Source of the DNA: Ascidiella aspersa
Lineage: Eukaryota
Length of the DNA: 64,000 bases
Assembly: GCA_963924565.1 (NCBI GenBank)
Contig: OZ004611.1
Coordinates: 19,592,001-19,656,000, forward strand
Direction of reading: 5' to 3'
Shown: positions 1 through 64,000 of the stretch, one piece after another
Layout: every line of letters begins with the position of its first letter
Position numbering within the stretch: the stretch's first letter is position 1
The notes under the pieces: generated by a model
Databases searched by the model: none
Seen by the model: only the letters and a program-made list of their open reading frames with translations
Told to the model about the DNA's origin: nothing
Made by a program: the position numbers and the translations under genes

Positions 1-54
1 TTTTGTTAGTTTCTCAGTCGCACAAAAACATACGTGCTTACTTTTAATGTAGAA

Positions 55-537
55 CAGTGGTTCTCACACTTTTTAGCATACGGACCGGTAAAATTTTAAA
101 ACAATTTTTGCAGACCGGTGGCCTTCAAAAATTAAAATGAACCCAAAATGTAATTATGACAAAAGTATGCAACTTAAAAGCAAATAACGAAAACTTCAAT
201 ATAATGAGAAATTTCCTGCTGTCTTTTTGATATCATACGTGTTATACGTGGTTCTGTTGAAGTTTTTCTCGTACAAGTTTAAGACTTAAACAAGTTTAGC
301 CTACTTTAAACAGTTGGGCACACAACACTTGTAGCATTGTGACGTACAATAAAGTCCAAAGTAGACGATTAACTGTATGTTACATCACAATGCTGCAATT
401 TACGGAACTGGCTATGTTCTAAATTTGATGGACAAGACGCCTTCAACATCTTGCTTTTTGCAATTGAGATATAAATTTGTAATATATTTGGCGGACCGGC
501 AGGAGAGTTGACGCGGACCGGCGGTTGAGAACCACTG
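55..537. mobile_element. hAT-type MITE
   Basis: TIR CAGTGGTTCTCA...TGAGAACCACTG with repeated subterminal GGACCGG; no clear TSD. Confidence 0.7.
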
Positions 538-1042
538 ATGGGATTCTTTTTCAATTATTCGTTTTAGGTGACTGTTTCTCTTAGCATATTTGAAAAATAA
601 TTGAAGGTCTTTATACCATCCATGCAGTGTCGGATCGCAGTTACCTTGGTGGCTTTGCAAAGACTGAGATTAAGGGCATGCATACAAAAGGAGCGATATT
701 TTTAACTATAGAACAGACGCCAACTAGCTCACTGGACATTGTCCGATAAGATATCGTGGTTCTAGCCCAAGCTTTTGTACATTACAAACTATAGCCTCTC
801 CTATTGCATTTCCACTAAGTTTAATTTCGTTGTGATTAACATTCCGATGGACACATTTTATCGTTGATTGCGATATCACGCATCAAATCTAAAATGGCAA
901 CTGGGTCTTCTTTATTAATTGTTGTAGCAGCACTTGTTTCAACATAGCGGATGACAATAACAAGCTGTTCTTTTTTGGCACCATCCTTTGTTTCGTCCGC
1001 CATAGCCTAATTGCTCCCGCCTTTTCGGGAAAAAGCATGATG

Positions 1043-4000
1043 TAGTCAGGTTCACTATGTAATTTCGTTGGTTTTTTGTGGAGATTTGCAAACCTATACA
1101 TTTTTGGAAAGCTTAGGACATCAGGAATCTGAAAATCGATGTTCCCATTTGCACAAATGTTCCGAGGGCGGCCATTTTGGAAATTCAAGATGGCCACCAC
1201 CGAAAACCTATTTTTCGCAATATCTCGGCACACGGGCAACCTAGAGTGTTGATTTCAAGACCTATAACTACATTCTTGGGGACAAGGAATCATTTGGGAC
1301 CATATAAAAGGGTGTACGGGTACACAAATTCCCCCTATGATGATTTTAGGTAAAAATTAAAGCAACAACAAATCGGTTGAATATAATGGTACAGTTAAAA
1401 GTCTGTTTTGCATCAGCAATCTAATGTCTTCACCATCTACTCTTACTTCTTTTCAAGTAGATCATCTAACATGATATGCACATGGAGATTGGTTGTAACA
1501 GTTTGCTAAAAACTGTAGCCATATGCTAAAAGCAATATTCCACATTATCCGAAAACCTGTCCCCAGTCTGTCGACTTGACTACAACTCTATTCATGAACA
1601 TCATCAGACTGCAGGCTGTGGTGATTTAGGTGAACAACTAATGAACTAGAAGACAACAAATTTCAATTGAAATTACATTTATTGAACTTACAACACTCCA
1701 TATGATAAACATAATTATGAGCACCACACCGACCATTACTCAAATGTCATCATCACTATCGTCAGAGCAACCACCTGGCTGACAGTCCTCATCATTGTCA
1801 CACTGAGAGCTGCACAAACATAAGTCAGTGCAGGTCAGGTTGTTAGAACGGCAGGAGCACCTTTGCATCATGTTTGGGCTTGTATTTCACCTGCTTTTCG
1901 GATTTGAAGCCATGCATAAGGGTTTGGTTCACAGTGAGCACTGCTCTGTTGACGACAGTTGTTCTTTTTTCTGTCTCCAATGCCTCTGCCGACCCTATCA
2001 TAATCCATCTGATCATGGCATACAACTCTGCTGGAACATCACCCTCATCGCTGGTCACTTGTATGGAACTAGATGTTTTTTCCTTGGGATCAAATTTGTC
2101 AATGCATCTCCGCAGCACCTTTGCTGATTGGTAGATGATGCTCAAGTCATCCATATCATTTTCTGTTATAACAGATTGAACCATATCAGACTCGCATGCA
2201 TCTGGTGAATATAGAATAGAGGATTTCCTTCTGTCCTTTTGTCGAACAGAAGTTACATGGGGCAATTCCAAAAGGATTCTATCTTTAAGCCATCGTCGAC
2301 TGTATGCTGGGAAATGATTGGCTAACGCATCTGGTCCACCGAGCATGTTCATGTATGTTGTTTCTATATCTTGCATGGATAGGTATGCTTTATTTTGGGT
2401 TTGGCTGTCGATGAGGCTTATCAATTCAATCAAACAGGATGTTTGTAATGGATAGCCTTTTTCTGCGTAGTCCTTGCTACCTTTGACTCGCAGAACATGG
2501 AATACCTTTTTGGTCCAACATCGCTTGTGATACTGGACATCTATCGCGTGTGCATCAGATGGCGAGATGGATGTGTTTAATCTAGTCTGCAAGATGGGAT
2601 CTTCTGAAAGTTCCACAGCTTCACGTAGTGCTTTCCCACAGTTCTCTGTTCTTAAAGTGTATAATTGTTGTTCATTATTTTCCTGGCAAAAAAAGCAATG
2701 TTCCTTATTGAACGGAGCTGTTGCAGAGCGTGTGAATGGACTTGTGGAGGTGGACGTTGATGCCTCATCCATATCTATGCTTTTTCTCTTCTGTCCACGT
2801 TTTTTCTCCGAGTAGCTTCCAACTGACATATTGTACTCATGGCGTTCTTTGGCACGTTCTATCTTTACTTTGCATGTTGTATTTGAATAGCGAAGACGAT
2901 GCCAAACTGCCTTGTTAGCTTTTAAGCTGTCACTTGTTTCATCCTTTAACCGCCTGTCTATTTGAACATACTCTCCATCATGGAAGTTTGCCCTATCACG
3001 AACTGCTTCTAGCAAGCAATCAAATGAGTCCAGTTTGGACTGTTTCACAAGCGTTCCATTTTTAGTTGAAAATGTTTGACAGATCACGCACTGCTGCCAG
3101 TTGGTGGATCCAGGTGGATTGTATGAATGCCGTGCAGGAATTTCACTCATCTTGACTTAAAACCTGCAAATATAAAAAGGGAGATGAGTAGCTTTCAATC
3201 TACATCTCATCTGATGAATTTGTACCATTATTATGACCAGGGTAAGTATCAATAACACTAAATGAAATATCCTTATATTAGTTATTTATCTTGTAATACA
3301 TATTGTTAACTTTCAGCCGTTGATTTGTCTCACAACCTGAAATTATGGAAACTTACACTGGCTCCTTATGTACAATAATGATCTAAAACAAGTAGATCAT
3401 TTATTCCATGATGGTCCATCTGGTATTAAATCTCAGCTGGAAGTTAAAACAGAATTTCATATGTCTCCACACCTGAAAATAGATCTTAAATGGACAGTGT
3501 GATTTTGTTTTTATTTGCTGGTGCGTCATTCAGTGTAAATAGTATTTGTTAACAATCTCCTTAAGATCTGTACTTATATAACCAATCCTGAGAGAGTCAT
3601 CTTAGAGACTCGCCAGGTGTCTTTGCATCATTTTGGGTGATCTAAGGTGACTCTGTATCCCCAATATCGTAGATATGAATGATAAAATAACACAGTATTA
3701 AAATCATTGTTTTTGGAATATTGTGAGAAACAGTTTTTCAGTGACGGTGATAGTGTTTGGATGGTATGAAGTTTTTAAAAATCATCACAAGAGACATCTG
3801 GGTGCTTGTACATTATTTTAAATGATCTCAAATGATTCCTTGACCCCAAAAATGTAGGTAAAAGTCTTGAAATCAACACTCTAGGTTGCCCGTGTGCCGA
3901 GATATTGCGAAAAATAGGTTTTTGTTGGCGGCCATCTTGAATATCCGAAATGGCCGCCTTCGGAACATTTGTGCAAATGGGAACATCGATTTTCGGATTC

Positions 4001-4091
4001 CTGATGTCCTAAGCTTTCCAAAATGTATAGGTTTGCAAATCTCCACAAAAATCCAACGAAACCATAAAATTGAACATAGTGAACCTGACTA
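1043..4091 (-). mobile_element. Academ-like DNA transposon, internally deleted (non-autonomous)
   Basis: Termini TAGTCAGGTTCACTATG...CATAGTGAACCTGACTA; imperfect TIRs of ~270 bp (1043-~1310 and ~3815-4091); ATG on both flanks (1040-1042, 4092-4094). Internal ORF has CxxC and YHxxC motifs, plus an out-of-frame Cys-rich C-terminal fragment. Confidence 0.8.
1740..3150 (-). pseudogene. Truncated Academ-type transposase: N-terminal 435-aa ORF (1843-3150) joined out of frame to a Cys-rich C-terminus (1740-~1865)
   Basis: ORF contains CVICQ, CFFCQ and DAHAIDVQYHKRC. Another frame reads QRCSCRSNNLTCTDLCLCSSQCDNDED...DDDI*. No DDE/XPG core is visible between the two parts. Confidence 0.7.
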
Positions 4092-4809
4092 ATGTGTAGA
4101 CAATAGACATGGTAGTGTCTTTCAGCAATATTCTTCATACCGGGTCACACTAGGACTGGCCAACTGTAGAGGCTAATCTTATTACTTTTTCGTGCTTCAA
4201 AAAGGTCTGTTTTTCGCGTTACGCGGAATGATTTGTTTAACAACCTGAATAATGTTATTTTGTACGAGTTCGTTTGTTCGGACAACCGATGTTATTTTTA
4301 CCTGAATTATGACTTCACGCAATGACATACTTTTGTGACGTCATATCTGGAAAAAATTCATGGCCCTCTCATGGCATCAGGGTAACTTCAAACAATTGAG
4401 TGCCCTTCAGTTGAGTCGGTTTAGATTTCAGATTCCGCCATTTTTCAATAGAGGATCGGCCTATTTAGTCAGCCAACTTCAAGCATATATGTATTTTTAC
4501 AAAAAAAAGTCATAGATATTTAGAAACAACTTACAAGCCATCACAAGGCTACCCCTTAATGCAATTGCAACTACTGTTGAGTAAATCAAACCGAGATTTT
4601 ACGTTCGTTTGAAAAATGTATTGAATTGTGGAAAGCATAAAAATGTTTGATACGGGTAAATTGCAACGCGACTTTATGTAAGAAACCGGCCAGGTGTCGC
4701 AGAATGATTGCAATACAATATTCCAGAGGAGTAGTAATTGGCAAATAATTTAAAATAAATTGGCTATAATATGAATTTAATATTCATTTAAAAAATAGTT
4801 AGGTTAGAG

Positions 4810-5541
4810 GAGTGGTTCTTAACCTTTTATGCTCCGTGGCCCCCTTTGAAAAGCTCTCAACCCTCGTGGCCCCTTGCTTTAAAAATACTAGCATTGTATT
4901 TAATGTGTTTTCACTTGTTTTACTATACTCCATGTTAAGAACCAATGGAGCCATTAAACGAAGTCTAACAAATAAAAGCATTTACTTCTTATTAATTTAA
5001 TAAATCATGAAGTCATTTCACTTTAAATTAATTTATTTTAAGTCATTTCAAAGCTTTTTCTTCTACTCCGCCAACTTTTTTTCTTCAGCTCTGTTTTGTA
5101 TTAAGACAAGCGAACATACGTCAAGACGATTTCTGAATTTCGTTTTGCCAGATTAGAAAGCTTCGCAAAAATAAGTAATTAGACGCATATTACGACAACA
5201 AATATGATACGTTAATTAGACAGTCAAATAATATGCTGCAACATATACAAGCTACCACTTCCAGTAATGTGTTACTATATAACTTGACAATTACGCTGTG
5301 GCGTATCACCTCGTTGAATATTAGCCTCACCCGATATAAACGACAGATGGGATTCGATTAAAATTTGGATTCGAAATAAAAACAACACAAATTTAAGTTA
5401 ACTGGAAAATTTGGAAAATAATGACAATTGGGTAGTTGGGTTTCACAACAATACGACCTAGCTAGAGAGTTATGCCTGTGGGCCCCCAAACACCGCTCCG
5501 TGGCCCCCAGGGGGGCAAAGGGCCACGGTTGAGAAACCCTG
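4810..5541. mobile_element. hAT-type MITE upstream of CesA
   Basis: (G)AGTGGTTCTTAACC...GGTTGAGAAACCCTG; perfect 8-bp TSD GGTTAGAG (4802-4809, 5542-5549); subterminal CGTGGCCCC repeats. Confidence 0.8.
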
Positions 5542-6039
5542 GGTTAGAGTATAATGCATTGTACGGTAGGGTAAATGAATTGTTTTTACGAACACGGACG
5601 GGTAAATATCATATACGGAAAAAAGGGGCGTTACTTCCATGTTTTTTGTCTGTTTTTCTGAGTATAATTTTGGTTGTGTTGGCTGCAGTGATGAAAGTAA
5701 GCTGATCTGGAATTGCGTTTGGGTAAAATATTTTTTAGGCCCTACGCTGTATCGGTAAAAAAGGTTCAGATTGATCTTTGCACTACATCAAACGATAACC
5801 TTTTGCAAAACAAATAAAATTATTAATTTTGCAAAATAGTAGGCCTACAGCTTACCAATTTTACTTTTTTTAAGACTGCTATTTTAGGGATAAATTGTAC
5901 CAAGTAATACAAACGATTTATTCGATATGAAAATTTATTGCTGTTAGGCTACGTTGGAGATGTAAAATGTGTTATACAACACATAAAGGAAACCGATCGA
6001 GTGTTTCAACGTAAAAGTATAATAACTCCGCAGTTTAAT

Positions 6040-6500
6040 TGCGAGGTTTGCCAGCTATCGCCGTTTTGTGGAAGGCAATTAGCGTTTACTGGCATGTTGT
6101 CCAGTTCACGTAAGACTGGGCAACGATAGTAAGTGCGACAGTGCGTGCCCAAATTCGACAAACTGCTTGTGCGACTTTTCCATCCTATATGCCGGACAAC
6201 GCACGGTCGGCCGTTTGTATCGTCTTCCAACGCCCGGGGCCACGTTACCAGCTCATTTTTGGTTCGACGTCTCGCGATCAAGAGAAGTAGAAGCGCCGCC
6301 GTTTTCCCCGGGAGCATATCACTGCTGGCTGAGACTTGCCAAACGACTGTCGTACGTCAGAATGTGGTCGCGCAAGTCGGGCTGATTAACAAGGCTGGCG
6401 AACTTCTCAGGTCCAGTTAATGTTGGACAGGTGTAGCGACAACAGCGTTAAAGAGCGGATGGCCGGTAAATGTCATTTGGGCTGACCAGTAGACTCGGTG
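6040..6500. promoter_or_regulatory. GC-rich candidate CesA upstream enhancer with an AP-2 consensus site
   Basis: Non-coding GC-rich island 0.5-1 kb upstream of the ATG; GCCCGGGGC (GCCN3GGC) at 6232-6240. Confidence 0.4.
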
Positions 6501-7035
6501 AAAAACCGTATAGCGTTACTACATGTTGCAGCTTTAGGATGAATCAATAGAAGAATATAGCCAAACATAGATTTAGAGAAAGGGTATGAATAGGCAGTGC
6601 CAGTATTAAACACAGACAGTTTTGTTAGAATAAGACGCCATTCAACGAATTTTAGTGCAGGGTTAAGTTATTCCATAGTATTTAATGTCAAACAAGTCAG
6701 ATTTTTTTAGAGTTAGTCCTATTATCCGAGAAAACTATTTAGGTTCATTGTAATTGTTTTTTGTCACTTCGTGTATTTTAAATCAAAATAGTTAACTTCT
6801 GAATTACAAACCACACTAAACTATAAAATATTTACCCACTTAGAATCAACTTAGGCGCATTGTGTATTTGCCTGGAATACTAAAAATACAAAGCAAAGCG
6901 TATAACTGACGCTGTTTAATTGATCATCTATTAGACCAAGACGCGAAAGAAAGTCGACGCAAAATCGACAATTCTTTCAGAAAAGCGTCTTGCACTGTTT
7001 TAGTGTTTTTTTTGTTTTTTCTTAACCAAAAAGAA

Positions 7036-10000
7036 ATGAGTCATTCCGGCAGAGACCAGGATGTGAGTGACTTATAGTTGTTTTCAGATAAATGAGAATG
7101 TTATTAAACTTAAGTGTAAAGAATTAAAAAAATAACTTTTGGCGACATTAAATTATTTTAACGTTTTAACTACCTTGTAGACCTTTTTCGCAATAAGATA
7201 ATTTTGTCTGCTTTTAATTGAGTAGTCGACCAAAGCATTGTGGTATTATAGTTTAATTTGTCACGAATAAGAAACGGGACTTTTCTCATGAAAATACACA
7301 CAAGGGCGATCACAAATAACGGGGGTTATAAACTTTGTTTTTCCGCATTTACAGCTTCCTGGCGCTTACAAGCGATCTGTTGGAAAGAACGAGAGCAGAA
7401 GTTTGCCAAGAAGTGCATTCCCACCAAAGCCATCCAGATATACATCTTCGTCCTTTGTAAGTAGCCTTTCCACTCAAACCCAATCGCAATATTGAACGAG
7501 TATAGCTATAACGAATTGCCATGGTTTTAGCTGGTCCAAAACTATAGGGAGTTAATAAGGCTAATCTAATATCCATTAAAGTTACTTTAACCTTGGTAAC
7601 ACAGCTGGTTATGTCTGAAATATATTATAAACAAACACAGCCTTCGTAAAAATCATCTTAGACGATAAAATTGACTTAAAATGCTTCTAGTTTAAAGAAT
7701 CTTAAAATTGTTTAGAAAAAGTGTATAAAAGCGGGAATGAGATTAATACTGTTAAAACAACTTGTGTTTTTACCTAAAGGCAGGTTATGCGGTATTGGTC
7801 TTTCACAGAACCTGTGCCCAACGTCGACATTACAAAAAACTAAAGAATAAATAGGGATGTATGAATACGACGCATTGCGTGGGAAAGTTTACCAAACACT
7901 TGGGTATCCCTTAAACGATTTTCAAACTGATGTAAACATCCATCCGTCAAATTTTGTTATGATAAGATTGTGACAAAAAGAGACTCGAGACACTTGTTTT
8001 CGTGAAACGACGCCAAATGGAAGCGCCCTTCTAACGATAGTGTTCACGAAATTTTCTCTCATAGCGTTCAAGTTCATCGTTGTCGGACGCCCGATGCCGT
8101 TCGACCGGTTTTGACGTCACAATAGCATTTCTTACGCCCTCGGCTAATCAGAGAGGGATCACGCGCGTCGCGGGTGCGTCTCCATCCAAAAAAAAAAACG
8201 CTAGGAGAAAAACGGCTTACGCAACCTCTCTAGCCTTGCTGTTACGTAAACGCGTCGGCCAATAAATATTGATAGGACAAACTTGCGCATCAAAATAGAA
8301 AATGTAAGCCCAATTACCAAATTACTGATTTCTCTAAATGCGTATCCAACATAGCATGCTAGAGAAAACCGCTTTCTATTAGAAGTTGTTGGGTTTAAAA
8401 ATCACTATAGTTCTCAAATATTCTTTAGGTATGACGCAACCACCCATTACTTGCAGTTTTTCATTTATTTCATATACATGTGCAAAAACTAAATGGTACC
8501 TTATTGTTGCAGGCCAACTCTGACGATTTTGGTCCAGGGCATTTTAACTTTGACGACAGCGACACTTCAGGAAGGTAAGACATCGCGGTTAAATATATGA
8601 ACAAATTTCCTCATGACAAAGTGATTGCCTTTGCACTCTAATTGTACGCAAAGAATTAAATCACGAGGCTTACCAATACATCAAATTAAAATCATAACGA
8701 ACTCAAGGTGTTATTAGTAATTACTATAGAAATGTTTAAACTGCAATTGGAACAATTTAAATATGCTGAGGAAAACTATGGTTTGTTTCATTTGTCGCGC
8801 ACATAAAAACAACCGTCTTCACCAAGGAGAAATGTAAGACATCCAAAGTTACAAATCGATACCAGAGTTGGATTGATTACATTAATTTAGTTCAATTGCA
8901 ATTACAATTCATCTCTTAAACTTAAATGTTTCAATTACATTAAAACTGTAATTAATTGCATCAATTACAATAAATTACAATGGATCAAAGTTTTATATTG
9001 CTGCTGAAATATGGAAACGATGATCGATACTACTATGTATCGATAATTTTACTTTGTTTACTTTTTAAAAGTTGTTTGTGACATAACAGTGCTGTTTGTT
9101 GCATCACAGTCGATCTCGCAATGTCAGTACGTTGCCGAGCAGCGCTTATCCACGACACACGACTTCCGGGTCTTCATTCGCCAGCTCACAGCCACCAGCT
9201 CCGATTCCGGAGGGCAAGAGGAGAACGATATCGATGGGAGCCAACCATCACGCTCCCGGAAGACAGAGGAGTCGCGATCGCAGGAGGACACTGGACGCCA
9301 GGAATCAGCCACCGCCTTATACAGTAAGTGAAATGGGCATTTTTGTTTAAATAAAAAGGAGGAAAACTTATTGACTTAAATAAACAAGGGACGGAAAATA
9401 TTAGAATGAAATATTTTGTTGTAGTGATTGTTTGGTTTCGTTTTGCTAATTTGGTAACCATAATAAACTAAATGTAAAGTTAAAAGAAAATGCAAAGTGT
9501 GACAACTTTGCAAAAGAATCACCAAACCGATTTTTTTAATGTTAATTTTGACTAATTTATACAAAAAAAACTTAGATGCGATTATAAGGGAAAAAATAGT
9601 CAAAGCAATGTCTCGTGTAAGTAACGGTGATTTAGGTACATGGGCGTCAAGTATATGTTTAATGTTATAATAAGTTTCATCTGATAAACACGTTTATTGA
9701 CTCTTCGTCGTAAACAAGATACAAATATCCGCCGTACACGAGGCAAAATAAAACTTCAAGAGAAACCGACGGCAGTTAATTGCCGACGAAACAGCGCATA
9801 ATCACCGATTAGTTCACATCAAGGCGTGACGTGATATTTCGGCCCCGCGACACGTCATAAAGACACTCCTGCCCCCGTCTTTTCCGATCCTGACACAGCA
9901 GCGAGAAACACGACGGTTTATAACGGCCACGTTGGAGCAGTGAATCGATTTTGACGTTGATCTATGCTGGGAACGCCCCGGGTACCAGTTCATGGCCCGC

Positions 10001-13000
10001 CTTTAATTACCCTACGCGAAAAGCGGAACACGTTTGCCGTAAATCAAATTGAAAAGGCTCGTAAATGCATGGCGTACCTTTTGCGAATCTGAATCGTTTA
10101 TTAATCGTTTATAAAGGCGTCAAGCAAACAAACCTTTTTGCTACATTAAGTAGACTTTGCAATGAATATTATGCTAATAAAACCGTCCAGCTAAGAAAAC
10201 AATAAAGAGCTAAATACGCCTACAAAAAACTTAAACAGTTACAAAAAAATGAAAGCTACAACTATTAAATAAAAATGAAGGTCTTCCAAGTAAACCGCTT
10301 TTATAGGACAACGCACAGTGCAAACTAAATAAGCAAGGTTTGAAAAAGCTTATCACATTTTGCAAACGCCAAAACGCAAAACAAAAGAAAGCCGGTTGCT
10401 ACCTAATAGAAAATTAAACAAGAGCTTCACTCAATTTATATTACAGGTCTAGAACCGACAGTAAAATATGCGAATACCATTAAATCACAATAGCAGTTGC
10501 GCCTTAGTAAATCCAGATTCTCAATAAATGAGCACGCCCAAAAGTTTACCACGCATTAATGAGACTAAATCACTTTTTGCTGCCCGCAGGACATATTTTA
10601 GAAACGCTAAACTTTAATCCAGTAATCTGATTTTCTTCTCCTGACACCCTCCCATATTGCGTGGCATATCTTTGGGTTGCTGTTGGTTTGTCGCAAATTT
10701 TCCCAGTTGAAAAAACACCATGAAAAACATTTTATTTCGTATAAAAACGGAATAATAAAAACCAAAAACTTTCACTTCCATTTTGTACCTAAATTAGAGT
10801 TGTATTTATCAAATGACACTCTGGTTATCATATGTGCCATTTTGTACGACGGCAGTTTGTTAAGGTTGCATTGTATATTTCACATAAGGGCATTATAATT
10901 TTTTGAAATCTTTTAAATCTAAAAAAAAATCCAAAAATATTATTTGCTTTCAGATCAGCGATTCAACAAGACGAACGCTTTCCAGCGAGGATCAACACAG
11001 AATGGGCTCCGACGGTTCGAGCGTGTACAGTTCCGCCGACAGTTTCGGTAAGATAAAAACGGCGATATGCCCCTTTACTAGTATAGGAGCTATGTTTTGG
11101 GTGGTGTCAATTTGGCAAACTTTATTGTCTTTGAGTATTCAACCCCGATCAGAGCAACATGCAAATTAACTACTGCTCTTTGTAACTAGAACTAGCGATA
11201 AAGAAAAACTCGCCCTTAAAAATCCTAGGCTAGCATAGGTTGTTTTCTATATTGCAACCTAGCGCACTCCTTACTACCGATTATGCATGGTGAGGTTGAC
11301 ATCCCTTTATCGGAGTTGTGTGTTTAACACAATATTGTAATCTCCTTAAAGTGGGTTCAAAATAGTTATTAACTTTCCGTTGTTTTAAATCATTTTTCGG
11401 TTAATAGATTCTCAAGATGACCACGACGGAAGATACCCACCGAGACCACCAAAGCCGGTAAAAAAATGGATATGTACTTCAATTTTCTTGAACATTTTTT
11501 AAGCTGGTATACTAATGCCCTTGGATTGCCTAAACCCTAATCTAATGAGATCAATTTATCTCTGCAGGAAAAGTACATGAAGCGGGATGCGTCTTCTTCG
11601 AACTTTACGGGGCAGTATTACCCTGATCCAATGGAGGTAAAACGACCTGTTATTTTTTATCTTGAATCTGCGTGTGCAGGATGATAACGTGTCTAAAATC
11701 ATTTTCACTTGTTTTTATAATTATGTTTAGGAATAGCGTGGAGTGTGTCCGTTAATTACTCAGCAATTGGAATGTGTTATAGACAAACACATTAAGGGGG
11801 TAGTCATTGTAAAAATAGTAACTCTGAAGCGGTAATTTGAATAGCATTGCAAAAGCACAAGAGAGAGCCACTTACAGATTTGTTATGACTACTAGTGTAG
11901 GCCTACTATATTGTACCAAAACTGTACCAGCAGAGAATAACTTGCACAGCAGCTAGTTTAAAATGCAAAGGGTAACACGAAACTTTCAATGTTATTTAGA
12001 GCGCCGATATGAGCAGACTACACTCGGGGTACTCTGAAGACACGAACACAACCTTGACTGGCGGCGATAATCGCCCAACTGATATCGATGAGCTGGCAGA
12101 GTACTTCAACAAGTAAGCTCTTTTAATCGTTTGTGGCTAATTAACTACAGCAAAACTGGTTAAAATAGCTGTATCGAAAAGAAAAATGGCCAACCCAGCA
12201 TTGCCATTTAAAGCTTAGAACTAAACAAGAAGTAACAATAACCTTGTGCTGACACATTCTTTATCGATTGTGCAGAAAACTTGACGACGTACAAAGACAA
12301 GCGGATCATGCTCTAAGTGAGCTGCAAGATGGTAGACGCGATAGGGTAAGAACAACCAGTCGATTTATAGATAGCAATTGTTAGATGTGTATGTATGTAT
12401 GTGTCCATGATTGCATGCTCTTTGATTTGTATAGCTGTTTTCGTTAATTTAAATGACAGTTATATCCAACAGTTTTTGTTTAGCGTTTGAATGTAATTGG
12501 ATGGTTTCCTCGTTCACATATATTTTAGAATTATGCTAATATTAGACTATTCTTTGACTATTCTTCTGCTATAACTTTAGAAACTGACACCTTTTATATA
12601 CAACTTGTAATAAACACAGTTTCTAGTGTGATGTACGTTTTTTAAGGTCATATAGAATAATTTAAGACTTACTGAAAGAGGAACTATTGCTTCGAAAACA
12701 AAACCACTATTTTACCGGTCAATGTTTGGCGGACAGAATTACGTTCTCCCAACGTGTATATAAGCGCAAAACGAGAATAACAATATACCAACGTGTATAT
12801 AAGTGCAAAACGAGATACCAATATCCCTTTAACTAACCTTAGTAAAATCTTTTATCGCTGTTTTACAGTCGGTCACCGACGACTCGTCAATGTACAGCTA
12901 CAACAGGGGTCCTCCGGGAGGGGGATCTTACAACAGGAGAGGAAGAGAGCCTTCTTCCAGGGCAGTTCGTCCCAGCAACCGTGCCGCTGGAATCTCGTCG

Positions 13001-16000
13001 GATGCATCCACCATCACTCCGACGAACAGCAGATCATTTAGACCGGTCAGTTTTCGCCCGAGCTGAGTTTGGCCATAACTTATGAATGTGCATGTGGGTT
13101 GTTTTAATGATAAGAGCCTTTAAGGATGTTGTGAGGTTTCGCTATGTCTTTTAAGCTTAACAAATAATTTTTGAGAAAAAAACGGTCATTAAATGAAAAG
13201 TGTGTCATTTCCCTGAAATAATGCAATTTTAAGTAACTCTATCTTAACATCTCCATAGCATTACCCTATGAAAAGGTATGCGTGGTACTTTAATGTGGGT
13301 TTTGTCACTTTTGAAAGTGACGAATTTAAAGATTTTCGACTTGTCAATACATATTTTGTCGGTAAAAAATACCCTGTTGTTTTCTCTGGAAGAAACTTTA
13401 AGTCTGTAAGACATTGGCGACCCGCTAAGCTTAACTTAATCCAAATGCCACACTCTGGAAAACAGCATTGCAGCGCTTTAGAGTCACAACTTCTATGTTT
13501 TTAGACTGAGTCGTCCAACCAAACGGAGAGCAGCATCTCGGCAGTGCGCGACGAACTGGACAGCCTTAAGTTCCAGCTGTCGAAAGGATTGGAGAACTTG
13601 GAAAGCCAGGGCGCGTCGTCGCACAATATGGAAGAGATGGCCGATTACTTCAGCAAGAGACTCGAAGAATGCCAGAAGCAGGTATGAACAATTAACTATA
13701 GCGTTGATGATAACTGCACAAGGCTCTATGTTGTATTTTCCCAGTTTTGTTACATTCCTTAATGAGATTTTCTTTTTGTCAAGATCTGTATTGTCAAAAA
13801 CTGTATTCAATTTTTTTTTTTTTTTTTATATCTGTCTCTGTTTGCACAACTTTTCCAGATTGTTCAACAGAATAGAGGTCATTAAAGGTGCCAAGATTTT
13901 AGTTCAAATAAATAGACTGCAAAGTTATAGGTACATTATTCGTGTTTTGAATCGTTTAAAGAATCGTTTCTGTTGTTTAGGTTTATAGCGCCGTCAATCA
14001 CGTTCAAGGCCAGGTTGGAGAAATGCGTCAGCAACAAGCACCTTCCGGAAGGGTAAGACAATTTGAATTTAAATAAACATTCTCCTGAAACAACCTAAAA
14101 TACTTGAAAATTTGGTTTGCACAAATTGACCACTACTTGTTCTATGAAAGGTGTTTCGTCTTAACACGTCGAAGTAGTATTTTTGGTCACAAGGTCCACT
14201 CATCGAGCGTTTATTTTTACCCTCTGCCGTCACTTAAATATCGGCGTGTCGCACGTTTCAGGGGCGTCGTGGAGGGGAGTGGGACGCCAGCCAGGAGGAA
14301 TACTACGACAGCAGCGACAGCGGTATCGGTCCGCGAAACTTGACCATCCGGCCGATGACCAGGGCGCACGCCGAAGCAGTTAACAACGCTTGTGAGTTTG
14401 TAATTTCTCCCTTGGTATTTGTGCCCGTCTTAAAAGTACTCTCGGCCCCGGCGATTTTAGTGCAGTTAGCATTTTACGCAGTTATGTGCAGTGGATTAAC
14501 TTTAAGTACGGTTCAGCGCACAACAACGTTCGTTGGCCAAAGTAGCAGTCATTTTATAACATAGTCATTAAATTTATTTAAATGTTGTTCAGAGAGATAT
14601 TCAGTATGTCACAATGAGTTAACGCAGTGGTTCCTAACCGGGATGCCGCGGCGCCCTGGTGTGCCATTTCTACAGCTCAAGGGTGCCGATAGATATTTGA
14701 GAATATTTAAAAACCTGATTTTTGCTCAATTGGTACAACTATTTGTTTACGATTAGAGACCATTATATCAGATGACATTTTCCAACATGTTTAAAGTTGA
14801 TTGTGTTTTGCCAGTTCCATTTATAGTGACATTTCAGTAAAATACTCAACAAAAATTCCAGTCGGGGTGCCGAAATTCTATTTGTTATTTTTTAGGGGTG
14901 CCGTAAGGTACAAAAGGTTACGAATCACTGAGTTAACGCATCATTTTCGCAATTCGACCTATTTGTGTTAATAATTCCTAACGCGCAAACCATTTTAACG
15001 ACCTTCAATCTTATCCAGCCATCGTCACACCATCGGCGCCTCCAGCTCCCAGAAGACGCCACGACCAGCGCTCGGATCGCCACGACTACAATCCTCCGAT
15101 GGCAATGCATCCCAACGAGGATCAGGAATCGTTCGCCAGGATGGACGGCATGATGCCGCAGGAAAAGATGGAGATGGCCGCTCCGCCTCCGGTGTACCGG
15201 GACGCGGTGCCGAGGAACAAGATGATGGCAGACGATCTCGGATCAGACGACGAAGAGTTTTGGGACGACTTTGAAGAGGTGAGAGTTATTTTGCGTCATT
15301 TAAATAGGGACTAGCGATTTGAATGCTTCTCGGGTATACGAGGAGTTTTGGGACGAATTTGATGAAGTGGGAGTTACATTGTGTCATTTATATAGTGGTT
15401 AGCGATTTGAATGCTCCTCGGCTACCAAAATTTCGAAAAATTGTTTACGGAGTATAACCTTTTTAGGTTTTGGTATCCAGACGGATCCAGTAAGTTCAAA
15501 AGAGGTGATAAACCTGATGCTAATTGTTAGGATTTGTAAACTAAAGTGGGCGATTTCTTAAGGAAACTTTAACATACGTCCATGAACTTGCCATATACAG
15601 ATCACAATGCAGTTTAATTTGCTGCATTAAAAAACTTATTGTTAACAAAAAGCTCAATCAAAACGTATATTCAAATACAAATGTTGGAAAACGGTCAACA
15701 AAAAACAAATAGCCACTGCGAGTATACAGTCGAAATTTGACAAGAAACAACGTATTACCTCTGTTAAAAACTTTCCTTCGACGTTTATCATATAGTCGAA
15801 GTTTTGCACGAGTTTTAACATCTTCGTGCTTTACGCAGTTTATCGACGACGACACCCCAGCTCCGGAAACCTCGATTCCTGTCCCCAAGATCACGCACAA
15901 GACCAACAACTATATGTACCAGGTGGTCTACGTGGTGTACATTATGTCGTTTCTCGCCTACGTCTACGTGCGAATCCAGTTTACGCTGGACGCGCCCGGA

Positions 16001-19000
16001 TTGAATCGGATCTATTGTATTGTTGTCGCCATCTTGGAAATCATCACCGCCCCATCGCTCATTCTCCAGGTAAAAATCTTTTATGAACCGTTTTTCTATT
16101 TTCTTCGTAATTATGATTTCAAAAAAAAATATTTGATTTTTTATATTTTTGCCGATCGCAACAGTTAATATTTATAGACCAAGTCGCCTTTAATTTTAGT
16201 ATAGTATATAATTTGTATATAGAGGCTGAAGCGTAAGTTAATCGGAGTTGTTTAGCAGAGATTAAACATAATTATCACCCACTTTGTATAAAGCATTTAC
16301 TCGTTATTTGTGCAATGCTGTTGTACAAGCCACGTTACGCCGCCCTTGTAACGCGTTAAATTTTCTTCAACATTGCATAACAAACTGGAAGTAGACGTGC
16401 CGAAATTATAGCGGCTGACATTTCGGCCAACTAATTGCGCTTCCATATAAGCGCCCCAGGCTACAAAACACGTATATGGGTTTTAGCTGTGACTCAGCTC
16501 TGTTTGGTTTATATCTTCGGATTACGAGATTTCCAAGTAAATGCTCCACTGGTGAACTTTAACCTGGCTTGTTTTTTATATTTTGACGGCGTGTTAGCAT
16601 TTATGAAAGGCCACATACTTGGGAGGATACCGAGCTATTAATTTGTAAAGCGATTCATGCAACTAAAAAAATGCAAACCTGTTAAAAGTTAATAAGAAAT
16701 ATAGTGAACTGTGAATAATTGCAAGCCTACAATTCCGATAAAAGGATTTTTTTCATAACAAATCTAAATTGTTAATTGAGCTTCTTACATAAACAGTTTC
16801 AACCTTAAAAATTCAACGTGTTATATTTAGAAGATGTGAGTGTTATTTAGTCTATAAATTTCCCGATATAGGACGTACAAATTGAAACATTTTGTTAACA
16901 GGGTTTGTGTCTGTGGCGTTGGATTTCACGTGACCCTCCCCCACAAGATGCATTCGAAAACCCCAAGTTCCATACCGCCCGTATCATGGTTCCAACTTAC
17001 AAGGTAATTGATCAAGCAATTGTACCCTGTTTTGAGAAAAAATACAGTTAAAATAACACCAGGAAACAAGTTTAAATCATGAGAAAATTTATTGTGTATG
17101 AAGGGGTCCTATACATAAAAAACTCCTATACATACAATAAAATGTAGAGGAAACTTTTTGTTTTTAACTTAGATCAATCTATAGGCTACAAAACAAAAGG
17201 GTAACGAGTAGAAATACTTTCTAGAATTTATACAGACATTTAATAAGTTTTGAATTCATGAAAAGAAAAATTGGCGAATCCAAATTCACTAACCGTTTTA
17301 AGTATCTAACAGTTTTTACAATCCATCCTAAGCTTTACGAATTGTTCTAAAACAGTTTTTACAATCTATCCTTACTAATTGTTCGTTTGAATACTTAAGT
17401 TTAATCGAACGGCCGCTTTTCGTTGTCGCTACGCAGGAACCGCTTGAAGTGGTAGCCGGAACAGTGCACGAGATTATTCACATGGATCTTCCTCCGTCTT
17501 TCCACGTTCACGTCTATGTGCTGGATGACGGAAGAAGAGAAATGCTTGAAAACTGGGTCCTCTCGAAACGAACAAAGAGGTGAGATTTGTTTGGTGATAG
17601 CACGTCATTTTAGAATACCATGTGTGTGCTTTTAATGCATGAAAATGTTTTATTTTACGAAAAAAAAAGTCTTCCGTGATGAAAATAGTTTCAAAGTGGT
17701 ATTGTTTTACTATATTTTATGTTTGTGAAATTTTTACACGTTGTTTTCAAATTTATATGTCTATAAGTCCAATGTTAGTCTTAAAACATATAAAAGTAAA
17801 TTTACAGAAATATATAAAGTAGCTCCCGTAGTAATCGATGGACAAGGTTTCGATAACTACGGTTTTTTCCATGTTTTAAATACAATAGATCAAAAAGTTT
17901 ACTTGGGAAACAGATTTGGTTCAAGAATTTAATTTATTTGAGGCAAATGTCGAACTTTTCATTTCTCCAAACTGAGTCAACTTGACAAATATGTGTGCTG
18001 CGTAATAAAATTACAGCAATGACAACTCTTCTGTTTTTTATCCAGATGCGTGTACCTGCATTACGTGGCCCGACCCAAACTGCCTGGTGTGCCTCACCAC
18101 GCTAAGGCCGGAAACATCAACCATACCCTACATTACATCTTCGACGACGCCTACCCCGAGCAAGAGTGCGTAATCATCTTCGATGCCGACTTTATGCCTA
18201 GGTAAATCACAATCAAACATCTCCACTAGACGGTATTCTATCTTTTTGACTGTCATTGTGGGGTGAGACTATTGGGTAATTTTGTTTAATATGCTGTGCA
18301 CGGGGATAGCGTTGGGTTAGAACGGCGATACTTAAAATACAGCAAGGTATATCCTATCTCATAATATATGAAGACGCTTTTTAGAGACAAAGTATGGCAA
18401 TTTTGTTGACCATATGTGACATCAATCTCCAATCATTTTCTAACGTTTTACTATCCATAAAAAAAAAGCATAAACTTCATTTTCGCCTTCACAGGAGAAA
18501 CTACCTGCTGCGTGTGTTGCCCGTGTTCTCGGAGAAGCGTACCCGGCCGCTGGCCCTCGTGCAAACGCCGCAGTTCTTCTACAACGTGAACCCGGAAGAA
18601 GATGTGTGGGACCACTTGAACGTCTCCTTCTTCCATCGTATCGAGCCGAGTCTGGATCGCTGGAGCGCCGTCAACTGTTGCGGAACCAACTTCGTGGTGC
18701 GCGCCGACGCCCTAAAGGACGTGGGCTACTTCCCGGTGGGCTGTCTCACCGAGGACACCCTACTATCCCTCAGGCTCTGTACCATGGGCTGGGGTGTGGC
18801 TTACCATCACGAAGTACTCGCCATTGGCCAATCGCCCCACGAGATCACCGAGATTTTCAAGCAGCGTTCTCGTTGGTGCAAAGGCAACTTGCAGATCTTC
18901 CTCGACGAATTCCCGCTCATGCAGTCCGGTCTGTCGCTGTCGCAGCGCATCTTCTACAGTTCGTGCGGCTTCAACTACTTCTGCGCTTCCATCTCGATTC

Positions 19001-22000
19001 CCTTCTTCCAATTGGTGCCGGCCTGGGCTATCTTCTTCGGTCTCTGGCCCGTGTCGGAAATTGGACTCGAGTTCGCGTTCGCCTTCTTCATCTACTACCT
19101 GTTGGGCAACGTTCTGTTGCTCTTCCCACCTCCCGGCTTCGGCATTCGTGACATGTGGAACGGTGAGCTGGCCTCCACCAACCTCTGGTTCACCTACTTC
19201 AATGGTGTGCGCCGTATCGTGGGAACGAAGCTGCTAAAAGGAAAAGGTAAGACAGCAAATTCCTATTACTACTGATTTGCAAATATGCCGAAGGAATAAA
19301 CTATGTACCCGTGTACGCTTTTCATATCCACAGTATGTCAGTTTGGTTAACGGCTGTAATAGAACGTGTTCTCAATGAGTTAGTATTGTAAATCTGTCTT
19401 AGGCTTATACTTTTTATATAATTAGTATAAGTCGCTTATTTTCTGGGCAAAAATGACTGGTCAAGTTAATAAGAATTGGTTTAGGAGGGCGTTTTTTTCA
19501 ATTACTGAAACTCCGTATATAATGTACAGTGCACATCATACATTGTTGATTTATCGTTAATTTGTGTCGGTTAAATTCGGTTAGAAACACAAATAAAATT
19601 AAAATTATTTCAGGCGAGCTGACATTCAAAACGACCAAGAAGAAGACAGACGAGGACGAAGAAGGTTCCAACGTTGGTTTTCAGAAAGAGGACGTGCGTG
19701 CCTGTTACATGCATTTCATTATGTTCTTCATCATGTTGGTCACCATTGTTTACGCCATCGTCCAAGGTGAGTAGCTGACATTATTTAATTCTGTTACCAT
19801 CGTTAAGGACAAGCATCCGAAATTGCTTAATTTTGCTGTTTTTGTTCGTCCGATAAGACATTTTTTACCTTTATTGCGAAACGAATGGCACCTAGTAGTA
19901 TATTGCGTGGAACAGCTTGTTTAATTTCTGTACTAAATCTGCTTTCAAATGAACAGTATTAAATTAGGTTAGTTTATTAGACGTGGTCACTACTTCTTGT
20001 CAGCACATCGAAGTGATTTCTAAATCTTGTATCCTTGAACTCTTAGTACCCTGAGACGCCTTGTTTTACCACTGATTTTTTTCACAGCCGCCATTGCCAA
20101 GGACGTGAAGTTCTACTTTTACTACATGTACATGATCGGTATGTCCTGGGCCCTGATCAACATGACCCCGTACCTGATCGTGGTAATCTACTGCTGGTAC
20201 CGGGTTCGAATCCCGGGCCTGATCGTCGCTTGCTTCAGAAACGTACAGCTGCTGCTGCGTCTGGTTTGCGCTGCCCTGATCATGGTACAGGCTTTCACCA
20301 CAAGAAACTTGACGGAAAACTTTATCTGCCCCCACGAATATACAGGAGTATTAGGTGAGGCCTATAACTACTAGGATACGTAGGATCAAATATGTAGAAC
20401 AATAAATAAAACGCAAGAGACAAGCACAGCAGAAACTTAATGTATGCGCACTTATACACCAAAAAGGTCGAGTATATCGACATCATCTTATTTAGGACGT
20501 TTCGATACGAACTTGTATCATTTTCAGTTAATGTCACATCTTAATCAGGAAGCTGTCGATCTACTCGACGTTTTTGGCTTTGCAATTCATTATCAAGCTA
20601 CATTACAGATCCGTACATATTGTTATCAAACTTATACACCAATTCTGAAAAGTCGAACTCAAATACTCATTGATTGGTACGTTTATAGGCTAAAAATAGT
20701 ATTTTAGCAAGATCTCTTTAACACTTTACTCCCTACAGGCTCAAGTCCTTTGGCTATGGTGAAGACAATGGACGCGGTTTCCAAGCTTCAAGTAAGCAGG
20801 AACTCTTTCTGGCTGCTGGGGCTTAAGGACGATTTCTACACGATGCAGCAAATCAAGAGGACCGCTTGCGAGAAGGACGAAGTGCCAATCATCGTATTTT
20901 TCATGCATCCCTCGCAAGGACTTGCCCTCGACTCAGAAGCTGGTCATTACATGCCCGAGCACAGAATTGGTGAGTGCAGTAGCTTACTTGTAACTTAAGT
21001 TACAGGACCGGTAAAAATCGCGACATATACTATAATATAACGAACTGGAGTTACTGCTGTGCATGCTACCTTAGTTAGAATGTAGGTCAGATTTTTTAGT
21101 ACTGTGGCCCAAACCGGTTAAACCGTTTTTTTAACTTACATCTTAATAGAGAAAAAAAAGAAACCTAATGTGAGGTATAAACTTTGCGTTTATCGGCATA
21201 TTGTGTATTTATACTGTATGCTCTGTAAGTAAATTTGCCATCGACAACGATTAAAATATACCAAAATATCCAGTTTCCCAAATAATTAAAATATTAAAAC
21301 AAAGTTTCTGTCAATTTTAAATCGAAAAGTTATCAGACCTACATTTTATGGATATATAAACACAAAAATTTACAAGTTTTGTGACATTTGACAGATACTT
21401 GGGAGGAATACGACAAAAAGATGTTGAACTACGCCGAGCATCTGTCGGACGTTCCTTCGTTAATTGTCATGGAACCGTCCTTGCTCATGCACACGTTTAA
21501 CTCAAAAACGGACTACCACAACACTGATTATCAGGTAACGGCTTATAGCCTGAATTCTGAAATTGAATAGTAACATGCTTTGTAAATTTGCTGCCAACAC
21601 AAGTACAAAAAATGTGTAAGCATATCACGTTAACAATGTTTAAATTGTATAATGGTACAGCATGTGGTACAAATCTAACAGCACTAGGAAGTTATACAAC
21701 TGATTAACAGTTCCCAAGCAAAATCATCTTAGAATATTAAAATCGCCAGAGTATGTTTTAGTATTTGTAATACATTCCCATAACGCAACTTTTTCAACAA
21801 TATATGAATGTCTTCCGCAGGTTGCCTTCTCGCAGCGCGTCGCCGACGTGGTGAACATGTTTCCAAAGTCGTGGGTTTACGTGGACGCTGGCAACGCCAT
21901 GTACCTACAGTGGCAGGTCAACCTGGACCACGTGATAGGCGTCATGAAGAGCATGCCGCCCGACATCCGCGGCTTCTCGATCAACGTCGGTTCGTTCGTG

Positions 22001-24019
22001 AACAGCACTTTCAATAAGAACCTGGCCGAGGAGATTCACTGTCAGACCGGGCTGCATTACATCATTGACACGTCGCGTAACGGCGGCAAGTTTTCGGAGA
22101 GGTGAGACCAGTGTTTGAGTAGCCGTTAAATTCTGTCGAGGCTACTTTCTTTAAAACGTGTATCGTTGTTCTTACACAAGGTTCTTTAACCATCCCAACC
22201 CTTAAAAGTGAGCTACCACTTTTTAATCGTTTTTTCACACAACGTTTTTATTTTAATGAAATCTATTTCGAGAATCCGATCTTGCGAACTATTTACGTTT
22301 TTTAGTTTATTTTATCATTAAACAGACAGGGTCGAGATAGAAATATATTGATAGGTTTTTGTATAGAAAATAAAATGTATATATTCATAGGTTTTTGTAT
22401 GGGCTTTAAATAAAAACCCTCAAACCCATTCTTATTCAGTGGGTCTCGGTATTGTAGGAAACAGAGAAAGGCTTAATACGGTGGCAGGAGCAAACAGTTA
22501 ATCGCGAATCATCTAACTCTAACGCCTTTTTCTAACCAATAATGCAAGTCAATGCGCTGAAACTGACAGCTCTCCTTGGTTGCTGCAGGTCCCTTGAACA
22601 GATCAACCTGTGCACCTACGACCCACCCTTTGTCATCAACGGCAGTCACCCGGCTTGGGAGGTCGGAGCGAACACCAAGACCCTGACAGCGCAGAGCATC
22701 TTAACGGGAGCCGGCGCCGTGAAACCAGTTGAAACTCCAACCGAAGGTATGCTTTTATTTGCTCACTCTTTTGTTTTACAGTCCAGTTTTTGCTAGAAAA
22801 AAAAAAAACGAAAATCTGATTTCGAAAGTTCTAACTTGTAAGACAGAAAATATTGAAATCGATTTTTGTAATAATAGCGGTTATGTTTGGGAATTTATAG
22901 CCCTATATTATACATATAACCCATTAGACATTATGCTGCTTGTAACGTTTTAAAGTAGCATGTCAGCTATTAACAAATCTGTTCCCGCCTCAAATTTCAG
23001 GCCGTACAAGAGTTTTAAAATATAACAGCTAGTATACTTCGCGCGTTTACAGGCTTGTTAAAAACCAAAAAACATTTTTTTATCCAATAGATCAAACCTC
23101 GGTACGTTAATGCCCACGTAAAGTTAAGCAAAAAGCAAACTTTTCTTTTTCGTCGTTGAAAACTAACACGAATTTTACGCGCAGCATCAAATGCCAGCGA
23201 AAGAGCGACTGAATAAATTTGCATTTTATTTCCAGCTGTCCCAGCGGCCAGGCGAAAGCGATGGGTTCTGCAAAGCGGCAACACAGGAAACGAGCCAGTG
23301 TTGGGAGAAGGTCCAGCAGCCGGCGCAGGTAAGCCACTAGAAACTCTGACTAAAATTCAAGTTCTGACTAAATTGGTTAAACTGCTAGCCAAAGGTTGTC
23401 GGACTTAAATGTCCCAACTACCTTTTTTGGTACGTATCTCTCTATACTTTCCAAATCGCAACTGGTTGTAGAGAAACGTTGATTTGATACTTCAATGAAG
23501 CCGTATTCGTACATTAGGTGTAACCTACAGTCATTTAATGAGATTTAAAAAGTGCAAACTTGTCACACGAAAAGTAGTGTACAAAGGGCCACCCCACAAC
23601 CGCGCGATTACACGTCGTAGTTTGTGGGAGAGTAATCAATCCCAAGCTTACAACTTTTGGGTTGATTAGCAACGAAACTAATACTAACGCTTTTCCCCAC
23701 AGTAAACACGGGCACCGGCGACAGTTTCTACTCGTACGGCGGCGCGGCCGGCACGGGCGTCAACACCGGCACCAACTACGACTACACTGCCGACGGCACC
23801 GCCACGTCAAGTGCGCTCTGCGTCACCACCGAGACGGACGGCCTGGACGCATACGCGTGGGTCAAGACGCCGGGCGAGTCGGACGGGCGCATGTTCACGT
23901 CCGGTACCTACCATCCATGCCTGATGAACCACTTCTCCGAGTGCAGCGAGACTTGCCCACAGTACGTGCCCAAGATATCCGGCGAGTTTCAGCGTTCCGA
24001 CACCTGTTCGTGCAGTTAG
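7036..24019 (+). CDS. CesA: Tunicate cellulose synthase (GT2 + C-terminal GH6 fusion), 27 coding exons, ~1546 aa
   Basis: Phase-consistent GT-AG exons: 7036-7062, 7355-7456, 8513-8574, 9110-9323, 10954-11047, 11408-11457, 11568-11636, 12000-12112, 12276-12345, 12869-13045, 13505-13681, 13981-14052, 14262-14391, 15019-15278, 15839-16069, 16902-17003, 17437-17579, 18046-18201, 18495-19246, 19614-19766, 20088-20354, 20739-20969, 21395-21534, 21821-22101, 22589-22746, 23236-23328, 23703-24019 (4641 nt, open to TAG). Cellulose synthase motifs: VPTYKEP, VLDDG, HAKAGN, FDADF, QTPQ, TED, QRSRW. GH6 motifs: YVDAGN, IRGFSINV, IIDTSRNG, DAYAWVKTPGESDG. The first exons are less certain than the core. Confidence 0.95.
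8060..8270. promoter_or_regulatory. GC-rich intronic candidate cis-element (AP-2 + CRE)
   Basis: TGACGTCA at 8112-8119, GCCCTCGGC at 8136-8144, CCAAT at about 8259, within CesA intron 2. Confidence 0.35.
12749..12826 (+). repeat. Two-copy ~39-bp tandem repeat
   Basis: CCAACGTGTATATAAG(C/T)GCAAAACGAGA occurs twice. Confidence 0.75.
14625..14930. mobile_element. hAT-type MITE in CesA intron 13
   Basis: CAGTGGTTCCTAACC...GGTTACGAATCACTG; 8-bp TSD AGTTAACG on both sides; GTGCCG subterminal motifs. Confidence 0.8.
15252..15422 (+). repeat. Tandem duplication of the CesA exon 14 3' end and donor region
   Basis: GAAGAGTTTTGGGACGACTTTGAAGAGGTGAGAGTT...TAGCGATTTGAATGCTTCTCGGG is repeated with divergence at 15340-15422. 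Confidence 0.8.
15839..20354 (+). other. CesA: CesA GT2 catalytic core plus transmembrane region (exons 15-21)
   Basis: D,D,D,QxxRW signature (LDDG, DAD, TED, QRSRW) spread over exons 17-19. Two hydrophobic helices precede the GT domain and about five follow it. Confidence 0.95.
20455..20620 (-). repeat. Family A hammerhead-type repeat (degenerate core) in CesA intron 21
   Basis: Minus strand ATTAA-CTGAAAA-TGATAC-AAGTTC-GTATC-GAAAC-GTC, followed by an inverted partial copy at 20563-20620. Confidence 0.6.
20739..24019 (+). other. CesA: CesA C-terminal GH6 cellulase-like domain (exons 22-27)
   Basis: VMEPS (canonical EPD), YVDAGN, RGFSINVGSF, YIIDTSRNG, WVKTPGESDG; Cys-rich C-terminus. Confidence 0.9.
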
Positions 24020-27000
24020 GCTTAGCAGATGCAGTTTGGCCTAGCCACCACCGTGCGGCGACATACAGCAGCGCTCCGCGCCGCTGGAGCGCGCTGTCGA
24101 AACCGGCGGCCTGAACCGCCGAAATGCACAGAAGCGAGATGCAAAAATGCAGCTTCGTTTATTTGGACTTTATAATAATACGGTACGACGGCAAAATTTC
24201 TTTCCGAAAAAGGGCTTTCTGTATACTTGTTGTTATTGGTGTTGTCAAGTGTAAATAAGATCTATATTCGCGCGTATGCGTTGCCTTTGTTTTGCATCTG
24301 TATTTATTCCCGCTTTCCTGTCGCTTTCGTACTATGTTTATCACGCCTACATAGAGCGAAAAATTAATTCTTACAGCCTTTACCCAGAGCTGAACTAGTA
24401 CACTCTTAAGCAGAAGCCCTTACATGGAGAAAAATAAAAAATATTGTTCTGTAAATACAAAAAAATGCTTGATATCCCGATTTTCTGAAGTTGCAATAAA
24501 TTGTGAGTGTTTGTTGATCTTTGCTTTGTTCAGTGTTCACCCTTATGTGCCTTTTCGCGAAACGCTAAAAACGCGACTTCGAATAAACTTTGGTGCACTT
24601 ATTTTGTTGCGGTTTGAATTGATTTTAACTGTTTGCCCAGGACACCATTCTTTGCGGTGAAATTCACTCGGTTATAATAGTTGGAATAAACAAATTTCTG
24701 CAACTTGAACGACAAGTTATAGTTATAAACAGATGTAGCTTAATGGCATATTGGATAGTTAAATATCTGCCGTTGTATTACAAATACGCAACTAAGCAAT
24801 TTATCAATGTCCCAACAAGTTTATATTTTGATTTTAACTAGTTTAATAAAGAAAATTAGATACGAAGCCTAGATTTTGAATTTTGATACTGGTCAACATT
24901 GGTCCAAACGCCTGCATTGTACCAATCTACGAGTTTTTCTAATCGCGAGAAGAGATATATTTTAAATTTACAATTTTAATAAACAAAATTAGGCACGAAG
25001 CCTAACCAGCTATGCAACTTTGCGAAAGAACGCATTGACCTCCGCAATAAAGGCTACAGATACTAAGGCATTTTTGACGTGGTAATAAGTAGACTGCTCG
25101 CAAAAAAACAACTACCCCTACCACCTATAACGACAAGCATCCGCTACTTAAAATCGGGGGTAACCTAGTGATGTTGCCCATAAATAGTTTATCCACAATT
25201 GGACGCATATAATTGAACAACAAAAGTTATGCCGTTACGCAACATTTAGCGTAAAACGACACGAAACGGAACTGAAAAAGATTAGGTCTTTGAATCTCGC
25301 GTTAACAAACTTGGCAACCAATTAGCGTTTCTTGGCAGTTGCTAAGTTTGGCCAGCAACAGCAGTTAAATGTGTTCCTCTTTGATGTAGAATTGTAACTT
25401 TAAATCGCAAAAAGTGTATGTGAGAAGTATTTTTCTGTTGACTTAAAAGCAGGGAACGTTTGGTCAAAAAAGTGTCAGTTTTCTACACTTGTCGGCAGTT
25501 TTTTTTGGAAAAGAGTGATAATATTGGGTTTTAAAAGTTATTACTTTTTCCACATAACAGATGGTATTTTTGGAAACCGCTTTATTTTGGCGATTTTGAA
25601 AAGCATAAAAAGTAGTGACGTGGAAACAGGTATAGTAGACAGAGGGAGAACAGAACGGCAGAATTTCTGTTTTAAAATAGCAAAACTGACGCTTAGGTTG
25701 AAGAAACTTAAATATAGCGTCATGCTGAGATTAGATGTAAGCATTTGTGAATGTGACGTTTTAGTTAGACAGGCTTAAGAACAAACATAATTATTTGAAA
25801 AATACACTTAAATATTAGTACTGTTTAGTCAATGTTTCATTTTGATTGCGTTAAACAGTTATAAACGAAATATTTAAATACCATCTATGTATGTAGAAGG
25901 AAGGCTTATTTATGACAGCATTTTTGTGCAGCGATACGCCTTTTTGAGGTCCTAAACGTAAGTTTCTTGCGTGAAAAATAAACAAAAGAAGACACAGGGT
26001 ATATATATTTTTTTGATTTGCTTACTAAAGAAAACTATTTCAAAATCCCAATTCACTTTTTTAAAGTTGTACTCTACGTCATACTTTTATTCTAATGGCA
26101 CCAAAAGAAAACAGTGGTGGAAACGCATGGAGAAACGTGTATAGTGTTTTAATTGAAATTTCGAATCATGTTCCATCAACCTTTTTGTTTGGACACGTGT
26201 ATACAAAAAATCTTAGCAATGGGTAATAAGGAGGCCAATGCGGCCCGGCAAAGAAAAACAGGCGTATTGCACTGCAAATAGAAATACAATTCGTACCTTT
26301 ACTATGGACGAGAAGCACTGGTACCAAATATCTTGAGCACCGCGGTTCAAAACATATAGTAGCCTATGGACCAATGGTAAATTTTCTTTTTGCAATACTT
26401 ATCACCAATGGTGCTGCTGCTGGTGTGATTTTGCTAGGGCTGTAGCGTCCAGAAAAAATCTAACGCTGGGTCTTTTGTTTAGTCGTAATAGGCCAAAAAA
26501 TAGATAGTTCTTCACTGCAGCAACGTAATAAATCTGCTGACATGTTGCCGTTCATATGTAAAATGTCCTATGAAGTTTGTTTTCATTTGAGTAAGAATTG
26601 CGATGGACCTACAGAGAACCATGCCATGGGAATTTTGATTTTGATACAGGTCAAAATTAGTACAAAACGTTTACTTTCAGTCCCAAACGCCTGCAGTGCA
26701 TCATTCTACCAGTTTAAGTTGTCATGAGAAGCGATTTGTATCTATTGATATGTTGCCTGGTGGAGCTAACTCTATACTGTAAAAAGTTCACGTTTCTCCC
26801 AACAAATGCGTGTAGAAGCATGAAACAATTAAAACAGGGCTGACAAAGTTGGTATTTTTTTTTCATTTTTTTGAGTTATGGAGTAGTCAAGTATTAAGCA
26901 AAAAAACGGTCTCCAAGGGTGCAGACAGCTATAAGGGCGATGTCTTCTCAGGTCCTAAGGCATAAAATGGCGCGCACGAATGAGAACGCGCAGTTTGATG

Positions 27001-27315
27001 TGGCACAGAAAAAAGGGTTTTATGGCAGACATATTTGTCGTTGTGTGTTACGTGTTACAAGTAATATTCTAGTTGAAGGACGTTTTTGAAGAACAGCAGA
27101 CATATATAAATTGAAGGCATTCGGTAATTTCCCTAATTGATGTCGAAAACACAATACAATGCAACGCATTGCTTATACGCTACAGAAACATTTGTTAGCA
27201 TGCGTGCAGCTTTTGCTTGCCATATTCTGCGATAACCTCAAAATACTAAACAGGTAAACAGACAGATGTGAAGTTTGAGCAGAACATCTCTTTGAGGGCC
27301 TAATTTACTTAAAAA

Positions 27316-30300
27316 TCAGGGCGGGGCATCTTCGTTTTCCGATAGATTTGGCTGCACCCGGTGAATGGTTTCGGTAGACTTTAAATCAGCTACCAAGTCT
27401 TTCAAAATCGACGCCTGGCTACAAGACGTGGTGGGCACCATCGTGCTACTGAAATTGGCCAGCCTGGAACGCTCACTAGTGCCACCCGGCGACAAATTTC
27501 GAAAACGCGGCTTGCCGCTCGGTGTCAGTGCGGCGTCATCGTCGTCGCTCAACGACACGATGTCGGAATTGAAGTTGGAGCTGCTGCTTGTGCTGCTACT
27601 AGTAGAAGAGGCGTCCATCGCCAGTCCACTGTCATTTGTCTCGGTTCGCTTTCGACCATCTTCGTCGGATGAGGTTTTGTACTCTCCCCTAGTTTTGGAT
27701 AAATTAGGTTTAAACTTTTAAACGAACATTGTGCAAAGTGTGCACGCGCAAATAAAGAAGAATTTTAGATATATTCGCAAAAGCGGGAGATTTGTTTTAC
27801 AGTGCAGTTGTTGTATCATATTGTAGGCTTTATATCTGAATATTTTCCCTTTTGGTAATAAAATGACGAACCTACGTTTAAAAATTTACAAAATTTGATT
27901 TCTGAGTTGCTAAAATACAAAAATCAGTAACCCAAACCCCAGACATTAGCCGTAAAAATATTATATTTTCAACCTTTCGGTACACACATTTTTATAATTT
28001 TTCTGTAGAAATTTTACGGAAACAGAAATAACAATCAGTGCATTTAAAACCAAGAAAAACAGTATAAAATCAGGGCGGGTTTGAACTAAAATCGAAACAT
28101 ATGTCGACCTTTTACCAATGTCAAGTTTCCTCGCAGTTCAAAGTCTTTTAAAATTCCGGAACATAAAATTTTTACAATATTTGGTAGCTATACGTGTGAA
28201 AAAAAGGTTTCGGCAATAGTTCTATTTCTAATCTGTTACGTCACTGAGGACTCCAGGGGCTCCAATCTGTTAAAGAAAGACTCGTTAAAGAAAGTCGCAA
28301 TCACTCGTTTACTCACTGATGTGCAATGATGTAGACGCCGATAAAGGAGAGAATACAGCCGAAGATGAACATAAAGATCCGGTCGAAAGCGACGCCGTTA
28401 AACTCCTTATAGAACATAGCGCCCGCCAGGATCGCGCTCACAGTGAAAAAGATAAAGTTGACCGGCACCACGTCTGAGACGTCGTACAGCTGCATGGCCT
28501 GCGATTTGGACAGCCAATGCACGTTTTTATTTCTGGCCGGGAGAAAGTTAAATTTGACGAAATTTACGCGCGCATTTATTCCCGGAAGTTTTTTAACTTG
28601 TCCAGGGTTCTAAAACTGTGAAAAGTTTTGATAAAATTTGCGGAAATACAGTCAGAAAATTGCGACAAATGTACATCAGTGAAAAAGCGTTAATATACCC
28701 AAGCAAAATGCCACTCCAACGATAAACGTACGTAAACAAAGATTTTTTTGTTTTTTTACTAAAGCAAAAATTGAATAGAAAAAACAGCAGGTGCCATCTT
28801 GGTGTATTTTGTTAGTGTTGATCCCATATCACGTCAATAGATTGACTCAAATATTACCTTTAGCCGACACGAAAACGGTTCTACAGACGTTTTAATAAAA
28901 CACATTTCAGATACAACGACGAAGTTTAATGTTGGCTTGGGGAGTTCAATGTTGTATAGCGTAATAGAAAAAAAAGAGGGACCGCGTTACAAAAAACACA
29001 ATGGGTCTTTAGCCCTAATTACGTAAGACCCATCCCTGAACGTTTGCTTTTTCGATTCTGCCAACTTGTGCTGGTATGTTATGGCGAGAAATTAGACTCG
29101 TCGTGCCATGACGTTGATACCTGGTCTTTGCGATCGTGTATGGAAATGTCTATTGTCGGATGTACAGCCTCGTTATTAGACAGTCATTTAAATTTAGGTA
29201 AAGTCTAAAACGCCCTGTGCTGAACGGGGTGCTGTGGATTGAGCTAGGATCAGTAAAAGTGGAAAATGGAGAAACAATGTTATTTCGGAAAAAAGTGCTT
29301 GCAGCTTGTTTTTATTATTTTAACTTTAACAGGTTATGTTTTTTTCGTGGCAAAACATTTTATAATCAGTGAGTACAGTTTATGCCACAAAGCCTTAGAA
29401 CACCCCTTAAAACGAAGTTATTTACCCAAAGAGTCACCATGGACAAAATGATTAAGCTGGTATGTGTTGACTAAAGTTAGTATTTGTATAATTGCATGTT
29501 GATGCCCATTGATTCAGTTCAGTCTCTGTATGATGTTTTGTTGTTAATGCAATTAATGGTAACTATTTTAGATATAGTTTAGAAGCATGGTTACACTTTG
29601 GGACCCTTGCAACTTAATATAACAGGTAATAGAACAAACATTTAAGAAAAAGGTTTAGGTAGAATGTCGCAAAGAGTCTCGCACTTACCCGGTTTAGAAA
29701 TTTAATTTGTGTAGCAGTGGTTATCGGTAGGATAACGAGGCAAACCCAGAACACGGCGTTCAGCACTTGGGCCTTGCCCTGGAAAAAGCTTTCCGAAATA
29801 AGGCTGGACAGAGCCTTAGAAGCGATGACCGTAACAGAGGCGATAATTCCCACCAGAAGCAAGAGCACCACCATGTGTTCGTTGCCGCGTACATACCTGC
29901 GAAACAAGATATCGATATAGAATCGATCGCGATATGCGGTCGTTATATTTTTGCTAGCAAAATAGCCCTGGACTTTCGTTCAGTGGAAAACGATTCACAA
30001 TCATGCCAATGTATCTTTTCTAACATTTACCGTTTATGTTTTCATTTGACAAGAGATGCGCTGTCAGAACAAAGTAATAAAAAATCACCTCTGTATAAAA
30101 TATGCCCTTGGATTGACTTTAGTATGTTTTTTATGTAGGAAACATTTGGTATTAACGCTTTGTGGACAGATAACACTTTTCAGGGTCAAAGGAAACACTT
30201 GTACAGCAATAATAATATAATATGACAAAAACCCACGCCGATGTGTCCTAACGTTGTCAAGATACGACAGTTTTAGTTGAAGCGGATGTACCATAGTGGA

Positions 30301-33300
30301 TAGGCTACATTGCTTGGTGGCCTGATATCCTAATGTCTTATAAACAGTTTATATCCAATCAGGCTAGTTACAGCGTGATGCGTATAGTAAAGGCCTCGTG
30401 ACATATAGTCAATAGCGCTGAGATATTGCTTCCTGCTTAAGGGAGGATACAGGGCAACCAATTGGCAGGTTTTACGTGAGTAAACAGATCGTTCAGCGAG
30501 GTCTGTACGTGGACTGGGGTTGACTCTCATTGTCAAACATTGTATTTAATGTAAACAGAAAGGTTGTCCCTTTTGTCCTACTAGAATCGGTTAATCGATT
30601 CAGACAAACAAGCAAATAAACTTGATAGAGGGAAAATCTCCAGGCTGGCTCAACAGAGAAGAATAATTCTTGTGATCTTTAGGGTTTAGGAGACTTTATT
30701 GGAGCGCCCCTACCTAATTAGGACTTTCCTCTCGCATTTTGATATTGTGCATTCGTTAACCGCAACACGTCACTTGATTCCAATTCAGTATGAGAAACCG
30801 CCAGTGCGCTAAGCGATGGATTCCAAAAGGTCGCATTATCACTGCCTATCGATTTTCTATTAGAAGAAAACAGATCCTTTGTAACGACGTACGAGTTGGA
30901 TCGAAACCCAAATTGAATGACGACGTTCGTGGTTAATTTTCTGTTTTCGTCAAAAAGTCGACCTAATTCGAAAGCCATGATCTGGTTTAGACCTTTGTGA
31001 ACTTAAATACAGCGAACCGAACTGAATGTTAAACACGAAACAATACTTCATAATAACCAATCGAGTGTATTTCGCTTTTTCTTGCATATCACCTGATTAA
31101 CTGAGAAAAACTGTTATGATTTTATTTTTTAAATTTAATCGAGAAAATTACTGTTTTTTGTTAAGGTTTACTGCCTTCTGCGGAAGCCAAATTTGTGGTT
31201 TATCTGTCGATAAAAAAGACGTACCCTGTATACCGAGGCCTAATTCTTATATATTTCCTGCTGTCGTTATAAAAATGGGGAAAGGTATGTGCGCCTAATA
31301 CGAGTATTCTCAACAGCATCGCTATACAAACCACTATTTAAGGCGTTAAATATTAGGCGGTAGGTACGTTTTACAGCACTGAATGCAAGCGTTACGCGAG
31401 TAAACATTAATTTTATGTTAAACAGGGGTAATAGAAAGTTTCTGTAAAAAGAGTTACCTGAAACAAGGAGAAAAGCGAAAGGCCGAGTTTGAAATATTTG
31501 AGAAAATATGTGCGATGCGTTTTATTTCGATAGCAATAGGTGATACTTTAGGCAAAAAGTACGGCGGTCCGACCCGATGTCAAATAAAATCATTATTGTA
31601 AACATTGAGCTAAGTAAATAAAACTAAAATGTGCAAAATTATTGTTTGCAGGCTATTTAGCTTGGCTATTTAATTTAAAGCTCATAGTTACCTTCAATTA
31701 TTAATTGCTATTTCCTGCAAAATATATTCCTTTTATGGTATGATACATTATATTGGATCGCAAACGATAGTTTGCACACCAAATTTGGAATGGGATAAGT
31801 ATCGATGCAATTTTGGTATCGGGCGACTACCGATACTATCGTTTGGCCTAAGGTATCACGCCCGATGCGATATATTTGGACAACTCTAGGTTCAAGTACA
31901 TACACTATGCGCGGATCTGTAATGTAGTTTGATAATGAATCTAAAAGCCAAAACGGTCGAGTAAATCGAAATCATCTTGATAAAGACGTTTCGATAAGTA
32001 CTTGTATTATCATCAGTTAATGTGTGAACGTTCCACCTTTTGTAAGTGAAATTTGGATACATTTTAGTCCACAATAACTGATGATGATACAAATACGTAT
32101 CGAAACGTTTTGATCAAGATGGTGTCGATTTTCTTGACCTTTTTGGCTTTTAGATTCATCTAGCTTTGAGGTTATGGTTATGGTTGTATGTTTCATCCAG
32201 ATAATGCACAACTGACTTACTTAAAATAAAGCAGCACTGCTAGTATGACAGCCTCAATGCCCAGATAGAGTAGAAACGTCCAGGCGCCCAAGTACTGCAC
32301 AAAAGTGTTCGATGAGAGCGGTGGTTTTCCCTTTACCGAGAAGCTCACCAAAGTTATAGAGCCGACCTATACGGGTAAAGCAAGAAAACGGCATTAAAAA
32401 TTCACATACTAATGCCTATCGAAGTAACTTTATTTGCGAGACACCCAGAAAACCGTTAAAATATTGAAGCAATTTTGTTCAGCTGTTTTATTGCATTCGA
32501 CCAATGTATATGTATAGGCTAGCGTATAAAGAATACATACTAACGCGAAAATCAGACGATTGGGTCAGATAGTTACTTGAAATGCCTATGGAAATTGCCA
32601 GTACTTTACGAGTGTTGAACGTACAGTTAACGTTGATGTATCTAATAATAATTCTTAAGATTTGTAATCTTCTGCAAACTATGGAGATGCTGTCCTCGCA
32701 AGCTATGGTCAATTGTTTATATTATGAACAGATGTTAGATGCAATATGGCAATTTTCCGCTCATTACCCCTTTACCACGTTGAAGAACATCCATATATAA
32801 TGTCATTTTTTGATATATAAGTTAACACTCAATGTTTGGATTCAAGTGAACCTTGCATAAATCTTGTGTTATGCAGAAACGAAAGATGAGCGTTTTTAGT
32901 AGGGGCGATTCGGCCGAGTCACAGTAATTTGCCAGTCTACTTAAACAAGTTGAAGTATAGTTTTAGATAATTTATTTGCCAAAAATAAAACAAAAATCAC
33001 AAAAAACTTACTATTACAAGTGTTACTCCCATCATGCTTGGGGTGGTGAGGGGCTCTTTAAGGAAAACGACCGCAATGATGGCGTTGGCCAGGACGGCCA
33101 CGCTGCCCAGGGGCGCTACCAGGGACGCGGGTGCAAAGCCGTAGGCCATGAAGTTGCCCATTTCTCCCAGCACCATGAGCATCATGCCTAGCCACCACCA
33201 CTTGTCTAGGCAATACGCCCAGTGGCTTTCCGTGCCTAATCTGAAATCGCATGTAGTACGATTAGGGACCGTAATTTGCTGTATGGGACGCATTACTTAA

Positions 33301-33816
33301 AGATAACACCGAAATTAAACTTCGAAGCACAGATTTATAGTAATAAACATATTTTTTTGAACTCGTTGGTATTTTTGTAATATGGCTATACAATAAAAAA
33401 AACTAAAAAATATGGCTTCTTTAAAGTTAACGTTATGCCAAGCTATATCCAATAAAAAGTGTCTTTATTCAGACACGAGTGAGATTAGACACACCTCGCT
33501 TTTATTTCATTTTTACTACGCCATGTTTTGGTGCCAAATTAAAAATTAGTATTTCCTCAGTAGAAGAATCCGGGGTCATGGTATACCTGTTATGGGCGGT
33601 CTTTTGAACGCTGAGAGATACACTAATCAACAGATTGCCTCCGACGGCCAACGACATGCCGATCAAATGGCGTTGATTCCATTTGGGGAAAGGCGACGTG
33701 GTATTCGTAACGTTCGACATTGACGTATTACCAGAAAGTCCAAAGAGGGGTCCGTTATTCAGAGCAGTGTTCAGCACTTCTGACGTGAGGTTTGTCAAAT
33801 TTCCTAGCAGCGCCAT
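27316..33816 (-). CDS. NIPA-like magnesium transporter (closest in motif to NIPAL2/NIPAL3), 7 coding exons, ~464 aa
   Basis: Exons on minus strand: 33587-33816, 33012-33240, 32221-32366, 29689-29896, 28317-28498, 28240-28266, 27316-27688. NIPA motifs: GNLLISVSLSVQK, WWWLGMMLMVLGEMGNFMAYGFAPASLVAPLG, QIKFLNRAMQLYDVSDVVPVNFIFFTVSAILAGAMFYKEF. Ser-rich C-terminal tail. Confidence 0.9.
31897..32160. repeat. Divergent inverted pair of minimal-hammerhead repeats (family A) in a NIPA intron
   Basis: Minus copy CTGATGA-TAATAC-AAGTAC-TTATC-GAAAC-GTC (31985-32016); plus copy CTGATGA-TGATAC-AAATAC-GTATC-GAAAC-GTT (32078-32109); shared downstream sequence. Confidence 0.7.
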
Positions 33817-36800
33817 GTTTAGTCTTGTTTGCAAGATTTTTGCCGAGCGGTTGACTTTTTTACACGAACATTTTTCTGGTCACAGCAATGGACGAATAAT
33901 CGCGTACATTGTCATTCTATTTACCTGAAAAACGAACAAGCGGTATAGCTTAATATAGTGCTGAACAACAATGCAAAATAAGCACACACAAATAGTCTAT
34001 GAAGGATAATTTCTGCTTCAAACACCTCAAAATTTAATTCGTGTGTTTTCTGATCATTAGTCGATTTCCAGTGATTTAGACAAGTCCTGTTGACAGGGCC
34101 ACAACGGTCTAAGATACAAACTCTCCCATAAGACCCAATTTTTACTTCTGTATAAAGGTATAAACAACGCATCAATGTAACTCTAACAAACTGTTGGACG
34201 ACTTTTCGAAACATCATAGTTTTGAGGATGTTACTTTTTCAGTAATTACAATGATACTGCCCTTTTTGTCAACTTTTTGGGTACCATAAGTGTCCTTTGT
34301 TTTTGGGCCACGGTGCGGTTCACCTAATGCCCTTTGGGTAGTTATGGCCATGTCTGCTGTACAAACCCCTCAATGGCAAAATCTTAATACATGCGGAACT
34401 GTTTATACAAAACCACTCAGGAAGTAAAAGACAAGTTAATGACTAATCGTCTTGCGCGGGGAAATACGTTCATCGTTGTCATATTTCTTTTCACAAGCTT
34501 CTTGAACAAATTATATAAGTTCGTGCAACAGTATATATGCAACACACACTTAGGTGTGGTAATCTTCCTTCTATAGTACGTACACGTCCCTTGTGGCATG
34601 AGCATTTACTTATTTTAGCTTAAAGTTGATCGTGACAGGTCGACTGTACCGAATGGTCAACTAGCATACAGCAGCTGCACGTATCTGCTTTAAAAATATC
34701 ACGAAAATTTTTACTTTACATTGCCCTTAATGTTGGCAAATAATTGTTCATGTCTTTGTCGCAAAAATAAGCCGATTTGTTAATATATTTGTAAAGAAGT
34801 GTGCACTGTGAGGGATGCGAGAAATAATAACAAAAGCTTCCCCAAAAATGTCATTGATTCTTCGAATGTTAAAAATATATGCTTAACATTGGCCTATGAC
34901 GTAAATTTTTAAACGAACAAGTCGCCCCAATCAGGACATTTAAAGGATGCCATTAATTAATAAAAAACTTTGCTGTAAAAGTTTAACATCAGGGGTAACT
35001 GAACACATTTTAGTTGTAAACTCGTGTAAAACCTTGGGGTTTGGATGTTAACTGTCTGATGGTGCGCATTTTGCATTTCTAAACTTTTCCTGATTTAAAG
35101 AAAGGCTGTTCCGCTGTCACAAACAATGGTATGCAGCTCTACTTTTTAAATTACCGTAGGTGCCACGGAAATACTTGTAACCATATGATGCGTCAATTAA
35201 TGATGATATTGCTTTGAAAAGCAGAAGCCTAAAAAACGAAATCCCGGCACAATAAGATCTCCATTTGTCACCTCTCTCAAAACAAAAACAACACTTTGCC
35301 TATCTTTCAAGCAGTACACCAACAAACCAATGCACCCACTAGCCATGTGCGAAACAAACGACTGCTATCAGAGCAAGCATCCTCGATTTCCTGTATTTTG
35401 CGGCAGCAATCAGTTGGCTTTTAAAAGAGATCGCGCCCGCAAGTCGGATACATCTTCAAATACTTGTATTGCTAATAAGGCAGCGTCCATTAAAAGCAGG
35501 AGTACGGTACTCGACAATGTTTAAAAAGTCCCAGGACAGAGCCACATTCACGTACATCAATAAACAATATTTCACAAAGAATCTAAGCAATATTATTAAA
35601 TTTGTTCGCGGAGTTAACACGAAGGGCATTTAAGAGAAGAAACTTTAAGAAATTTAAATCTACTCTTTTTGGTGTGAACCATACAACATCCTCGATTTGT
35701 GCTGTATACATCACTGAATGACGCGTTCAGCAAAACCATACGTTAAATACGCTAACGATGATGACATCTTAAAACTGACTATCCGTATACTGATAAACTT
35801 TAAGCAGGTCCTGCGATTAATATAGTTGTTCACCGTTACGCCAATCACATGGAAGCATGTTAATATAGTTCTTTGCGTGTTCGCGTAATCAAAAGTGCGC
35901 ATAGCAATGACTTGAACAAAGCTCCACAGTATGGCAAGAAATGGACAGCAAACACGCAACGTCAAACCAGTGATACTTTATGCTTGATCTTTCACCAGTC
36001 AAAATACGATAGGTCAGATTTCGCGGCCAAATACTTTCGGCTCTTTTCGCCCTCTTATTATTTGCTTTATAGCTACAAATAAGCGTGGTCTAAAAGTCTA
36101 TAACTGCCTGTTACACCTGCAATGCAATTTGGGTAAACAAAGCCGTCCCTCGAAACAGCAAGCGCGTAAACGTTTACAGCACGTGCATGGTACGCTGCTG
36201 TTTCGCACGTCTTGCGGGAAACAGAACATTTATAACAGTCAGCGTCACCGCTTCGCCCGGCCCCTGTATCCGCCAGAACTCTGACAATATCCAGCGCCAT
36301 TCGGAGCGCGTGACTTCGTATCGCTCACACGACTTCGGCGCGTTCTCTCGCAACGTTTTACCGGTAGTTGTGAATCACCGGGCTTAATTGTTACGGGTTA
36401 GGCTCGTTCACACAGGAGCTGCTTCTTACTAAAGCACTGAGCATTTTTCATCCCTTTGCCGGTTTGTACGGCGCTTCAAAACCGACCGTAAATCTAGGCA
36501 GTAGCCCTCTTTTTATTGCCCTATAAATGCAACACGTTATAAAGTTTATAAACGAACCTATTTCCAGCTCTGGTTACATCTTCGCGTTTTATAAGGCGGG
36601 AAAATGTTCGGGGTCTGATGTTATTGTTTGTGTTTTACAAACAATAATCTTCTACTTCTCGGGCCTTTGTTTTGGTTTTAGCATCAGTTTTATAGGGCAT
36701 AGGCCCTTTGTAGTGGATTGCTGGAAATCGACTCGCTTCCTGTTTTAATCAGTTTTACGCCTTTACATTCCACAACCAGATTGTATCGATTGCCAAACTT

Positions 36801-39800
36801 CATTTTTTCTACCTCGAAATAATTTTTTACCACTTTATGGGAACACATTTTACAGGACAAACAGCCTTCAGCGACCGAAATCAAAAGAAAAAAAGACGCC
36901 GGCTAAAAATTTAATGCAACAAATACCATCATGACCGACAGTTTATGCCTTTTTCGATCTGACTGGTCTGTTTGTGTGCAATCATGGACACAATTGCTTC
37001 TATATTGTCGTTCGGGTGCCGAAGTCCGCGTAGCGCCACTCTTCAAAGCTTACTGTATTAGGGCACAACTATAGGCGCATTAAACGTACCGGGGAAGTCA
37101 GCTGACGCAACTGTATACCACTGCACGTTTCAGACCTTTCGCGTATCGCCACGTTTCACATTTATGGCAATTATGCAGAAAGGTGCCAACGTAAACCGAA
37201 CAGCATTAATTTCGTAGTGAAAAAAGTAAAAAGTTTAGACCCTCCCCCCCCCAAAAAAAGAGAATAAATAAGTAAAGCATACATTAGATTTAATGACTTG
37301 ATTCCTCTTAATGCTACTGATAAGTTTGCTTACTGCGATTCGACTTTGATAAGAATTTTTAACGACGTGAACCAAAACAGAACATATACCCCGATATATT
37401 GCTATTTATTTCCGTATTTTCCCCTAATATACACCAGTGGTAAACTGTCTTTCCAAATGTATATACTGGACTGCGCATCGTCAGAGCAGCATTTTAGTAA
37501 AATGCAACGTGACAACCCTTTCGAAATGTTGTTGGAATGTGGTGAGTGCAATGGACATTGGGCAGCATTTTAAAGGCGGTGTAACTAAAATGCACAGAGC
37601 AGCCAAAGCACGTTGGTTTGCTGCATGCCTTTTGTATTGGCCGGTTGTTATTCATTTTTCGCTGCAGCCCTGTTGCTGATTGAATTCAGGCACGACTGGA
37701 AATTTCCAGGAAGCGGCAGACAACGAAGTTTTCTGACGGCGCTCGCCACCTCGCTTTAAGATTGGCGATTGCTTTTGGCGCAACTTAATTTCTGTTCTGT
37801 GCAGTGTTAACAAGGCAACCCGCTGCTGTTGGCGATTTCGGCTCGTGGTTTGGCCATTTTAGCTTTGTCCTGAAAATTTTTCTTTCCTTATACTACCTTA
37901 AATGGCCTTAGAAACAGTTAGCCCAATACGAACATAATAATCGATGTGAAAAAATATGTCCTGCAACAACTTAATGACACAACAACACAAGAAAAACACA
38001 AGAAATTTTCCAAATGTATGATAAAGAAAACAACTAAAGGCTAGCATTGTCTTCGCTGTCAAGATAAAATGCTATATTATTTTTTAAGTCATACCCCAAA
38101 ACACCATATTTCAATTTATCCCCTGGCACTTGAAGCACAGTAAAGAAAGTCGAGGTTAATGTGGACTGCTATACCATACGCTGCTTTTGATACAACTGAC
38201 TCTCCACTTCTATTTTGTTATTACATGAACTATCATGTTGTAGATTTTCCCTGTATTTTAAAAGGTGCAATCTAATGTAGAAGCACAGCTGTGGCGCATT
38301 TTAAACGCGTTACACGTGGTTGCTGATTTAAACGTTTTTTTCTCGTTGTTTTGGCGTTTAGAACGTGATATTTTGCGCAAATACTGAAATAGCAGTGACG
38401 CAATGTCTAAATAAAACACGTGACCATGTTTTAACAGAACGACCTTGCGTAGCCTTTTTACCATATTCCAATCATTACTACCCATAACGACAAAATGACG
38501 TGAACTAAACATTAAGCTCAAATCCAAATCTGTATAACATTGACAAAATCGGTCGGTATTATCCAACTGAATCAATGAGCTTTTTCAGTTCACAGAACTC
38601 AGGTCACACTAAAAAGTGAACAGAAATCAATGCAATAAAAAGATAACTGGAAACGCGTGGTTCAGGACACGATTATATCAATGGTTAACCTACGCAGGTT
38701 GATTGCTTTCCAAAATGGTTCAACCACTACCTTCGTTGCGCATCTTATTTAATGGCAAAATATATTGAATCACTAACCACGGGATTACCTTGTGAATAGG
38801 AGATTCTCTAAATAGGAAACAAAGCCTTTTGTCATATCAACTGGTGTACATTTTTATCTAACAGGGACAGGGTTACCTTTACCTTAAAAAATGCACTGAC
38901 AAGTATTATGTAAAAATACATGGAAAATACAATTGGGCAACGCTTTGTTGTATGTCGCGAAACAAAAAAACGTTATTTTAGATAAGGTTGAATTTGGCAA
39001 ATAACGGCTTGAAACGTGAATAATATATCCAACACTGTACAATATACTGCAAACTGTAATGCAACTAGAGTTATAAAGGAACTGCACCATTTTCGACATC
39101 CACAAAACTTGAACATTGACCCTCTTTGTATGAAAGGCCAAAAACGTTGGGACAATGAGCTTTCAATCAGCAAATGTGAAGCATTTTATTTCAATCAGCA
39201 AATGCGAAGCATTTTTTCTAGTTTTGCACTGCATATCTGAATGTTTGACACTAAATGCCATTGTGAGGCGAATAAATTTGGGCACAACTAGTTTTTCTAT
39301 AATTGCTATACCAATCCCGGCTATCAATATAGCCACTATGCTGACACAAGTTCTTCACTTTTTGCTTTAACAGATTTTTGCGTGTTTCTCTTTCACACCA
39401 CTAGAACCACTAGAACTTCAGTGAACAGTTTGATTCGCCATCAAAATTCCAACTCTTTTAATACCCATACTTCTTTCGAAAGGTTGTTATTAGTACAGTA
39501 AAAATAAAACAGCCTTGTACAATTAGATATAGCTGTGCGATCCAACCTCGACTAAACTAACTTAGCCTTTTAAAGGCGTCGCAACACACGTATAACCTAT
39601 CAGCTGGAGCATCTGGCGTTCGAGAAGCCAGCACACAAGCCTGCTCCAAGTCGCTTAAGCAAGAAAAGAGCAGCTAACGTGTTCGCACGCCTCCAGAGCG
39701 TTTTCCGGAAATTTATCGACGTGCGCTACCGTGGCTCGCCAATTGAATGATGTGAAAATACCAGCGGCGTCGCGCGGTGTTTCGTGCGCCGAACAAAATG

Positions 39801-41139
39801 CCGGTATACACCTTTCTTCGGAGAAAATCTCATTTTTTGAGTAGTACATGTAAAAATAATCTCACAAACATACCAGTTTTTTAAATGTCTGCAGAATTCA
39901 AAGCCCGAACAAACCATCAAAAACGTCGTAAAGTTCGCTTTGTTGTTTTCAGATTTTTTCCTATTATGGCACAAAATATTTTTTACGTCAACTATTACAA
40001 TAAGTTAGCACCCAGCATCGTTTTTTATCTACCCATTTCACTAAGAATAAAGTCACGATTCGACCAGAAATATCCGGTGACTTCATTTCTGTTACAGTGT
40101 CACGAACTTCACTCGTTGTTTTTATCTACACGCAGATACGTCATACAGTCTGTTTCGTAAGTTGTTTAAATGCTAGTAAAGAAGTGAGGAAACTTGTTGC
40201 AGCTTTTCTGGGGTTTACAATAAAGCGAAAATCTTTAATAAAAAATGCAGCAATTTAGAATTAATTTTCAAAATCAAAACCGTGGCCCATCCGCAAATCA
40301 CGTCAAGAACATTCACGGAATTTCGACGCGATTTATTGTTTGTGGACGCTTAGTTTTAACTACCATCAAACCTTATTAATATAAGATCGAGTTTGCCGGG
40401 TCCACTCCTTAATACTGAAGAAGTGTGTGACAGCTCTGACCAAGCAATCGTTTGATAAAATTGGCAAGGAACTGATGTCATAATGGGCGGAAGTTGCACT
40501 TTTTTTGTTTACGAGTTAGCGGCAGTCGGGTCGTGACCATTCTAAAGTAGCTTCATTTATATGCGGGGCGTATGTGTTTTCTGTTCTTTAAAACAGCTGT
40601 TTGTGCCTGTTATGTGCAGCTATAGTTATTTGTCGCGTGTGAATGTCCCGCTTTAAACTGCAGGCTTTTATGCGGATGGGTGTCCTCGTAAGCCATACAG
40701 TCAGGTTGCGTTATTAGTTTTGATTAATGTGTTTGTTTAGTACTTTTGACATCAAAAAGTTAAGTAGCTGGTGGTGCTGTTCAACTGTTGCTTTTTATCG
40801 ATTGCTTTTATATGCTTTTTGGGAGAAAAATATTTGCAGGCAAATTGATAGGAAATGACATTTTATGCGGAAGAGACAACAGACTTTTGTCGATCTTGAA
40901 TTAAAAGTCGCGGCTGGTTTTGTGTAATTTACAAAACATTGTACGCAGTTGCTGAATAATACTTTTATTACTCAATTTTAGGTACGAATGACGAATTTTT
41001 TATCATGGTTAAGTGGGCTAAGATCGAAACTAAGATTCTTATGAGTATGTAAACTTGTCCCATAAATCGCAGTGATACTGTACGAAACAACGACACCCTG
41101 CCTTGAGCTTACTACAACTTTGTAAAAGATCAGTTCATC

Positions 41140-44100
41140 ATGCCAATTGAAATACACTTTGCACAGAAAAGTGCCATTTTTCGACCGGGCGATTGCGTCA
41201 CAGGTCACGTGGTGGTCATTTCACAAAATTCCGACAGAACTGACGGTAGGTAACTCTATATCAGGGGTTCTTGGGGGTCCGTGAAATAGTTTTAGGGGGT
41301 CCATGAAGTTCTAATTGAAATATTAGTGTATTTAAGATGTAGTTAATTTATGTGCTTCTTGAAAAAGTTTAGGGAACGCTGGTCTAACCGAATGAGGCCT
41401 AAATTAAAACTACGATACGTATAACAAGATTGGAGATATGATCATAATGTCCAACAATTGTAAGAGTACACTAATTACCATAATCTTTTCATCGCTTAAA
41501 AAAATATATTATTTACCATAATATTATTTTTTATAAGTGTAATGTACATTCTAATCGCAGCCTTCCTGACTTATTATTGTAAAACAGTTATCAAATCTCT
41601 GCCTCAGGTATCGAGTTGGAGTGGAGAGGCCGTGTTGACCTGATGACGAAAAATAGTCAGCAGGCGACTTTCCAGGTTTTCAGAACGGCGCAAGTCCTTA
41701 ACCAAAACGGTGGGAATTAAGGCATTAACGCATAAAGGCTGCTGGTGCATTGTCTGAATTTTCAAAAAAAAGCATCGCATGTTTCCGCGTCGCGTGTCCG
41801 AAGTATTGAGTGATTGCTGATTCAAGTAAAGGAAAAAACGAAATATACGGACAGGGTGCGAATATAGGTACCAATCGGGTTATTGTGCAAATTTTGCCTA
41901 AGTTTTTACCCTCACATAAAACGTTTGTAAATCAAGTGTACTTCATTAAGAGGCGAATTGTTTAACAGTCGAAAAGCCTGAGAATCCTGAAATAAGGTCA
42001 AAACTATGTTTGTACTCGAAGATCTAATTTATTCCAAACAATCGTAGTTTTTTTTGACATACTAATTTTGCCTTTGAAATGGTGAGAACAAACGGTTTCC
42101 GAATTTAAAAACTCTGAAACCAAAAATCAGGAGTTGTAGCTACTGAATGCGGCCTGAACAGTGCACCACTTTCCAAATAAAGCGTTATATTTTGCCTTTT
42201 TCAGCGATAATGATATTGCTTCCATTGAGTTGAAAAATATTTGTATTTACGTGTCGACGAACTGATTATTATTATCGTAGTCTAAATTTTATCGACTTAT
42301 AGGTTAACTAATGACCTCGCAATTAATCATGTGCTCAATGAACACCTAAAAAGTCGCCATCTGAGTCTTATATACTGTATGTTTAAACAACTTTCAAAAT
42401 TCTTAGACGACGAGGCTGAGGTGAGCGACCGAGAAAGGCGCATTCCCTTCAAACATCGACTGCCCAGCCCGATCCCTCCCTCGCACAAAGGTGCAGCGAG
42501 TTACGCCCAGATTCGCTACTCGGTGAGTATTCAAGTCAAAGCAATTGGTTAATAGGGGGAACAGCAGAGGATAAATTGCGTCACTTAACAGGGGTACTTA
42601 AACTGGGGTCCATAGATCCCTTGTAGGTCCGTGAACTAATTTTACGGGCAACATGAAGGTCAAAACAAATATTAGTGTATATTTAGGAAGTATTATCAAT
42701 TTTTCAAAAAAAAAAAAGAGTTGAAAATAAAACGTATAAGCACTGAATCTGTTTAGACTTTATTTTACTTCAATCATCAGCATATTTTAGAAAGTCTATT
42801 TGTATTGTGACGGACATTTATGAAAAATCAGCCTACTTTTGTAGTCTTTTTGATTGTGACGTCAATTTAAGACGTCAGTTTTGAACATTTATTGCCTACC
42901 GTGGTCCATGCAATGCGTAAAAAAATTGGGGGTCCGCTGTAAAAAAAGTTGAAGAACCCCTGCTTTAGAAGTTCTGGTATAGAATGGATTGTAACTATTG
43001 GAAAATTGCGGGTGCATTTTAAAGACGGCGTGCCGGTGCCACAACAGAATCCGAACATTTTATTTTAATAAACAAGATGTTTTGTGCCTAATAATTACCG
43101 TAACGAACATGAAGTAAAAAGCATTAAGACGGTCTTTCGACTGTTTGTAAACAACGAACTATTTGTTTATTATGATTCTACTTTTAGTTAAACTAATACT
43201 TTTTTCTATCCTTAAAGTTTTCGCTTGTATAAAACTAGCAAACCAGGGATATTGGCGTTGTTCGTGTATAGGGTAAACGTTTCAATCCCAATTGAACTAC
43301 TTTATCTGAAGGTTCAAGTGTATGACTATTTTATTTTTGTTTAAGGTGGAAGCAACGCTTAAACGAAACTGGGAGGACGGCGTGATCACGTTGAGCACCG
43401 AAAAGCCTTTTAATGTCATTCCAGTGCAGGAATTAACACAAGCGCACATGGTAATGTGGTTTGCAGCGAATTACCCCAAAAGCAATACTGTAGTTTGTAG
43501 TTGACCTGCCCAAGTGTACACGGTTAAAAAATGCCAAGTGTCTATAGGTTTCGCTTTAGCTATTTACAACAAATAGAACACAGTTTACTTTAAATTTATA
43601 ATATTGTCGGATAAAAATAGTAACGAAAAGTTCTTAACGTTTATTTTTAGGCCTGTTTTTTTTGTTTGGGAAACCATGCCAGAAGAATACTGTTACCTAC
43701 ATCAGGAATAACGACCATTGGGTTTTGCCATTGTGATAACCACGTTTTTATTTTTTACGTTGTTTCGGCACACTTTGTTTGTTAGGCTTAGTTCGGCAAT
43801 TATCGCTTATAAACCCTTAGCTTTAACTTTAGGGACTATATAATACAAATTCTAAAGAACTACTTCATAAGTTTAGAAGACATTAGCATTTTCTAATAAA
43901 ACCTAAAGGAATAGAGGTGTACTTTAATTTTAATAGTTCGCGCCCTGCGTTTATTTGACAAAAAAACAACAACATAGAAGTGCTATTTCAGAGAGACAAA
44001 CCTATTGTGTGGAGTTGTTTTAATGTAATCCTGTATCCAGTAAAAGCTACATCTTGTATATGAGTAACCTTAATGTATGAGAGAATCTTATATCCTTTGT

Positions 44101-47100
44101 GCTTTATGAAACGGTAATTAGGAAGATGTCAATAATAACTGCCAGCACTGAACGTGATTTCATTGGGTCTTGGCCGTCTTTAACGTTTTAATCGCTATAC
44201 ATCATCGTTAACATGGGACTCGGTGTTCCCAAGAGAAACCGTTTTACTAATTGGCATATGCTCTCTAGCGGGACGGCAGATACTTAAAACTGAAGAACTA
44301 AGATGTTTCAGATGGTTAATCAATATCTAAATTAATGTTAAAGGGATTTTTATTTGTTCGCAAATCACTTTCCTAATCATATGAAGCCGGACGATGGAGA
44401 ACAAAAAAGTTGCGTTTTGGGCCTAAATGATTCAAAAACGCTCTGCATCCGTTGGTATCATACTTCCCAAAGCACATATTGTATAGCAGGCCTGCACAAC
44501 TCAAAATAGTGCAATGGCCTCAACAAGCAAGTAAAAAAGCTATGGGACCGAGTCCATATAATCTTTATAAGGTCTATATAACGTTATTGAGCGAACTTTA
44601 GCGTTTCACGTATTGTTTGTGTTCGTAGTCTAGTTTAGCAGAAGCGATTTAATATACCATAATAGCGTTTTGGGGCTAAATATAGATATCCTTGGAACAA
44701 ACAAAAAATATCTTTGATAACCGATAAAAAAGTAGTATTTGCATGATAAAGTCAGCCAATAATATAAAACAGTATGGGGATATTGCCTTTTTGATCCACC
44801 CCGTTTTTTTTTCAAACTCACTGTGTTATGGACCCAACAACAGAACAATTCGCGTACTCTGGAGTGGCAAAATACTCGACACGTTAGCCACCCAATGGGG
44901 CTATTTATTAAACTACTAGATTTGTAATGCGTCGCAAGCTTAAACGTTTGTTTAACCCTGAGTAACTAAAAGTGATTAAAAAAATTTCCAATTGCAATTA
45001 GAAAATGACAACAAAAGGTAAGCCAAGAAAATCGCTTGTCCGCCAATGCCAAAAAACAACAACACCGGCAATTAAAGACGAAATTTGGTTGAATGTCGGT
45101 TAACTGTCACGCTGCTTATTTGTAAAAGGGTCAAATCAAACTGAACCACGCTGTGAGACCGATGATGTGCTGCTGCTGTTTCTTTCCCTTGGTGGAGGTC
45201 GGAATAGCGCTGAACAAGCGGGGTTACTATCCTGGCGAGGAGGTGGCAATTCAAATGGCGGTCGTCAATAACAGGTGAGCTTATATCAAAGGAGTGCGTT
45301 TTTTTTACTTTTGCAGTGATGCCTCCTTGACCTACTTCCAAAACCATGTTTTTACTGACGACATTCGCACCCCTTAGGGGGGCAATTAGCAGTCTAGGTA
45401 GTCTTGAAAATAGTTTTTGTTTTCATTTTAACCTAAAATGTTAAAGGTGGCACCATGTGAAGACAAATTGTATTGAAATCTTGACAAGCTTTCGCACAAC
45501 CGTGTTCCATTAGGTTGAAGTAGGACCAAAAAACATACGGCCATTTGCAAAGACTAAATGGTTTAATATACGGGTTTCTACGCTTATCATCCTATTGGGT
45601 GGGCACTCCTGGTTTGTACACAACAATATGTAGACCCAATTAACACATATAAGCAGCTGTTTCGATATTTTGAACAGTTTGTGTCGAACAAGCTGGACAA
45701 GCAACACAACGACCGCCCTTATTTTCGACATTTTCATAACGCTGACGCGCCTCGTTAGTAGATAGACGGCGCTAATGAGACATTTGTCTTCAATGGGCGC
45801 TCTTCCGCTAGCTCATCGCAGGCACGCGTTACACTTAGTGCTGGGTTCTATACTACGTCAACGAGCTCAACCACAAGCAATTAAGTAAACAAAATATCAT
45901 CATCACATTTTCAATCATTCACTATCAACCATGACCGTGTTGAAGTTTGGGGACATAAATAACATTTGCTAATTTGTTTTATAGTACAAGATATCCCTTT
46001 TTAACAATCCGAAATAACTATATTAAAGAGAAGCTCTTAAAGTCCATTAGCATTAACACTGCAATACGCTATGCCGTATTAATCAACAAAGGATTTTTTT
46101 ACCCAACCTAATTGGAGATAAATGAATCCTATATATAAGTCTCCAACCAGTGGGCCATAAGAACATTTAAGGTGGGCCACAGACCAATTTAAAAATCTAA
46201 ATTTATTTCATTTGTGTCATCATATTTAATTTCACAGGAATAATGGCTTAGGGAGGAATTAAAATGGAATGTAAATTTATTGTTCAGCCGCAAGTATCTC
46301 ACTAATGCACGGTTGAATAAATAATCTGTTTTGAAATATGTTCTGCTGTGTTTTGTTCTAAACCTATTTTAAAGCTTTTTCTTTCGTAAAAATTCTATTG
46401 GGTCCCAGAATGTTTTTGCAACGTAAATGGGCCACGAAAGAAAAAAGGGTAAGAACCACTGTACTAGATCCTCTATTCGAAATTCTTGAACACACTAATA
46501 ATTTCTAGCACACTAAACTTAGTGTTAGAATTCTTTATAGATTCATAGTAGAAAGGATGTTAAAAATCGGTTGGGTCATAGGGTACCGACATGCCTTTCA
46601 TTGTAAAAAACGTGCGTACCGGCACTTTTTCTTAGAACAGCACACAAGTGTAAATGTAGCCTGAAATAATAATAATTTCCGTATATAACAGCTGGTGGAC
46701 AAATTCATTTTTCAGCGGATCCGAAATATCGGGAATCAACCTTAAGCTTCTCCAGCTGGTGTCGATAATGTGCGCCGCCGGCTACTCCTATCAGAGAGTG
46801 GTGGTGCAAGAACTTAACCTGCACCAAATCATCATACCTTCCAGTAGCAGCCCCTACACAATGCCTATGAAGAAGATGTCGATTCCGGCCACAACGCCCA
46901 CTTACGATACTGGCAAGGACATCCTGTCGGTAAAGTACGAAATACAGGTAGCTGGACAAATCCGAAAATGTTACGTGGTAATTCACTTTTGCTGAGTCCG
47001 ATGTTTTTAACAATTGGTGACGAATTGTTTCACCTGGCGGCTCCCAAATTACGTTTTTTTAAATAATACAGAGCGCGATATATCTTTGAAAAAAAAACAA

Positions 47101-50100
47101 TTAAAGGAAATAAGGCACAATAATGACGCCACTTTTTAATTCAGTGCTCACTATTATTGTAAAGTTAATCAGTTAATGAATATAAACGCGGATCGCATTT
47201 TAAGATCTACAGATTTTGAGCTACCAAATAACAATGATTTCTATAAAAAGCGAGTAGACAGTCAAGTAAACTATAACCAAATAGGGATAAATGATTCTTA
47301 AATATAAGTAAAATGAAGTCATATTACAACTTATTTTTATGTAAACTTACAGTCGTTCCTTAACTGTTAATAGTGCCTAAGAAAGCTAGATTACTTTTCT
47401 TAACATCTATGGTACAACAGTAGCCTATATTTGTTGACCAGTCTTTTTTATTTGGGGTAAAAACTATGTTGTCGTTAGACACCATTTGAAATTAACTGAA
47501 TCTATAACACCTCTCCAAATGCCTTGTTGTGGTTTGCTTTGGGTTTTTTATACCGAAAACGACATCGGAATTTTTCTATCACTTTATTTATTTAGCAAAA
47601 CGCAATTCAATATTTTAAATGTAGGAACCAATAAGTATAGCATTAATTTTATTCACATTTACAATTATATGACTTTTGTTAATATGCCTATGTTTAAAAA
47701 GCCATAAAAATATTAACAGCACATATGCATAGTTTTGTATACGGATGACAACACTCAAATCAACATTATTGTATGAAAATAACTTTCTCTTTTTCTGACT
47801 TTTGAGAATGTTCATATGTATCCTCATCTTTCTTTGGACACCAACAGTATTGGCCATCATATTAATTGTTTCATTTGGGTGTAGCGAATACCTCTATAAA
47901 ACTGTCTAGCAGTAGCTCTATCTGTTAAGCCGAATTCCTATTGTATTTTAATAGTTTGCCTTCTTCTTTGGAATGCCTCCTCTGGTCTCTCCTTCGGTGC
48001 TGCTCTGCGGCCTTTTGTGATCAACCTTTTATGGGTTGGTTGGTCAGTTAATTGCATTACAAATTGCCGGCCTACATTGTATAATGTTCATAGTTTCTAT
48101 ATCTCAGTGGAAACGTTCAACAAAATCTTCGTGAATAACATCTGGTTTTCTGGAAAGTAATCCAAATGTCTCTGCAGAAGGTGCACTTTTACACTCTTTG
48201 ATTGTGTACTAACCAAAAAGTTTCCCACAACCTGAAAAAAGGCCATTAAACCTGCTTTTCTACTTGATTCATGGTGTTAAACTACCTTGTTTTTCATTAG
48301 CCGTCTCACTTTTACCCAACAAATATTCCTGGTCTTAACTTTTCATTCCTCGGGTCCTCAAAGCACGAAGTTTCAGGCAATTGTTCTCGAAAACGACCCT
48401 TGCTTATCTAGGAGTTTTACATATTGCTTCACAGCCTAATGTGAAAGGTGGTAGCAAAACTTTCATAAATCTGCAAATGCTTGGTTACAGATGCTTTTCC
48501 TTATGAATAAATTATTTTCTTGAACCTCAACTATCTCATAAACCAAGGGCGACAACCTGCGGCCGTTGATTTTAACTTTGGCGGAGGTTGCGCGACTGGT
48601 ATCCAAGACCTGTTGGCTGTGTGTGTCAGTCCCTGACGAAGGCTTGCCGTGTAGTAAGCCGAAACGTTGGTTGAAGAAATATATGCCAGACAAACCTATT
48701 TTAAATATACTATGCCTGGTAGCAACAGCATATTTATGGTGTACAAGACGTTTCCTTTCAATGTCGACTAACAAGCGGTTAGCGCGAAGAAAGTCTGCAC
48801 CGCGCAGTGGGCGGGAAACGTCTGCCAACACAAATCTCCATTTAAAAACTCCAGCCGGGATGTGGAGTGTAACCATTTTGTAACCGTAAGTGGCTATTAA
48901 GCTACCATTCGCAGCCTTAAACCTTTCGGGTTTGTGCGTCGTTCGCCACCGTTAGGTAGAAAGGCACTTACTTGACCTCCAGTGTCCACTAAATAGTTAC
49001 GAGCAGAAACCCGGTCCCAAAGAGAAAAAAAGACTGAAAGTATTGCCGGTGCCTTCGCTATCACAGGCAGCCGGCCTTGTCGTTTCCCTGAAAAGAACAC
49101 GGTGGGCTGCATAGACGTGCGTCTGCTCCAAAGGGCCTATGGTAGAAATATACAAGTAGTTTGATTGCCGTTATTGCGAAATTGCTTACCGTGTTGCACC
49201 TTGCTCACAGCAAAATCGTTGTTGTGACTGCGAGAAAGCCATAAAACGTCTGCCTTCAGAGCCAATCAACGAAGATCTGTGGTATCCTCGTGAGCCAATA
49301 CTATCCGGATATCCCAGGCATGTGCTGCAAAAACAAATGTTCAAAAAGAAAAGAACGGTGGTCTCCGAGTAGGGCAAGCATCTCATCCATGAAAACTTAG
49401 GGTTTCTTGTCGCCCAAGGGAGGCATGTTTATAAGCTGCGCTGCTCGTTCCTGCTTTGAAAGCGTACATGACTGCAGCAAGCGTTGCTTAATTGCGTCGA
49501 TTACTTGCCTTCGGCCGGCGCTCCAGCAGGTCAATTAAATGTGCTACAGTTCCTTGGTCGAGCGCAGAAACTTTCTAATAGAATTTAGTTTTATCTTCGA
49601 CAATTTTTTTAGGAGCAAACTGCGCCTCTACTTGCTGTAGCCAAACACATGTTTGTGTTGGCCAGAACGTAGGAAGCTTGATCGAAACGGCGTGTTCAGC
49701 TTCCATCTTCTACTTCAAAAAGAACGTTTTGATGTCGCGGGGTTACCAGTGAAGCGGTCGATGCTTTATTCGTAGATGCGTCGATCGAAAAAGGGCGTCA
49801 GCGTAACCATGTACGCTACACTGCGGCCGTTGATTTTAACTTTGGCGGCCGTGAACGACTGAACGTGTTTAGGAAAATACATATGTTGGCAGCCGTACGT
49901 TGATGCAAACTTATCAACAAAAAATATTGATACAAACTTATCTCCACCCCATGAAATTGGAATTTTAAACTGAAATTAGGCTGGGTTTATGTTATGAGCC
50001 AGGCAGACATCAGCCTCAAATTGTGGGTCATCAGACTGGCTAAGAGTCATGTGAGCAGGCGAGAATCCGGGGGGACACCTGGCATTGACCCACAAACTAT

Positions 50101-53100
50101 AATACTTTTTATTTGTCTTTATTATGTTTTGGGTTCGTTTAAAGGAAATCCGTTCATATCAAAGGCTAGCTATTGCGCCGCGTGACTAGCAAAATCTAAG
50201 AAGTCCAATTTTTTGACAAATTAGAATGTAAAAGCCGGTATTTATAACAATATGCGACTCTTTTTATGTGCATAATGTCCATTCTTACAACTGAAAAGAA
50301 TTGCCTATTTTAACCAATGATAAACGATTTTTTTTTTTATTATATTTTTTGGACTAGATTTTAGTTTCAGATTCGCGCACGAGTTCAGTAGAGAACAATT
50401 TGCATTTTTAGGTTTAAGTATGTCATGGCGTAAGGTTCTGACGTAACTTTCTGACGTCATCAAGATTGTACACCGCTGCCATATAGACATAAAAAGCATT
50501 GATCCTATTTTATACTGCAACCCCCGGCCCCTAGGCTTAGTACCTATCATAAGTACAAAATTAGGTGACCCAAGAGCGTTCAGTTGTAGCTATAATCGCA
50601 AGGTGATAGGCAACTGTTTTTTTTTTCAAATTACCTTGTAAACTTGGAACATAATTTATGTCTACTGCACTTCTCTTAAATTGATGTATTCTGACCTGTG
50701 AGACTATCTACTGTAGGCCTAACTGTTTCCTTTTTATCATACAATAAATAAGTTACATTTTGTAAAAAAATTACGTTATAGAAAACGTATAAGGCCACTT
50801 TCGAAATCAGCATTTAAAAGAATATACTGTTGCTGCCAGGCATTATATTAATTATAAAGAGGGTTCTTCCGACAATTATTTATGCTGTACCGACGTTTCG
50901 ATAACCTATCCAGGTAATCCTCATCAGGGCATATAAACTTGTAACCTTGCAGAGGTATATATTCAGTGAAGAAAAAAGACGAAAAAACAGTATATATATA
51001 TATACCTCTGCAAGGTTACAAGTTTATATGCCCTGATGAAGATTACCTGGATAGGTTATCGAAACGTCGGTACAGAATAAATAATTGTCGGAAGATCAAC
51101 ATTTAAAAGTTAATCGAAATAAGTCTCTTTTTGTAAACAGCAAATAATTTTATTTTGGACCAGTGTCAGTGTAATCTTTTTGCACCCAATTCACCAATTT
51201 AATCCAACTTTATATTAAAAGATTGTTTTAAGCTACACCTAAGATAGTCGGAAAATTTAATATATAATTTTAACCCTTTAATAATGCAAACCATTAGGCC
51301 TATGTTTCACAGCACCTGCAAATTTATTACATTAACTCCTTATTTAGGTATTACGTAGCCTATATTTATGGATAACTAAAATAATTGTAAAAACATACAT
51401 TTATCCAGTAAAATGTCCAATGATGGAAGTTTGATTAGAAGAATTGAATGACAACCGGCCTTATGACGTAATATTTCGATGTAATAAAAAACTTGTTAAT
51501 TTTTATCTTGACAGTGCATCATCTGCCTTCCTTCAGTCTACGACGACATTTTTCTCACGCTGCCTGTCGTCATAGGAACCTATCCGGAAGCGCTAACGTC
51601 GCTCATGCGCAACCTAAATATTTTGCCTCAAAAGGGTACAACGTTACGACCGATTCCAAGTGCCGATTTGGATTCGCCAGAGTTTGCTAGTTCAATAGAG
51701 GAAGGTACTAACCACGTATAATTTTAATCTTGAAAAGTGTATCCCTAAGTTTGTACACAAATCTAAACTCATTGCGTGAATTTACACTTTTGGTTTTGGT
51801 AATTAAAGTTTGTATTTCCTTTTGACAAATCCAATATTTACGCACGGTAAATTACATTAATTACAGTATGAATAACTTACAGCTTATAAATTTTAGCATA
51901 ACAGTTTTGCACTTTTATGATGAACTATATCCTTAAATAGTTATTGCTATCAATAACACTGATCAACAGAATTTTTTCACAATATTAACAACTATTTCTT
52001 GGTAAATTATATGTTGCTGAGTTCAAGTGTGATGTCAGAATTTCAAGATAATTGCACTTTTTTTTATGTTTGCAGCAAAACAAAATTATATTTAACGATA
52101 TATTCGGTGAATTATCTTTAACGATATATTTATAACCTAATAATAATTTCAGCATTACAACTTCAGAGTTTTGATTGTATCAGCTTTTGTAACTTCATAA
52201 TTTGTCTAATGACAGCCTGTTACACGCAGTTCAAAGGTACTGTGTCAGGTGGCTGTGTGATTGTTTTTTTAGGTTGTTACATGCTTGTGAATTACACTTA
52301 AGCACAGCTATATGTAGCCTATAGTTAAGCTAATTAGTGTTAGTTATATTTCACAAGGATTATTTTCAGTTTGTTGTTTTTGTCATTAAGGTAGCCCTAA
52401 ATTAGTCTGTGTACAACTGGAAATATGTGGAGATTTAAAAGTGATATCCCTTCTCTCGGAAATGCAATTGCGTTATATACAAAACACATGTGCTTTTTAT
52501 GTCTTTGAGACGGTCGACAGGACTGTTTTCCTGAGCTGTAGAAAGTTTTAATTGTATATAACTCAAAAGTTGGTATGATAAAATGCAAACTAGCCTCCTG
52601 GCGTTTACTTTATAAAATGTAAGAAGCAATTAAGCTGTGGCCTTCAGTATTACAAATTATGTTTTACCGTCCCCCGTATTTTTGCTAAAACCGCTTTTTA
52701 TAGCTAATATGGTAAAAAGTATGATCGTAGCAAATCAACTTGTAAGTTTTTTTAAATATAACTTCGGAAGAGTGAAAAATATTCGTGATGCTTCGAGAAT
52801 AAAATATTAGTCACCTAGCGTTATACCGAAAGCAAAGTCGGTAATAAGGGCCATGCACAAAGAAATAAACATTTTTCCAATTGGATAGTTTTTCCCCCCT
52901 AATATCGTGGTAATCGGAAAAAAAGGAATAAAAGTATTTTTCTATCTTTCTTATTCGTAGTTAATTTAGGCTGAAGGTGCCATGAGTCGCCTAAATACTT
53001 AACATATCCAATGAACAAAAAGGATTAACGCCAACGTAAAAGGTTTAGAACTAAAAGCAAAGTAATTAAATCCAACGTAACAACTCATACGACAATATGG

Positions 53101-54741
53101 CTGTTAAAGTACCAATATTTTAAGGATTTTATTCATTACTATAGACTTTTGCATATTGGCGACCTAGCCGTATTGACTTGGCGAGTCACACTACATTCCT
53201 AAAATCTGAAATACAATACAAACGTAATAGCCGCAGAAAACGTGACATAGGCATATGGTTTGGGCATCCCTAACTTGGGTTATCGTTTAGAAAAATAAAA
53301 ACTTCAAGGTAAATGACTTTAATTTCAGTATTTGTTAAAAGCTTTTGCTAATTCGTTCCAGTCCGTGAATTCCCATCAATGGACAACCTACACTCGACCC
53401 AGTACGACAACAATTCGGACGAATCAGATTCGTCAGATGGCGAAGCGTTCGAAGACCTTTCTCACGGTATTGTGAACCCTGGCTACCAATCGTCGTCCAA
53501 CATTGAAAGCACAACGTCAGCTGGTGAGACAATTACCTATACCAGCGGCCGGGAACCTATGGCTCGCGAGCTACATATGGCTCTTTTGGTGATGCCATAT
53601 GGCTCTTTTAATGAGGGAATTTTGCCGGCAAATAAATCGAAACTATCATTCTAGCATGATGCGAATAAAACTGCACGCCGTCATGGCCCCTTTCCAATCT
53701 GTACTTTTCATTTTTTAAACAAGACGAGAAGCAATTTTTTCAGCGCTTTGCGCGAATCCTATTTGTCTATTGGTAGCTGTTAGTACGTTAGATTGAATCT
53801 ATTATTGTTCCAAAGGTCATGTTAGTATCATGACATTCTGTAATTAAAGTTTCGTACACTTGGCCAATGCACTTTTTTGCGCTTATATGCCCTGTCTTCT
53901 AAATGAGAACATAACAAACAGTCCTGATCAAAACACCATTTTGTTTCAACATAAACTCGATGTTAAAACATGTTATATGACTCTTATCAAAATGATTCCG
54001 CTTTTATGGCTCCCTTAGGTAAAAAGGTTTCCGACCCCTGGTCTATACGATTCGTAAGCTAAGTTGGACTATAATAGTAGGCCTACATGTTCAGGACTTT
54101 TATAGTGCATGTTCAGGTTTTCGCCCAAAACATTTTTAAATCGGGCAAGCACATTGACCTTCAAGCAAATTCAAAAACCTATAATTTTTTGACACGTCTT
54201 CTAGCGCAGTGATTTTCAACCAGTGTTCCGCGCAACACTACAGCATTATAAGAAAGATCGTCAAGTGTTTCGCCAGAAATTAAATATTTTGACTAACGTT
54301 CCACGGAACACCGATCAAAAATTACTGCTGTTTAACACAATGGGCGTAAGTTGCTTTTATTTGATGAAAGCAATTGCCACTTTGAATGATTCATCGCGTT
54401 TTAAGTTTTTAAAGAGAAAAGTTCCAAAAAGTTATTTGACTTTAATAGAAAAAATAGCCTACTTATCTTTTTTAATTATTATTTTTATGACAAAAATGCA
54501 GATAAAGATTGTCGGAGAATGTAAAAACTGGCGCTTATAGGTTTTAGCAAAAATATTATTTTTACTATTGTTTAACATTTTGCTTACAGGCTCAAGCTCA
54601 CCAAAAAAACAGCCAAAGGTGATAGCTTACGAACTTCTGGAGCCCAATAAGTGGATGGTGCATTACAAACGATGCGGCTCTTTGCTCAAACCCAGCAAAA
54701 CTGCCCGGGTGACAGAACGCCTGTCTCTGGACAACAGCTGA
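41140..54741 (+). CDS. Alpha-arrestin (arrestin-domain-containing protein), 9 coding exons, ~436 aa
   Basis: Exons 41140-41245, 41608-41709, 42407-42522, 43346-43450, 45129-45274, 46716-46947, 51515-51704, 53362-53523, 54590-54741, phases consistent. Arrestin_N motifs: FRPGDCVTGHV and IPFKHRLPSPIPPS..G...IRYSVEA. Arrestin_C motifs: KRGYYPGEEVAIQMAVVNNS, ILSVKYEIQ, LTLPVVIGTYP. The last two exons are less certain. Confidence 0.8.
41262..41381. mobile_element. Short degraded hAT-type MITE
   Basis: CAGGGGTTC...GGGAACGCTG ends with GGGGTCC motifs shared with 42589-42962. Confidence 0.45.
42589..42962. mobile_element. hAT-type MITE
   Basis: CAGGGGTACTTAAACT...AGTTGAAGAACCCCTG TIRs; GGGGTCC subterminal motifs; TSD not evident. 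Confidence 0.65.
48050..48470 (-). pseudogene. Decayed DNA transposase fragment, Sola2-like
   Basis: Frameshifted minus-strand peptides LLPP.H, GIFVG, VV.NFL, KVHLLQRHLDYFPEN, ERFH. They match my recollection of the Sola2-type transposase C-terminus; family assignment not verified. Confidence 0.5.
48626..48674 (+). ncRNA. Minimal hammerhead-like motif (third family)
   Basis: CTGACGA-A-GGCTTGC-CGTGTA-GTAAGCC-GAAAC-GTT with a 7-bp stem II. Confidence 0.55.
48718..49820 (-). mobile_element. Degenerate Ty3/Gypsy LTR retrotransposon 5' part (CsRn1-like): LTR, PBS, gag, protease
   Basis: Minus strand. 71-bp LTR TGTAGCG...AATAAA...CGCTTCA (49750-49820); PBS TGGTAACCCCG (tRNA-Trp-like); gag MEAEHAVSIKLPTFW...VEAQF from ATG 49706; CHCC-type knuckle (YH..FG.DA..C..PC); protease YLVDTG, then WRFVLADVSRPLRGADFL. 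Stops and frameshifts present; no RT or integrase. Confidence 0.8.
50865..51095. repeat. ~97-bp inverted repeat; each arm carries a minimal hammerhead ribozyme (Penelope-like remnant)
   Basis: Arms 50865-50961 and 50999-51095 are nearly identical. Core: CC-CTGATGA-(A/G)-GATTACC-TGGATA-GGTTATC-GAAAC-GTC-GG. Confidence 0.8.
53543..54040. mobile_element. hAT-type MITE in the last intron of the arrestin gene
   Basis: CAGCGGCCGGGAACCT...AGGTTTCCGACCCCTG; near-TSD ACCTATAC/GTCTATAC; ATGGCTC subterminal repeats. Confidence 0.7.
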
Positions 54742-56834
54742 AACGGCGCAGGTCGCAAGATCAAATCTTGCTTTAACGGACGCAAAATTCATTTCTACCT
54801 TGATGCACAACAACAATCAGCGTCGGCACTATGCATTTCGTTTAAATTGTGTGAAAATATAGCGTCTTCAAATGTCAAAACTAGTAAAACGTGCAATAAG
54901 GATTTCCCTTTACAGTTTGAACGGAGCGTTTAAAGTCTGCTTGCCTTTCATCATATACATCGTATCTTGTTTCATAATTTTTAACGTCTTCTAACCAGCA
55001 GCACATTGCGGTCAGAAATACCAGTCCGAATTACAACACTTAGGCTACTGAACTAAGTAGTGATAATCATTCGAAAAATCTGCACCTCTAACCACACACA
55101 CACTTATATTTGAGCAAACGGTACACTGACTCTTTAGAATTAGTCTCAATATGCGTACAAAGTATATTTATTTGTGGCTTTTAACGCAGTCATACAATTG
55201 ACGACCAACATAGCAATCATAAGAGTTGTTGACCAATAGGTCATCATTCTACATGCTTTCCTTATTCAAAGTTTTGAAGATCGACCTACAAACGCCGTTT
55301 AACGGTTGGTTGTTTTGTTTTTGACGTGGTGACATGTGGTAAATCCCACTTGTAAGATTGAAGGGGGTCCGTGCATGTGATGGTCTTTGTCTGAAGAATA
55401 TGTGCAGCTATTTATAATGTAAGCAAGTGTAGATTTATTACAAGCATTGCATGGATCATTGCCAAAATCTGGTTATATTTGTTACTGTCGATTTAACCGT
55501 ATTTTATGTCTATTTTTTTTATTTTAAATACTTTTGAAGCCACTGTTTTTAGGCGCGTTAGAGCTATAGTGATAATGGTTGAATTCTATTCGGTAGTGGA
55601 AACATGATATTCGGTCAAAACCGGAATCGGAGAATGAAACAAAAAACGTTAAAACACTGTTGATCTCTTTGAAAGCCCCAAGACCTCATTGAACTATTCT
55701 CAGTGCTTCTACGACATATGTGCAATGTGCATGCCTCTTTCCACACACATGATCGCGTAGGCTATCATGTTACCGGCTGTAATCGACGAGGTTTCGTTTT
55801 CAATAAAACTTTGAAGATCCCCGAATCAAAATTCACAATAAAAAACATATAAAAACAAGAAAATCGTAACAATTCACAAAACATAAACAGAGGTTTTATA
55901 TGTGTTGGACTTTTGGTGTAACCATATCCTAAAAAAATAAATTCATTTTGCCATCACAAGAAGTGTGGTAATACTCGATGTGGTGTTAACCTAGGTTGTA
56001 CCACAGTCTAGGGTCATAAGAGACTGCATAATATGTCGATGAACGCCGTGCAGCACAACTTGTATCTAATCTATTAGAACAAAGTGAATCACGAGTTATT
56101 TGGGGACGGCAAAGAAATGAGGAAATTTGCTTAGGCGGAAATGGTGCTTCGGGTTCGAATTCACAGGCTGGTGATACAGAAAATGCCGCCGTGGCAGTAA
56201 GAGCCTTTATTGAGCCTAAAAACGCCTTTTGTTGGCACTTTTGTGTGCCGTCAAAAATTTTTGTTTGAATTTTTAAAGGTTGTTATTTCCGTTTTCACCT
56301 GATCTCCAAACTATGCTAGAAAAAACAAAACATGTGTACCTTGAACAAAACCAGACTGTTGTAAACTCTAGGTGTAGGCTGATAAGCTTTAATTGATTAC
56401 ACGGCGTTCCACTGATTACCAATAATACAGTCGTGCGTAAACGAACGTCGGACTTAAGGCCTTTGGATTGGTTGCGTGTAACCGAACGGATAAGGAAAAA
56501 CATCGCCCAACCAAGCATACCTTCCTACTCATGTAACGTTTCCTAGTTTATAGTGAGGCAAAACAACAACAACACGAACAAACGTGTTCGACTTATAGTG
56601 TAAAAGCGTGTTGGCATGGCGTATGTGTTGCGTAAAACAAGACACAGTGTGGAAGCATTCCATCAAATAAAAAAAAATATTTTAGCTCTTTTAGGATAAA
56701 GTTAAAATATATTTCACACAGTTTAGGACTGGCCTAAAGGTTTTTAACCTAAGAAGAAACATTTAAATTACACCCTTTCAAAACTACTGTGGTAAATTAA
56801 TAAATAAACAAAACTAGAAAGGCCTGGGTACATT

Positions 56835-56950
56835 ATACACGGATCTGTAATGTAGCTTGATAATAATTTGCTAAGCCAAAAAGGTCGAGTAAATCGACAA
56901 CATCTTGATTAAGACGTTTCGATACGAGCTTGTATAATCTTCAGTTAATA
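56835..56950 (-). repeat. Family A minimal hammerhead repeat
   Basis: Minus strand ATTAA-CTGAAGA-TTATAC-AAGCTC-GTATC-GAAAC-GTC-TTAAT with a perfect 5-bp stem I; homologous to 31897-32021. Confidence 0.7.
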
Positions 56951-58926
56951 TTTCAGTTAGAAAGACCTAATGTTAGCATTTCAATGAACCTTAACACTTT
57001 GATTATGAAAGAGCATATAGAGTTATAAGGTATCTTAAATTACTGTCAGAAGTAGTGCGTCTAAACGTTTTTATTTCACGAACAATAATCCACGATCCGC
57101 GCCTCGTACGAATAAAGGCAGTCTCCTTTTATTTAATTTAGCCAAGTAGACTAGCTGTGTGTGCATGGTATTTAATTTTCTTCTACGCCTTCCTAAAAAC
57201 ATTCAACAATAAAGCAAGCAAATAGTGAACTATACCTTATAAAGAGAGAAACGTTGTTAAATTCTCTTCAAAAACAAATAGTTTTATGTAGAAAAATATA
57301 CATTTCACCTCACATAGCTGTATAGCTTACATTTCCGTGGTCATTTTATTGCCCTCCCACACACATTCTCCTCCATTCCTAAAAGCTATAAACAATTAAA
57401 TGAAGAAGTTTACTGATACATCTACATGTATTTCAGCCAACAATATTATGTGACAACACGTCACGTTGTAAGAATATATATTAAGAATCCGTACACCAGA
57501 AAATTTATGGTTGTCGTACCACAATATACATGTCAGACGTGTTGCATATTAAGCCTACCGCCTTTGGCAAAAGTGCGTGTCGAATTGAAGGCAACACCCA
57601 CAATTGTTGAACGCTAAGGCGAGAAGTTTGCGGGTCAAATCACTCAAAGGGGCAGACACTTTTTCAGTAGAAGTGCACCTTCAATACACAGGGGTTAGGC
57701 AAAAAATCGGCGCGGGGAGGGTGAATATAAAGGTGCAACGCTTATCCTACTGGATCCTCACAAAGTAAAACAAGATGAATATTGTTTACAAGCATCGAAA
57801 CAGCAACCCGCCCGAATTTATTGCAAATGATTGAACTTTTTAGCAGGCTACATGCGTCAAACGTCTTAACAGCATTCAGAAAAATAATAATTCATGTGAA
57901 AGTCGCAGAACTTTCATGAATATAAATACTTAATGACAACGTAGTAAGAATGTGTAGCACTAGTATTGGATGGTATAATAGAATATCTCGGTATTCGTAG
58001 TATAGAGTGTGTCGGTGCAGATCAAATACCAAATTTATTACAGCATTTAACAGCACGTTTTCAACTATAAAAGGTATATTTTTAAAATAAAAGACAAAAA
58101 GCATTAGGCTTGAAGATTTTATTTCAATTCGGTTTTCCTATTTAACCTTTTAGTAATGACGTAATTTGGTATCAGATCGGATCAGCGGTTTAATATATTT
58201 GACTACTAAAAAAGTATAGCCTTGCCTTGCGAAACCAAATTTTCTGCCATGTTTTACCTTTCCTCCTTAACCCAAATTCGAACTAGGCTCTACTTGGACG
58301 TAGGTAAGTAACAATAAAAAGGTTCGTCTCTTATTTTTATTTCCTGGCGATGAAAGAAATTTACAGTACCGCCCATTTTCGTAACGGTTCGCTTCTTTTC
58401 GGAAGGCTCGACGAGCTAGACTCTATACTGCTAGAGAGAACCTGATTGGTCGACCTGGTGTATCGCTTGGAATGGCTTGTGTCACATCTCATGCACATTC
58501 GTTTGATTGTATGTTGCCCAAGTTGACATGAAATCTTCGCTTATCGTTTTTAATTATTCTTTTGTGCGTCTCCACAAATTTGAACAGCTTATGTAGGCCT
58601 AACTTGTCTCCGTTGTGTTTTCTTGTCAGGGCAGTCCTCTGCTTTCAAAAAGACCCCACGCACCGACACACATAACCTGCACTGCCAAATGAAGCTTGAA
58701 AAACTAAACGTTTGTTAAAATTTTATTTAAACATGTAGTAAAACCTAGGGCTCTTTGCAAGATTAACCAGCCATAAATGGTTCTACACGTATAAGAAAAT
58801 ATATAGTTAGTAACATTTCTTTTTTAAAGCGCGTCATCGATAACGACTGTTTTGCCAATATTTGCTACTTTGACCGTAGTTCATATCAATAAGTATCAAA
58901 TATTATGTTATAAATAGCAATCTATA

Positions 58927-59212
58927 ATTAGTAACATCGAAGTCGCTGCTTTCCGAGCAAGCGTTGTTTGCTACAACAATTTAGTCGGGCCACCGGCAAT
59001 TTGACGCGATATAACTGAGTAAATAACAAATAATAAATAGGATAATTTTTCTGGGCAACTTACGTATGGTTTGTTCGATTGCATGTATGCATGTTTACCA
59101 GTAAAAAAATAAAAAAATATTTACAAGATTAACCTATAAATAGCTAACTATCATTAGTAACATCGAAGTCGCTGCTTTCCGAGCAAGCGTTGTTTGCCAA
59201 AACAATTTAGTC
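58927..59212 (+). repeat. 60-bp direct repeat pair
   Basis: ATTAGTAACATCGAAGTCGCTGCTTTCCGAGCAAGCGTTGTTTGC...AACAATTTAGTC at 58927-58986 and 59153-59212. Confidence 0.8.
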
Positions 59213-61144
59213 TATAATTCATTTTTTTCAAGGTCAAGATATATAGATGAAAACCAAACTTCAATATGCCGCAAGAAACACAATAACGAAAGTTAGTAGA
59301 ACCACAGCAGCTCGTTTTGGGTTGACCATCCAAGCTTACGATAAAACAACGTGCAGTCGTTCCCGCTGGACGGCCTACTAACAAAAAGTGTAAGGAAACA
59401 TTCACAAATTCATTTTTACGTTTGAGGTGTAGCTTTAAAATCTAGTATAAAACAAAACAGCAAGTATAGTTTTCAAAATTTTCAGGCTTTGGTAGATTGT
59501 TCGCATGTCTACCCTAATTCAGGGATGGTCAAACAGTATACAACTCGCGGAGGATATAACGCAAACAGTTAGATTAGTGTATTCCTCAACAGATTTGTAA
59601 TGTAGAGGTGTAAGTGATCGAAGCTGGGCGTGATTTGACCAGGAGTAAATATGGTAATAAACGGGTGACATTCGGACAGGAGTGCACGCGACAACGCCTA
59701 ATACGCCGCTAAATTACAGCTGTGAATTTAACGTTACGTCGCACGCCCCCGCAAAAGCCATCGACAACCAATCATCGTGCGGCAGCAGCAACGGAATAGC
59801 GTGTTCGCCAGAACTTCGAGCAATTCGCAAAAAACGTCGATCTGAAGCAGTGGTTTTATGTCATGTGTCAGTTTATGGTGCACTTTTCTGGCGGCGCTCT
59901 TCTCAGTAATCGACGGTCGGACACTCACACGAGCGACCTCTTCCAGTCATTGTCCGCCCGTACGTCTTTTTTCCGGCGTTGCCAGCACAATAAGGGCAAC
60001 TTGTATATAGCGGCCGAGAAAAGTTTTGAGCCCCGCGGCGGCGCTGACTTTGCACACGACACTGACGTACTCGCCCTGTGTCACCATGCCGGGTGCAAAA
60101 GAGCACTTCTTCTGCGGCGCTTTAGCCTGGCGCGAATCTACTCACACCCCCGGCGATTTTCCATGCACCGACAAAGGGCGTAATCGAGTGCGTCGCAGTA
60201 CAACTGCAAAGAACCTAGCGAAACCCCATTTCAGGTGTCGGATTTCGGTGTAAGTACGCGATCACCGAAAGGGGTAAGCGTTTGTTATCTCGGTTTAGTG
60301 TTACAACTTTGTGGTAACGTTTAGCAGAGGTCGTATATAACGGAAAAAGAGTTAAATGTAAGGAGCAGATTCAGCTAGTAAAAACGAAAATAAGTAAACT
60401 GGTTTGGCGAAGTCGTCAAGCAAAATGATGCAAAGGTAGCAAAGCTCGCACGAATAACGTTTGTAATAGCGCTTTAACTTTCGATTTACTCGCTGTGACA
60501 AATCCACAGGGTAATGCATGTATTAGGGAGGTTGCCCTTGATGGGACGTTGCCTGAGTCGGGACTTGGTGGTTACGTCGACGTGCCATTAGTTAGCGCCA
60601 ATTCCTAATTATTATTTGAAGCACCCCATGGTAGCCGTCGTTTTAGCACAACAAAATTTCGGTAGGCGGTCGGCGTTTTTACAACATATCAATCTAAAGA
60701 AAATAGGGGTGTTTATTGCTAATTTTATTGTTTTTATATCTATATTATTTTGTATTTTTTGAAGTTGCATAAAATTGACTTTTACTAATATATATGTAAT
60801 TTACAAGGCCTAATTATGCAAGTCATTTTTTTAATTTATCTTGTACCCATAAACAGTCAGTATATTTTCTTTATATGGCGCTGTAGGCTGCGTAAGATAG
60901 GACAGGTCGTCCCCATCTAAGAAACCATTTGTTGTAACCTGCATTTTAGGTTATTGTCACCAAAAAGGGCTACATAGCCAATGATTGATTTTTTACTCGT
61001 TTTAGCAGTGTTTCTTAACCTTGTGTTAGCTAGGCCTACCATATGTCTTTTTTTAGGAGGATTTCCTCTTTTTTTTAAATAAATGGTCCTCCGAGGACGC
61101 TCAAAAATGTCCAAATGTCCTCTTTTTGTCTATTTAGTCTATAA

Positions 61145-62223
61145 CAGCGATTCTTAACCGGGGGGCACCCCACTAGGGGGGCGCCAAGCATTTCTTAGGG
61201 GGCGCGAGCTGTAAGTTAATATTTCATTTTTTTGCAATGATTTTAATCATTACGGCCCTATTTAATTACAATTTTACTAACTTATAGATATACTATAAAA
61301 CTCATCCACCTTAACTAGTTTTTAATCATATTTTATATAATAGGCTATAGCAGTGATTCTCAACCGCGGCTCTCAGAGCCGCATGCGGCTCTCAAGTGTA
61401 CATTTTGCGGCTCTCTAACCGAGTGAAAAATTAGTTAGAAGTAGCAGAATTGCAACAAAGTAAGTAAGAGAAATCAAGAATTAATGAATTGTATCAGCAA
61501 GGATTCCGAGTACGAAGTACTAATGTTATCGGGTACTTCCATCCGGCTCTTTAAAATAATTTTGTGGTTTGTTACGTCACATTATATTTAGTCCTGATCG
61601 ACAAGCTATGGCAAACAGTGTTAATTAGTTAGCCTAGGCTAGCGTAATGTATATTTGATGTTTTCTTGGTGCTTTCTTAATATTTTTTAATTATATGCCT
61701 ACTGTTGTTTTTTATGCGGCTCCTTGCAAACATTAGGTTTGAAATGCGGCTCTTGCTCTAAAAAAGGTTGAGAATCACTGGGCATAGCATCAGGGTGACT
61801 CAAACTTTTTTCGCGAATCGATAAATTTTGCAAAATTGCCGTTGTATTGTGTGTCGTCACATATTTTGAAACATGATAACGCAATGTTTACCTTTTTCGC
61901 TCGACTATTTTATTTGTGCTCGACATCACAGCCTTACAACTGTAAAGTATATGCCATCACAACACGTTTGTAAAAATCAGCTCGTGCACCAGCAATTTGT
62001 TGTGTGCCCAATGCTGAAAGCCTCCTGAATTTACAGTTTAGCGCCAATTCAACCACTTAAACTCAATTTTTTTTGCGCTTAGCGCGACCGAAACCAATCT
62101 TTATTATATTCAAGTTGTCTCAGTGATATTTCATTATAGAAGGCCGAATTGCGTTTTGTAGGGGGTGCAAGCCATAGGAAAATTACCAAAGGTGCGCGGC
62201 TGAAAAAAGGCTAAGAACCGCTG
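61145..62223. mobile_element. Nested hAT-type MITE
   Basis: CAGCGATTCTTAACC...GGCTAAGAACCGCTG; near-TSD GTCTATAA/GTCTATCG. Confidence 0.7.
61351..61780. mobile_element. Innermost nested hAT-type MITE
   Basis: Perfect 15-bp TIR CAGTGATTCTCAACC...GGTTGAGAATCACTG; GCGGCTC subterminal repeats; near-TSD GGCTATAG/GGC-ATAG. Confidence 0.8.
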
Positions 62224-64000
62224 GTCTATCGCATACAGGTGGTTCTCAGCAGATGCTTTTATTTTTCTTTATTATTCTTTAAATTTAGATAACCATAAGG
62301 CGAAATAAGCTATTATAATGCCGAAGAGGAAAACTCGGTTTACTGATGGGCTACGCCAGAAGTATCCTTGTTTCAGAAAAGGACGTATTAATTTCGAAGT
62401 TGAATGCATTACTTTTGGATATGGCACATTTTTCTCAAACGTAACAATTCTACTTTCGCTTTACTAGCAGGCAAAAAATGTCCTGTTTTTGGGTGCTGAA
62501 AATATGGTAGCCCTAGTGTTAGCAAATCCCTGGAAACTCACCGAAATATTTCCAGGTGGGGTCAATTTATGGCATTTTTTTTATTTAGCCTATTGTTATT
62601 TGTTAATATTATCAACAAGGCCTACCAATACAGTTAGGATTCATTGGAATTGACTTTTAGTTATATTTTTATTATCACTTTATTTGGTGTTGCAACAACA
62701 AAACGTAAACCCACAGTGTCAACATACTGAAGTTTGTTTAATTTTTGTAATAGGGGCTTCTTAAATGGGGAAATGTAGGAAACCCAGAATAACACCGAAA
62801 TATTTGAGGTGTTTTACATGATAATACTAAAAGAAACAGAATAAAAAATAATAACAAGAAGGCAACTGGTGTATGCCAAAATGGTATGACCCATTAGCTA
62901 TCAACACAGAAAGAATATTAGATGCAATGTATCTAATGTAAAAAAGAACACAACACCACGTACCAAGACAGCCACTCTTTAAATGTGACATATCCACATA
63001 ACCTCGCACTTACCCTATTAATTTAAAAATATTTATTTTTGCTTATTACAACAAATTCGTTGTAAGATTCTGTGAAATCGTTTTAAACAGTTTTAGTTTT
63101 AAACTTATGTAGTGTAGCAGATGGAGTTAAACTTGTTTTAATCGTTGTGGTAAAAATTGATTAATTTAAAAAAAAACGTATTCTTCCTGTCCCATCTTTC
63201 GAATCACACTGTCCCATCATTGAAACTCTGGTATCTAAAGACGGAACAAAATAACGTTTTTTCTAAGACGATTTATAAAAAAGGTAAAAAGCTAGAGTCA
63301 AAGTTCCAAGTGTGCTTCAAGCGTTTATGGCAGAGGTATCAAGTAGGCATGAAATTATTTAAAATCGTAGTTATAAGTGAGAACTACAAACAGTTTAAAA
63401 AAAGTGTCCCATCACGGGCAACCTTTTTTCCGCTCAGCATGATGGAAAATGTTTAATTGGTTTAGGCCCTTGGCAATGTCTCCACGTGTGTTTATGCTTC
63501 TTAATTATTTTCCCGCGTTTGTTTACGAAAGCTTAGTGAGATTGCACGTCGCTGTTGCCTTTTCGCTAACCTTGCCAGTCTCGCCCAAGATTAGTCCTTC
63601 TAAAAAAAGGGAATAAATTATTGAAGAAAATTTCTTCCGATTCTTTGACGTTTCAACCGCTTCCAATTACTTTTCCCAATTGTGGGGCCACGCGGGTTCA
63701 ATACAGCATAAACAAACCTTAACGGATAAATAATAGGGGCGTTTGCTTTGTCTGTATATGTATGCAATGCTCTTCAATTCAACAAAAATTAATTTGCTGT
63801 TTTTGCGGCAAATTAAGTTTTCAATAGTTTGTATTTGGTGATAAACAAACATTTTATCCTATCCAGAAGTATTTATTAACTATTCAGGTCGCTTGCTGTG
63901 TTTCGAAATTTGATTATAGTTTAAGATTTCAAAAAGATGTTCGGAAGATCAACTTAGTTAAAACTGCTCTCGTTTCCTCAAGTTAGTGAGCTTACACGAG

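Follow-up and report, generated by a model that had tools for sequence, protein, structure and literature searches.

A membrane protein that carries a PY motif on its cytoplasmic side is most often a client of a NEDD4-family ligase. Among such clients are ENaC, LAPTM5 and Commissureless, PY-motif clients of NEDD4 whose binding has been shown and whose cytoplasmic tails carry [LP]PxY followed by an acidic residue at +2 and non-polar residues at +3/+4. SCAMP3 and ARRDC1, which act in budding, hold a PPxY and a PSAP in a single cytoplasmic region; SCAMP3 is a multi-pass protein whose N-terminal PPAY and PSAP drive vesicle budding (PMC9882979, in excerpt). Yeast Chs3 is a processive GT2 membrane synthase with an N-terminal cytosolic region that Rsp5 ubiquitinates for ESCRT sorting, by way of an arrestin adaptor (Rsp5/Art4; PMC5156543, in excerpt). 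Here we set beside these systems the cellulose synthase gene (CesA) of Ascidiella aspersa, located in a stretch of 64,000 nucleotides (the window; Table 1). In contrast to Chs3, CesA is of bacterial origin and would bear the PY motif itself.

In the exon model all introns are GT..AG, there are no internal stops, and the product reads, from N to C terminus, tail, GT2 synthase, membrane helices and GH6. A GT2 synthase domain with a fused C-terminal GH6 is the hallmark of tunicate CesA, and Pfam detects both here. The described ascidian proteins (Cs-CesA, Ci-CesA, Phmamm.CesA and Mt-CesA) are orthologues, with 94-96% identity in the catalytic exon, the same GT2, membrane and GH6 parts and a homologous tail; a PSAP sets the window and Phallusia apart. 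In the tree, CesA of the window pairs with L010 (97/94) within a clade of Ciona and thaliacean-like sequences (99/99), among ascidian CesA and apart from CesA.b and larvacean CesA. What the window encodes is the already known cellulose synthase of ascidians, and the exons of its 539-residue N-terminal tail are spliced.

Absence of the tail exons from the mRNA had been set beforehand as grounds for abandoning the proposal examined here; all 14 tail junctions are spliced in contigs of run X3, a run of unrecorded kind whose RNA origin is inferred from that splicing, and three of the 14 also appear in raw RNA reads of X4 (3, 4 and 2 reads). The tail is predicted to be cytoplasmic because no hydrophobic segment precedes residue 565 (maximum hydropathy 0.15). 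A first-pass annotation of the sequence had described a disordered tail of about 540 residues from 14 exons. Its length and exon number hold, whereas complete disorder does not, since the tail carries two conserved amphipathic-helix-like blocks; its proline content is only 8.3%. An AlphaFold2 model of P0030 from a 26-row alignment had a mean pLDDT of 41.8, about 25 in the tail, with the core poor too, which makes it no guide to disorder. The translation agrees with the annotation in placing PPPY, PSAP and PPVY in frame, from residues 131, 457 and 509.

Table 1. Features of the CesA locus, in positions of the window.
Feature	Position	Strand	Residues	Basis
CesA gene, 27 exons	7036..24019	+	1546 aa	exon model; Pfam GT2/GH6; splice junctions; catalytic-exon identity
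N-terminal tail, exons 1-14, predicted cytoplasmic	7036..15278	+	539 aa	exon model, spliced contigs, hydropathy
PY1, PPPY	9309..9320	+	131-134	translation, alignment
PPRPPKP, match to ELM LIG_SH3_PxRPPK_7	11437..11457	+	177-183	motif scan
Helical repeat 1, intron-split, predicted amphipathic	12090..12300	+	237-252; conserved block 237-254	scan, alignment
RPxNRA, first of two RPxxRA	12965..12985	+		motif scan
Helical block 2, intron-split	13544..14010	+	340-395; conserved block 337-400	model, alignment
DSSDSGIG, then second RPxxRA	14301..14366	+		motif scan
PSAP	15030..15041	+	457-460	translation, alignment
PY2, PPVY (core 15186-15197) and flank RDAV, between Lys502 and Lys520	15186..15209	+	509-516	translation, alignment, motif scan
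Catalytic exon 19, GT2, QxxRW at aa 873	18495..19246	+		Pfam, motif scan
FxxTxK gating-loop motif, kept; no PilZ signature downstream	19625..19642	+	1005-1010	motif scan

The membrane-proximal motif, PY2, lies in a conserved island of six residues. The window, L010, C. savignyi and P0032 all have PPVYRD unchanged, in a stretch with just 16/71 to 26/89 positions in common; the permutation P for a conserved run of six is 0.003-0.026, and the island is one among 15 conserved runs of at least five residues. An [LP]PxY lies 34-43 residues upstream of the conserved core in 7 of the 11 non-larvacean orthologues compared, which are related and hence do not count as independent events. By eye, a motif at the same site is also seen in Phallusia (PPIY) and M. 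oculata. The substitutions observed, Ile for Val at x and, in Molgula, Leu for the leading Pro (LPPY), are ones that the motif accepts; where L010 and L011 differ, P against T, the residue is just beyond the core. The motif is missing from this site in the other four orthologues (Styela, P0078, P0001 and P0006); inspection by eye shows the same for Botryllus, Botrylloides and Salpa thompsoni, and no PY motif was found in any of 40 larvacean-type rows, many of them partial or near-identical. Tail tyrosines are well kept overall (10/16). In the seven carriers Asp stands at +2 in every case and the +3/+4 residues are non-polar in six, a flank with a probability of about 0.06 by chance from composition. 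This is the favourable type-1 flank, the measured preference of NEDD4-WW3 and YAP-WW1 being for acidic +2 and non-polar +3/+4 (PMC11565833, in excerpt), and it resembles that of ENaC, LAPTM5 and Commissureless; a Pro at +1 would be favourable as well. PY2 is kept above its surroundings, PY1 only in part, and PY2 lies in a region predicted to be cytoplasmic and accessible; we consider it probably a real WW ligand. Matches to [LP]PxY number 1730 in human disordered regions. A phmmer search with exon 14 against 1.84 billion representatives returned three matches, two of them repeat-driven and one a real orthologue, P0085, from the same species as L010.

From the motif, its splicing, its pattern of conservation and the NEDD4-type and TSG101 genes that the genome carries, we infer a lineage-limited control of CesA surface turnover by NEDD4-family ligases through PPVY, akin to the action of Rsp5 on yeast Chs3, a reading we hold tentatively, as plausible but short of probable. 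PPVY, on a tail taken to be cytoplasmic, would bind a WW domain of such a ligase, which would ubiquitinate the tail lysines near the motif; ubiquitinated CesA would then leave the epidermal surface for ordinary endocytic, ESCRT-dependent lysosomal turnover, shortening its residence there. PPPY would be an accessory and dispensable site, and PSAP a recent feature, probably optional or incidental. Such control would be confined to phlebobranchs and Molgula. Styelids, salps and larvaceans would lack it, by loss or otherwise, and it would overlie a more ancient core of the tail, made up of different motifs. The genome encodes TSG101 and two WW-plus-HECT-like genes, one with its HECT confirmed by Pfam. 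The annotation's claim that the tail motifs are undescribed stands in so far as we found no published description; Matthysse 2004 and Nakashima 2004 may discuss the tail.

A somewhat less likely alternative is that some other function maintains PPVYRD (as a polyproline SH3/EVH1 site, in tyrosine phosphorylation or in packing near the first membrane helix) and that PPPY and PSAP are chance matches. Styelids and salps keep the proline run but lose the Tyr, and in shuffles of the tail (five schemes, 40,000 shuffles each) at least one PPxY arose with a sizeable P of 0.13-0.34, at least two with 0.007-0.053. PY1 is the less well conserved of the two, to judge from the alignment: an [LP]PxY is present in five of the seven orthologues that span the site (the L010 sequence compared stops short of this exon), it reads APPF in Phallusia, and it lacks the type-1 flank. 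Read by eye, the element in common there is aromatic-[ST]-[IV]-S-D, its aromatic residue being Phe in Phallusia and in two Molgula rows. At PY2, however, Leu and Pro replace each other at position one while Tyr and the acidic +2 stay constant across Molgula and phlebobranchs, which fits WW type-1 rather than SH3, and a pattern of this type is found again elsewhere in the P0006 tail, as PPRY with a PY2-like flank at -93.

Judged by the type-1 flank, NEDD4, YAP and further WW proteins look alike as partners. PY2 could be a true ligand of a scaffold (MAGI, KIBRA, YAP or dystrophin/utrophin) that anchors or positions the synthase at the cortex instead of destroying it, which we regard as unlikely. 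YAP-WW1 is also suited by the flank, the genome holds 29 WW matches, and cellulose fibrils in Oikopleura are templated by cortical F-actin (PMC3071929, in excerpt); but Oikopleura itself lacks the PY motif, and NEDD4-family ligases are the commonest partners of membrane proteins with a cytoplasmic PY.

PPxY and P(S/T)AP do lie together in the predicted cytoplasmic tail, as in the cytoplasmic regions of SCAMP3 and ARRDC1. An aligned PSAP is common to the window and Phallusia only, which are closely related, so that plain inheritance may account for it; P0006 has an unaligned PTAP. P(S/T)AP is found, jointly with PPxY, in 2 of 11 non-larvacean orthologues plus Phallusia, and is missing in L010, the tree partner of the window, and in all three Ciona rows. 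In the shuffles at least one P[ST]AP arose with P of 0.015-0.095 and the joint occurrence with 0.0002-0.005, a post-hoc pattern that by itself would not stand up in a genome-wide look at many motifs. PPPY and PSAP are 326 residues apart. The 'late-domain set' of the first-pass annotation is therefore not supported, and the aligned tails suggest that the three motifs do not act as a single set in evolution; the proposed WW/NEDD4-type binding finds support, from conservation and flanks, for one motif, PPVY. That PY and PSAP together recruit TSG101 directly and bud CesA-bearing vesicles into the tunic is highly improbable; the lineages in question would be Ascidiidae and, perhaps by convergence, that of P0006. 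Phallusia keeps both PSAP and PPIY and the PPRY-PTAP spacing in P0006 is 10 residues, but a shed synthase would presumably lose its UDP-glucose supply, and ascidian terminal complexes have been described at the epidermal plasma membrane. We give equally scant credence to the broader version, in which CesA was domesticated after transfer by an exon-built docking tail, Ascidiidae and a convergent thaliacean-like lineage recruit NEDD4/TSG101 directly to send vesicles to the tunic, and CesA.b is the unregulated counterpart.

BcsA and Streptomyces CslA, the latter from a group frequently proposed as donor, share with CesA the GT2 core, QxxRW and the FxxTxK gating loop; c-di-GMP gates catalysis, not turnover. 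The alignment to them spans only residues 574-949 of P0002, and CesA differs in its fused C-terminal GH6, in a tail that has no homologue there and in its C-terminal part, where neither Pfam nor motif scan found a PilZ signature (RxxxR ... [DN]xSxxG). The tail motifs had been proposed to replace c-di-GMP/PilZ control, which the comparison does not support. Styela and larvacean CesAs have neither a PilZ match nor a PY motif, and the CesA.b paralogue has no detectable tail; since Styela, 40/40 larvacean-type rows and CesA.b are without the motifs, these are not a general substitute for PilZ. The proposal is weakened further by Streptomyces CslA, whose PilZ is only partial and whose turnover of UDP-glucose proceeds in the absence of c-di-GMP (PMC11022532, in excerpt). 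A search of the genome contigs for related loci gave 50 pattern matches and no relatives.

Other tail elements are kept more widely than the PY and PSAP motifs. RPxNR[AP] was found in 15 of 15 tails scanned and [DN]SSDSGI in 13 of 15; helical block 2, similar by eye to repeat 1, is shared with larvacean CesA2. The repeat rests on inspection, blastp having detected no internal helical repeat in any of four tails, and an ESM Atlas search with P0002 210-440 gave nothing usable. DSSDSGIG is likely a putative phosphorylation-dependent docking site. The beta-TrCP phosphodegron has DSG followed by Ser/Thr 2-3 residues on (DSGxxS/T); we rejected this identity, Pro or Gln standing there instead. PPRPPKP, of a ligand class for the GRB2/GADS C-terminal SH3 (ELM), occurs in phlebobranch and thaliacean-like rows and is missing in Styela and Molgula. 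DSSDSGIG, the twin RPxxRA and the twin helical repeats seem undescribed so far, and are better candidates for an ancestral regulatory or assembly module.

These results bear on the regulation of the sole animal cellulose synthase, in which the bacterial PilZ switch is absent. The conserved, high-quality PY2 offers a one-residue handle (Tyr to Ala) in the tractable Ciona and Phallusia, with the tail-less CesA.b and the lineages without the Tyr as natural controls. If true, turnover through PPVY would clearly illustrate how new short motifs can connect a transferred enzyme to the trafficking machinery of animals.

The N-terminal tail of the window CesA (539 aa) is encoded by exons 1-14 of a 27-exon model of 1546 aa, with 0 internal stops and GT..AG at every intron. 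By Pfam, exon 19 matches GT2 families and exons 24 and 27 match GH6; against named CesAs of Ciona, Styela and Molgula, identity over the catalytic exon is 94-96%. The first membrane-like segment begins at residue 565. Translation yields the PPPY (PY1), PSAP and PPVY (PY2) reported in the first-pass annotation. All 14 tail splice junctions are present in the spliced contigs of sequencing run X3, whose RNA origin is inferred from splicing, and 3/14 in the raw RNA reads of run X4; hence, the objection that these exons are not in the mRNA fails. In a core tree of 15 sequences, the window groups with related locus L010 (97/94) within a clade including Ciona and protein rows P0001 and P0006 (99/99); Styela, Molgula and larvacean-type rows fall outside. 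P0001 and P0006 are probably thaliacean-like, P0001 resembling the Salpa thompsoni row.

Features of the CesA locus, its surroundings and the paralogue (window positions unless a contig is named)
Feature	Position	Strand	Remarks
Transposon-like element	1063-4061		flanking inverted arms, about 290 bases, with 89-94% complementarity
Open frame within the element	1843-3156	-	437 codons; no Pfam match
CesA	7036-24019	+	
PY1 (PPPY)	9309-9320		
PxRPPK SH3-ligand match	11437-11457		7/15 tails, all phlebobranch or thaliacean-like
Two helix-like blocks, hydrophobic pattern	12090-12300; 13544-14010		aa 237-254; 337-400
DSSDSGIG + twin RPxxRA	14301-14366 and 12965-12985		ascidians through larvacean CesA2
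High-copy interspersed repeats	about 14620-14930; 20480-20620		CesA introns 13 and 21; X1 + X2 depth in thousands
PSAP	15030-15041		
PY2 (PPVY)	15186-15197		
NIPA-type magnesium transporter gene	about 27300-33900	-	downstream of CesA, tail to tail
Open frame with PTAP then PY	60880-60900	-	
Second, diverged CesA (CesA.b type)	G000:C7:28499872-28516327 (genome:contig)	-	loci L005-L007

Under five shuffle schemes (40,000 shuffles each), at least two PPxY arose with P = 0.007-0.053 and at least one P[ST]AP with P = 0.015-0.095; their joint occurrence had P = 0.0002-0.005. This pattern was picked post hoc, the sequence being already known, and human disordered regions hold 1730 matches to [LP]PxY alone (PMC11565833); therefore, conservation must decide. 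The scan covered 63 stored tail fragments, each 60 residues or longer: 40 larvacean-type rows, often partial or near-identical, and 23 non-larvacean rows representing 11 species-level entries (the window, L010, C. savignyi, P0004 and P0032, which are two records labelled Ciona intestinalis, P0001, P0006, Styela, M. tectiformis, P0078 and P0079). [LP]PxY occurs 34-43 residues ahead of the core anchor in 7/11 entries; it was not found at this PY2 site in Styela, P0078, P0001 or P0006 (4/11), P0006 having PPRY at -93 instead. Read by eye, the site is PPIY in Phallusia mammillata (PMC10986139 supplementary file 10) and LPPY in M. oculata, and in Botryllus, Botrylloides and Salpa thompsoni the run of prolines is retained but Tyr is absent, as seen in a dotted alignment that calls for caution (PMC6523144 Fig. 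S1). At the PY1 site, [LP]PxY is present in 5/7 stored entries covering it. Phallusia has APPF; Botrylloides and two Molgula rows, by eye in the available alignment, have 0 prolines; in these Molgula rows aromatic-T-[IV]-S-D remains, the aromatic being Phe. P(S/T)AP was found in 2/11 entries, the window and P0006 (there as a PTAP that does not align), and also in Phallusia; it is absent from L010 and the three Ciona entries. Larvacean-type rows have neither [LP]PxY (0/40) nor P(S/T)AP (0/40).

PPVYRD is identical across the window, L010, C. savignyi and P0032, in a stretch sharing just 16/71 to 26/89 positions; by permutation, six identical residues in a row have P = 0.003-0.026, varying with the bounds chosen. 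Type-1 PY peptides that bind NEDD4-WW3 and YAP-WW1, as profiled by deep mutational scanning, tolerate either Leu or Pro as first residue, with a preference for acidic +2 and non-polar +3/+4 residues (PMC11565833). PY2 copies, all from related species, have Asp at +2 in 7/7 and non-polar +3/+4 in 6/7, with Leu at the first position in Molgula; the displaced PPRY of P0006 carries a PY2-like flank. About 0.06 is expected from composition for a type-1 flank, which none of the PY1 copies has. We tentatively favour a pathway, inferred at every step and possible rather than probable, in which PY2 would be bound by a WW domain of a NEDD4-family ligase that ubiquitinates tail lysines (e.g. 502 and 520); CesA would then be endocytosed and ESCRT-sorted to lysosomes, and turnover would thereby set terminal-complex number and lifetime. 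The genome encodes a TSG101 that has both UEV and Vps23 core, and in two further genes several WW matches adjoin HECT-like exons (HECT Pfam-confirmed in 1/2 exons tested); yeast Chs3 is a precedent for such control (PMC5156543). Counting against PY2, 10/16 tail Tyr positions are conserved anyway, PPVYRD is one among 15 conserved runs in the tail, and the species compared are relatives. There is an appreciable, if smaller, chance that the conservation is incidental or serves a non-WW purpose. That PY2 is instead the ligand of a WW scaffold, which the same flank would suit, seems unlikely. A SCAMP3/ARRDC1-like budding set (PMC9882979; PMC8402826) is very improbable given the scarcity of P(S/T)AP. 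The motifs of the annotation are confirmed, and its interpretation has partial support: the flank and conservation of PY2 favour NEDD4-type WW binding, and the late-domain set is not supported.

The annotation further proposed that PY/ubiquitin control replaced c-di-GMP/PilZ control. Similarity search, Pfam and motif scan gave no PilZ match or signature in the window CesA; similarity to solved BcsA ends at residue 949 of protein row P0002, and the FxxTxK gating loop is retained. A PilZ match is likewise absent in lineages without PY motifs, and PY control is therefore not a general replacement. Streptomyces CslA, with a partial PilZ, is active without c-di-GMP and more so with it (PMC11022532).

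The paralogue CesA.b is known in four phlebobranchs, with low-level epidermal expression, and size is the sole difference from the CesA protein stated in the available text (PMC10986139). The copy on contig C7 has additional introns in its catalytic region and about 20 residues ahead of the core anchor from its first two coding exons; by eye, these exons line up in order with those of the CesA.b model published for Phallusia. Over a 30 kb stretch that includes its 5' end plus about 26 kb of upstream sequence, a tail-profile search found no tail exon; in L010, 9 tail exons scored above threshold. Judged from genome sequence, CesA.b apparently lacks the entire tail.

Across 15 tails, RPxNR[AP] (15/15), [DN]SSDSGI (13/15) and two [IV]RPxxRA copies (12/15) are commoner than any PY motif. 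PxRPPK is the ELM class for GRB2/GADS C-terminal SH3 domains (PMC10767929); Oikopleura CesA1 has two PxRPxK copies. The tail thus comprises an old core plus later lineage-limited additions. The helix-like blocks, similar to each other by eye, the second common to larvacean CesA2, look like an internal duplication and may be candidates for synthase self-assembly; blastp reported no internal repeat. P0031, the published Ci-CesA (BAD10864), is without about 280 mid-tail residues of P0032, including PY1 and both helical blocks; the join sits at a short repeated dipeptide and so is a cloning artefact or isoform. In Styela clava, annotated isoforms P0003/P0024 and P0023/P0025 differ by 57 residues including helical block 2, which suggests alternative splicing of this block.

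Published full text on tunicate CesA, in its available portions (including PMC10986139, PMC6523144, PMC13390645 and PMC3071929; two 2004 papers lie outside this scope), gives no account of the tail motifs. The CesA gene and this kind of control are already known; their combination appears to be new, and control of CesA through its tail motifs would be cheap to test.

What the first reader, a model, noticed from the sequence alone, without database searches (positions are those of the whole stretch)
7036..24019. Animal cellulose synthase: horizontally acquired GT2-GH6 fusion now split by 26 introns
Seen: a complete spliced gene fusing a bacterial-type cellulose synthase core to a GH6 domain, with no PilZ domain. 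Known: tunicates are the only cellulose-making animals; their CesA is attributed to transfer from bacteria (probably actinobacteria, where GT2 and GH6 genes are adjacent). The system itself is described. What may be new here is this species' complete exon structure and locus context.
Basis: partly seen in the sequence, partly recalled or inferred. Interest (0 to 1): 0.75.

Follow-up and report, generated by a model that had tools for sequence, protein, structure and literature searches.

The report
Sea-squirt cellulose synthase gene, 27 exons
This is the known cellulose-making gene of sea squirts, intact and expressed in one more species, and its closest relatives outside sea squirts appear to be similarly fused genes of single-celled amoebae, not bacterial genes.

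Summary
Window 7036-24019 (+) carries a 27-exon, 26-intron gene: 4,641 coding bases, 1,546 codons, every intron GT..AG, no in-frame stop. It is collinear with the Ciona, Molgula and Styela CesA proteins. The GT2 core keeps DDG, DAD, TED and QRSRW. The C-terminal GH6-like domain has Ser where GH6 enzymes have the EPD Asp. No PilZ domain was found.

Spliced contigs of run X3 confirm 10 of the 26 junctions, exons 4 to 14. The other 16 rest on orthologues. The system is already described, and the long N-terminal form is already in databases, so the gene itself is ordinary.

This genome also has a second full CesA paralogue on contig C7 and a GH6-1-like locus on C6.

One lead is worth following. 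GT2-GH6 fusions with the same five-cysteine C-terminal tail occur outside tunicates: in the vampyrellid amoeba Leptophrys vorax and on eukaryote-like environmental contigs. No paper on this turned up in four searches. The fusion may therefore predate tunicates. The GT2 tree, however, puts tunicates outside the protist group.

The parts
7036..7062 (+). exon 1 (ATG; MSHSGRDQD)
   Evidence: Same N-terminus as the Ciona CesA proteins. Donor GTGAGT, phase 0. In-frame stop upstream at 6907. No read evidence.
7355..7456 (+). exon 2
   Evidence: tblastn with P0153, 78% identity. AG/GT borders, phase 0/0.
8513..8574 (+). exon 3
   Evidence: tblastn, 67% identity. AG/GT borders.
9110..9323 (+). exon 4 (PPPY at 9309-9320)
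   Evidence: tblastn. Donor 9323 joined to 10954 in an X3 spliced contig. Motif coordinates.
10954..11047 (+). exon 5. First exon of the block (exons 5-12) missing from the 1,277-aa Ciona cDNA protein.
   Evidence: X3 joints 9323->10954 and 11046/7->11407/8.
11408..11457 (+). exon 6
   Evidence: X3 joints. 84% identical to P0153.
11568..11636 (+). exon 7
   Evidence: X3 joints.
12000..12112 (+). exon 8 (ends ..ELAEYFNK; resembles exon 11)
   Evidence: X3 joints. Off-diagonal tblastn block to P0153 residues 342-359.
12276..12345 (+). exon 9
   Evidence: The donor at 12345 was fixed by the X3 joint 12344/5->12868/9. My first splice scan had missed it.
12869..13045 (+). exon 10
   Evidence: X3 joints.
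13505..13681 (+). exon 11 (coiled-coil-like; ..EMADYFSKRLEECQKQ)
   Evidence: X3 joints. 69% identical to P0153.
13981..14052 (+). exon 12. Last exon of the block missing from the Ciona cDNA protein.
   Evidence: X3 joints.
14262..14391 (+). exon 13
   Evidence: X3 joints 14051/2->14261/2 and 14391->15019.
15019..15278 (+). exon 14 (PSAP 15030-15041, PPVY 15186-15197, acidic stretch)
   Evidence: Acceptor confirmed by X3. tblastn. Motifs.
15839..16069 (+). exon 15: two hydrophobic helices ahead of the GT2 domain
   Evidence: 82% identical to P0153. Two Kyte-Doolittle peaks.
16902..17003 (+). exon 16 (start of GT2, ..ARIMVPTYK)
   Evidence: 74% identical. AG/GT borders.
17437..17579 (+). exon 17 (DDG at 17524-17532)
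   Evidence: 84% identical. Motif.
18046..18201 (+). exon 18 (DAD at 18182-18190)
   Evidence: 91% identical. Motif.
18495..19246 (+). exon 19: GT2 catalytic core (QTPQFF, TED 18748-18756, QRSRW 18862-18876) and two hydrophobic helices
   Evidence: Pfam GT2 and Cellulose_synt. Aligns to BcsA 4hg6/5ej1 at 4e-22 with TED and QxxRW in register. 96% identical to P0153.
19614..19766 (+). exon 20 (LTFKTTKK 19619-19642, acidic loop, one hydrophobic helix)
   Evidence: tblastn. Hydropathy. No PilZ.
20088..20354 (+). exon 21: two hydrophobic helices between GT2 and GH6
   Evidence: 90% identical. Hydropathy. No Pfam family.
20739..20969 (+). exon 22: start of the GH6-like domain (FFMHPS where GH6 enzymes have ..RDC)
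   Evidence: 73% identical. Alignment of the orthologue to PDB 6fao.
21395..21534 (+). exon 23 (VMEPS 21466-21480: Ser in place of the Asp of the GH6 EPD motif)
   Evidence: Read directly. The identical orthologue stretch aligns EPS to EPD of 6fao and 1up0. PMC7464555 section 3.3.
21821..22101 (+). exon 24: GH6 core (DAGN, SRNGG 22073-22087)
   Evidence: Pfam GH6 6.1e-8. PDB 1up0 at 1.1e-6.
22589..22746 (+). exon 25 (CTYDPP 22611-22628, then the tunicate-specific insert)
   Evidence: tblastn. Motif counts.
23236..23328 (+). exon 26 (insert; RRKR 23250-23261)
   Evidence: 39% identical to P0153. Motif.
23703..24019 (+). exon 27 (PGESDG 23870-23887, five-Cys tail 23918-24013, TAG stop)
   Evidence: Pfam GH6 1e-4, below the cut-off. 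60% identical to P0153. Tail motif.

Best explanation
The stretch is the CesA (cellulose synthase) gene of an ascidian. The species is neither C. intestinalis nor C. savignyi.

How the protein is built and works:
- It begins with about 530 residues that match no Pfam family. This tail is presumed cytoplasmic. It is Ser/Pro/Arg-rich and holds two coiled-coil-like repeats.
- Two membrane helices follow.
- Next comes a cytoplasmic family-2 glycosyltransferase domain with the D, DxD, TED and QxxRW residues. These are the residues that, in bacterial BcsA, bind UDP-glucose and extend a beta-1,4-glucan chain.
- Then come five more hydrophobic helices. By analogy with BcsA they form the channel through which the chain leaves the cell.
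- With seven helices in all, the C-terminal GH6-like domain ends up outside the cell. It lacks the EPD Asp (Ser here) and the RDC Asp, so it most likely does not cut cellulose. It more likely holds or orders the emerging chains. A five-cysteine tail behind it probably forms disulphides.
- There is no PilZ domain, so control by cyclic-di-GMP is not expected.

Shown: the gene structure, the domains, the motifs, orthology, and splicing of exons 4-14. Inferred: the membrane topology, the channel, the role of the GH6 domain and the role of the N-terminal tail.
For: - Exon model: 27 exons, 26 GT..AG introns, 1,546 codons, no stops.
- 26 collinear tblastn blocks to XP_009858898.1. Collinear blocks to C. 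savignyi Q6RCS2, Molgula E7FJ00 and Styela.
- GT2 and GH6 by Pfam on single exons.
- Exon 19 aligns to BcsA structures 4hg6/4p00/5ej1 at 4e-22 with TED and QxxRW in register.
- Exon 24 matches GH6 structure 1up0 at 1.1e-6.
- EPS aligns to EPD of 6fao and 1up0 in the orthologue, whose motif stretch is identical to the window's. PMC7464555 section 3.3 says the catalytic Asp is not conserved in tunicate CesA.
- Seven hydrophobic segments: 2 in exon 15, 2 in exon 19, 1 in exon 20, 2 in exon 21. PMC6523144 states seven TM.
- 10 of 26 junctions are seen as spliced contigs in X3 only, at depth 41.8-98.6.
- Unnamed transcript-like contigs of other tunicates (P0271, 1,524 aa on a 5,162-bp contig; P0272) cover GT2 and GH6 in one ORF.
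Against: - 16 of 26 junctions, including every junction between the GT2 and GH6 parts, have no read evidence in this species.
- The run on record as RNA (X4) gave no read on any exon.
- X3 is of kind '?'. I take it to be RNA-derived from its spliced contigs and its depth profile.
- The last-exon GH6 match is below Pfam's cut-off.
- 7 of the first 10 and all 10 of the second batch of segments have no Pfam family.
- Topology rests on a crude hydropathy scan.
- No enzymatic or expression data for this species were seen.
- A second paralogue exists, so this copy need not be the only source of cellulose.
Confidence: 0.93

Rival explanations
1. Exons 1-14 (7036-15278) belong to a separate upstream gene for a disordered, coiled-coil protein. 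On this view the true CesA starts near exon 15, and the 27-exon model is a fusion of two genes.
For: None of the N-terminal segments has a Pfam family. The C7 paralogue shows no match to the N-terminal tail in the 30 kb fetched. The protist relatives have short N-termini.
Against: The cDNA-derived Ciona protein BAD10864.1 starts with the same MSR..LPGAY..PPKPSRYTSS N-terminus and runs on into GT2 and GH6. C. savignyi Q6RCS2 (1,509 aa), Molgula E7FJ00 (1,480 aa) and Styela (1,490 aa) are equally long, and they match window exons 8, 10/11, 13 and 14 as well as the core. Exon 14 ends and exon 15 starts in phase 0 at GT/AG sites. X3 joins exons 4 through 14.
Confidence: 0.03
2. The window copy is a decaying or redundant duplicate, and the working cellulose synthase is the paralogue on contig C7.
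For: A second GT2+GH6 gene lies at G000:C7:28499872-28515477.
Against: The window copy has an intact 1,546-codon frame. Its exon 19 is 94-96% identical to all named ascidian CesAs. Spliced contigs were found for it. The C7 copy is the diverged one, at 40-84% identity per block.
Confidence: 0.03
3. Origin as in the literature. Two adjacent actinobacterial genes, a GT2 and a GH6, entered a tunicate ancestor and fused there. The GT2-GH6 fusions of protists are then an independent convergence, or came from tunicates.
For: - PMC6523144 section 3.3 and passages of PMC13390645 state the bacterial origin and the tandem Streptomyces genes CAB65566/CAB65568.
- In the GT2 trees tunicates fall outside the clan that holds the protist fusions: 99/93 with LG+G4 on 93 rows and 99/94 with LG+C20 PMSF on 49 rows.
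- Forcing tunicates together with the protist GH6-fusion clade costs 17.7 lnL, p-AU 0.039.
- The GH6 tree cannot tell, because it has only three clans.
Against: - All 12 tunicate and all 20 protist fusion sequences that reach the GxSDG motif carry five Cys behind it. The tail pattern is found in 11 of 12 and 20 of 20. All 10 bacterial GH6 have one Cys and none has the pattern.
- CxYDPP is present in 12 of 12 tunicate, 17 of 20 protist and 0 of 10 bacterial sequences.
- 11 of 20 protist fusions keep EPD, as bacteria do. 0 of 12 tunicate sequences keep it, so the protist forms look less derived.
- By HMMER score the nearest non-tunicate hits to exon 19 are these fusions, at 1e-47 to 1e-41.
- None of the 8 plasmid GH6 loci fetched has an annotated neighbouring GT2 gene. 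Two of the 8 have no usable annotation.
- None of the 36 bacterial or archaeal loci matched beyond residue 636 of the query, so none reached the GH6 part. That scan used only two GT2 patterns.
Confidence: 0.35

Closest known systems
Ciona intestinalis CesA (BAD10864.1/NP_001041448.1, 1,277 aa; predicted isoform XP_009858898.1, 1,551 aa) and C. savignyi CesA (Q6RCS2, 1,509 aa)
   Same: Same order of parts from the first residues to the five-Cys tail. 26 collinear exon blocks. 95-96% identity in the GT2 core exon. The same EPS substitution. No PilZ.
   Different: Per-exon identity falls to 37-50% in the tail exons 4 and 14 and to 39% in exon 26. The published Ciona gene is given as 21 exons and 1,277 aa. 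That cDNA protein lacks residues 121-399 of the long form, which correspond to window exons 5-12 plus the edges of exons 4 and 13. In this species the block is included in the X3 contigs. This genome has a second paralogue, whereas PMC6523144 Table 1 lists one copy for each Ciona.
Bacterial BcsA (Rhodobacter sphaeroides, PDB 4hg6/4p00/5ej1)
   Same: GT2 fold with the QTPxFF, TED and QxxRW motifs in register, followed by membrane helices. The mechanism of processive synthesis and export is taken from it. That BcsA works this way is recalled knowledge, not from a call.
   Different: No PilZ domain. Two rather than four helices ahead of the GT2 domain (the BcsA count is recalled). A GH6-like domain and a long N-terminal tail are added. 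Whether a BcsB-like partner exists was not examined.
Non-tunicate GT2-GH6 fusions: Leptophrys vorax EP00475_P041454 and _P009043 (P0191, P0195), and unnamed environmental proteins P0008-P0021 and P0192-P0201
   Same: Same order of parts: two helices, GT2, FK[VAT]TxKK, helices, GH6, CxYDPP, GxSDG, five-Cys tail. They align over the full length with Ciona CesA. Pfam GT2 and GH6 are above the cut-offs and there is no PilZ.
   Different: About 30-40% identity to tunicate CesA. Short N-termini. No 130-180-residue insert between SRNG and GxSDG (45-66 residues instead). EPD kept in 11 of 20. Intron-poor genes on compact eukaryotic contigs. In the GT2 trees they group with GT2-GH9 fusions and GT2-only protist proteins, not with tunicates.
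Tunicate GH6-1 (stand-alone GH6-like gene; PMC7464555, PMC10334666)
   Same: A third GH6-like locus in this genome (G000:C6:9834679-9838335) matches exons 24 and 27 at 56% and 44% identity. Its last exon carries PGESDG and a five-Cys tail.
   Different: No GT2 match was found there in the own-genome search with exon 19. I did not show that it is the GH6-1 orthologue. No GH6-1 sequence was on hand.

Membership tests
Tunicate CesA (GT2-GH6 cellulose synthase) | GT2 core with the D, DxD, TED and QxxRW catalytic motifs | tested here: met
   DDG 17524-17532, DAD 18182-18190, TED 18748-18756, QRSRW 18862-18876. Pfam GT2. In register with BcsA.
Tunicate CesA (GT2-GH6 cellulose synthase) | GH6-like domain at the C-terminus of the same reading frame | tested here: met
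   Pfam GH6 on exon 24 above the cut-off, and on exon 27 below it. PDB 1up0. The frame is continuous through exons 19-27. There is no read evidence for these junctions in this species.
Tunicate CesA (GT2-GH6 cellulose synthase) | GH6 catalytic Asp of the EPD signature not conserved | tested here: met
   VMEPS 21466-21480. Orthologue alignment to 6fao and 1up0. PMC7464555 section 3.3.
Tunicate CesA (GT2-GH6 cellulose synthase) | Best hits are tunicate CesA and the row groups with them in a tree | tested here: met
   Exon 19 lies inside the tunicate clade, 100 SH-aLRT.
Tunicate CesA (GT2-GH6 cellulose synthase) | Seven transmembrane helices | tested here: inconclusive
   Seven hydropathy peaks of at least 1.6, counting the two overlapping peaks in exon 21 as one helix. 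No dedicated predictor or structure was used.
Tunicate CesA (GT2-GH6 cellulose synthase) | Splice sites in the GH6 part shared with other tunicate CesA genes | not testable with these tools
Block borders in L066-L068 are similar, but they were not resolved to the base.
Tunicate CesA (GT2-GH6 cellulose synthase) | Makes cellulose; expressed in epidermis | not testable with these tools
   Only splicing of exons 4-14 was seen, in one run of unknown tissue.
Bacterial BcsA-type cellulose synthase | C-terminal PilZ domain (c-di-GMP control) | tested here: not met
   No PF07238 on any of 20 window segments or on P0152 and P0270. Bacterial hits do carry PF07238.
Active GH6 cellulase | Catalytic Asp residues (EPD, and RDC upstream) | tested here: not met
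   EPS in place of EPD, and FFMHPS where 6fao has NIPNRDC. The Asp in PGESDG is kept.

The most novel reading that the evidence does not exclude
The GT2-GH6 fusion did not arise in tunicates. A ready-made fused gene already existed in single-celled eukaryotes: GT2, membrane helices, GH6 and a five-cysteine tail. It is seen today in the vampyrellid amoeba Leptophrys vorax and in many uncultured, intron-poor eukaryotes. The tunicate ancestor took it, or a close forerunner, from such a lineage or from a donor the two share. Tunicates then lost the EPD Asp, gained the 130-180-residue insert and the long N-terminal tail, and duplicated the GH6 part to give GH6-1.
Probability: 0.5. Interest if true: 0.8.

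Novelty: new member of a known kind. Interest (0 to 1): 0.42.

Why it matters
As a gene, this is one more orthologue of a textbook case of gene transfer into animals. Its value is a base-exact 27-exon model with splicing support for the N-terminal block, and the note that this species has two CesA genes.

What could matter more is the origin. Papers up to 2026 describe the C-terminal GH6 domain as found only in tunicate cellulose synthases, and describe the gene as bacterial. The 2020 survey lists GH6 as 'not yet observed' in Rhizaria. Fused relatives with the same tail in a rhizarian amoeba give a concrete alternative donor group. With them, the question of where animals got cellulose synthesis becomes testable using existing protist data.

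Tried and rejected
- I first suspected that exons 1-14 were a separate gene (statement). I rejected this.
- I first called the species 'Ciona-like' and the N-terminal tail Ciona-specific (after). Both were wrong. At 50% clustering all ascidian CesAs sit behind one representative. Molgula and Styela proteins are equally long, and the window is about as far from Ciona as from Molgula and Styela in the core exons.
- I first took P0008-P0021 for other tunicates, perhaps larvaceans. I rejected this after true tunicate CesAs were named at 62-85% identity to Ciona and two members of the other group were traced to Leptophrys vorax.
- Two contigs from the metagenome scan, L054 and L085, did prove tunicate-like (59-84% identity to Ciona in the GT2 core and 45-49% in the last blocks). 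I left them out of the non-tunicate set.
- In one search four tunicate fragments (P0288-P0291) and two fragments of the P0021 cluster (P0265, P0266) were printed under the non-tunicate heading. They are not in the counts I give.
- Rows dropped before the trees: near-duplicates, long branches and partial rows, as listed in the scripts.
- The protein-atlas search on P0013 gave only generic GT2 clusters and no taxon of use.
- The GH6 search found just two stand-alone GH6 proteins. The GH6 tree therefore has only bacterial outgroups, taken from plasmid records. It has no fungal, algal or GH6-1 rows and cannot test sisterhood.
- Exon 23 alone is too short to find GH6 in the PDB.
- The literature searches found nothing on CesA isoforms. 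Searches found no paper on GT2-GH6 fusions outside tunicates. That holds only for the library searched.
- Supplements were closed, so Tables S1-S3 of PMC7464555 (taxa used, shared splice sites, locations) were not seen. They may list relevant eukaryotic GH6 proteins.
- The joined spliced protein of the window was never built, printed or searched. Every search with window sequence used a single exon or a single stop-free segment. Full-length comparisons used public orthologues.

Full report
WHAT IS THERE

The window has no N. On the + strand between 7036 and 24019, stop-free segments carry recognisable cellulose-synthase sequence. Pfam on single segments found:
- GT2 and Cellulose_synt on 18385-19272.
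- GH6 on 21704-22102, above the cut-off.
- GH6 on 23666-24016, weakly (22.7 bits against a cut-off of 27).
The other 7 of those 10 segments matched nothing. A second batch of 10 segments (N-terminal exons, exon 20, exon 25) matched no family above its cut-off.

An all-library HMMER search with the largest exon gave 4,358 proteins at E <= 0.001. The best full-length hit was P0002, 95% identical. P0002 is 'ciCesA protein [Ciona intestinalis]' XP_078487465.1. Its cluster also holds the cDNA-derived BAD10864.1 (1,277 aa) and the predicted isoform X1, XP_009858898.1 (1,551 aa).

EXON MODEL

tblastn with the 1,551-aa form gave 26 collinear blocks. I set the borders by frame arithmetic on GT and AG sites, without joining any sequence. 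One donor, at 12345, was corrected from read evidence.

The result is 27 exons and 26 GT..AG introns. It totals 4,641 nt = 1,546 codons plus TAG, with no internal stop and no stop in a split codon.

The joined protein was not built or searched. All full-length work used public orthologues.

TRANSCRIPTS

The look-up of sequencing runs listed three runs of kind '?' (X1-X3) and one RNA run of the same species label (X4). That stretch was the doubtful part, because it holds the block that is absent from the Ciona cDNA.
- X3 has spliced contigs with GT..AG joints at all 10 junctions from exon 4->5 to 13->14. Depth is 41.8-98.6, high over exons and low over introns.
- X1 and X2 cover the stretch contiguously and lack those joints.
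- X4 laid 24 reads, none on an exon.
- No exon-skipping joint was seen. Contigs drop rare forms, so this does not show that skipping is absent.

The remaining 16 junctions rest on collinearity with cDNA-derived orthologues and on transcript-like contigs of other tunicates that hold GT2 and GH6 in one ORF (P0271, P0272).

ANATOMY AND LIKELY WORKING

- The GT2 motifs DDG, DAD, TED and QRSRW are present.
- Exon 19 aligns to BcsA structures at 4e-22 with the motifs in register.
- A hydropathy scan gives seven hydrophobic segments: two before the GT2 domain and five after it. PMC6523144 reports seven (passage).
- That count would put the GH6-like domain outside the cell.
- In that domain the EPD signature reads EPS, and the upstream RDC is missing. 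PMC7464555 section 3.3 reports the same for tunicate CesA.
- A five-Cys tail ends the protein.
- No PilZ was found.

I therefore read the protein as a processive beta-1,4-glucan synthase whose outer GH6 domain binds rather than cuts. The topology and the roles are inference.

THE N-TERMINAL TAIL

The 1,277-aa Ciona cDNA protein lacks residues 121-399 of the long form. On the window these residues correspond to exons 5-12 plus the edges of exons 4 and 13.

Exons 5-12 sum to 822 nt and are flanked by phase-0 borders, so skipping them would stay in frame.

Long forms exist for C. savignyi (1,509 aa), Molgula (1,480 aa) and Styela (1,490 aa). The tail is therefore general in ascidians and already in databases, although the text I read gives '21 exons, 1277 aa'.

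Two earlier notes of this scan point to PPxY/PSAP motifs and an RRKR site. I located these motifs but did not test their function.

SPECIES AND COPIES

The window is G000:C5:19592001-19656000 of a 308.6-Mb, 75-contig assembly.

It is neither Ciona species. Per-exon identity to either Ciona CesA ranges from 36% (exon 14) to 96% (exon 19). The species stayed coded.

The genome holds a second GT2+GH6 paralogue at C7:28499872-28515477 (- strand). It gives 16 blocks at 40-84% identity and has extra introns inside the exon-19 equivalent.

A third locus on C6 matches exons 24 and 27 and carries the five-Cys tail. It is probably GH6-1.

Downstream of CesA lies a NIPA-type magnesium-transporter gene on the - strand.

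RELATIVES OUTSIDE TUNICATES

Besides tunicates, the representative library holds ten GT2+GH6 fusion representatives at 38-41% identity to exon 19, and a set of GT2+GH9 fusions.
- Aligned with Ciona CesA they share the full order of parts, the CxYDPP motif and the five-Cys tail.
- A profile search found more of them (85 proteins at E <= 1e-30 among 7,074 candidates).
- Two fused members and three GT2-only relatives are EukProt entries of Leptophrys vorax. This is a vampyrellid amoeba: Rhizaria, Endomyxa.
- Pfam confirms GT2 and GH6 above the cut-offs in both fused members.
- True tunicate CesAs are 62-85% identical to Ciona, so this group is not tunicate.
- Environmental contigs of the group look eukaryotic. 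Three are mRNA-sized with one long ORF, and two of these have AATAAA near the 3' end. On L044 a RabGAP-TBC/EF-hand gene lies 28 nt from the CesA-like ORF.

Motif counts are:

| Feature | Tunicate | Protist fusions | Bacterial GH6 |
|---|---|---|---|
| Five Cys after GxSDG | 12 of 12 | 20 of 20 | 0 of 10 (one Cys each) |
| CxYDPP | 12 of 12 | 17 of 20 | 0 of 10 |
| EPD kept | 0 of 12 | 11 of 20 | 10 of 10 |

Sequences without a GxSDG match were left out of these counts: 3 of 15 tunicate rows, 1 of 21 protist rows and 1 of 11 bacterial rows.

RESULTS AGAINST A SIMPLE 'PROTIST DONOR' STORY

- In GT2 trees the protist GH6 fusions group with the GT2-GH9 fusions and a GT2-only group that includes an MMETSP protein. 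This clan excludes tunicates: 99/93 on 93 rows with LG+G4 and 99/94 on 49 rows with LG+C20 PMSF.
- Tunicates sit on a stem of 1.1-1.25 changes per site, between that clan and the bacterial-like rows.
- Forcing tunicates together with the GH6-fusion clade costs 17.7 lnL, p-AU 0.039.
- The GH6 tree has only three clans (tunicate 100/100, protist 95/91, bacterial 100/99). It lacks fungal, algal and GH6-1 rows, so it cannot show sisterhood.
- The bacterial scan used two GT2 peptide patterns only. It found 36 loci, at 24-32% identity, and none matched beyond residue 636 of the query, so none reached the GH6 part. It does not exclude a bacterial fused gene.
- One microbial-mat contig (L093) has GT2 and GH6-with-tail in two ORFs 13 nt apart, at low coverage. 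This may be a frameshift, an intron or a truly unfused state.

If the GT2 topology is right, the simplest reading is that the fusion is older than the split between tunicate CesA and the whole protist clan, with later loss or exchange of GH6. GT2-only proteins nested among the fusions show that such loss happens.

LITERATURE

I read the abstract, results and passages of PMC7464555. [quoted passage not shown] Its Table 2 lists GH6 in SAR-Rhizaria as 'Not yet observed'.

I read the abstract, the Results and Discussion section and passages of PMC6523144, and passages of PMC13390645. Matthysse 2004 and Nakashima 2004 were not held.

Four searches found no paper on GT2-GH6 fusions outside tunicates.

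VERDICT

The gene is a further member of a well-described kind. The lead on the origin deserves a proper phylogenetic study.

Noticed in passing
G000:C7:28499872-28515477 (- strand; loci L123-L125): A second full CesA paralogue (GT2 plus GH6) in the same genome. It gives 16 tblastn blocks to P0153 residues 533-1545 at 40-84% identity. The exon-19 equivalent is split by extra introns. No match to the N-terminal tail was found in the 30 kb fetched.
   Followed up: partly
G000:C6:9834679-9838335 (- strand; loci L136, L140): A third GH6-like locus. It matches exon 24 at 56% and exon 27 at 44% identity. Its last exon has a Q/N-rich stretch, then WLKTPGESDG and a five-Cys tail. It is probably the stand-alone GH6-1 gene.
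   Followed up: partly
proteins P0191, P0195 (Leptophrys vorax), P0008-P0021, P0192-P0201; loci L037-L044: GT2-GH6 fusion proteins with the tunicate-type CxYDPP motif and five-Cys tail occur in a vampyrellid amoeba and on compact, intron-poor eukaryotic contigs. L044 has a RabGAP-TBC neighbour.
   Followed up: yes
proteins P0007, P0027, P0030, P0033, P0034, P0041, P0222, P0226-P0229: A sister set of GT2 cellulose-synthase-like proteins is fused to GH9 instead of GH6 (Pfam PF00759 2.7e-61 on P0027). Some lie on contigs of 44-234 kb. Their organisms are unknown.
   Followed up: partly
L093:2-4722 (microbial-mat metagenome contig): A GT2 ORF (2-1804) and a GH6 ORF with EPD and the five-Cys tail (1818-2933) lie 13 nt apart in different frames. 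A second GT2 gene starts at 3760. Coverage is low, so this could be a frameshift, an intron or an unfused state.
   Followed up: partly
L071-L073 (contig Ga0210059_1000025 and two others): In another ascidian-like genome a CesA-like paralogue lies about 17-20 kb downstream of CesA on the same contig. It is 67% identical in the exon-19 equivalent, and no GH6 match was found in the stretch held. The window has no such tandem copy.
   Followed up: partly
window 14600-14999 (intron 13): A very high-copy repeat. Word depth is above 12,000 in X1 and 25,000 in X2, against about 50-100 elsewhere. Many loose ends fall at 14811-14849, and the few X4 RNA reads land here.
   Followed up: no
window 1063-4061: A transposon-like unit about 3 kb upstream of the CesA ATG. 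Inverted repeats 1063-1347 and 3778-4061 (246 nt at 89% and 47 nt at 94%) flank an intact 437-codon ORF on the - strand (1846-3156). That ORF has no Pfam family.
   Followed up: partly
window 28316-33879 (- strand): A NIPA-type magnesium-transporter gene convergent with CesA. Three stop-free segments match PF05653 at 1e-23 to 8e-14, and a fourth matches only weakly (0.007, below the cut-off).
   Followed up: partly
window 12000-12112 and 13505-13681: Exons 8 and 11 share a motif, ..(D/E)E(L/M)A(E/D)YF(N/S)K.., seen as off-diagonal tblastn blocks. This suggests an internal duplication in the N-terminal tail.
   Followed up: no
window 9200-15199: The genomic runs X1 and X2 differ from the window at many sites. 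Most of their contigs are 95-99% alike, and there are several indels of 1-39 nt. The population or individual is highly polymorphic.
   Followed up: no
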